A stretch of 33,317 bases of DNA from Candidatus Micrarchaeota archaeon (GCA_038046605.1 JBBSVW010000069.1:1-33317), one strand, 5' to 3'. Shown: positions 1-33,317, numbered from the stretch's first letter. Notes: a model not told the origin generated them from the sequence alone. Made by a program: numbers and translations.

Positions 1-54
1 AGAGGTAAAAACAGCTGAAAAGTAGTTAAATTGGTGCGTTTTTTAAGCAATCAC
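1..54. repeat. Dispersed repeat, copy A (copy B at 20190-20242)
   Basis: AGAGGTAAAAACAGC (15 bp) and TTTTTTAAGCAATCAC (16 bp) are identical to 20190-20242, with a 23 vs 22 nt divergent middle. Confidence 0.85.
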
Positions 55-298
55 CATACATTCCAACCTTAGCCATTGCATCTGCAAGCAATCGCCGCAG
101 CCATTGCGAAGAACAAGCACATATGCTCCGTCTATGGCAAACAGCAAAAGTAATGCAAGCAACCAAGAAAGTTGGAATGCGTATAAAATGGCACTTTCAG
201 AGCTGGAAAATGCGGCGTGATCAAAAGCGGCTCATTATGCCTTCCTGAAGAAAAGCCGCAAAACTTTCAAGACGCGCTATAAACGTTTATGCCAGTTG

Positions 299-3200
299 CT
301 ATACTGTAGTTTTCTTGACGGTCACGCTCCGGGGGATCCCGGCAGTGTCGATAAGGAGCATATTTCCCAGAACTGGAGCGGAGGTTGAGGGAATCAGCCG
401 GCTGAATTTTAAGCTTACAAGAACGCCGGAATTTACCTCCGAACTGCCATCCGATTTGAACAATCCCACTATGAGTTTTCCGGCAGCGGGTTGTTTGCTG
501 TAAATGTCAAAATTCAGGGTACTGGATGGTTTCGCCGCAGAGATGAAGCTGAATCGTTTTGAGTCATAATCAATCTGGAATTGGGAGGCTGTTGAAATAA
601 ACGGGCTTGAAAGCTTTACAGATATGGAAATCGTACCGTCCGCATTTATTGTCGGGGTTCCAAGAGTCGCAGAAGCGGTGCTTGGCTGGAGTGCGCTTGC
701 AGAAGACATTCCGCACGTGGGCTCCGGCTTACCTCTGAAGACATGGTTTATCAGCCCCACCGCATCCAATACATCGCTGATTATGCCGTCTCCGTTTATG
801 TCCGCGATCCATGCAGGGTCTGGTGGCGCCCCTCCCCTGAATGCTATGTTCACAATTCCTACGACGTCCAGAACATCCCTGCTGCCGTCGTTGTTCAAGT
901 CGCCGCACGCAGCGCCGAGAATAACTGATATCAGGACGGTTTCCGAGTCTGCTGCAAAGCCGTCCGTAACATTAAACACCACTGAATAATTGCCCGTATT
1001 ATTCACTTTAGGAGTCCAGTTGAAAAGGCCGGTTATCGGACTGAAACTGAATGCGCTTGGAAGGAGCGATGCGGCATTCGTTCCGAAAGTCAGTGCATTG
1101 TTGTCGGGATCTGACGCCGAAAGCTGGATAAGCAAGGTTTTAGTTACGTTTACTAACCTATTCCCCACCGGGTTAAGGACAGGCGGGTTGTTTGGCGCTG
1201 GAACATTCGTAAGGGGCGCGTAATCCCCCCCTCCAGTGATATTATTGCTGGCATTGTATGGAAGCTTCGTATCTCCCAACCCATCTCCATTTGCATCAAC
1301 GCCGGCATAATCATGCCAGAAGTTGCCCCCGGTCCAAGGGCCGCCGATTATGTTTTTCCCCGAGGTTCCCAGCAGGGATTCCTTTCCTATCTCGGCTGCT
1401 GAAAAAGCCCGCTTGTAGATCTTGACTTCGTCAATTGTCCCGTTGAAGGAATCCCAGGAGCTGCTGCCTAGTGTCAGGTAAACGGCTTTGTCGTTCATGA
1501 CCGTTGTATTTATGGCGGCAGTTCCAAGCAAGGCGCCATCTGCATAAATTTTATATGCGCCGCCTGCCAGGTCGCGGACAATGGCGACATGGTGGTATTC
1601 GTTATCGTTGTAAGTTGTTGTGCTCCAATAGTTTTGGCCATTAATGCCATCCCAAATTGCGAATTGTATCCTTCCCGAATCCAGCCTGATCAGGACGTAG
1701 TAGCTGCCATCCGCTGCGCCGTAAAGGACAAAGTCCTCATATCCTGTTGAATTTGCCCTTATCCACTGCATTATGGAAAAATTCCCTTTGAGGGGATCCC
1801 TCAGGCTCGGGGAATCCGCAATGGAGACGCGGTCGTCGATCCCGTCAAAACCCAAAGCCCCACCATATTTTCCGCCGGTCCACAAAGGCCCATTCACCAG
1901 TGTTCCATGGTTCCCATTGCCGCTGGAATCAGCTGCGGTATTCCCAGTTCCATCATCAAATCTCCAATAAGCCGCCAATCCGTCCTCGCTGAACGCCAAT
2001 TTTTTAGTGGTGTTCCATTTCGTGTTTGAAGAGCCGCCCCGTGCATTGGCCGTGTTGTTGAAGTAATTGTTGAAAATCAATAGGCCGCCGGGGTTGCCTT
2101 TCACCTCTATTCCCATATTGTTTTCTATGAAATAATTAGAGCTGACGTTCCCGCTCATGGAGCTGGTGATCCCGATTGAATTATTTTTGAAGGTATTGTT
2201 GTCCGCTTCAAAGGGGTAAAAGGAATCGTAAGGAAGCGTTATCCCCTTAACATTGAATTGGAAAGTGTTCCCGAGTATCTTTGGCGGGAAGGACGAACCT
2301 GCGTATATGCCTTCCGAATTCCGCAGGAACGTATTGCCGATTATCCTGCCGGGCGCATTGTAGTTGTGATAAACTATCCCCCTTGCATTGTCCGAGAAGG
2401 CATTCGACGTTATATCGGAATTATCCCAGCTTGAGTCGGCGGCATATTGGTTGTTGATGAATGAATTGTTGAATATAGTGCTATTGGAAGCGGAAGAGAA
2501 ATACAATCCGTAGGTGTTGTTCAGGAAGGTATTTCCCGCGAATGTCAGGTTGTTATGGCTGTTCGGGGAAGGCGCGCTCCAAACCGCTTGCGAATTATTG
2601 AGAAAATAATTCCCTCCGAAATTCGCGTTGGAAACGATGCCGGAGATCGCAAGGCCGTTGATGTTGTTGGAGAACGAATTGTGAAGGAACTCAATATAAG
2701 AAGCTCCGCCCCCGATAGTCATTCCATATCCGAGGTTGTTGGTTGCGGTGTTGTTCTCGATGGCGGCGGCTGGAGTGCCTGAATTGCTGATATAGAACCC
2801 ATCCTGGTTGTTGAAGTGCGCAACATTCCCCCTTATCGTGCTTCGGTTGCTATCCGCAATTATGCCGGTCCTGCCGTTGCGGGCTGCGTAATTTTCGAGC
2901 AGCATGTTTCCCGCCGAGGACACGACGATCCCATTAAAACTGTTATTTTGGGCCATGTTCCCCTTGATGAGGTGGTTGCCCGGCTCATTGCTGAAATAAT
3001 CAAAGTATATGTATATGCCATTCCCATAATTATCGTTTATGATGTTTTGCTCAATGGTGAGGTTTCCCGCCTTCGTAGGAAGCCTGCCGCCGGCAGTGTC
3101 CCACCCCGCAATATAAATTCCGCTCCCGGCATACGCATTCCACTCATTGTTATTGCTGAAGTTATTGCCCCTTATAACTGAATCATACGAGTCGGCGGCA

Positions 3201-4096
3201 AAAAGCCCTTCCGCGCCCCCATATGCGAGGTTATATTCGACGAGTGAATTTTTCGAAAACCTCAGCTGGATGGCTTGGCCGGTGTTTTTCGTATCCCATA
3301 GTCCCTTCGCACCCTGAATGAGGTTCAGGCGAATCCTTTCGTAGGCGCCTTCAGCATAAATCCCCACCGTCCTGTTTATGATGGAATTACCTTCAACGAG
3401 CGTGTAATTGGCCTGTATTTTTATCCCCGTATACCCATCATCAGAAAGCGCCCCGCTTATGATGGAATTGCCTAGGATCTGGTTGTTGATGCCGGAAGGG
3501 AAGCCGACATTGCTGATGCTTATGCGCCCATAGGTGGAGCCGCTTTTGAGGTAGTTGTCCTTAATCAGGTTATTCGTGGAATTCGTAAGCGTTATTGAAT
3601 ACGCATCGAAGAGGGAATTGTTTATGATTGCCGATGAGCCGGTGTTGGTAAAGGCCGCAGCCACCCGTGCGTAGGTCGGGTAGTTGGTCCCTCGGACCGT
3701 GCAGTTCCTTATTTCAATGCCGCTTCTGCCAGTGGCTGAAAAAACCGTCGCCGGCCCGCTGATAGTGAAACCACGGCAATCGAAGGTAACGTTGTTGGAC
3801 GAAAGCAAAAAGCACGTGCCGCCGGTGATATTTGTGAACGAGCCTGCCAGTTCGTAAGTGCCGGGAGAACTTATGGTAGCGCAGTTTGAAATCAGGGTGA
3901 CAATATGGGGTTCCTGAACTTGAAGGGAGGAATCAGCTGGCAAGGATTCGGGCGATGCGGCGAAAACTAAGGCGGCGAGAAGCAAGGATACGCCGATGAA
4001 TAAGACTGCCAATTTCCTATATCCGTCCACAACTTTCCCCGCAAACTGAAAACGCGTAGGAGTATACCGAGCAATAAAATTAAAAGGCTTGCGCAT
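299..4096 (-). CDS. Large secreted/surface protein: parallel beta-helix (NosD/PbH1-like) repeats, LamG-like jellyroll, Ig/cadherin-like domain, dockerin, C-terminal cohesin-like domain
   Basis: N-terminal hydrophobic segment; many NxFxNN/GI beta-helix repeats; LAAYWRFDD...GTIDEVKIY (LamG); NNPPVLNPVGN (Ig-like); paired Ca-binding loops GDLNNDGSRDVLD and ADINGDGIISDVLD (dockerin); ISVKL...QFQIDYD...GVLVSLKF (cohesin-like). Confidence 0.85.
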   Translation of the reverse strand: MRKPFNFIARYTPTRFQFAGKVVDGYRKLAVLFIGVSLLLAALVFAASPESLPADSSLQVQEPHIVTLISNCATISSPGTYELAGSFTNITGGTCFLLSSNNVTFDCRGFTISGPATVFSATGRSGIEIRNCTVRGTNYPTYARVAAAFTNTGSSAIINNSLFDAYSITLTNSTNNLIKDNYLKSGSTYGRISISNVGFPSGINNQILGNSIISGALSDDGYTGIKIQANYTLVEGNSIINRTVGIYAEGAYERIRLNLIQGAKGLWDTKNTGQAIQLRFSKNSLVEYNLAYGGAEGLFAADSYDSVIRGNNFSNNNEWNAYAGSGIYIAGWDTAGGRLPTKAGNLTIEQNIINDNYGNGIYIYFDYFSNEPGNHLIKGNMAQNNSFNGIVVSSAGNMLLENYAARNGRTGIIADSNRSTIRGNVAHFNNQDGFYISNSGTPAAAIENNTATNNLGYGMTIGGGASYIEFLHNSFSNNINGLAISGIVSNANFGGNYFLNNSQAVWSAPSPNSHNNLTFAGNTFLNNTYGLYFSSASNSTIFNNSFINNQYAADSSWDNSDITSNAFSDNARGIVYHNYNAPGRIIGNTFLRNSEGIYAGSSFPPKILGNTFQFNVKGITLPYDSFYPFEADNNTFKNNSIGITSSMSGNVSSNYFIENNMGIEVKGNPGGLLIFNNYFNNTANARGGSSNTKWNTTKKLAFSEDGLAAYWRFDDGTGNTAADSSGNGNHGTLVNGPLWTGGKYGGALGFDGIDDRVSIADSPSLRDPLKGNFSIMQWIRANSTGYEDFVLYGAADGSYYVLIRLDSGRIQFAIWDGINGQNYWSTTTYNDNEYHHVAIVRDLAGGAYKIYADGALLGTAAINTTVMNDKAVYLTLGSSSWDSFNGTIDEVKIYKRAFSAAEIGKESLLGTSGKNIIGGPWTGGNFWHDYAGVDANGDGLGDTKLPYNASNNITGGGDYAPLTNVPAPNNPPVLNPVGNRLVNVTKTLLIQLSASDPDNNALTFGTNAASLLPSAFSFSPITGLFNWTPKVNNTGNYSVVFNVTDGFAADSETVLISVILGAACGDLNNDGSRDVLDVVGIVNIAFRGGAPPDPAWIADINGDGIISDVLDAVGLINHVFRGKPEPTCGMSSASALQPSTASATLGTPTINADGTISISVKLSSPFISTASQFQIDYDSKRFSFISAAKPSSTLNFDIYSKQPAAGKLIVGLFKSDGSSEVNSGVLVSLKFSRLIPSTSAPVLGNMLLIDTAGIPRSVTVKKTTV

Positions 4097-4126
4097 TTTT
4101 TTGAGGGTTTAAAAACGGAATTTAAA

Positions 4127-4873
4127 TCAGCGGAATCCCTGAGATTTGTTCTTTGCGTTCAGGAGGTATTTGGCTGTCCCCTGCCTCCTTGCCGCAAAAC
4201 CGTCTGCAGATTCCTCCTCTGTCAGCAGGTCGTAGGATGGGACGGTGCGCGCAATTGGCGAGAAAACATTCATTATTGATGAGGATATCTTGAGCAGCGG
4301 CGATCTCCTTTGCAGGTGGCTAAGTTCGTGCAGCAAAACCGCCTCCAGTTCCTTCCTTGAGAATGTTTCAAGCATCCCAATTGAGAGGAAGACTGCGCAG
4401 TTCAGGCCGGAGACGCTGTAGGCAACGGGCTTTTGCGAATCGATTATCCGAAGGTTAGGGATTCGTATGCCCAGCTTTCGGGCTTCGGAACGCAAGAACC
4501 CATCGAACCTGCCGCTTCGCCTTGTCCCCAGCATGAAAAATAGCGGCAGCAGAAGCGAGCCAATTGCCATGGAGAAGATGATTGATAGGGGGAATAGCAA
4601 AAGCCCAAATCTTGCGATTGTCACCGGGCAGCCAAGGCCAGCTGAAATGCATGAGAGGGATGTTGCAAGCAGAAGCGCTGGGAATGAGATGAGCGCAAGA
4701 TGCGAATAGATGAGGAGCAAGCGCGGGCGGAAATTTAGGTTTGCGTCCCTTAGCTTGTAAATAACCAACAGCGCCAGGGCAAGCGAGAGGATGGTGAAAG
4801 TGACATTTGCCTGGTTCCCAATGAATGCGTCAATCCCAAAAACCAGATGATCCCACATTTCCAGCATAACCAT
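4127..4873 (-). CDS. M56/BlaR1-like membrane zinc metallopeptidase without a penicillin-binding domain
   Basis: Three N-terminal TM segments; ELEAVLLHELSHL (HExxH); EESAD; lies directly downstream of a BlaI-family gene. Confidence 0.85.
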   Translation of the reverse strand: MVMLEMWDHLVFGIDAFIGNQANVTFTILSLALALLVIYKLRDANLNFRPRLLLIYSHLALISFPALLLATSLSCISAGLGCPVTIARFGLLLFPLSIIFSMAIGSLLLPLFFMLGTRRSGRFDGFLRSEARKLGIRIPNLRIIDSQKPVAYSVSGLNCAVFLSIGMLETFSRKELEAVLLHELSHLQRRSPLLKISSSIMNVFSPIARTVPSYDLLTEEESADGFAARRQGTAKYLLNAKNKSQGFR

Positions 4874-4909
4874 AATCTAGTGCCCCACATATATATAGAT
4901 TTTGAAATG

Positions 4910-5278
4910 CTATTTTTTGTATTTCTCGTTGAAATAGCTCACGGCTGATGGGCCAAAGCGCTCGATTAGCCGGTCAACCGCCTGCTGCACAACTGATTTT
5001 TCGAATTCGCCTTTTGTTAGCCTTGCCGAATAAATATAATGGATGCCGCCCTTCCCCTTGATGATCTTCCTGCTTACGAGCTTTTTTTGGTAAAGCCTAT
5101 CCAGGCTCACCGCAACGGATGTGAGCGCGCATTTTCCCCGCATTTTGCCATGAAGGTCGCGAACTGTCATCTCGCCGCCCTCCCAGAGCTTGTTTAGCAT
5201 GTCGGATTCGAGCGGCGCCATCACCGTGTCGGCTGCAACATCGCCCTTGCCGAAGTCGATTTTCTTCAGTTTTACCAT
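4910..5278 (-). CDS. BlaI/MecI/CopY family transcriptional repressor (probable start 5278)
   Basis: PLESDMLNKLW...MTVRDL...ALTSV...LDRLYQKKLVSR...YIYSA winged-helix pattern; the upstream extension in the ORF track overlaps the promoter region. Confidence 0.88.
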   Translation of the reverse strand: MVKLKKIDFGKGDVAADTVMAPLESDMLNKLWEGGEMTVRDLHGKMRGKCALTSVAVSLDRLYQKKLVSRKIIKGKGGIHYIYSARLTKGEFEKSVVQQAVDRLIERFGPSAVSYFNEKYKK

Positions 5279-5347
5279 GCGGTTATTCTGTTTCCTCGAG
5301 TATATAAGCTTTTCCATTCTTGCAAAGCTTTTCATAAAAAGGAAACC

Positions 5348-5383
5348 TATATAAATCTTTAGCTTTACATAGTTTGTAAAGCT
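5348..5383 (+). promoter_or_regulatory. TATA box plus palindromic operator for the divergent metal operon
   Basis: TATATAAA at ~5348, preceded by a purine-rich BRE-like stretch; perfect inverted repeat AGCTTTACA-TAGTT-TGTAAAGCT (5361-5383) with TACA/TGTA half-sites typical of BlaI/CopY boxes. Confidence 0.7.
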
Positions 5384-5447
5384 TTTCAAGCGCTGGAACG
5401 AATCCGGTGGCGCTTGTTGGGCGATGGTTTCAAAAGAGGTGTTTTGA

Positions 5448-6281
5448 ATGGAAGAGCATCATGAGCACGGGAAGAAGGAGGGTTTGCCAACTTTGATGTA
5501 TGGCCTTATCATATTGCTGGTGGGATTGATGGCGTTCAACCAAGTGCAGATGGGAAATTTGCAGTCGGCGCACGCGAATTACCTGCTTTTTGCTAGTGGC
5601 CCCACAATAACCCTAGACGGCAGCAAGGCGCAAGGCGCCATCGCCCAGCAGCAATCATCTTTAGGGCAGCCGGGAGGAGCGCAAGTAGCCCAGGCTACAT
5701 CGGCGCCAATCCAGACTGCCTCGCAGTCCTCGCAAGTCTCCCTTGAATCGATTGCCGCAAAGGTCATTCCAACCGGTGTGCCTAAAATTTACGGTGCGGA
5801 GCTGGGAGTCACTTTTGCCGATCCCGTCAATTCAATGGCGGTCCTTGCAAAAATGGACGACGGCAACGGCATGCCCGACAAAACGATGAACGCGCGGTAC
5901 GTGAAAATAGGCTCCCAGATTGCATGCGAATATTGCTGCGGCGCGAACACGCTCGTATTCGAGACCGGCCAGGCGGCATGTGGCTGCGCCCATTCCTATG
6001 CGATGCGCGGGCTTGCAAAATACCTTATCTCGAAGCACGGGGCGGAATACACCGATGAGCAGATCCTGGAGGAGCTGGGCAAGTGGAAGACGATGTTCTT
6101 CCCCAAGCCGATATTGACCAAGGCGGTTGAATTCGCAACCGCCGGCAAGGACATAAACACCCTCGACCTCACAACGAATAAATTCCGGGGATTCAAGGCG
6201 CCCGCAGCTGCTCCGGCAACATCCGGAAGCTCGGGAGTTGCAAACATTGCAAACCTGCCCAACATGGTGGGAGGGTGCTGA
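5448..6281 (+). CDS. Membrane-anchored Cys-rich protein (CEYCC / CGCAH; CcmH/PCYCGC-like core) ending in LPNMVGGC
   Basis: GAGGTG RBS; His-rich N-terminus, one TM segment, Ala/Gln/Ser linker, Cys cluster, MRG...TDEQILEEL, C-terminal LPNMVGGC. Confidence 0.85.
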   Translation: MEEHHEHGKKEGLPTLMYGLIILLVGLMAFNQVQMGNLQSAHANYLLFASGPTITLDGSKAQGAIAQQQSSLGQPGGAQVAQATSAPIQTASQSSQVSLESIAAKVIPTGVPKIYGAELGVTFADPVNSMAVLAKMDDGNGMPDKTMNARYVKIGSQIACEYCCGANTLVFETGQAACGCAHSYAMRGLAKYLISKHGAEYTDEQILEELGKWKTMFFPKPILTKAVEFATAGKDINTLDLTTNKFRGFKAPAAAPATSGSSGVANIANLPNMVGGC

Positions 6282-6343
6282 AAAAAAGTGAATCGATGAA
6301 TGGCACAAAATGGGGTGGCATTTTTTTAGGGAATAAAAACCGA

Positions 6344-6365
6344 TTTTTTTGTTTTTTGTTTTTTT
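6344..6365 (+). terminator. Oligo-T tract, archaeal intrinsic terminator-like
   Basis: T7-G-T6-G-T7 downstream of the 5448-6281 gene. Confidence 0.45.
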
Positions 6366-6412
6366 GGAAACAGTTGGAATATAGCAGGAATGAATTTAAT
6401 TGAAAAGAGGCG

Positions 6413-6778
6413 ATGGAAATGGAAAGGATGACTTTGCTAACAGTGCTGCTTGGGCTTATGGTCGCGGTTACCGCGATGCAAACCCTCCAGCTAAACGGCC
6501 TGAATTCGGGCTTTGCGCAGCTTGCAGGCATAAAATCCGCCGGAGCGCAAATAACTGCGGGAAATGCGATTACAACTGGAAGCGCGCTTTCCGCGATACC
6601 CGCAGCCGGCGCTGCTGACGCCGAATACGAGAAAATGATGGACGAGATGCATCCCGGCTGGAGGCAGCAGCAAGGAGTCGCTGCGGCTCCCGCGGGAGTT
6701 GCGGCACCGGTGCAGGCACCCGCATCCGGAGCGCTCGCACAGATTGGCAATTTGCCAAACATGGTAGGCGGCTGCTAA
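6413..6778 (+). CDS. Small membrane-anchored protein with MMDEMHPG motif and C-terminal LPNMVGGC
   Basis: GAGGCG RBS; N-terminal TM segment; same C-terminal peptide as 5448-6281. Confidence 0.85.
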   Translation: MEMERMTLLTVLLGLMVAVTAMQTLQLNGLNSGFAQLAGIKSAGAQITAGNAITTGSALSAIPAAGAADAEYEKMMDEMHPGWRQQQGVAAAPAGVAAPVQAPASGALAQIGNLPNMVGGC

Positions 6779-6820
6779 AACGGCAACAGGAACGAAATCC
6801 CACAGAATCGGGAAACTTAG

Positions 6821-7405
6821 GTGATGGTCATGACCAGATTAGCTGCAGGCATATTTCTGATTGCATTGGTTTTGCAACTAGGAAGCGTGCTTGCGATAGA
6901 ATCAAAAACAGCGGTAATTTACAAGAACGAGGCGTGCGGCCACTGCGCGCCCTACCTGGAACAGCTTATGCCCCTCCTGCTAAAAGAAGGGTACCAGCCG
7001 GAAATTCGGGATTTCATCAACTCCCAGCAGGCGCGCGCCGAAATGGCTGAAATTCAGGATCGTTTTAGCGTGCCTTTGCAATATCGGGGGCACATGCTGG
7101 TTTTCCTGGATGGAAAATACCTGCTTGAAGGGCATTTGCCAATCAAGACCGTTGGGGAGTTGCTGACAAATCCCCCCGGCCAGCAGGTAATTCTTTACCA
7201 GGATTCCATGGGCGCCGCGACCACATACTTCATCGTCACCGGTGAAAATGCGATTGAAAAAAGCGTGAGCGAACCGTTTTCATTGTCTCTTTCGGGATTG
7301 GCGCCTTCCCCAAATGACATGGCTGGCATGCTCAATAATCCATGGTTCCTTCCGGGAATGTTGATGCTCGTCACTATCGCGCTTATTGCAAAATATGGAT
7401 TTTAA
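6821..7405 (+). CDS. Exported thioredoxin-fold CxxC protein, DUF411/CopG-like, with C-terminal membrane anchor
   Basis: Signal peptide; YKNEACGHC; VPLQYRGHM...LDGKYLLEGHLP resembles the DUF411 pattern VP..L.SCHT..VDGY.IEGHVP; C-terminal TM segment. Confidence 0.7.
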   Translation: MMVMTRLAAGIFLIALVLQLGSVLAIESKTAVIYKNEACGHCAPYLEQLMPLLLKEGYQPEIRDFINSQQARAEMAEIQDRFSVPLQYRGHMLVFLDGKYLLEGHLPIKTVGELLTNPPGQQVILYQDSMGAATTYFIVTGENAIEKSVSEPFSLSLSGLAPSPNDMAGMLNNPWFLPGMLMLVTIALIAKYGF

Positions 7406-7416
7406 CGGGTGTAAAA

Positions 7417-8166
7417 ATGATCCGGTTCATGCACAATAGGCTGCCGCTTTTTATGCTGGCATTCCTTGTACAATCCGTTTCCGCCATTACCGATGTGTCA
7501 AACCTGCTTCCGCTCATCATCACCAGCGGATTCCTTGACGGCATCCATCCATGCGGGCTTGCGGTGCTGTTCTTTTTCATCGCGCTCCTATTGATGATGA
7601 AAAAGCCAAGGAAGGAAATGCTCCTTATCGGGCTCGCTTACATTTTTGGCGTCTTCGTTGCCTACCTTTTGATTGGCATTGGCATCCTTAAGGTGTTCAC
7701 GTTCTTCCCAACGCACTTCATGGCCAAGCTTGGCGCATCCATGCTCCTAATTGTTGGCGCAATTTCAATCTGGGAGGGGCTATCCGGCAAGAAGGCATTC
7801 AAGCTTCCGTCAATTTCAAGGGGATGGATCGATTCGTGGCTTAGGAAATCCACTGCAACAGCTGCTCTTGTTGCCGGCTTTATTGTTGGAGTTTGCGCCT
7901 TCCCGTGCGCTGGCGGAATCTACGTTGCGATCCTTGGCATTATCGCCTCGAAATTCGCGTTCTGGGAGGGGATTGGTTACCTGCTCCTCTACAATGTAAT
8001 GTTCGTGATGCCGCTTATCCTGGTATTGCTGGTTTCAACAAATTCCAAAATCCTGCTCTCCATCGAGAGGATGGAAAAGGAGAACCGGAAGAAGCTGAAA
8101 TTGCTTTTGGGGGCGCTGATGATCATGCTTGCGCTTTTCATTTTGTTCGGAGGTGTTTTGCAATGA
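7417..8166 (+). CDS. ccdA: CcdA/DsbD-beta family thiol-disulfide membrane electron transporter (probable start 7417)
   Basis: About six TM segments; GFLDGIHPC and CAFPCAGGIY (the two PC motifs); YLLLYNVMFVMPL. Confidence 0.85.
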   Translation: MIRFMHNRLPLFMLAFLVQSVSAITDVSNLLPLIITSGFLDGIHPCGLAVLFFFIALLLMMKKPRKEMLLIGLAYIFGVFVAYLLIGIGILKVFTFFPTHFMAKLGASMLLIVGAISIWEGLSGKKAFKLPSISRGWIDSWLRKSTATAALVAGFIVGVCAFPCAGGIYVAILGIIASKFAFWEGIGYLLLYNVMFVMPLILVLLVSTNSKILLSIERMEKENRKKLKLLLGALMIMLALFILFGGVLQ

Positions 8167-8315
8167 CCATTTGCATGAATATTGGTTTGGAAAAATGGAA
8201 TGTGCCGGTTTGCAGCAATGGAGCATCCGTCATTCCCTCATTTCCCATTCCAGAATCTTCCATGCGCTTCCAGAGGCAATTCCATTTTGCATTTTCGAGG
8301 TGCCCTAAGTTATGA
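8163..8315 (+). CDS. Possible 50-aa ORF (MTICMNIG...RCPKL) or duplication scar, overlapping both neighbours via ATGA
   Basis: GGAGGTG RBS at 8149; ATGA overlaps at both ends; no recognisable motif. Confidence 0.3.
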   Translation: MTICMNIGLEKWNVPVCSNGASVIPSFPIPESSMRFQRQFHFAFSRCPKL

Positions 8316-8461
8316 CCATGTGCACAAATTGCGGAAAGCCCTTTTTGGACTGCTGCGAGGATAGGGAATTATGCGCGGATTGCATAAAGAAATCCGTCCG
8401 CGCGAAGGTTGACGAATACCGCTCGAAAATAAACCCCGCATTGAAATTGAGGCGAAATTGA
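8312..8461 (+). CDS. 49-aa zinc-finger-like micro-protein (CxxC...CC...CxxC), absent from the ORF track
   Basis: Hand translation MTMCTNCGKPFLDCCEDRELCADCIKKSVRAKVDEYRSKINPALKLRRN; GAGGTG upstream; next ORF starts 4 nt after its stop. Confidence 0.7.
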   Translation: MTMCTNCGKPFLDCCEDRELCADCIKKSVRAKVDEYRSKINPALKLRRN

Positions 8462-8464
8462 AAG

Positions 8465-9142
8465 ATGGAAAAAAGGAGGAATGCAAATTTGCAAAAAATA
8501 AAGGCAAAAAAAGGAAGGGAAGCGGATGCTGTTTCAAGCAAGCATCAGCCCCTGGGCCATGTTCGATGGCATCAGCTTCCGGGCCTGGTGCGATGGCTTG
8601 AGCGCAATTCGAGCCTTGCCGGAATCCTTGCCTTCCTGTTAATTTTCGTTTTCTATTTTGGCATCATCACTCTTGCAAACTCATTTCCGCACGCACTGCA
8701 GCAATTCTCCCTCGACTGGCCGTGGATAATTTTATTGGCGTCCGGTTTTGGGCTCCAAACCAGGCTCCATCTGCACCTGAAACACCAGCTCTACAAGAAG
8801 ATGCTTTCCTCATCGGGAATGGCCGCGTCTGGAGGGGTTTCCGGAACCGCGATGCTTGCATGCTGCGCCCACCATATTTCGGATGCGCTTCCGTTTCTGG
8901 GGCTTGCGGGCGCCGCCGGCTTCCTTTTTGATTACCGGGAAATTTTCCTGCTCTTCGGGGTGCTCTCGAATTTCGTCGGGATTATTTACCTCCTCACAAA
9001 ATACAATGAATACGGCCTGGAATCGGAGATACCCTTTGGAATCCAGCGCTTTTTCCGGAGTTCGGAATCCCTTAATTTTTCCCTTGTCGGCTCTGCAGCA
9101 ATTTTTCTATCATATGTGGCAAAATTATTCATTATGAGGTGA
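8465..9142 (+). CDS. Multi-pass membrane protein with ACCAHH metal-ligand motif
   Basis: About five TM segments; MLACCAHH; position inside the metal operon. Confidence 0.8.
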   Translation: MEKRRNANLQKIKAKKGREADAVSSKHQPLGHVRWHQLPGLVRWLERNSSLAGILAFLLIFVFYFGIITLANSFPHALQQFSLDWPWIILLASGFGLQTRLHLHLKHQLYKKMLSSSGMAASGGVSGTAMLACCAHHISDALPFLGLAGAAGFLFDYREIFLLFGVLSNFVGIIYLLTKYNEYGLESEIPFGIQRFFRSSESLNFSLVGSAAIFLSYVAKLFIMR

Positions 9143-9146
9143 GTTT

Positions 9147-9518
9147 ATGGGCAAAATGGCGGAATACGGGATAATTTTCATTGCGATTGCGGTTGTGGCG
9201 TTCAGCGTCTTTTCAGTGTTCTCCCCGTCCAAACCTGCATTGGACTCACAGGGAAGGGTGCTGCAAACGGCAAGCAATCAACAATATTACCAGCAGCAAG
9301 CTGTATCCTCGGGTAGCGAATGCGGCAACCTCAAGGATGCGGCAAATGTGCAGCACCTAAGCCATCATCCATCGCAATATGCGGAGTGCCTTGGGAAGGT
9401 GGATCCCGCATTCCTTAAGCAGGCGACGGGGAAAACATTGCAGGAAATTGCCGGCAGCGGAAGCCCAGGCGGCGAGACGGCCGAACAGATGAATGCAAGG
9501 ATGCACCCATCAGGCTGA
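9147..9518 (+). CDS. Membrane-anchored small His/Cys/Met protein
   Basis: GAGGTGA RBS; N-terminal TM segment; ECG...QHLSHHP...EC; C-terminal MNARMHPSG. Confidence 0.8.
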   Translation: MGKMAEYGIIFIAIAVVAFSVFSVFSPSKPALDSQGRVLQTASNQQYYQQQAVSSGSECGNLKDAANVQHLSHHPSQYAECLGKVDPAFLKQATGKTLQEIAGSGSPGGETAEQMNARMHPSG

Positions 9519-9556
9519 AACCAAAAAGTGTTTGAAATAAAGAAGGATGATAAAAT

Positions 9557-9769
9557 ATGCTTGAAAACCAGTTGGAATACTTGCGCAACAACCATTTGGC
9601 AATGATGGCCGTATGCTGCCTGCTTCCTGTAATCCCGATTTTGGGGTTGCAGCTTGCAGGCATCACGGGCTGGTGGGTTTTCCCGCTAGCAATTGCAATT
9701 TGCATCGGCGGCCACGTGTTGATGATGGCACTGCCAAGCAAGAACGGTGAGAGAAAATTATGCCACTGA
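9557..9769 (+). CDS. DUF2933-like small membrane protein
   Basis: NHLAMMAVCCLLP, CIGGHVLMM, terminal CH; paralogous to 10092-10475. Confidence 0.75.
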   Translation: MLENQLEYLRNNHLAMMAVCCLLPVIPILGLQLAGITGWWVFPLAIAICIGGHVLMMALPSKNGERKLCH

Positions 9770-9900
9770 ATAAGATGCCTAAATTCCTGGCCGGCCATCG
9801 CAAGGCATTTGAAACCATATTTTGGATCGCGGTGCTCGGGCTCGCCTACGTGGTGATGCTCAAGGCCATGCATCCTGGAGGGAAGATATTCGGGTTCTGA
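9760..9900 (+). CDS. 46-aa single-TM micro-protein with MLKAMHPG motif, absent from the ORF track
   Basis: GGTGA RBS at 9746; hand translation MPLNKMPKFLAGHRKAFETIFWIAVLGLAYVVMLKAMHPGGKIFGF. Confidence 0.65.
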   Translation: MPLNKMPKFLAGHRKAFETIFWIAVLGLAYVVMLKAMHPGGKIFGF

Positions 9901-10091
9901 GGTTTAGGGGAGGGAAAAAATACGGCACTAGGAAAGAAAAGTAAGGGTTTTGAGAGGAAATTGCATATCATTTGGATGGAAAATCGCTTATGATGGGAAA
10001 ACGGACAAATGCCGCCAGGATGGGAAAAAAGGAAATAGGGCGGGAAATTGCATGACCAACCAAATACAATAAACATTATAGGTGAGAAAAC

Positions 10092-10475
10092 ATGGATCTG
10101 AGCTGGAATTCATTGAAAAATAACCATATGCTGCTGATGGTGCTCTGCTGTCTTATACCACTCGTGCTGATATTCGGGGCCTCTTACTTCGGGCTGAACC
10201 TGCGCAATTATTCCTGGCTAATATTGCTGCTCTGCCCTCTTTTCATGATGTGGATGATGAAGGACATGCACGGCGGGCATGCGGGGCATGGTGGCAATGC
10301 TGCGAATGGGATTGATGCGGGGCACGAAAGCCAAACTGGAAATGAAGCGGATGCCGGGCAGAAAAGCCATGCCGGAAATTTGGCCGATGGGGAAGGCTCC
10401 CAAGCATATGCCAAAAATGGCGCGAGGGCCGGTATGAAAAACGAACTGCCTGCTAAAAAGGCGGCTTGCCATTAA
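10092..10475 (+). CDS. DUF2933-like membrane protein with a His/Gly repeat tail
   Basis: AGGTGA RBS; NHMLLMVLCCLIP; LLLCPLFMMWMMKDMHGGHAGH; terminal ACH. Confidence 0.8.
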   Translation: MDLSWNSLKNNHMLLMVLCCLIPLVLIFGASYFGLNLRNYSWLILLLCPLFMMWMMKDMHGGHAGHGGNAANGIDAGHESQTGNEADAGQKSHAGNLADGEGSQAYAKNGARAGMKNELPAKKAACH

Positions 10476-10620
10476 TGGATGATTGGGTTTTTTTAGAAAA
10501 ATTGGGATAAGGCGGAAAGGAGATGAAATGGCGAGGGAAAAGCAGGGCCGTTGATGGATAAGATGTTTTTTTAGAATAGGGCAAAAAAGTAAATAGGTGA
10601 TGAAATGGCAAGGGAAAAAG
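10475..10620 (+). repeat. Imperfect ~78-bp tandem duplication that includes the RBS/start of the next gene
   Basis: ATGGAT...GTTTTTTTAGAA...GATGAAATGGC(G/A)AGGGAAAA occurs starting at 10475 and at 10554. Confidence 0.7.
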
Positions 10621-10898
10621 GAATGCATAGGCTTGATTGGTGGCCGGTATCGCTCTCCTTGGGGGGCACTTTTGGGGCGCTCTCACTTCTCTGCGGCCTT
10701 CTGCTACTGGCCGCTCCGGGGGTGGTGCTTGGGTTCTTTGACTATCTTACGCATTACGGCTTTGCGGTTGCTCCAAGGGCAATAAGCCCCCTTAGCCTGG
10801 TTTCAGCAGTCGTGGTATCGTTTATCGGCGGCTTTTTGATCGGCGCCATATTTGTTCCGCTTTACAATGCGTGCCTCAAGCACTGCGGGTACGACTAG
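10605..10898 (+). CDS. DUF5676-like small membrane protein
   Basis: AGGTGA RBS; LLCGLLLLAAP...LTH...IGAIFVPLYN pattern. Confidence 0.7.
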   Translation: MAREKGMHRLDWWPVSLSLGGTFGALSLLCGLLLLAAPGVVLGFFDYLTHYGFAVAPRAISPLSLVSAVVVSFIGGFLIGAIFVPLYNACLKHCGYD

Positions 10899-10992
10899 GG
10901 CTCTTTTGTAAAATGGCCATTTGTTTTTTTGTATTTTTTCCAGGATGGCAAATTTCAAGCATGGGAATATAATTGGTAAACGGGTGATAAAC

Positions 10993-11028
10993 ATGGGCGG
11001 AAAGAAGGGCGGCGGAAAATGCTGCTAA
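10993..11028 (+). CDS. Putative 11-aa micropeptide MGGKKGGGKCC
   Basis: GGGTGATAAACATG start context nearly identical to that of the genes at 12854 and 13156; ends CC-TAA. Confidence 0.5.
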   Translation: MGGKKGGGKCC

Positions 11029-11152
11029 TTGGCAGGTGCCGGCTAAGGAGTGCATGCATGGCTTGCAATGAAAATATAAAGTGCCAAGCCAGCGTGCCAA
11101 AATTCGGGGTTGATCTACTTCGAAATGGCTTATGGGGATCCATCAGGGAAAA

Positions 11153-11641
11153 TCATTTCTCCAATAATGCCTTTTTGAGCTCCTCCTTTAGGTGTATGAT
11201 TTTGAGCTTGCCGGACTTTTGCACATCGATGACGCCCATGGATTCAAGCTTGGCAACAATCCGGTGCGCCTTGAGCCGCGTCATCCCTTCAAGCCTTGAG
11301 ATCTCGGCCTGCATGATCCTTCCATTCCCCCGAAGAAGCTCGCTTATCACGAGTTTTTCATCCCTATCCATGAATTTAAGCACCAATTCGGCAACCGCCC
11401 TAGCTTCCAAGCCCTTCTTGTCGACCTTGTCGCTAAGCAGGTAAAATACAACTGCGCCAACCACCACCCCGACCATGGAAAGCAGCACCATCAGCTCCAC
11501 ATGAAAGCCAAAGAGCAGGTGGTAAAGGACGGAAAGCGCGGAATTTTCGGGAGTTTGGAATGAAAAGACAGTCAGGAATATCAATAGGGCGAATACCGCA
11601 ATCAATAATATTGCAAATGCCGTCCTCTTGTTTGAAACCAT
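11153..11641 (-). CDS. Membrane-anchored winged-helix transcriptional regulator (COG2512-like; probable start 11641)
   Basis: Two TM segments, with His residues near the second, followed by DEKLVI...GRIMQAEI...MTRLKAHRIVAKLESMGVI. Confidence 0.8.
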   Translation of the reverse strand: MVSNKRTAFAILLIAVFALLIFLTVFSFQTPENSALSVLYHLLFGFHVELMVLLSMVGVVVGAVVFYLLSDKVDKKGLEARAVAELVLKFMDRDEKLVISELLRGNGRIMQAEISRLEGMTRLKAHRIVAKLESMGVIDVQKSGKLKIIHLKEELKKALLEK

Positions 11642-11725
11642 GGATTGTCGCACCTGTTATTCTAGGTATTTTAGCCGTTCCGTCGTTTTGAATTTTTTGG
11701 CGCCATATTCTGCATGTTTTTGGGC

Positions 11726-11816
11726 TGTTTCATCAATTTGAAACAAACCCGCATTAAGTTTCAGTTTTTTGAAACAATAAAAATGGTTGTTTCAGGAATT
11801 AATATATATTGTTTCA
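11726..11816. promoter_or_regulatory. Phased operator array GTTTCA-N6-TGAAAC in the divergent promoter
   Basis: Full palindromes at 11726-11745 and 11758-11775; half-sites at 11789 and 11811 flank a TATA-like TTAATATATA. Confidence 0.7.
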
Positions 11817-11905
11817 ACCATATGGGTAACATAAGTAATTGAATAGCAATTTATAATATGCCCTTTATGGTGTATTATGGCTGATTATAATTCAAAGGTG
11901 AGTAT

Positions 11906-12334
11906 ATGGAACGTAATATGCTCCTGCTCTTCGCGGTTGCGATTGCAGGAATATTGGGGCTTGTGATATTTGCGCAGATGACCGCGCCAAGGGTGCCGGT
12001 GCCTATTCAGGCAACGGTTCAGCCGCCCATCATATTGGGGGGCGGAGAGCCTGCGGGAACTTCGGGAGAAACCCAGGTGATTGACATAAGGGCCCTTGGA
12101 TCTGGAGTTTACGACAAGCCTAAGGTAACGGTCAAGGCGGGCGTACCGGTCAAGCTAAGGTTTTCCGCAGATCAGAATTCAGGGTGCGGAAGGCAGCTTA
12201 TGATGCCGGATTATGGTGTAAGCCTTGTTTCCCGGAACGGAGAAACGGTTGAGGCAACATTTACGCCCCAAAAGGGTTCACACGCCTACAGGTGCGGAAT
12301 GAACATGTTCCGGGGAGTGCTTACTGCGGAATAA
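11906..12334 (+). CDS. Membrane-anchored cupredoxin-domain protein (CupA-like copper chaperone)
   Basis: N-terminal TM segment; VKAGVPVKLRF, SGCG, FTP, YRCGMNMFRG. Confidence 0.9.
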   Translation: MERNMLLLFAVAIAGILGLVIFAQMTAPRVPVPIQATVQPPIILGGGEPAGTSGETQVIDIRALGSGVYDKPKVTVKAGVPVKLRFSADQNSGCGRQLMMPDYGVSLVSRNGETVEATFTPQKGSHAYRCGMNMFRGVLTAE

Positions 12335-12350
12335 ATAAGGCAAGCAACGA

Positions 12351-12398
12351 TCAGGCAAATTGGGCATTAGGTAAACTGGGAATTGGGCAAACTAGGTT
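12351..12398. repeat. Three imperfect 16-bp tandem repeats
   Basis: TCAGGCAAATTGGGCA / TTAGGTAAACTGGGAA / TTGGGCAAACTAGGTT. Confidence 0.55.
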
Positions 12399-12405
12399 TT
12401 TCCAT

Positions 12406-12876
12406 ATGAAAATAGATTTCAAGGGCAGGTTTTTGATGCTGGCAGGGATGTTCGAAAATAGGCGGTATGCCATGAGTTTTGGGATGCTTTTTACCATCCT
12501 CCTTGGCGCCTATTTCTTGATGTCTGGGACATTCCTTCTCTCGCTCATGCAATTCAATGAGTCCGCAGAAATGCCATTTGTGGCACTTCAGGTTTTGATT
12601 GCGCTCCTTGCCGCCATCCAGCTTTCAATCATGCTCAATTTCGGCGGAAAGAAGGGGGATTTGGCCGGCGGGTTTGTGGCATTGTTTGCCTCCGCGTGCC
12701 CGGTATGCGTCCCCCTTTGGATTTATGCGCTGGGCCTTGGTGGGTCCCTTGCGTTTCTTTCCGATTTTTCATTGGCGATGGGTTTATTTGCAGTTGCGCT
12801 CTTGGCATATTCATTATGGAGATGCCTTGATCCGCAGTGCAAGGTGATAAAATATGAAAAAAGTGTTCTTCGTTAA
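12406..12876 (+). CDS. Four-TM membrane protein with CPVC motif (probable start 12406)
   Basis: Hydrophobic; ASACPVC; additional C-terminal Cys residues; overlaps the start of the HMA gene. Confidence 0.75.
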   Translation: MKIDFKGRFLMLAGMFENRRYAMSFGMLFTILLGAYFLMSGTFLLSLMQFNESAEMPFVALQVLIALLAAIQLSIMLNFGGKKGDLAGGFVALFASACPVCVPLWIYALGLGGSLAFLSDFSLAMGLFAVALLAYSLWRCLDPQCKVIKYEKSVLR

Positions 12877-13066
12877 AGGGATGCATTGCAACAGCTGCAA
12901 TTGGCTGATTTCCGAGAATGTGAAGGAAATCAAGGGCGTGATCGCGGTAAGCGCGGATTTCAATAAGCGCGAGGCTGTGGTGGAATTCGATAGCCCGGCT
13001 ACGGAGGCGCAGATCACCAAGGCGATCGAAAAGGAGGGCGGGTACAAGGTGCAAAAAATAAGCTGA
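12854..13066 (+). CDS. copZ: Heavy-metal-associated (HMA) copper chaperone
   Basis: VKGMHCNSC; 70 aa; GGTGAT RBS. Confidence 0.9.
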   Translation: MKKVFFVKGMHCNSCNWLISENVKEIKGVIAVSADFNKREAVVEFDSPATEAQITKAIEKEGGYKVQKIS

Positions 13067-13155
13067 AAAAAATATCCGGGTATTTGGAAATAATCCTGGG
13101 AATTGCCATTCTTGGGAATTCTCCTTCAGGCAAATAAATTCAAAATGGTGATAAA

Positions 13156-14070
13156 ATGGTCGAAAAGGATGTTTACATTAGGGAGCTTAACTGCGAAGCA
13201 TGCGAAAGGCTGGTGGAGCGGATCGCCATTAGGCATTCCGTCAAGCTCGAGGATGTTGATTTCTCGCAAAAGCGCGCAAGGCTTAGCGGCGAAACCTCGC
13301 AAATGGAAGCAATGGCGCAGGAACTTGAGAACATGGGCTATTCCACATCATTCGAAAGGGTCCCAAGGAGCGGCAAGGGCAAAATGCGCCTTTTCAATTT
13401 CATCAAGGGTTCCATTTTCGGCGAGGAGAATTACCAGGCTGAATCAAAGGGTGTCGAGCTTTTGGTTTACACCTTTGTCCTTCTAGCGCTTGCAACCATC
13501 GCGCTGGGCTTCCTTGGGATTTTATCACCCCAATACATGGGCTATTCGTTCCTTTCACTGATTTCAATTGTCATGATCATGCCCGTAGCCTACCAGGTTG
13601 AGGCATTCCGCGACTCATTTACCCACATGAATGGCATGATGATTGGTATGACCATAGGAATGTCGGCAGGTTTTCTTGCAGGCGCAGTAATTGGAGCAAC
13701 AAATGGCATGTTCATGGGCAGTGTCTATGGCATGCTTATTGGAATGGCAGCCGGCGCCTATCTGGGTTACTGCTGCGGCATCATGGGAGTGCTCGAAGGC
13801 ATGATGGGGGGGCTAATGGCTGGCACCATGGGCGCGATGCTTTCGGTCATGATGGTATTTGACAACCTCAATTTCTTCCTTCCAATCCTTCTTGCCAGCC
13901 TTGCCTTCATCATGTTCGGCCTAAGTTACATGATACATAAGGAAAATTTGGGCTTTAAACCCGAGAAGGTGCCAATTTGGAATTTCCTGGCGCTTTCAAT
14001 TCTCGTCCACATCGCGACAATAATTGTGATGGTTTACGGGCCCAAGTCGGCGGCGGTTTTAGTTGGGTAA
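13156..14070 (+). CDS. HMA domain fused to a Met/Gly-rich multi-pass membrane domain
   Basis: LNCEAC; HMNGMMIGMTIGMSAG, GMFMG, YCCGIMGVLEGMMGGLMAGTMGAM. Confidence 0.85.
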   Translation: MVEKDVYIRELNCEACERLVERIAIRHSVKLEDVDFSQKRARLSGETSQMEAMAQELENMGYSTSFERVPRSGKGKMRLFNFIKGSIFGEENYQAESKGVELLVYTFVLLALATIALGFLGILSPQYMGYSFLSLISIVMIMPVAYQVEAFRDSFTHMNGMMIGMTIGMSAGFLAGAVIGATNGMFMGSVYGMLIGMAAGAYLGYCCGIMGVLEGMMGGLMAGTMGAMLSVMMVFDNLNFFLPILLASLAFIMFGLSYMIHKENLGFKPEKVPIWNFLALSILVHIATIIVMVYGPKSAAVLVG

Positions 14071-14089
14071 AAAATTATTAATAAATAGG

Positions 14090-14162
14090 ATGTGAAAAGA
14101 AGAGGAGAATGGGGTGTTTGAGTAATAGCACTCCCCCCATCCGCATTTTCACATATTTTTTT
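14090..14162 (+). terminator. Hairpin followed by a T tract just upstream of the copA RBS
   Basis: ATGTGAAAA/TTTTCACAT, ATGGGG/CCCCAT and GAGT/ACTC pairings, then T7. Confidence 0.4.
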
Positions 14163-14174
14163 AGGTGAAAAAAC

Positions 14175-16415
14175 ATGAAAGCGAAATTTGACATCATTGG
14201 AATGCACTGCGCAACCTGCAGCCTTAGGATCACAAAAGCCCTCACAAAAACGCCTGGGGTCCTTAAAGCTAATGTGAATTATGGCTCGGAAAAAGCAGAT
14301 GTGGAATTCGACGAATCAAAATGCACAATTCCCGATATGGTCCGCGCTGTTGAGGCGCAGGGCTACAAGGCAATCCCCTCGGATGGGATGGGCATGGAAG
14401 AAGGCAATATGGGAATGGGAGGCATGCATTCTGGAAAGGCCAATATGCAAGGCTCAGGCCACAATCATGCCGAAATGCTCCGAAAGGAGGAGTTCGAGCT
14501 GCTGAAAAAAAAGGTGCTAGTCGCATTCGCCCTATCAATCCCCGCCTTTCTTGTTGGCATGTTTGGCATGGAATGGGCAAATCAAAAACTCATATTGTTC
14601 ATCCTAGCCACACCGGTGCAGTTCTGGGCTGGCAAGCAGTTTTACGATGGCGCAATTTCCGGGCTTAAGTTCTGGCAGGCAAATATGGATACCCTAATTG
14701 CAATGGGCACTTCCGTTGCCTATCTCTATTCCGTCGCATCCCTATTTGGCTTTGTTGCGGAGCAATACTTCGAGATTGGGGCGATCCTTATTTCCTTCGT
14801 GCTCCTAGGCAAGTATCTGGAGGCATTCACCAAGGGCAAGGCAAGCGAGGCCATAAAGAAGCTCATGGGGCTTACGCCCAAAGTAGCCGTAGTCATCCGC
14901 AAGGGCAGGGAGATGAAAATCCCAATCGAGCAGGTGATCGTGGGCGATCTTATCCGCGTTAGGCCCGGTGAAAAAATACCGGTTGACGGGGTTGTTGTTG
15001 GCGGTGATTCAACAGTTGATGAATCCATGCTTACTGGAGAATCCATGCCGGTTGAGAAAACCAAGGGCGCGAAGGTTTTTTGCGCAACCATTAATCGGCA
15101 CGGGACAATCACATTCAAGGCGGAAAAGGTGGGCAAGGATACGGTCCTCTCCCAAATTGTGAAAATTGTCGAGGAGGCGCAGGGCACGCGCGCTCCCATC
15201 CAAAGGTTTGCGGATGAGATTTCGGCATCCTTTGTGCCTGCCGTCATAGTAATTGCCATCATCACATTTACTGCATGGATGTTCCTTGGGCAGCCCTTCC
15301 ATTTCGCCTTGCTTGCGGGTGTTTCAGTTCTTGTGATCGCCTGCCCATGCGCACTTGGGCTTGCAACTCCAACCGCAATTATGGTGGGAACCGGCATGGG
15401 CGCAGAAAAGGGCATCCTCATAAAGAACCCCGAAGCACTTGAGCGCACCGGAAAGATCAATGCAATTGTGTTTGACAAAACCGGAACGATCACGCAAGGC
15501 AGGCCGCAGGTAACTGAAATTATTTCCCTTGGCAGCCTTAAAGAAAAAGAAATCCTGAAAATTGCAGCCTCCATTGAAAAGCCTTCAGAACATCCGCTGG
15601 CAGAGGCGATCGTGCTAAGGGCGGAGGAGGAAAAATTGGCGCTATCAAAAGTGGCTTCCTTTAACGCAATTCCAGGAAAGGGGGTAGGGGGCAAAATTGG
15701 CGCCATCCACTATTTCATGGGCTCCCCAAAATTAATGAAGGGAAAAGGGGCAGGCATGGCAAAATTGGAAGCGCTTGAACTCCAGGGCAAAACCGCAATG
15801 ATTTTGTTTGAAGGAAAAGAGGGCGGAAAGCTTAAGCCCCTTGGGATTTTGGCGGTACGCGATGAGCTAAAGCCAAATGCCAAGCGGGCAGTTGAAAAGC
15901 TTAGGAGAATGGGGATTGAGTCTATTCTGCTAACCGGCGATAATGAACGGACCGCAAAGGCAATTGCAAAGGAGGCCGGAATCCGGACCGTAATTGCAAA
16001 CGTGCTCCCCCAGGAAAAATCCAAGAAAATTGGTGAGCTGCAAAAAACCGGAAAGGTCGTTGCCATGGTGGGTGATGGCATCAATGACGCCCCAGCGCTT
16101 GCAAAATCCGATGTCGGGATTGCCATGGCCAGCGGCACTGACATAGCAATGGAAAGCGGCAGCATCGTCCTCATGAAAAATGATGTCGAGGATGTGCCGC
16201 GCTCACTCAATTTGGGAAGGAAGACACTCTCGAAAATAAAGCAGGGGCTTTTCTGGGCGCTCATTTACAATGTGGTTGGCATTCCGGTTGCAGCCGGAGT
16301 TTTCTACTCCTCAACCGGATGGCTGCTTTCCCCGGCAATTGCGGGCGCCGCCATGGCAATGAGCTCGGTTTCGGTTGTGCTCAACGCGCTAACCCTGAAA
16401 TTAGAACGGCTCTGA
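14175..16415 (+). CDS. copA: Cu(I)-translocating P1B-type ATPase
   Basis: GMHCATC HMA domain, Met/His-rich linker, [31 protein letters not shown]. Confidence 0.97.
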
Positions 16416-16519
16416 GGAAAATCCCCATTGCGGATCTTTTCGGAAATTACCCGCCCCATATCAGGTTTTAAGATTGCCTTCAGGTTTGTTTTTTTAAATA
16501 CGCCTATCATAACAGCTAT

Positions 16520-17923
16520 ATGGCAAGCAAGAATTTGTCCCGGATAAAAAATACCCTAACTCCCTTTACCGCATTCCTGATTACTGCGCTAGCCGCCCTG
16601 CTTTTCCTATCCGTCCTTAGGGCATCCTTGTTTACTGAAGTAAACGAGGAAAAGAAAATATGGTTCGAGTTAAGTTTCCTCCTCTTTGCCGCCATTTTGG
16701 CCGAGCTTCTAGTTGTTTATCTAAGGCAACCGACCGTAATGGTGCTTTTGCTTCTTGGCGTTGCCATAAGCCCAAGTGCAATTGAAATATTCTATCCCTT
16801 TGCCTTTGGGCTATTGGTTTTTGCATTTGCCGTATTTGGCGTTGCACTGCAAAGCGCATCACAGCTGCCGCATCTTGTTCCAACTGAGGGTGTTGTTAGG
16901 ATTTTTGCCCAGCTTGGGGCAATCCTTCTGCTCTTCAAGATCGGTCTCCATTCCGAAATAAAGCAAATATTCAATTTGAAAAACCTGATTGTGGGCCTTC
17001 TTGGGGTGGTTATCCCATTTGCAGCAGGTTTTTACTACGCTTCCGTTACGGGGCATGGATTTAGCTATTCCATGTTCCTTGGCGCCGCGCTTACTGCAAC
17101 AAGCGTTGGGGTTACCGTTGCAGTCCTGCAGGAGCTTAAGGCCATGGAAAAGGAATTTGCGAAGGTTATTTTGGGCGCTGCCGTTATTGATGACATATTG
17201 GCGCTTTTGGTGTTGAGCCTGATAAACAACTTTCCAACCGAATTGAACGTGCAAACCTTTTCGCCGCTTTTAATTGTCCTTCTGACCGCTTTCATTTTCG
17301 TGATTGGAGGCATTCTTCTAGGGAAAGCCATTGTAAAAAGATATTTCGACAGGGATTTGGGGGCAAAGGTTATTTCCAATACGGCCTTCCTTGGGATCCT
17401 TGCATATGTGCTTGCCTATTCCCATGCCGCCGAATTCATCGGCCTTTCCGCAATTGTAGGCGCGTTCATTGCAGGAATAACCCTAAATTACAGCAAGCTT
17501 ACTGAAAAGCTCTTTTCCCTCTTTTACCCCCTTGAGGCGTTCTTCACCCCTATATTTTTCATTTCGCTTGGAATGCTGGTTGATATTCCTGCCCTTATGG
17601 AAAATCTTTTCCCGATACTGATCATCACTGCAATTGCCATTCTGACCAAAATCGTCGGCTGCGGCATAGGGGCCTTCCTGACCGGAACTAAATTGAAGGA
17701 GGCAATAGTCATAGGCATTGGCATGGTTCCGCGAGGGGAAATTGCACTCATCATCGGATTGTTCGGGCTCACTGCAATAGGCGCCGATGGCAATTCCATC
17801 CTAACTGATTCCGAATATTCCATCATCGCATCAATGGCATTCATCACGACAATAATCATTCCCTGGCTGCTGAAAAAATCCCTTTCATGGGCAAAAATGG
17901 CAAAAAATGCAAAAATGAAATGA
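16520..17923 (+). CDS. Cation:proton antiporter (CPA2, NapA/KefB-like)
   Basis: About 13 TM segments; ATSVG, AAVIDD, FFISLG, GMVPRGE. Confidence 0.93.
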   Translation: MASKNLSRIKNTLTPFTAFLITALAALLFLSVLRASLFTEVNEEKKIWFELSFLLFAAILAELLVVYLRQPTVMVLLLLGVAISPSAIEIFYPFAFGLLVFAFAVFGVALQSASQLPHLVPTEGVVRIFAQLGAILLLFKIGLHSEIKQIFNLKNLIVGLLGVVIPFAAGFYYASVTGHGFSYSMFLGAALTATSVGVTVAVLQELKAMEKEFAKVILGAAVIDDILALLVLSLINNFPTELNVQTFSPLLIVLLTAFIFVIGGILLGKAIVKRYFDRDLGAKVISNTAFLGILAYVLAYSHAAEFIGLSAIVGAFIAGITLNYSKLTEKLFSLFYPLEAFFTPIFFISLGMLVDIPALMENLFPILIITAIAILTKIVGCGIGAFLTGTKLKEAIVIGIGMVPRGEIALIIGLFGLTAIGADGNSILTDSEYSIIASMAFITTIIIPWLLKKSLSWAKMAKNAKMK

Positions 17924-18022
17924 TAATGATTGGATGATTGGCAATCTAACGCTGGGAAAAGCAAATTCAATTATTCTGCCTCAAATGGAAAAAAGGCTTA
18001 ATGGATCAATGATTGATAATTT

Positions 18023-18235
18023 ATGCCAATAACAGCAAAAAGGTTTATCGTGCTAGGCATTGACTGCGGATCCTGCGCCACCACCATTGAAAAGGCGCTA
18101 CGGAAGATGGATGGGGTAAAGCGGGCCGACCTCAATTACAACACTGCCCGGCTTGAGGTTGAATTCGAGGGAGGCAAGGAGGCGGAAAAGAGGATAATTT
18201 CGAGGGTTCGGGTGCTAGGTTATAAGATTGCGTAA
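18023..18235 (+). CDS. Second stand-alone HMA domain protein
   Basis: GIDCGSC...IEKAL...GV...LGY; 70 aa. Confidence 0.88.
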   Translation: MPITAKRFIVLGIDCGSCATTIEKALRKMDGVKRADLNYNTARLEVEFEGGKEAEKRIISRVRVLGYKIA

Positions 18236-18240
18236 TCAAC

Positions 18241-18552
18241 TCATTTTCTTTCCAAATTTTTCCGGTATTGCTCATGATGGCTCCATATGTCCTCTGCGGT
18301 TTCAATGGCTTTGTGCCTTGGCAATACCCTATCGGAATGGATGTGCAAAAGGGCAGCAAATGAGCTTATTGCCCTATCGGCCTGATTTTCAGGGGTCGAT
18401 ATCAGTATGCGAAAGCTTTCACTCACCTTTCTTTTAATCTCCGAATTTTGGGCAATATTTGTAAGGAGTTCGTTCATTCCCTTGATATGCCTCTTGCTAT
18501 GGAGATGAAACATCGCATCTCCCTGCCCTCCGGCGATCCATGCCATAATCAT
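18241..18552 (-). CDS. Hypothetical protein
   Basis: 103-aa ORF overlapping the upstream ORF via ATGA; no motif recognised. Confidence 0.45.
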   Translation of the reverse strand: MIMAWIAGGQGDAMFHLHSKRHIKGMNELLTNIAQNSEIKRKVSESFRILISTPENQADRAISSFAALLHIHSDRVLPRHKAIETAEDIWSHHEQYRKNLERK

Positions 18553-19304
18553 TCTCCTTTCGTCAATCTATATCCGACGAACATTTTTGGAAATATCTGC
18601 TCGAGCACTGGGCTAAATCCCCTCCTGTTTAGGTTTGAAATTTTCCTTGCAATAGCCTTAGGATTGGGATTTCCCGTAAATACCGGCTTTAAAGCATCGA
18701 TTGCCTCGGGATGGTACTCCGCTTCGCCATTCAATGTTCTCTTCAAGTATTTACGGTATTCCTTTGTTAATACTTTTGCGAATTCAGTTGGATCCTTTGG
18801 TTGAGGATGGTCTGCTGGTTCCCCTTCATGAGTTAATGGTATAACTTTGTAACCCGCGTTTTCCGATTGTTTTATTAGGCGATTGAAAGCGGATGGATGG
18901 AAAAATAGTGAAGAGGGAAAAATCGTGATTTCATGGAAATCCTCAGTTTTAGGAATTTGGAGATGATCTTTTAACTGTGTTAAACCCCTTGAAATGAGGT
19001 AAAAAATTGAAACTGGCGTGACTGGGGTAATAAGGGGCTTTTCAGTTGGTAAGCCAAAAGTGTCCAAATTCAAGCTATGCCGATACCTCCCCGTTGGCAA
19101 AACCTCCCTTTCATATGCGTATTGTGCGGAAAATGATGTAGGATGCGCCAAGACAAAATCATTATAGGGTTTTGAGCTTACAAGGAGGCGCGAGGATTTG
19201 CTAGCCTTCGAGGCAGCGTGCGGATACACCGTTATCCTATCCTCGTGAAAAACCATATTGCCCCTTTGTTTCATATAGCTAGCCTCGTTCATAAAATAAT
19301 TCAA
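18549..19304 (-). CDS. Hypothetical protein (start uncertain)
   Basis: 251-aa ORF filling the gap; no motif recognised. Confidence 0.6.
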   Translation of the reverse strand: MNYFMNEASYMKQRGNMVFHEDRITVYPHAASKASKSSRLLVSSKPYNDFVLAHPTSFSAQYAYEREVLPTGRYRHSLNLDTFGLPTEKPLITPVTPVSIFYLISRGLTQLKDHLQIPKTEDFHEITIFPSSLFFHPSAFNRLIKQSENAGYKVIPLTHEGEPADHPQPKDPTEFAKVLTKEYRKYLKRTLNGEAEYHPEAIDALKPVFTGNPNPKAIARKISNLNRRGFSPVLEQIFPKMFVGYRLTKGE

Positions 19305-19342
19305 TGTTGAAAGATAATTAAATACCCCTGATTAATGGTTTC

Positions 19343-20161
19343 ATGGCAAATTTGATGGTAGGAGATCGCGATGTACGAAAAATAAGCATCCCTGCAAAAA
19401 ATTCCCACAAGGGGCAAAATGGCATACTTACCATAATTGGCGGCAGCACGAAATACCATGGGGCGCCTCTCCTAGCAATCAAGGCCGCGAGCCGGTTTGT
19501 CGATTTGCTCTATTTCCATTCACCGGAAAAAAGCAACATGGAGCTTTTGCATTTCCTCAAAGGGCATAAGTGCACTTTCATTGGAATTGATGCGAAGGAG
19601 CTGGATAAAACCATCCAAAAATCCGATTGCGTGCTGATTGGGAACGGAATGGAAATCAACCCGGCGAATAAAAAATTGCTCAACTCCCTCCTGAAAAAAT
19701 ACTCCAAAAAGAAGAAGTTTGTGCTGGACGCGGGAGCGCTGCACATGGTGGATAAGAAATTGTTGAATTCCAACGTCATCATTACCCCCCACATTCTGGA
19801 ATTCTACGCGCTTTTTGGGAAAAATGCAAATAAGGCAAGTGCGCCCGGAATGGCTAAAAAATACGGCTGCATCGTTCTCCTCAAGCACCCCGATGGTGAT
19901 CTGATTTCTGATGGGAAATCCCTCTTCATCAACCAAACCGGGAACGAGGGGATGACAAAGGGCGGGACCGGCGATACACTGGCAGGCCTGTGCGCGGCGC
20001 TCGCGTGCAAAAACAGCTTATTCCTGGCTGCCAAATGCGCCGCCTACCTTAATGGTCTCGCTGGCGACCTGCTGAAGAAGGAACGCGGAGTGCATTTCGA
20101 TGCGGATGATCTGGCGGACTATTTTGGGGTTGCATTCGAGATGGCACTGGAGAAAAAATAA
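19343..20161 (+). CDS. nnrD: ADP-dependent NAD(P)H-hydrate dehydratase (YjeF C-terminal domain)
   Basis: SHKGQNG, IGGS..YHGAP, IGNG, VLDAGAL, ITPH..EF, KGGTGDTLAG. Confidence 0.93.
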   Translation: MANLMVGDRDVRKISIPAKNSHKGQNGILTIIGGSTKYHGAPLLAIKAASRFVDLLYFHSPEKSNMELLHFLKGHKCTFIGIDAKELDKTIQKSDCVLIGNGMEINPANKKLLNSLLKKYSKKKKFVLDAGALHMVDKKLLNSNVIITPHILEFYALFGKNANKASAPGMAKKYGCIVLLKHPDGDLISDGKSLFINQTGNEGMTKGGTGDTLAGLCAALACKNSLFLAAKCAAYLNGLAGDLLKKERGVHFDADDLADYFGVAFEMALEKK

Positions 20162-20189
20162 AGGTAATTAGGGCATTTTCGGAGGTCAT

Positions 20190-20242
20190 AGAGGTAAAAA
20201 CAGCACAAAAAGCCTTGAATTGCGTGTTTTTTAAGCAATCAC
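20190..20242. repeat. Dispersed repeat, copy B (copy A at 1-54)
   Basis: See copy A; immediately preceded by CAT (a minus-strand ATG at 20189). Confidence 0.85.
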
Positions 20243-20522
20243 GTAAATTTTTTTGTCAGCCACCATAACATCAAGCAATAACGCCCCTTCAATAAATAGT
20301 CAATAACTATAGCGAATAAGGCAATTATTGGAACTTTTTGTTGCCTTATTCTAATATAGCGGTCATATTTGATTGTTCCATTATTTTACTTAACCGCTAT
20401 ATAACCAACCCATCAGCTCCGCATCCCAACATAAAAGGTAATATCAATTGAGATTGAAGCGCTTTAAATTGATTTGGATATATACAACTTTCGCTCTGCA
20501 CCAATTTAAAAAACTCTTCAAA

Positions 20523-20783
20523 TTATCCCATCGCCTTCCTATACGCTTGATGCACCGCCGGCGTCAATTTCCAAACCCGGCTATTCTTCTGCCCCTTCTC
20601 AAAGCTCACTAGCTTCTTTCCATGCACATTTTCCAGGAGCCTTGAAACGAAATGGTTGTTTCTGCCTATCGCAATTGAAATCTGCCTTATTGTGCATTCC
20701 TCAGGAAACCCATAATTATCGTAAAGGTAGCCAAGTATCTGCTCCATCACTTTGGTTTCGGTTTGGGGGGAGACTTTGGACAT
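20523..20783 (-). CDS. Small winged-helix DNA-binding protein, coupled to AbiEii via TAATG
   Basis: ILGYL...TIRQISIAIGRNNHFVSRLLE...KKLVS...VWKL. Confidence 0.75.
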   Translation of the reverse strand: MSKVSPQTETKVMEQILGYLYDNYGFPEECTIRQISIAIGRNNHFVSRLLENVHGKKLVSFEKGQKNSRVWKLTPAVHQAYRKAMG

Positions 20784-20786
20784 TAT
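20739..20786. repeat. Cassette-junction repeat copy 1 (5' end of the small HTH gene)
   Basis: 47/48 identical to 22914-22961. Confidence 0.95.
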
Positions 20787-21937
20787 TTCACTTCTTTATA
20801 CCAAATGGAATTCAAAAGGTTTTGAGCTGCATATGCAATTTGTTCATTGGGGTCATTCTTTAGTTTCTCCAACCGTTTTTCGATGTTTTGTACCTTCCCA
20901 TTCGCCAAACTGCTTGCCGAGACAAGAGACTGGAGAAGGTTTAAACCAAATACTACTTTCGTAGGGTTACTCTGCTTTGTTAGTGCAATTGCCACATCAA
21001 TTACTGGGGCTATTGCCCTCTCATTTTTTGCTGCTATCCGTGCCAAAGTTAAGATATGGGTGTGCGTTTCATCTCCAACTTCAATTTTGTAAGCTAATTC
21101 CATCCCTTCGATGTACTGCTGTATCTCATCCGTCACTTCATCGAAATCTGGCAATTCGTTATCCTTTACTAAATGTTCCAGGCTGGATTTCCAATACTTT
21201 TGCGCTTCCCGCAGTTTGGAAGAGGTCATGAAATTCGGGTTGTAGGTGAAATTGTTGCTGCTGCACTTCTTTATTATGAAAGGGCGCAATTCCAGCAAAT
21301 CAAAGTTCCCTTCGCGGAGAAGCCTCCAAACATCATAAAAGTCCCGGGCCTTGCCCCTATCCATCATGGCGCATACTTTCTCAACCATAATTTCTTTTAG
21401 GGGATATGAGAGCACTTTGATTGGCGGAATATCGGGGTAATCACCCTGCAGTTCCCTTGTTTCCGGTTCAAAGAGCAACTTTTCAGAAAATTTCAGGTCG
21501 AATTTTACCCTTCCAATGAAAACATCAACTTTGTACTGGATGTCGGACGAGATCATACCCGGATTGGCATGATAATCATCCAATTTCAAGTAAATGCCGC
21601 TCTCCTCATTCAAATCTTTCAACACAATATCCTCCAAAAATTGCTTCAGGCCCCAGTTTTTCCTTCCTGAAAGCATCTCGCCAACCTGTTCAAGCTGGGG
21701 ATTTTCAATGCCGATAAAACTGAAGTCCAGGTCCTCGGATAATCGCCATACCTGCGGAAAGTGCACTTTTCTTATTGATGTCCCGCCTTTGAAAACGAGA
21801 TGCTTATGCATCGGGTATTTTTGCGAATAGAATCCCTTTAGGAGCCATTCCAGGACATAATCCTTTGCCAGGGCCTCTGCACTTATGCCACGTTCCTTTG
21901 CAAGTCGGGTTATTTCAAGTTTAGTAAGCACGGACAT
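20783..21937 (-). CDS. AbiEii-family nucleotidyltransferase toxin (type IV TA) with a ~105-aa C-terminal helical extension
   Basis: KDY, FKGGTSIRK, RLSEDLDF, EKV, RDFYD. Confidence 0.9.
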   Translation of the reverse strand: MSVLTKLEITRLAKERGISAEALAKDYVLEWLLKGFYSQKYPMHKHLVFKGGTSIRKVHFPQVWRLSEDLDFSFIGIENPQLEQVGEMLSGRKNWGLKQFLEDIVLKDLNEESGIYLKLDDYHANPGMISSDIQYKVDVFIGRVKFDLKFSEKLLFEPETRELQGDYPDIPPIKVLSYPLKEIMVEKVCAMMDRGKARDFYDVWRLLREGNFDLLELRPFIIKKCSSNNFTYNPNFMTSSKLREAQKYWKSSLEHLVKDNELPDFDEVTDEIQQYIEGMELAYKIEVGDETHTHILTLARIAAKNERAIAPVIDVAIALTKQSNPTKVVFGLNLLQSLVSASSLANGKVQNIEKRLEKLKNDPNEQIAYAAQNLLNSIWYKEVK

Positions 21938-22760
21938 CTCCCTTTAAGGTTTTTTCATCGACATTTATTAGAAGCTTCCATTTGTAAGAATATTTCCCTT
22001 TCGGGCCTAGAATTGGATCGAGCTTCGAATATCCCTTTCCCTTGTTCCTTATTGAACGCAATACTTTTTCTGAAAACGGGTTCCCCACCAATTCAAGAAG
22101 GAAACCGAACCTTTTCAAAGCGGAAACGTTTCCCAATTTCTTCCCATACTCTAGCACTTTTTCAGCGGAAAAGTCGATTTTTCCCTTGAATGCCTTCAAC
22201 ACCTCCTCAATGCCGCCGCAGTATTCCGGATGATCCAGGCAATCAATTATTGTTTTTTCCTTGTCAGAAACGATTACTTTGGTGTCGCCGAAATTTTTTT
22301 CCCTGGTCCCGAAAAACTTTTTCTTTGAAATTGTGATGAACTTGAACCTGCCCGCCATTATCTTCCTGTTTTTTACCCTCTTGGTTGTTGCAATAAATGT
22401 AGTAAAAGGCACCTGCTCTGTGAAGCCGTAGCTGTTCAGCATGCTCCAATATCCGATATAATAGGGTTCGGCAAGCCTTGACCCTAACACAAAGTCGTAA
22501 TCTGTATGCGTTCCTTCCGTTCCAGCCGATAAAGGGACGATCAGATACTGCCCCCGGACCAACTGGACGAGCCATTTCTTTTTTACAAGCCTGTTCGCGG
22601 TCTTGGTTGCATTGGCGTAACTTATGGGGAAGGAGCCAAGGATGTCCTTGATTGTGATTACCGACCTGCCTTTGGCTGAAAGTTTCGACAGGAGGTACGT
22701 TTCCTTCTTCGACAGCCCTTCTCTTATATTCTTTGTATTTTTGATGACACTTTCTGACAT
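21921..22760 (-). CDS. AbiEi-family antitoxin / transcriptional regulator
   Basis: N-terminal wHTH, RGQYLIVP, PYYIGYWS, YGFTEQVP, SDKEKTIIDCL, KRFGFLLE. Confidence 0.9.
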   Translation of the reverse strand: MSESVIKNTKNIREGLSKKETYLLSKLSAKGRSVITIKDILGSFPISYANATKTANRLVKKKWLVQLVRGQYLIVPLSAGTEGTHTDYDFVLGSRLAEPYYIGYWSMLNSYGFTEQVPFTTFIATTKRVKNRKIMAGRFKFITISKKKFFGTREKNFGDTKVIVSDKEKTIIDCLDHPEYCGGIEEVLKAFKGKIDFSAEKVLEYGKKLGNVSALKRFGFLLELVGNPFSEKVLRSIRNKGKGYSKLDPILGPKGKYSYKWKLLINVDEKTLKGDVRAY

Positions 22761-22859
22761 GAGTAGTACATAAAATATAAAGATTTAAAAGGGTTTTGGA
22801 AGTTCACTTCGGCTGCCTTGGCTATTTGTCAGATAACTTGATTATATGACAATTTTGCC

Positions 22860-22958
22860 TTAGAGCGATATCCTTGCAAGCTTTAGCTCCGGCGCAACAA
22901 AGGGCCGGCGCAGCTGCTCCATTACTTTGGTTTCGGTTTGGGGGGAGACTTTGGACAT
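22860..22958 (-). pseudogene. Truncated copy of the small HTH gene (contains junction repeat copy 2, 22914-22961)
   Basis: MSKVSPQTETKVMEQ followed by unrelated LRRPFVAPELKLARISL*; TAATG-coupled to the second AbiEii. Confidence 0.8.
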
Positions 22959-23803
22959 TATAGACCATCCTTTAGGGACTTTTTCAAACCATCAATTAAC
23001 CCCCAGTTGAAATAGCCACTCCCTAGCAACGAATCTTTTAGTTCAGCAATTAATTTGTCAAAATCCGGCAGCTTTTTGACCTGCCCGCCCACTTGTTTCT
23101 CATAATAGGCTTTGGATGACTCAACTTTGCTTGTTTCGAACATGCCGGCAATTCCGGTAAATTCGATATTTTTGTACTTAACTTTTTTATCAAATATTTG
23201 CCGCACTTCTTTAAAGTCGATACGGCTTTTCGCTTTGGTCATAAGATACCAACAGTCATAGTAATCCCTTACCCTGTTCCGTTGTAGCAGTGATCTTAAT
23301 TTTTCAGCAAGTATTTCTTCAAGCGAATAAACCAGGATTTCGAATTTTTTATCATAATATGAATTGATTACCTTCCTTTGCTCGGGTTCACCAACCAAAA
23401 CCTCATCAGAGGAAACATCAATTGTGATCGTATTCTTCTGACCCTGCAAACCCATGAATTGGACTTTAATATCGGAGAACCACTCGCGCTTGTAAACACT
23501 CTTGATATTGAAGCTTGCGTTGTATTCCTTCTTGAGATATTCGAAAATTCCTTCTAAACTGGCCTTAAGCTCGCTTTCAGTTATTTTCTCCTTCAGCATG
23601 AAATCCAGGTCTTCAGAATAGCGATAATTCTCGAAATAGATTTTCCTTAAGGCCGTACCGCCCTTGAAAATCAGGGCCTTTCGTAATTTTGGGGTATTGG
23701 CTACCCCGTCAAGAAGCAAGGTAAGGAAGTAGTCCTTTTCTACTGTATTCCATAAAACCCCCTCTTCTTTTGAGATTTTTGTAACTATTTGAGGTAAGAT
23801 CAT
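22958..23803 (-). CDS. AbiEii-family nucleotidyltransferase toxin, second copy
   Basis: EKDY, FKGGTALRK, RYSEDLDF, AEKLRS, RVRDYYD. Confidence 0.92.
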   Translation of the reverse strand: MILPQIVTKISKEEGVLWNTVEKDYFLTLLLDGVANTPKLRKALIFKGGTALRKIYFENYRYSEDLDFMLKEKITESELKASLEGIFEYLKKEYNASFNIKSVYKREWFSDIKVQFMGLQGQKNTITIDVSSDEVLVGEPEQRKVINSYYDKKFEILVYSLEEILAEKLRSLLQRNRVRDYYDCWYLMTKAKSRIDFKEVRQIFDKKVKYKNIEFTGIAGMFETSKVESSKAYYEKQVGGQVKKLPDFDKLIAELKDSLLGSGYFNWGLIDGLKKSLKDGL

Positions 23804-24612
23804 AATTCAAGTTTCAGCTCTTTTAATGGTATATTCTCAATTATTTTCCATTTCTTATCCTTCCTGCCACCCTTCGGCCCGCCGGTGTCAAGAAGGCAAT
23901 ACCCGCCCCCGACCCTCTTTAGGAGTTTATCCTTTATTGGCGTTTCTATTTTCAACCCATCAAGCAAAAATCCAAGGCGCTTTACTACTGCGGGATTTTC
24001 CATTTTTAAGGCATAATCATACAGCTTATCAAAATCGAGCTTTTCCCGAAATGCCTTGACAACTTCGGTCATTCCTTTCGAATATTTTGGGAGGAAGAGG
24101 CAGTCGATCAGCGTTTTTTCCTTATCTGAAATCCTGATTTTAGTATTCTTTACCCATTCCTCCGTAATCCCGAAGAAGCGTTTTTTAGGCACGGAAACAA
24201 AACGATATTCCTGCCCCTGGAAATGCATTGGCCGCCTGCGCTTTGTTGATGCGATGAAAAGCGTTTCATTTGGCTGTTCGGAAATCCCATAATGGTTAAG
24301 TGCGGTAAAAAATCCGATGTAATAGGGCGAGATAAGTTTGCCCGCAAGCAGAAATGGATGCATTCCATATTCGCCCTTGGGCCCGGCTTCAATTGGGATT
24401 ATGATATATTTTCCGCGTTCTATGCGTTCAACCCATTTGCTCTTGTGCAAATCGTGCAAAAGCTTCCTCAATTTACCGCTTTTGAAACCAGACGCCGCGG
24501 CTGCCTCCGCCATATTGAATATTTCCTTTCCGTTTGCGCTCAAGCTTGAAAGTAGCCTAATTCCCTGCGAACTTACACCCCGCCTGATTCTGGGCTTATG
24601 TTTTGTGTGCAT
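23800..24612 (-). CDS. AbiEi-family antitoxin, second copy
   Basis: RGKYIIIP, PYYIGF, YGISEQP, SDKEKTLIDCL, KRLGFLLD; ATGA overlap with the toxin gene. Confidence 0.9.
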   Translation of the reverse strand: MHTKHKPRIRRGVSSQGIRLLSSLSANGKEIFNMAEAAAASGFKSGKLRKLLHDLHKSKWVERIERGKYIIIPIEAGPKGEYGMHPFLLAGKLISPYYIGFFTALNHYGISEQPNETLFIASTKRRRPMHFQGQEYRFVSVPKKRFFGITEEWVKNTKIRISDKEKTLIDCLFLPKYSKGMTEVVKAFREKLDFDKLYDYALKMENPAVVKRLGFLLDGLKIETPIKDKLLKRVGGGYCLLDTGGPKGGRKDKKWKIIENIPLKELKLEL

Positions 24613-24709
24613 ATTATGTCAGTTTTAGTAACTTAAGCAACATGAATATTTAAGTAAACATAATTACTTTTATAGTAACTATACGCGCATAGATATATTT
24701 AAGCATTTT

Positions 24710-24734
24710 GGTTGGGGGGAGAGACTTTGGACAT
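24710..24734. repeat. Cassette-junction repeat copy 3 (degenerate)
   Basis: GGTTGGGGGGAGAGACTTTGGACAT vs GGTTTGGGGGGAGACTTTGGACAT; reads MSKVSPPNQNA* on the minus strand. Confidence 0.8.
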
Positions 24735-24808
24735 AAAAATCAGCAAATTCCTATGTGGCGCATTTGAGCGATCCGCAGCAAATTTTAAGCGTATTTTGTG
24801 GGGTTGCC

Positions 24809-26092
24809 TCAAGTGAGGAGCGCTGCGATGGCCTCGTGAGATCCCAGCAGCACCTTCCATAATGGGATTCGGGGAATGTCGCCTTTTTCCGAGTCCATCT
24901 TAGTGATCATAACCCCCTTCCAGCCCTTCCTATGCTCGAGGAAGAATTGCAGGTTCCTTTCATCCGCACTTGTCAAATGCGCCTGATACTTCACTTCAAT
25001 TGCAACCTTTTTCCCGGGCAATAGCAGGTCCACCTCGTGCCCTTCAGGGGTTCGCCAGAAAAATTTAGCATCCAAAGCATTTGCAGCTGCATTTTCCGCA
25101 AGCGCTCCAATAGGCACATCCGGCCGCAGCGCATGAAGCACCCCGGTATCGGCGAAAACTATCTTCTTGGAGGTGCGCCTTTGTTTTATGATGGAAGGCG
25201 TATGATTGTATATGGTCCGGAGCAGCAGAGTTTTTTCCAACAGTGCAACCTGCGTTGCCACAGTAGGATGGCTTACGCCCAGCACCTGCGCGAGGGGCTG
25301 GAGCTGATACGTCGAACCTGCAGTGCCGGAAAGCAGCTCGAGCGATTTAAATAGGAGGTCGGGATTCGCGCTGGGAAATGCCGCAGGGAAATCCTTGTAA
25401 AATAATGGGCCCAAGAGCGATTCCCTGACGTATTTGGAACGCTCATTCTCATCGGCCTCCAGGGTTATTTCAGGCAAGCCGCCGGCTAAAAGGTATTCAT
25501 TGCATTCCGCTTGCAGTTCCCCGGCCCTTCGCGCCCTTTCGTGCCCGCTTCCTGCGTAAGCCTTTTTTCCCTTCGCAAGCAACCGTTCATTCAGGCTGAA
25601 GGGGGTGACATTGATTATCTCAAACCGCCCCGCAAGGCTCTCCGCAGTGCGCTTATCGAATTCTATCGCCGAACTGCCGGTGGCAACGAATTTGACGTCG
25701 GTGCGGTCGTAATGCCGCTTGAGGACATCTTGCCATTTGGGCACGAAAGGCACCTCGTCCAAAAAAATAATTTTCGCACCCTGCCCCTGGAAGTAATTCA
25801 ACAGCGAATCCAAATCTTCAGGAGTTGCGTTCATGGCCCTATCGAATTCGAACCACGCAATTTCCTTGGGTTCCCCAGCTTCGCCCAAAAACCTGATGAG
25901 CAATTGCTGCGCGAGCACTGACTTGCCCGTCCTTCGCAGCCCTCTTAAAACCGTGATGTATTTTTTCCTTGCTGACCTTTGCAACGCCGGAAATGCCTCC
26001 CTTTCGATGAGCCGCCCTCCAATCCGCTTGATCGAGAACTGTCCGGCCTCCCAATGCCCATTTTGCAATAATGCTTCTTTCACAAAATCCAT
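24809..26092 (-). CDS. AAA+ ATPase (AAA_14) with DUF4143 / PD-(D/E)xK-like C-terminus
   Basis: GLRRTGKS, FLDEV, TGSS, LAGR, GGLPE, KIVFADTG, FWR...EVD...IEVK. Confidence 0.92.
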   Translation of the reverse strand: MDFVKEALLQNGHWEAGQFSIKRIGGRLIEREAFPALQRSARKKYITVLRGLRRTGKSVLAQQLLIRFLGEAGEPKEIAWFEFDRAMNATPEDLDSLLNYFQGQGAKIIFLDEVPFVPKWQDVLKRHYDRTDVKFVATGSSAIEFDKRTAESLAGRFEIINVTPFSLNERLLAKGKKAYAGSGHERARRAGELQAECNEYLLAGGLPEITLEADENERSKYVRESLLGPLFYKDFPAAFPSANPDLLFKSLELLSGTAGSTYQLQPLAQVLGVSHPTVATQVALLEKTLLLRTIYNHTPSIIKQRRTSKKIVFADTGVLHALRPDVPIGALAENAAANALDAKFFWRTPEGHEVDLLLPGKKVAIEVKYQAHLTSADERNLQFFLEHRKGWKGVMITKMDSEKGDIPRIPLWKVLLGSHEAIAALLT

Positions 26093-26093
26093 A

Positions 26094-26133
26094 TTATGAA
26101 AACCAAACTTTCATAAACTGGAAAGCTTAAATA
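26094..26133 (-). promoter_or_regulatory. TATA-like box plus palindromic operator upstream of the AAA ATPase
   Basis: TTATGAAA-N7-TTTCATAA (26094-26116); TATTTAAG on the minus strand at 26126-26133. Confidence 0.55.
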
Positions 26134-26170
26134 CCTTTCGGAAGGTAAAATCCGGGAAAACAAGCGGAAT

Positions 26171-26282
26171 TTGAACGGTTTCTCCTGCGATCTGCTAAAA
26201 AAAGGATTGCGGAACGCATTTCGATGCGGATGATCTGGCTGATGCCATTCCAATTGCATGCCAAAAGGGTATTGGAAAATAG
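26171..26282 (+). pseudogene. Displaced duplicate of the nnrD 3' end
   Basis: LNGFSCDLLKK (+1 shift in the A run) DCGTHFDADDLADAIPIACQKGIGK* vs nnrD LNGLAGDLLKKERGVHFDADDLADYFGVAFEMALEKK*. Confidence 0.85.
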
Positions 26283-26365
26283 GGAATGGAAATGGGCGGG
26301 TTATTTGGTTAAACTCTGCTAGGTGCAATTAGCAAATATCAAACCCGAATTGCCCCATTCCCTAT
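26279..26365. terminator. Long hairpin between convergent units
   Basis: ATAGGGAATGG/CCATTCCCTAT perfect 11-bp arms; inner CGGGTT/AACCCG and ATTTG/CAAAT. Confidence 0.5.
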
Positions 26366-26373
26366 CATCCCCC

Positions 26374-27243
26374 TTAGAGCTTGAAGGGCAGGATGTAGTA
26401 TAAGGACATTGCAAGGAGCGCAAAGAACACAATCGGCGGCAGCGCCGGCCAATACCCCTTCTTTTTTTCAATGTAGAAGAAAAGCAGGCTTATCCCGAAT
26501 GTGGCCCCCAGGGCGGCGGCCATGGAATACCAGAAGCCTATCTTCAAGGCGGAAACAACCAACATTGCGGGAATGGCAAGATCACCAGTCCCCAGCTCCA
26601 CGGCGCCCAGAACTTTCTTGGTGTACATCTTCTTGAGCCTATCCGCCTGTTTTTTGGGCAGGATTTTTCCCTTCAAATCGGATGGGAATGTTATGCTAAA
26701 GCCCGCCTCCCGTTCACCCAGCTCCTTTGCAAGCGTCACCATGTGCTTTGTGTAGAAAACCGCCACCACATCATACACTGAAAGCGCCATGGCGAGGATG
26801 GCCGCCGGAAGAATGTCCAACGAGGCGCCCAATAGTGCGCCCACAATCGCGCTCGCAAAAAGGAGGAAGATATTTTTGTAGGATGGGTAAATAACTCTTA
26901 GGACAACGGCAGCTATTCCAAGTATCAATGCCCAAGAAATGGCAAAATCCCCCGGAAGCACCAGGTCCGGAAAGGGCATGAGCGCAAAAAAGATGCTAAA
27001 TGAAACAAAGACCATGGAAAGCTCCAAAAGGTAGAAGAGCATTTTTCCCTTGTAGAATTTGAGCAGAACAAGGATGCCAACGGCTGCCGCCAGGATATAG
27101 CCAAATAGGAAGGCGGAATTCCCAACATCCGATGGATCCTTAGTTACGCTAACCTGCGCAAGGATGAACAGCCATCCGACAATTATTGCAAGCAATTGCA
27201 CGTTGATGAACGAGAGCAGTATGTAGAAGGATCCGGTTTTCAT
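26374..27243 (-). CDS. Presenilin/signal peptide peptidase-family GxGD intramembrane aspartyl protease
   Basis: SVYD, TKHMVTLA, LGTGD, PALP; about nine TM segments. Confidence 0.93.
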   Translation of the reverse strand: MKTGSFYILLSFINVQLLAIIVGWLFILAQVSVTKDPSDVGNSAFLFGYILAAAVGILVLLKFYKGKMLFYLLELSMVFVSFSIFFALMPFPDLVLPGDFAISWALILGIAAVVLRVIYPSYKNIFLLFASAIVGALLGASLDILPAAILAMALSVYDVVAVFYTKHMVTLAKELGEREAGFSITFPSDLKGKILPKKQADRLKKMYTKKVLGAVELGTGDLAIPAMLVVSALKIGFWYSMAAALGATFGISLLFFYIEKKKGYWPALPPIVFFALLAMSLYYILPFKL

Positions 27244-27378
27244 TGTTTTGCACCTTGAAAAGCATGGTTTATGCTGAATTTGATAATTTCACGAAATGGG
27301 CGATTTGGAATGGATTTGATCCAGATTTACCGGGCAATCGTATTTTCATTTTTAATATTAATGCTTGTTCCATTCTTT

Positions 27379-27663
27379 CTAGCCCTTCCCGTCCCCGTAT
27401 TTCATGTGGTAAAAGTAGCTGCCTCCCAAAACAAGCAGGTAAACAACGAATACCATAATCGTATTGATCGGGATCCTAAGGAGGAAATTCAGGAAGAAGA
27501 TGATCAGCGGAGGGATTGTAAGTGAAAAAGTAAGTGAATAGACCGCCCTTTCAATGGCGTCCGCCTCATTTTTCCGGAAGAACACAAACGAGAGGAAATA
27601 GCCGGCTGCAAAGAACAGTGCCAGCCCCACAATTGCCTGGATGGCGCCAACAAAATCGACCAT
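27379..27663 (-). CDS. Small three-TM membrane protein (DUF1616-like)
   Basis: GY.LS.VFF...DAIERAVYS..FS...P pattern. Confidence 0.7.
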   Translation of the reverse strand: MVDFVGAIQAIVGLALFFAAGYFLSFVFFRKNEADAIERAVYSLTFSLTIPPLIIFFLNFLLRIPINTIMVFVVYLLVLGGSYFYHMKYGDGKG

Positions 27664-27832
27664 ATTTTAAACCCCTTCACGCAAGAATATCCAAAATAAC
27701 GGATAAGAACATTTTAAATCTATCTAATGGGTATAAGCAAAGGCAGATTACGCGGCAATTGGCAGATGGGAATATATTTGAAAAGTATTCGGATTTTGTT
27801 TGCATCCAAAGTCCGCTAAAATCAGGAATACA

Positions 27833-29023
27833 ATGGATAAGAAAGCTGTTGTCATAGGCGCATCGGCTGTAGGCAGCATTACCGCCAGGGAGCTTGCAAA
27901 TCGCGGAATTGAGGTTGATTTGCTCGAGGAGGATTCGCGCGTTGGGAAATTCGGCAAGTGCGGGGGCATCTTCTCGAAGCATGGCATGGATTGCACGGGT
28001 GTAAATTACAAGGATTTGGTGCTCAATGAAATTAAGGGGGCAAGGATAGTATCCGGGCAGGAGGAACTTAAAGTAAGGACACCCCACACCCAAGCCGTCG
28101 TATTATCTCGCCAAGCCTTTGATGAACGGGCAGCTGATGAGGCGGTTTCCGCGGGCGTAAATTTGCATCTCAATTCGCGCGTTAGGAATTTTGAAGTTGA
28201 TGGGAGGGCAATTGAATTGGTTAATGGGAAATCAAATGTAGGTGGTGGCGGTGTTGTAAAATCGAATTCATCCGGCAAAGGCCACCTTTCCGCAATCACA
28301 ACGGATGGTGTTTCATATTCGGGGAATGTTGTGATTGGCTGCGATGGCAATTCCTCCATCACCGCAAGGAAGCTTGCATTCCCCGAAATTGCGCTCTCGG
28401 ACATGGTAATCAGCTACCAGGCGGAATTTGCAAAGGCGGATGTCCCGGAGCCCGACATGGTGGATCTGTATTTGGACCATTCCGCCTACAAGAATTTCTT
28501 CATGTGGACGATACCAATTTCTAAGGAAAAAATAAGGGTGGGAGTGGCGACAACGGAAATAAAGGAAATTGAGAAGGCAAAAGCCGCAGCATTCAAGGAG
28601 CCCTATATTGCAGGTATGCTCGAAAAATCATACAAAACATTCGAGTTTTACCATATGATTCCCCTAAGATACCGCAAAAAGACGCAAATGAAAATGGGGG
28701 ATGCGGGCTATGCCCTCCTGGTCGGGGATGCGGCTGGCCAGGTGAAGGCAACTTCCGGAGGCGGTGTTAATTTTGGCGCCAAATGCGCAAAAACAGCCGC
28801 AAGGGAAACGGCGAAATATTTATTGGAAGGGGGAAATATGAATTATGAAAACGCCTGGAGAAAGGAACATGGCGGCGTCCTCAAAATGCATTATCTTCTC
28901 CATCGGGCATACCGACTCTTCCCGGATTGGCTAACGGAATTCTCGCTAGGCGCAGTCAAACGGCTGGGGATGAGGCGCCTCCTCGAATCAAAGGGGGATA
29001 TGGATTATGTTTTTAGGCTCTAA
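27833..29023 (+). CDS. Geranylgeranyl reductase family FAD-dependent oxidoreductase (probable start 27833)
   Basis: VVIGASAVG, KCGG, SRQAFD, IGCDG, LVGDAAGQVKATSGGG. Confidence 0.88.
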   Translation: MDKKAVVIGASAVGSITARELANRGIEVDLLEEDSRVGKFGKCGGIFSKHGMDCTGVNYKDLVLNEIKGARIVSGQEELKVRTPHTQAVVLSRQAFDERAADEAVSAGVNLHLNSRVRNFEVDGRAIELVNGKSNVGGGGVVKSNSSGKGHLSAITTDGVSYSGNVVIGCDGNSSITARKLAFPEIALSDMVISYQAEFAKADVPEPDMVDLYLDHSAYKNFFMWTIPISKEKIRVGVATTEIKEIEKAKAAAFKEPYIAGMLEKSYKTFEFYHMIPLRYRKKTQMKMGDAGYALLVGDAAGQVKATSGGGVNFGAKCAKTAARETAKYLLEGGNMNYENAWRKEHGGVLKMHYLLHRAYRLFPDWLTEFSLGAVKRLGMRRLLESKGDMDYVFRL

Positions 29024-29076
29024 TTTCTAATCGTGATATATGCATTAATTTTGTCATGCGGCAATAATTTGAATGC

Positions 29077-30819
29077 TTAGATTATCCCCCTTTCAATAAG
29101 GTGTTGCCTAACCCTTGCATAGATATCGTTTTCGACCAAGGAGGTTAGCACTTTGGAACTGGGCTTTGCTGCAAATCCCCTGAAATCAAGAATTGCCTGG
29201 TTGGGAATGCCCTTCTGCAGTGAATATGGCTTTCCATCAACCAATAGTGCGCTTAACTTGAGCCCCTTTTCAACCCCAAAATGCGCAATTGCCGCCTCCC
29301 TTCCGGTGGCGCCGCTCCTTATGGCAATAGGAACCATCTGATCCCCTTTCCTGAAAAAGACAATGTTGTGATCCTCCCAGAGGCGCTCTTTAATTATGTT
29401 GAGGCCCGATTTTTCCCCAGTTTGGACCATGTTCCTTAGCATGTTGAACCTATCCTTGATGATTTCATCAACCGAGGTAATACCTTTCCTTGCCGTAGGG
29501 TGCAGGGCAACGCCCATTTCGGCGATTTCGTCCATTTTCTGGGTGCGTATGTGGACCTCAATCAAATTCTGTGGGTTTCCATCGACCGCAATGCGATAGT
29601 GCAGCGCCCTGTAAACTCCACCCCTTGGATTTTTGATGTAATCCTTGTGGAGAGTCACGTTATGCGCTCCGTATTGCTTGCGCAGCAAAACACCTGTCTT
29701 GTAGACGCTGTTCATGTCCTTTTCGACAATCGTGAGCGCGGTGCTGTCGTAAATATGGGAAAGCGCTTCCGAAAGCAGGCTGTCGGGTATGTCTACTCCG
29801 ATTTTTGGCGTATGCATCTGGCTTTGCCCCCTGAACCTGTCCACCTTGGATAGCCCCTGCTCAATTCTGGACACAAGCATATTGAATGTGGGTTTCTTCT
29901 CACCAGCCCGGTACATCCTGACAAGGTTATTGTGAGTGTTGTACCTGAAATATTCCTCCACTTGGCTTTGGATTTCCGCCCTTTCCGCTACAGTGCTCGC
30001 CTCGGTATGCGCCTCCTTCATCCCATATAGGAAAGCCCTTTCATCGTCTATTTTGGCAGGAGAGGTGTGTTTTGAATTGCTTAGGATTTTAAGCGCTTTC
30101 CTGTACGCGCTAAAAGCGGTCTTGCCCCTCGCCCTTGATGCAAGCACCGTAATGCCCCGTTTTTGCAAAAAATTGACTATAATCTGCCGCTGTGATTCTG
30201 CCTTTTTCTCGTTATCCTGCGTTTTCCCAACTGACCGCTCGACCTTGGCATGGATGTCCGGATAGAGCCGCTTGAATGCTGCCTCCTCCAGGTCCCTTTG
30301 TATTGCGCGTGGCATTATCCAGTCGGCGATTGGCGAGTAAATCATTAGTGCGGATCTTGCCATTGCCCTCATTTCACTTTCAATTGCTAGGCGCTTGTCG
30401 CGCTTCATTTTGGATGTATCCATAGGATGCATTAGCCTGTCGCGGATGTCAAAAATCCTTACCATGAACGCAAGCGGATTTCGGACCTTGTCGGTTTGCT
30501 TAAGGAATACACTCAGGTCATCTTGCCTTTCCAGGTGCTTTAGCCTTGAAGCCAGCGTGAAGTAATCTGCGTGCAAAGATTTTTCGCTGTCGGACTTATA
30601 CGGGGCGGTATCCAATGGAAGGCCATGATTATGCAAAACCCGAACAACAGACGGGGGCATGTTGAATCGGTATGCCGTGCGCGCCAGCCTTTCGTAATGG
30701 GGATCGTAGTGGCCTTTAAGGGCGCCATAGAGCTTGGTTCCTACCCTGATTTCCGCATCGAGCACGTCCTTTTTTAGGACCTCATCCAAGATTGCGAGGC
30801 TTTTCTTTACGGGTGACAT
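29077..30819 (-). CDS. Divergent long RelA/SpoT homologue (degenerate HD domain, SYNTH domain with large insert, TGS-like domain)
   Basis: DRL...IYSPIA...LEEAAF; RGKTAFSAYRK; IYD; KDYIKNPRGGVYRALH; EVHIRTQKMDEIAEMGVALH; SGAT...VDGK (TGS-like). Confidence 0.85.
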   Translation of the reverse strand: MSPVKKSLAILDEVLKKDVLDAEIRVGTKLYGALKGHYDPHYERLARTAYRFNMPPSVVRVLHNHGLPLDTAPYKSDSEKSLHADYFTLASRLKHLERQDDLSVFLKQTDKVRNPLAFMVRIFDIRDRLMHPMDTSKMKRDKRLAIESEMRAMARSALMIYSPIADWIMPRAIQRDLEEAAFKRLYPDIHAKVERSVGKTQDNEKKAESQRQIIVNFLQKRGITVLASRARGKTAFSAYRKALKILSNSKHTSPAKIDDERAFLYGMKEAHTEASTVAERAEIQSQVEEYFRYNTHNNLVRMYRAGEKKPTFNMLVSRIEQGLSKVDRFRGQSQMHTPKIGVDIPDSLLSEALSHIYDSTALTIVEKDMNSVYKTGVLLRKQYGAHNVTLHKDYIKNPRGGVYRALHYRIAVDGNPQNLIEVHIRTQKMDEIAEMGVALHPTARKGITSVDEIIKDRFNMLRNMVQTGEKSGLNIIKERLWEDHNIVFFRKGDQMVPIAIRSGATGREAAIAHFGVEKGLKLSALLVDGKPYSLQKGIPNQAILDFRGFAAKPSSKVLTSLVENDIYARVRQHLIERGII

Positions 30820-30849
30820 TTGTACCAACCCTATATAGCTTATTAACCC

Positions 30850-30855
30850 TTTAAA
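30850..30855. promoter_or_regulatory. Candidate bidirectional TATA box
   Basis: Palindromic TTTAAA 31 nt from the RSH ATG (30819) and 33 nt from the alaS ATG (30888). Confidence 0.5.
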
Positions 30856-30887
30856 TTTCTTCTATTGGTATTGTTGTGAGTGTAAGC

Positions 30888-33317
30888 ATGCTTTCAAAGG
30901 AAAAATTAGTCGCGGAATTCGAAAAGGAGTACAGGAAGTACTACGAAGTGGAACTTTTCCGGAAGGAGGGGTTCACGAGGAAGAAGTGCAAAACCTGCCA
31001 AAAGGCATTCTGGAGCACAACCGATGCGCTAAATTGCGGTGATTCCGCGCACAATGATTATTCCTTCTTTGATAAGGAGCGTGCCAAAAAGGATCAGCTC
31101 ACCTATTCACAGTTCTGGAAGCTTTACGCAGATTTTTGGAAAAAGCACGGCCATGAGGTGCTTTCCCGCTACCCTGTGATTTGCAGGTGGCGTGACGACC
31201 TTTATTTTACAATCGCATCGATAGTGGATTTCCAGCGCCTTGAGAAGGGAAAAGTTGTTTTCGAATACCCCGCAAACCCCCTGATGGTCCCCCAGATTTG
31301 CCTGCGGTTCGTGGATATTGCAAATGTGGGAGTCACCGGCAGGCACTTTAGCTGCTTCATGATGGCAGGGCAGCATGCGTTCAATGAGAACTGGAAAATT
31401 AGCGGATTGGCTGGATCGGTTGGCAGGGGGCCCGTTGAAAATGCCAAATCGGAAAATATTGATGGCGGCAAAATCTCATTATTGGAATCAAAGGGATTGA
31501 AGGGTAAATTCCAATCAACCAAACCAGCCCAAAACCCCTATTGGAAGGACAAATGCATTGAGTTGAATTATAAATTCCTCACGCAGGTTTTAAAGATTCC
31601 CAAAGACGAAATCACCTACGTGGAGGATTTGTGGCACATGCCGGATTTTTCCGCATTTGGCCCTTCGATTGAAAGCTTTTCCGGCGGCCTTGAACTGGTC
31701 AATTCCGTTTTCATGCAGTTCCGCGCCCTCGAGGATGGCTCATTCGAGGAGCTGGATACGCGTGTCATTGATGTTGGCTGGGGCTTTGAGCGCCTGCTTT
31801 GGTTTTACAACCGCACCCCCTCCGCGTACGATTCGGTCTTCCCGCAGGAAATCGAGTTCATGAAAAAAAGGAGCGGGTTAAATATCGATAAGGCGCTTTT
31901 TGAATCCTATTCGAAGCTCGCCTCAAAGCTCAATATCGAGGAGGTCCACAACATTAAGGGGGAAAAAGAGCGGATTGCAAAAGCCCTTGGGATTAGCTTC
32001 AATGAACTTGAACGCACCATTTCCCCCCTCCAGGCAATATATGCGATAGCTGACCATTCCAGAACGCTGCTTTTCGCACTCTCGGATGGGGCGCTTCCCT
32101 CAAATTCAGCCGGCGGCTACAACCTTCGAATCCTGCTTCGCCGCGCCTTTGGGTTCATTGACGAGTATAATCTGGATTTTGACGTCCACGAGATCATGAA
32201 ATTGCAGGCAAAAAGCTACGAGGATATTTTCCCCGAGCTTTCAGAGAATTTGGATGGGATTGGAAAGATCCTTGCAATTGAGCGCAGGAAATACGGCGAA
32301 ACAATTGAGAAGGCAAAACGGCTTGCCGCCGATGTCCTCAAAAAGGGCGAATTCAACACGCAAAAGCTTTCAATGCTCTACGAATCGCACGGGCTGACGC
32401 CGGAAATCCTGGATAAGGTCGCTAGGGAGATGAAAATTGAGGCGAATGTGCCAACTGATTTCTACCGCAAGGTGACCGAAAAGCACATCATGGAAGCAAA
32501 AGGGAAAAAGGACCCATTGCTAGACGATCCCAAATTCCAAAAAATCCCCAAAACCAAATTAGTCTACTACGAGGACCCGAACAAACTCGAGGATAAGGCA
32601 AAAGTGCTTGCAATTTTTGGCAACAAGGTGGTTTTGGATAAAACGATAATTTACCCGGAGGGCGGAGGGCAGGTTGCCGATTTTGGGAATATTGGGGAAG
32701 CAAGAGTTGTAGACGCGCAAAAACTTGATGGAATAGTTTTGCATGAAATCGAAAAAGGAGGCCAATCAAAGGAAGGGCCGGGCAAACAGGATAAAAAATC
32801 CAGTTCAGCTGGCAGCAACATTCCCATTAAGGAAGGCGCGTCATACGAAATCAAGGTGGACGCTGATCGCCGCATGTCCCTTCGGAGGCATCACACGGCA
32901 ACCCATCTAATGATTGCAAGCTGCCGGCAGGTGCTTGGGAACCACATCTGGCAGGCTGGCGCCAAAAAGGAGGAGGGGGAAGCGCACCTGGACATTACGC
33001 ATTATGAAAAACCCTCAATGGAAGAGCTCCGGAAAATCGAGAATGTGGTAAACAAGCATGTGCTCTCGAATGTAAAAACAAATATCCGCTTTATGGATAG
33101 GGGCGAGGCTGAAAGGCAGTACGGATTTAGGCTTTACCAGGGAGGCGGCGCTATTGGAAATGTCATCCGTGTGGTTGAATACCCCGGAATTGATGTTGAG
33201 GCTTGTGGAGGCTTACACTGTGATTATTCATCCCAGCCGGGCATCATAAAGATCGTCGGCTGCGACCAGATCCAGGATGGGATTGTGCGAATCCGCTATA
33301 AGGCAGGCGAAATGGCA
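30888..33317 (+). CDS. alaS: Archaeal-type alanyl-tRNA synthetase, truncated by the window end (missing from the ORF track)
   Basis: Hand translation of key segments: GFTRKKCKTC...FW...CGD, RYPVICRWRDDL...IASI, GRH, HAFN, YWKD, ELVNSVFMQF, IDVGWGFER, IADHSR, FYPEGGGQ-like, HHTATH, QAG, ACGGLH. Confidence 0.96.
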   Translation, partial: MLSKEKLVAEFEKEYRKYYEVELFRKEGFTRKKCKTCQKAFWSTTDALNCGDSAHNDYSFFDKERAKKDQLTYSQFWKLYADFWKKHGHEVLSRYPVICRWRDDLYFTIASIVDFQRLEKGKVVFEYPANPLMVPQICLRFVDIANVGVTGRHFSCFMMAGQHAFNENWKISGLAGSVGRGPVENAKSENIDGGKISLLESKGLKGKFQSTKPAQNPYWKDKCIELNYKFLTQVLKIPKDEITYVEDLWHMPDFSAFGPSIESFSGGLELVNSVFMQFRALEDGSFEELDTRVIDVGWGFERLLWFYNRTPSAYDSVFPQEIEFMKKRSGLNIDKALFESYSKLASKLNIEEVHNIKGEKERIAKALGISFNELERTISPLQAIYAIADHSRTLLFALSDGALPSNSAGGYNLRILLRRAFGFIDEYNLDFDVHEIMKLQAKSYEDIFPELSENLDGIGKILAIERRKYGETIEKAKRLAADVLKKGEFNTQKLSMLYESHGLTPEILDKVAREMKIEANVPTDFYRKVTEKHIMEAKGKKDPLLDDPKFQKIPKTKLVYYEDPNKLEDKAKVLAIFGNKVVLDKTIIYPEGGGQVADFGNIGEARVVDAQKLDGIVLHEIEKGGQSKEGPGKQDKKSSSAGSNIPIKEGASYEIKVDADRRMSLRRHHTATHLMIASCRQVLGNHIWQAGAKKEEGEAHLDITHYEKPSMEELRKIENVVNKHVLSNVKTNIRFMDRGEAERQYGFRLYQGGGAIGNVIRVVEYPGIDVEACGGLHCDYSSQPGIIKIVGCDQIQDGIVRIRYKAGEMA

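Follow-up and report, generated by a model that had tools for sequence, protein, structure and literature searches.

How does the start of one small gene come to lie at three places in an archaeal chromosome, each time in the same orientation and right behind a defense-type gene? We examined this question in a stretch of 33,317 nucleotides from Candidatus Micrarchaeota archaeon (hereafter, the window), where two toxin-antitoxin (TA) units are stacked against the 5' end of an intact winged-helix gene (HTH).

Three copies of a gene start within a defense island

The intact gene (20523..20783, minus strand) encodes an 86-aa protein with no Pfam or NCBIfam family match. Its AlphaFold model (pLDDT 86.6) has the topology H-H-H-E-E-H, and the best PDB matches of the model were MepR, SmtB, and MarR-family repressors (E about 6e-5). 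As modeled, the protein is a winged helix of the MarR/ArsR type, and its most likely role is that of a dimeric transcription regulator. Only four close relatives were found, and 12 representatives reached E ≤ 1e-3 among 1.84 billion entries.

A preliminary description of this locus, made from the sequence alone, had placed the start of the gene at 20783, 22958, and 24734, and all three copies were recovered there, on the minus strand and with spacings of 2,175 and 1,776 bp. Copy 1 (20739..20786) consists of three bases preceding the ATG and gene bases 1 to 45. In a repeat search, it paired over 48 nt with copy 2 (22914..22961, minus strand), a stub of the HTH gene that matches at 47 positions, ends after codon 15, and gave a 16-aa tblastn match to the HTH protein. 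Copy 3 (24707..24734, minus strand) is degenerate, as described, but its match is limited to gene bases 1 to 28 instead of 45; the gapped alignment (26/29, one gap) was equaled by none of 500 shuffles. The same search returned a 28-nt family with members at 20756-20783, 22931-22958 (100%), and 24707-24734 (82%, ungapped). A 14-mer from the gene start occurred exactly three times in the window against 0.01 expected, a count reached by none of 100 shuffles, and the 28-mer occurred twice with no mismatches against 0.00 expected. No displaced 3' part of the winged-helix gene was found anywhere in the 33-kb window. As in integrative elements at gene ends, direct repeats of the 5' end of a gene flank the inserted units, and the target gene is restored.

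Each of the two intervals had been said to hold exactly one abiEi-abiEii pair, and Pfam and PADLOC matches bear this out. In unit 1, the nucleotidyltransferase toxin gene abiEii-1 (20783..21937, minus strand, 384 aa; PF08843, E 3.9e-31; PADLOC AbiEii, E 1.6e-62) follows the antitoxin/regulator gene abiEi-1 (21921..22760, minus strand, 279 aa; PF09407, E 3.7e-7; PADLOC AbiEi, E 6.1e-80). Unit 2 consists of the toxin gene abiEii-2 (22958..23803, minus strand, 281 aa; PF08843, E 2.2e-38; PADLOC, E 2.6e-75) and the antitoxin gene abiEi-2 (23800..24612, minus strand, 270 aa; PF09407 and PF13338; PADLOC, E 4.2e-81). PF08843 exceeded its gathering score in both toxins and PF09407 its cutoff in both antitoxins; PF13338 exceeded its curated cutoff in abiEi-2 and stayed under it in abiEi-1 (18.1 versus 25 bits). 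As is typical of AbiE, a type IV toxin-antitoxin and abortive-infection system whose antitoxin joins an N-terminal winged helix to a C-terminal domain, both pairs are complete, with abiEi directly upstream of the gene for the AbiEii-domain protein and overlapping it, by 17 nt in unit 1 and 4 nt in unit 2. The motifs GGT and SEDLD, which we take to be those of the nucleotidyltransferase, are kept in both toxins in a BLASTP alignment. Unlike described AbiE systems, toxin 1 is lengthened at its C terminus by about 100 aa that match no Pfam family and that not one of the best 120 relatives covers.

In both units, the last base of the toxin stop codon is the A of a repeat ATG, and stop and start overlap as TAATG; ORF coordinates and sequence agree with the earlier account on this point. 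To our knowledge, the described two-gene AbiE system has no third, winged-helix gene overlapping the toxin stop. The reported contrast between far-diverged TA pairs and near-identical repeat copies also held: the toxins of the two units are 31% and the antitoxins 39% identical, as opposed to 98% for copies 1 and 2. The window as a whole has a GC content of 0.476; the TA genes are lower (0.39 to 0.44) and the ATPase gene described below is higher (0.526).

Two components of the locus itself had been missed. Upstream of copy 3, and part of the same structure, lies the gene for a 427-aa ATPase with AAA_14 and DUF4143 domains (24809..26092, minus strand; PF13173 and PF13635), whose stop is 74 nt from the copy. 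PADLOC assigned it to the candidate defense gene PDC-S01 (E 1.9e-49), and the model matched residues 27 to 417 of 427, a full-length match. For most PDCs, defense activity is unvalidated (PMC12988326). The second component is a pair of outer direct repeats. Part of the intact nnrD 3' end (20075..20118, plus strand; the gene spans 19343-20161, plus strand, with a Carb_kinase match in Pfam at E 3.8e-41) recurs past the island at 86% identity over 44 nt. The recurrence belongs to a frameshifted, nnrD-like pseudo-3' end of about 36 codons (26171..26282, plus strand), which forms the distal boundary and was matched in tblastn by nnrD residues 236-271 in two adjacent frames (E 1e-7 and 0.007). The two nnrD 3'-end copies flank a block of 6.1 kb, and the region from 20.1 to 26.2 kb is a small defense island in the chromosome of a presumably DPANN-type archaeon.

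A differently occupied site in a related genome

A genome scan returned 41 pattern matches, of which one was confirmed as an independent DNA locus. This locus, L001, is in a Micrarchaeota metagenome-assembled genome and carries the same HTH gene (89% amino acid identity) with a single copy of the site. In keeping with the preliminary description, a different gene precedes it: L001 has no TA pair and no AbiE gene in 20 kb, and the upstream position is taken by a PDC-S01-type ATPase (PADLOC, E 7.1e-67) that is only 25% identical to the ATPase of the window and separated from the repeated segment by a gap of 51 nt. The site is thus differently occupied in this one relative.

Gene bases 1 to 45 are identical at 45 of 45 positions between the window and L001 (10001-10045), as opposed to 162 of 204 in the remainder of the gene (Fisher P = 1e-4). 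At third codon positions, the agreement is 15/15 in bases 1 to 45 and 41/68 after them (P = 0.0013). The first difference falls in codon 16, exactly where copy 2 diverges from copy 1, and the repeated segment is thus a discrete unit. Among the four close HTH relatives, the first 15 aa are identical at 59 of 60 positions versus 203 of 272 for the rest (P = 3e-6). In ten distant relatives, the corresponding counts are 55/150 and 218/680 (P = 0.16); since these show no significant extra conservation of the first 15 aa, a family-wide constraint on the protein does not account for it.

The two loci also share sequence on the other side of the cargo, a third feature that the preliminary description had missed. 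The promoter/operator-like region upstream of TA unit 1 (22799..22905, minus strand), which begins 8 nt past copy 2, matched the region upstream of the L001 ATPase (8298-8402) at 80% identity over 107 nt (blastn, E 2e-19). With the gene start conserved as well, conserved left and right flanks therefore enclose different cargo. The 45-bp block and the upstream region are not recent co-travelers, however, because the former is 100% and the latter only 80% identical. Within the upstream region lies a palindrome (22826-22852) whose two 11-nt arms are identical in the window and L001, whereas the spacer differs (5 versus 4 nt). It is present in a single copy per locus, and we infer that it is the best candidate target of the winged-helix protein.

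Recombinase and site architecture

The preliminary description had proposed an integron-like system without a local integrase. Its second part held: no integrase, transposase, or recombinase domain was found by Pfam in the 62 ORFs scanned in the window. The comparison with integrons stood as an analogy only, since there is no intI in the window, no attC-like hairpin at the junctions (DNA folds, z = -1.03 and +0.91), and no dif-like dyad. An inverted-repeat search returned no arm pair at the junctions, and no inverted core sites of the R''/R' type were seen by eye. The best 11-nt dyad with a spacer of 4 to 9 nt scored 6/11 in both copies, a value reached by 987 and 990 of 1,000 shuffles. Xer/dif-dependent modules (IMEX, pdif) were considered as well; these use a site of about 28 bp in which a short spacer separates two inverted arms of 11 bp, and it has no counterpart here. 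Because it lacks dyad symmetry and a hairpin (z = +0.9), the 45-bp segment is unlike the core of a classical tyrosine-recombinase site.

Serial insertion and its alternatives

We consider it somewhat probable that recombination across the discrete 45-bp site inserted the cassettes one after another, with the enzyme acting in trans. The base unit would have been a PDC-S01-type ATPase gene followed by the small winged-helix gene, and two AbiE cassettes, each with its own upstream region, would have entered the latter in succession, within roughly its first 45 bp. An incoming cassette, presumably circular, would carry the 45-bp segment behind its toxin gene and recombine through it with the start of the resident gene (Campbell-type insertion). 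Each such event would leave a 5' stub upstream and rebuild an intact gene downstream. The rebuilt gene, overlapping the newest toxin gene through TAATG, is probably cotranscribed with it and translationally coupled to it. The recombinase, or a host recombination system, would be encoded outside the window, and the cassettes may be mobile at the present day. The decay of its stub (copy 3) would place the arrival of unit 2 before that of unit 1, whose stub (copy 2) still matches at 47/48; in line with the earlier proposal that the newest cassette lies nearest the intact gene, the oldest-looking stub is the farthest one. Metagenomic records add two indirect arguments. Protein P0020 matches the C-terminal 196 aa of toxin 2 at 88% identity and ends in the same residues; a single JGI contig of 2,204 nt is the recorded source of P0020 and likewise of the HTH relative P0004. 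If the two share one contig, a predicted intermediate has been seen, with a toxin-2-like gene adjoining an HTH gene. The other argument is the number of contigs on record, which is three for the toxin 2 cluster and three for the HTH cluster but one for that of toxin 1.

Sequential integration at one site, as first suggested, gains from the L001 occupant, the discrete 45-base unit, and the unequal GC contents of TA genes, ATPase gene, and window. The extent of copy 3, which stops at base 28, counts against it; either the older junction lay elsewhere or sequence has been lost. So do further observations. A strict cassette model predicts a stub to the left of the upstream region in L001, where none is recognizable (373 of 500 shuffles aligned locally with a score as high). 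The gap in identity between the 45-bp block and the upstream region, the lack of a dyad or hairpin in the block, and the absence of recombinase domains from the scanned ORFs point the same way, and the comparison covers a single independent DNA locus. Short stub ORFs were also sought in the protein collection, and none was found (one candidate, none scored).

A possible but rather doubtful alternative needs no special site. Whole modules, each comprising an upstream region, cargo, and an HTH gene, would lie in tandem through ordinary homologous recombination of HTH paralogues or island insertion, the upstream HTH copies having been deleted to stubs, and the 45-bp identity would reflect gene conversion or a recent homologous exchange. 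L001 shows such a module to exist without a stub, the stubs are unequal in length (45 versus about 28 bases), and neither a recombinase nor a recombinase-type site architecture was detected; moreover, elements integrated in tandem and modules exchanged by homologous recombination have been described in archaea (PMC8371274). However, the end of the deletion must then coincide with the end of the 45/45 block at codon 16 and also fall within 8 nt of the left boundary of the sequence common to the window and L001, the deleted 3' parts must have left no trace in the window, and two toxins with only 31% identity must end in the same TAATG overlap. It is improbable that the array goes back to an ancient duplication, in tandem, of one unit made up of a TA pair and a stub, the 45 bp being kept behind each toxin as a regulatory or translational-coupling element, even though the ATG of the segment overlaps a toxin stop in both units and both TA pairs have the same best PADLOC sub-models (PDLC02304 and PDLC02267). 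Duplication followed by divergence does not fit pairs of 31% and 39% identity beside a stub matching at 47/48; selection on the 48 bp would have to be extraordinarily strict. Nor are the stubs maintained, since copy 3 has decayed, and the gene in front of it is that of the ATPase and not of a toxin; the L001 segment likewise sits behind an ATPase, across a 51-nt gap. In addition, GC content is unequal between the units, and toxin 2 is far closer to its own relatives (P0020) than to toxin 1.

Slightly less probable again is an assembly artifact in which strain variants with different cassettes were joined through the shared 48-bp repeat. The source is probably metagenomic, and variants may coexist, given that the protein clusters of toxin 2 and HTH are recorded on three contigs each and that of toxin 1 on one. 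Yet the junctions of copy 2 with the upstream region and of toxin 1 with the intact gene must both exist in real molecules, so at least one molecule carries two copies, and copies 1 and 2 are not a collapsed repeat because they differ in one base. The 48-bp length, moreover, is below the final k-mers of common metagenome assemblers (k141 for L001). Highly improbable, finally, is an integron cassette array without integrase (CALIN). A repeated element does separate cassettes of one orientation, integrons often contain TA cassettes, and the archaeal integrons reported are mostly CALINs (PMC9668308). But the repeat and its surroundings lack an attC-like fold and inverted core sites, the repeat itself is coding sequence from the start of a gene, no intI was found in the scanned ORFs of the window (a CALIN would need none), and Micrarchaeota do not appear in the text of PMC9668308.

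Serial insertion at a gene start has parallels. The dusA-specific integrative elements of Proteobacteria likewise enter a protein-coding gene within its 5' end and keep it intact by providing another promoter and another 5' coding end; their junctions are marked by direct repeats, two of them can sit in tandem, and some carry abortive-infection genes (PMC8409611). They are tens of kilobases long and encode a tyrosine integrase and a directionality factor, whereas the units here measure 1.8 to 2.2 kb, hold a TA pair and an upstream region only, and have no integrase within 33 kb; the target here is the gene of a tiny putative regulator, and the host is an archaeon. Integron arrays and CALINs, including those of Archaea, are ordered series of small cassettes in the same orientation with the newest beside the insertion point, frequently with TA or defense functions and often without a local integrase (PMC9668308). 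By contrast, the present array has no attC hairpin, attI, or intI, its cassettes bring their own upstream regions, and its repeat is the start of a coding gene. In streptococci, integrase-less, cis-mobilizable elements accrete site specifically beside integrative elements, forming tandem arrays at a gene end in which copies of one attachment sequence delimit the units; the inner units have no recombination genes of their own and rely on an enzyme supplied in trans. The archaeal site differs in having no recombinase-type core architecture, and we know of no cognate integrase-bearing element for this array.

AbiE and PDC systems are both reported to be enriched in DPANN archaea (PMC12988326). 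The presence of another defense-type gene in the same position in L001 points to the start of the winged-helix gene as a reusable docking site for defense genes.

Recurring gene starts and the AbiE pairs between them

In the 20.5- to 26.1-kb region of the window, every gene lies on the minus strand. The preliminary description reported three occurrences of the start of the 86-aa winged-helix (HTH) gene (20523-20783, minus strand), and a repeat search of the window together with shuffle tests confirmed both the three copies and their spacings of 2175 and 1776 bp. Copies 1 and 2 form a 48-nt repeat pair (20739-20786 and 22914-22961, minus strand) identical at 47 of 48 positions, and copy 3 is the third member of a 28-nt repeat family (24707-24734, minus strand). 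The first 14 bases of the gene occur exactly three times, compared with 0.01 expected occurrences (none of 100 shuffles reached three), and two perfect matches to the first 28 bases are present. Copy 3 does not extend over 45 bases, as copies 1 and 2 do; it matches gene bases 1 to 28 (26/29 with one gap; none of 500 shuffles scored equally) and nothing further. Candidate HTH remnants in the window spacers, and a candidate stub (a truncated 5' piece of the gene) upstream of the window ATPase, were at chance level relative to shuffles. No displaced 3' part of the HTH gene was found in the window (tblastn, E ≤ 100), and a search of the protein collection for short stub ORFs gave one candidate and none that scored.

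Each interval holds one abiEi-abiEii pair, as originally proposed from the sequence. Unit 1 (abiEi-1, 21921-22760; abiEii-1, 20783-21937) is the one nearer to the intact HTH gene, and unit 2 (abiEi-2, 23800-24612; abiEii-2, 22958-23803) lies between copies 2 and 3. Both toxins match PF08843; among the antitoxins, PF09407 is above the Pfam cut-off in both and PF13338 in unit 2 alone. The PADLOC AbiEi and AbiEii models match at E values of 1.6e-62 to 4.2e-81. The A of the repeat's ATG is the last base of each toxin ORF (TAATG), so both predicted overlaps are present. The strong divergence of the two pairs beside nearly identical copies 1 and 2 was likewise upheld: identity between the units is 31% for the toxins and 39% for the antitoxins.

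A TATA-like TTTATAT, read by eye, lies some 20 nt ahead of the abiEi-1 start. At its C terminus, AbiEii-1 is extended by about 100 aa (20786-21085, minus strand); the extension reaches the repeat and has no Pfam match at E ≤ 5; among the best 120 relatives of AbiEii-1, coverage of the protein never exceeds 73%. Micrarchaeota, Woesearchaeota, and Nanoarchaeia names occur among the AbiEii relatives listed.

A related locus and the 45-bp block

Species-representative genomes were scanned with four close HTH sequences as the query. This gave 41 pattern matches, of which one was confirmed as a locus (L001, in a related Candidatus Micrarchaeota MAG); by our own estimate, chance alone would give about 40 matches to an 8-residue pattern across 596 Gb. 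The L001 HTH gene is 89% identical at the amino acid level over residues 1 to 83, and its gene-start site is single copy. It is preceded by a 483-aa AAA_14 + DUF4143 / PDC-S01 ATPase and a 51-nt gap, and no AbiE gene lies in the 20 kb of L001 sequence searched. The expectation that an HTH orthologue would be preceded by a different occupant thus held at this one confirmed locus. The two ATPases, of L001 and of the window, are 25% identical, compared with 89% for the small proteins. The neighborhood of L001 is unlike that of the window, with ribosomal proteins and SUI1 on one side and an ArgZ-like gene on the other.

In a blastn comparison of the two loci, the HTH genes are 84% identical over 254 nt, and a second segment (window 22799-22905, L001 8298-8402) is 80% identical over 107 nt (E 2e-19). 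The window version forms the upstream region of unit 1, with 8 nt between it and copy 2; the L001 version precedes the ATPase gene. Conserved flanks, the shared segment on the left and the HTH gene on the right, thus enclose the AbiE pair in the window and the ATPase in L001. The shared segment contains a palindrome (window 22826-22852, L001 8350-8375) with identical 11-nt arms and a differing spacer, occurring once per locus. A search for a stub to the left of the shared region in L001 returned chance-level matches only.

An inverted repeat in L001 between a palindrome half-site and HTH bases 53 to 69 (14/17) was rejected as chance; it was one of eight similar pairs in 5 kb, and by eye count only 11/18 of it is conserved in the window. 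Two further 9-bp inverted repeats were seen by eye in L001: a perfect one in the 51 nt that separate the ATPase and HTH genes (9960-9984) and another around a TATA-like motif upstream of the ATPase (8415-8440).

Between the window and L001, HTH gene bases 1 to 45 are identical at 45 of 45 positions and bases 46 to 249 at 162 of 204 (Fisher P 1e-4; this and the following P values are rough, as the compared sequences are related). At third codon positions, the counts are 15/15 for the first 45 bases and 41/68 for the rest (P 0.0013). The first difference between the two loci falls in codon 16, and copy 2 diverges after codon 15. Among four close relatives, the first 15 residues are identical at 59 of 60 positions and the rest at 203 of 272 (P 3e-6); for ten distant relatives, the values are 55/150 and 218/680 (P 0.16). 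Duplication in the window and resistance to change across genomes, at synonymous positions too, thus concern one and the same segment. At the DNA level it acts as a discrete unit, either a functional site or a stretch repeatedly homogenized by exchange. The proposed interpretation is supported in part: comparison of the genomes gives good evidence of a discrete docking site, 45 bp long, where the winged-helix gene begins, and the defense-type cargo in front of it differs between genomes.

The 45-bp site has no hairpin in a DNA fold, no dif-like dyad, and no Rfam match; therefore, a classical tyrosine-recombinase core is not evident. Xer/dif and hairpin readings of the repeat were rejected on the dyad and fold tests. 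The array had also been called integron-like, but tests for attC and intI features at the array were negative: it is not an integron, and the likeness is one of logic alone.

The small protein belongs to no Pfam or NCBIfam family and is rare, with four proteins at E ≤ 1e-3 in a collection of 5.8 billion (the window's own included) and 12 representatives among 1.84 billion. An AlphaFold model built from 14 sequences (pLDDT 86.6) has the topology H-H-H-E-E-H, and its top PDB matches are MepR, SmtB, MarR-family, and ArsR-family repressors, with E values from about 6e-5. Language-model comparison placed the protein beside unnamed DPANN clusters and small winged-helix regulators. As judged from the model, it is a minimal winged-helix DNA-binding protein. 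Family, structure, and neighbor searches gave no sign of an excisionase, and tblastn against plasmid and phage collections gave no match. The small protein is the most economical candidate to bind the palindrome, because L001 has the palindrome without AbiEi and because it is the only DNA-binding protein common to the two loci.

The outer island and its flanks

Upstream of copy 3, and separated from it by 74 nt, is the 427-aa AAA_14 + DUF4143 ATPase of the window (24809-26092, minus strand; Pfam), which matches PADLOC PDC-S01 at E 1.9e-49. On the other side, nnrD (19343-20161, plus strand; Pfam Carb_kinase) is convergent with the HTH gene across an AT-rich spacer of 360 nt (GC 0.34). The spacer contains two strong hairpins, with 12-bp and 10-bp stems (20314-20351 and 20354-20402; RNA fold z -5.17, with none of 200 shuffles folding equally well), which could be terminators or an element end. 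Rfam returned no match at E ≤ 1 across 19000-27500.

The 3' end of nnrD, which encodes NAD(P)HX dehydratase, is present twice, once intact and once, immediately past the ATPase, as a pseudo-end with a frameshift. A piece of the intact end (20075-20118) is repeated at 26199-26242 with 86% identity, and 26171-26282, when translated, corresponds to frameshifted nnrD residues 236 to 271 (tblastn E 1e-7 and 0.007 in adjacent frames, and a DNA alignment). Because of this copy, the 6.1-kb block composed of the spacer, the small gene, both AbiE units, and the ATPase is flanked by intact and displaced nnrD 3' ends. Such a pair of ends is the usual footprint of insertion into the 3' end of a gene. Judged by sequence, the block appears to have been inserted into the 3' end of nnrD, which would add a second, outer level of gene-end duplication.

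The four AbiE genes have GC contents of 0.39 to 0.44, and the two units as a whole 0.40 to 0.44, compared with 0.526 for the ATPase and 0.476 for the window. The parts of the island therefore differ in origin, and the island is a mosaic of parts with separate histories. The proposed lack of a local integrase was borne out, as a Pfam scan of 62 ORFs of the 33-kb window gave no integrase, transposase, or recombinase domain. No tRNA gene was found in the window.

The flanks are chromosomal and encode alanyl-tRNA synthetase, a P-type ATPase, and a presenilin-type peptidase, the last an archaeal-type gene (PF06550, Pfam). Together with the DNA similarity to L001 and the names among the AbiEii relatives, archaeal-type genes of this sort suggest a DPANN/Micrarchaeota-like source. 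Adjoining the alanyl-tRNA synthetase gene, in an apparently archaeal chromosome, is a gene for a 583-aa protein with a RelA/SpoT nucleotidyltransferase domain (29077-30828, minus strand; PF04607, E 9e-14). A metal-handling cluster (11906-18235) contains a cupredoxin-like gene, a heavy-metal P-type ATPase with an HMA domain (14175-16415), a Na+/H+ exchanger, and a small HMA-domain protein. A predicted surface protein of 1,265 aa (299-4096, minus strand) has NosD/beta-helix, laminin-G-like, and Ig-like domains.

Proposed order of events, alternatives, and implications

The most economical reading of the sequence is sequential Campbell-type insertion at the resident gene start. An incoming unit, presumably circular and composed of the 45-bp segment, an upstream region, abiEi, and abiEii, would recombine with the resident HTH gene start. 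Such an insertion would reproduce every observed junction: a stub followed directly by the upstream region of the unit, a toxin gene running into the rebuilt intact HTH gene, and the absence of a displaced HTH 3' half. Each event would leave the HTH gene overlapping the newest toxin gene by TAATG, and the small gene would therefore probably be expressed from the putative promoter of the newest unit. The recombination may be carried out by host short-homology machinery or by an unrecognized recombinase encoded elsewhere in the genome.

Unit 2 would have entered before unit 1, an order suggested by the decay of copy 3 and probably by a 2204-nt contig. A 196-aa JGI protein (P0020) shares 88% identity with the final 196 residues of toxin 2 and has the same terminal residues. 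P0020 and a relative of the HTH protein (P0004) each come from a single JGI contig of 2204 nt. If these are the same contig, a toxin-2-like gene close to the small gene would represent the predicted one-cassette state. The toxin 1 cluster is found on one contig and the toxin 2 and small-protein clusters on three each, which would fit alleles lacking unit 1.

Several observations count against the insertion reading: copy 3 ends at base 28, the shared upstream region is 80% identical as opposed to 100% for the 45-bp block, L001 has no stub left of that region, and the comparison rests on one independent DNA locus. The main rival, in which complete modules were placed in tandem and the upstream HTH copies were later deleted, accounts for the absent stub in L001, but it requires deletion end points that fall on two boundaries, each defined independently. 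With proteins only 31 to 39% identical beside a 98%-identical repeat, divergence after duplication is unlikely. A pure assembly artifact is also unlikely, since real molecules must contain both of the novel junctions and the repeat copies differ at one base.

We rate the array as an att-flanked, integrase-less accretion of cassettes at a gene end. The stacking of cis-mobilizable elements that lack an integrase follows a similar principle. A far-reaching extension of the insertion reading, which we consider improbable, is an undescribed DPANN platform for cassette capture, in which self-promoted AbiE or PDC-S01 cassettes would enter and leave a 45-bp docking site, itself the coding start of the small gene, by means of a recombinase acting in trans, and the winged-helix protein would bind the palindrome as a regulator or directionality factor. 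On such a platform, the level of the small protein would report cassette occupancy, because its gene would always be re-coupled to the newest cassette.

Three reports describe related systems. dusA-specific integrative elements are large and encode an integrase and a directionality factor of their own, unlike the units in the window (PMC8409611). Archaeal elements have been reported to integrate in tandem and to lose their integrase (PMC8371274). Integron arrays, among them archaeal CALINs rich in toxin-antitoxin cassettes (PMC9668308), are alike in logic; attC and intI were not found here. According to PMC12988326, DPANN archaea combine tiny genomes and few CRISPR or restriction systems with an excess of AbiE and single-gene candidate defense systems; AbiE and PDC systems are enriched in them, PDC-S01 stands out for its abundance in Archaea, and most PDCs are without experimental validation. 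Judged from titles and abstract openings, none of the papers listed on AbiE in DPANN or Micrarchaeota, on AbiEii direct-repeat cassettes, and on DUF4143, in defense or otherwise, describes such an array.

If the array arose from tandem modules with deletions, it would be an ordinary small defense island. A docking site that is short, defined by its sequence, and placed where a regulator gene begins would, if real, explain how DPANN-type genomes swap defense genes cheaply. The 45-bp site and its flanking palindrome would then provide a simple search key for cargo in metagenomes, which may include unknown defense genes.
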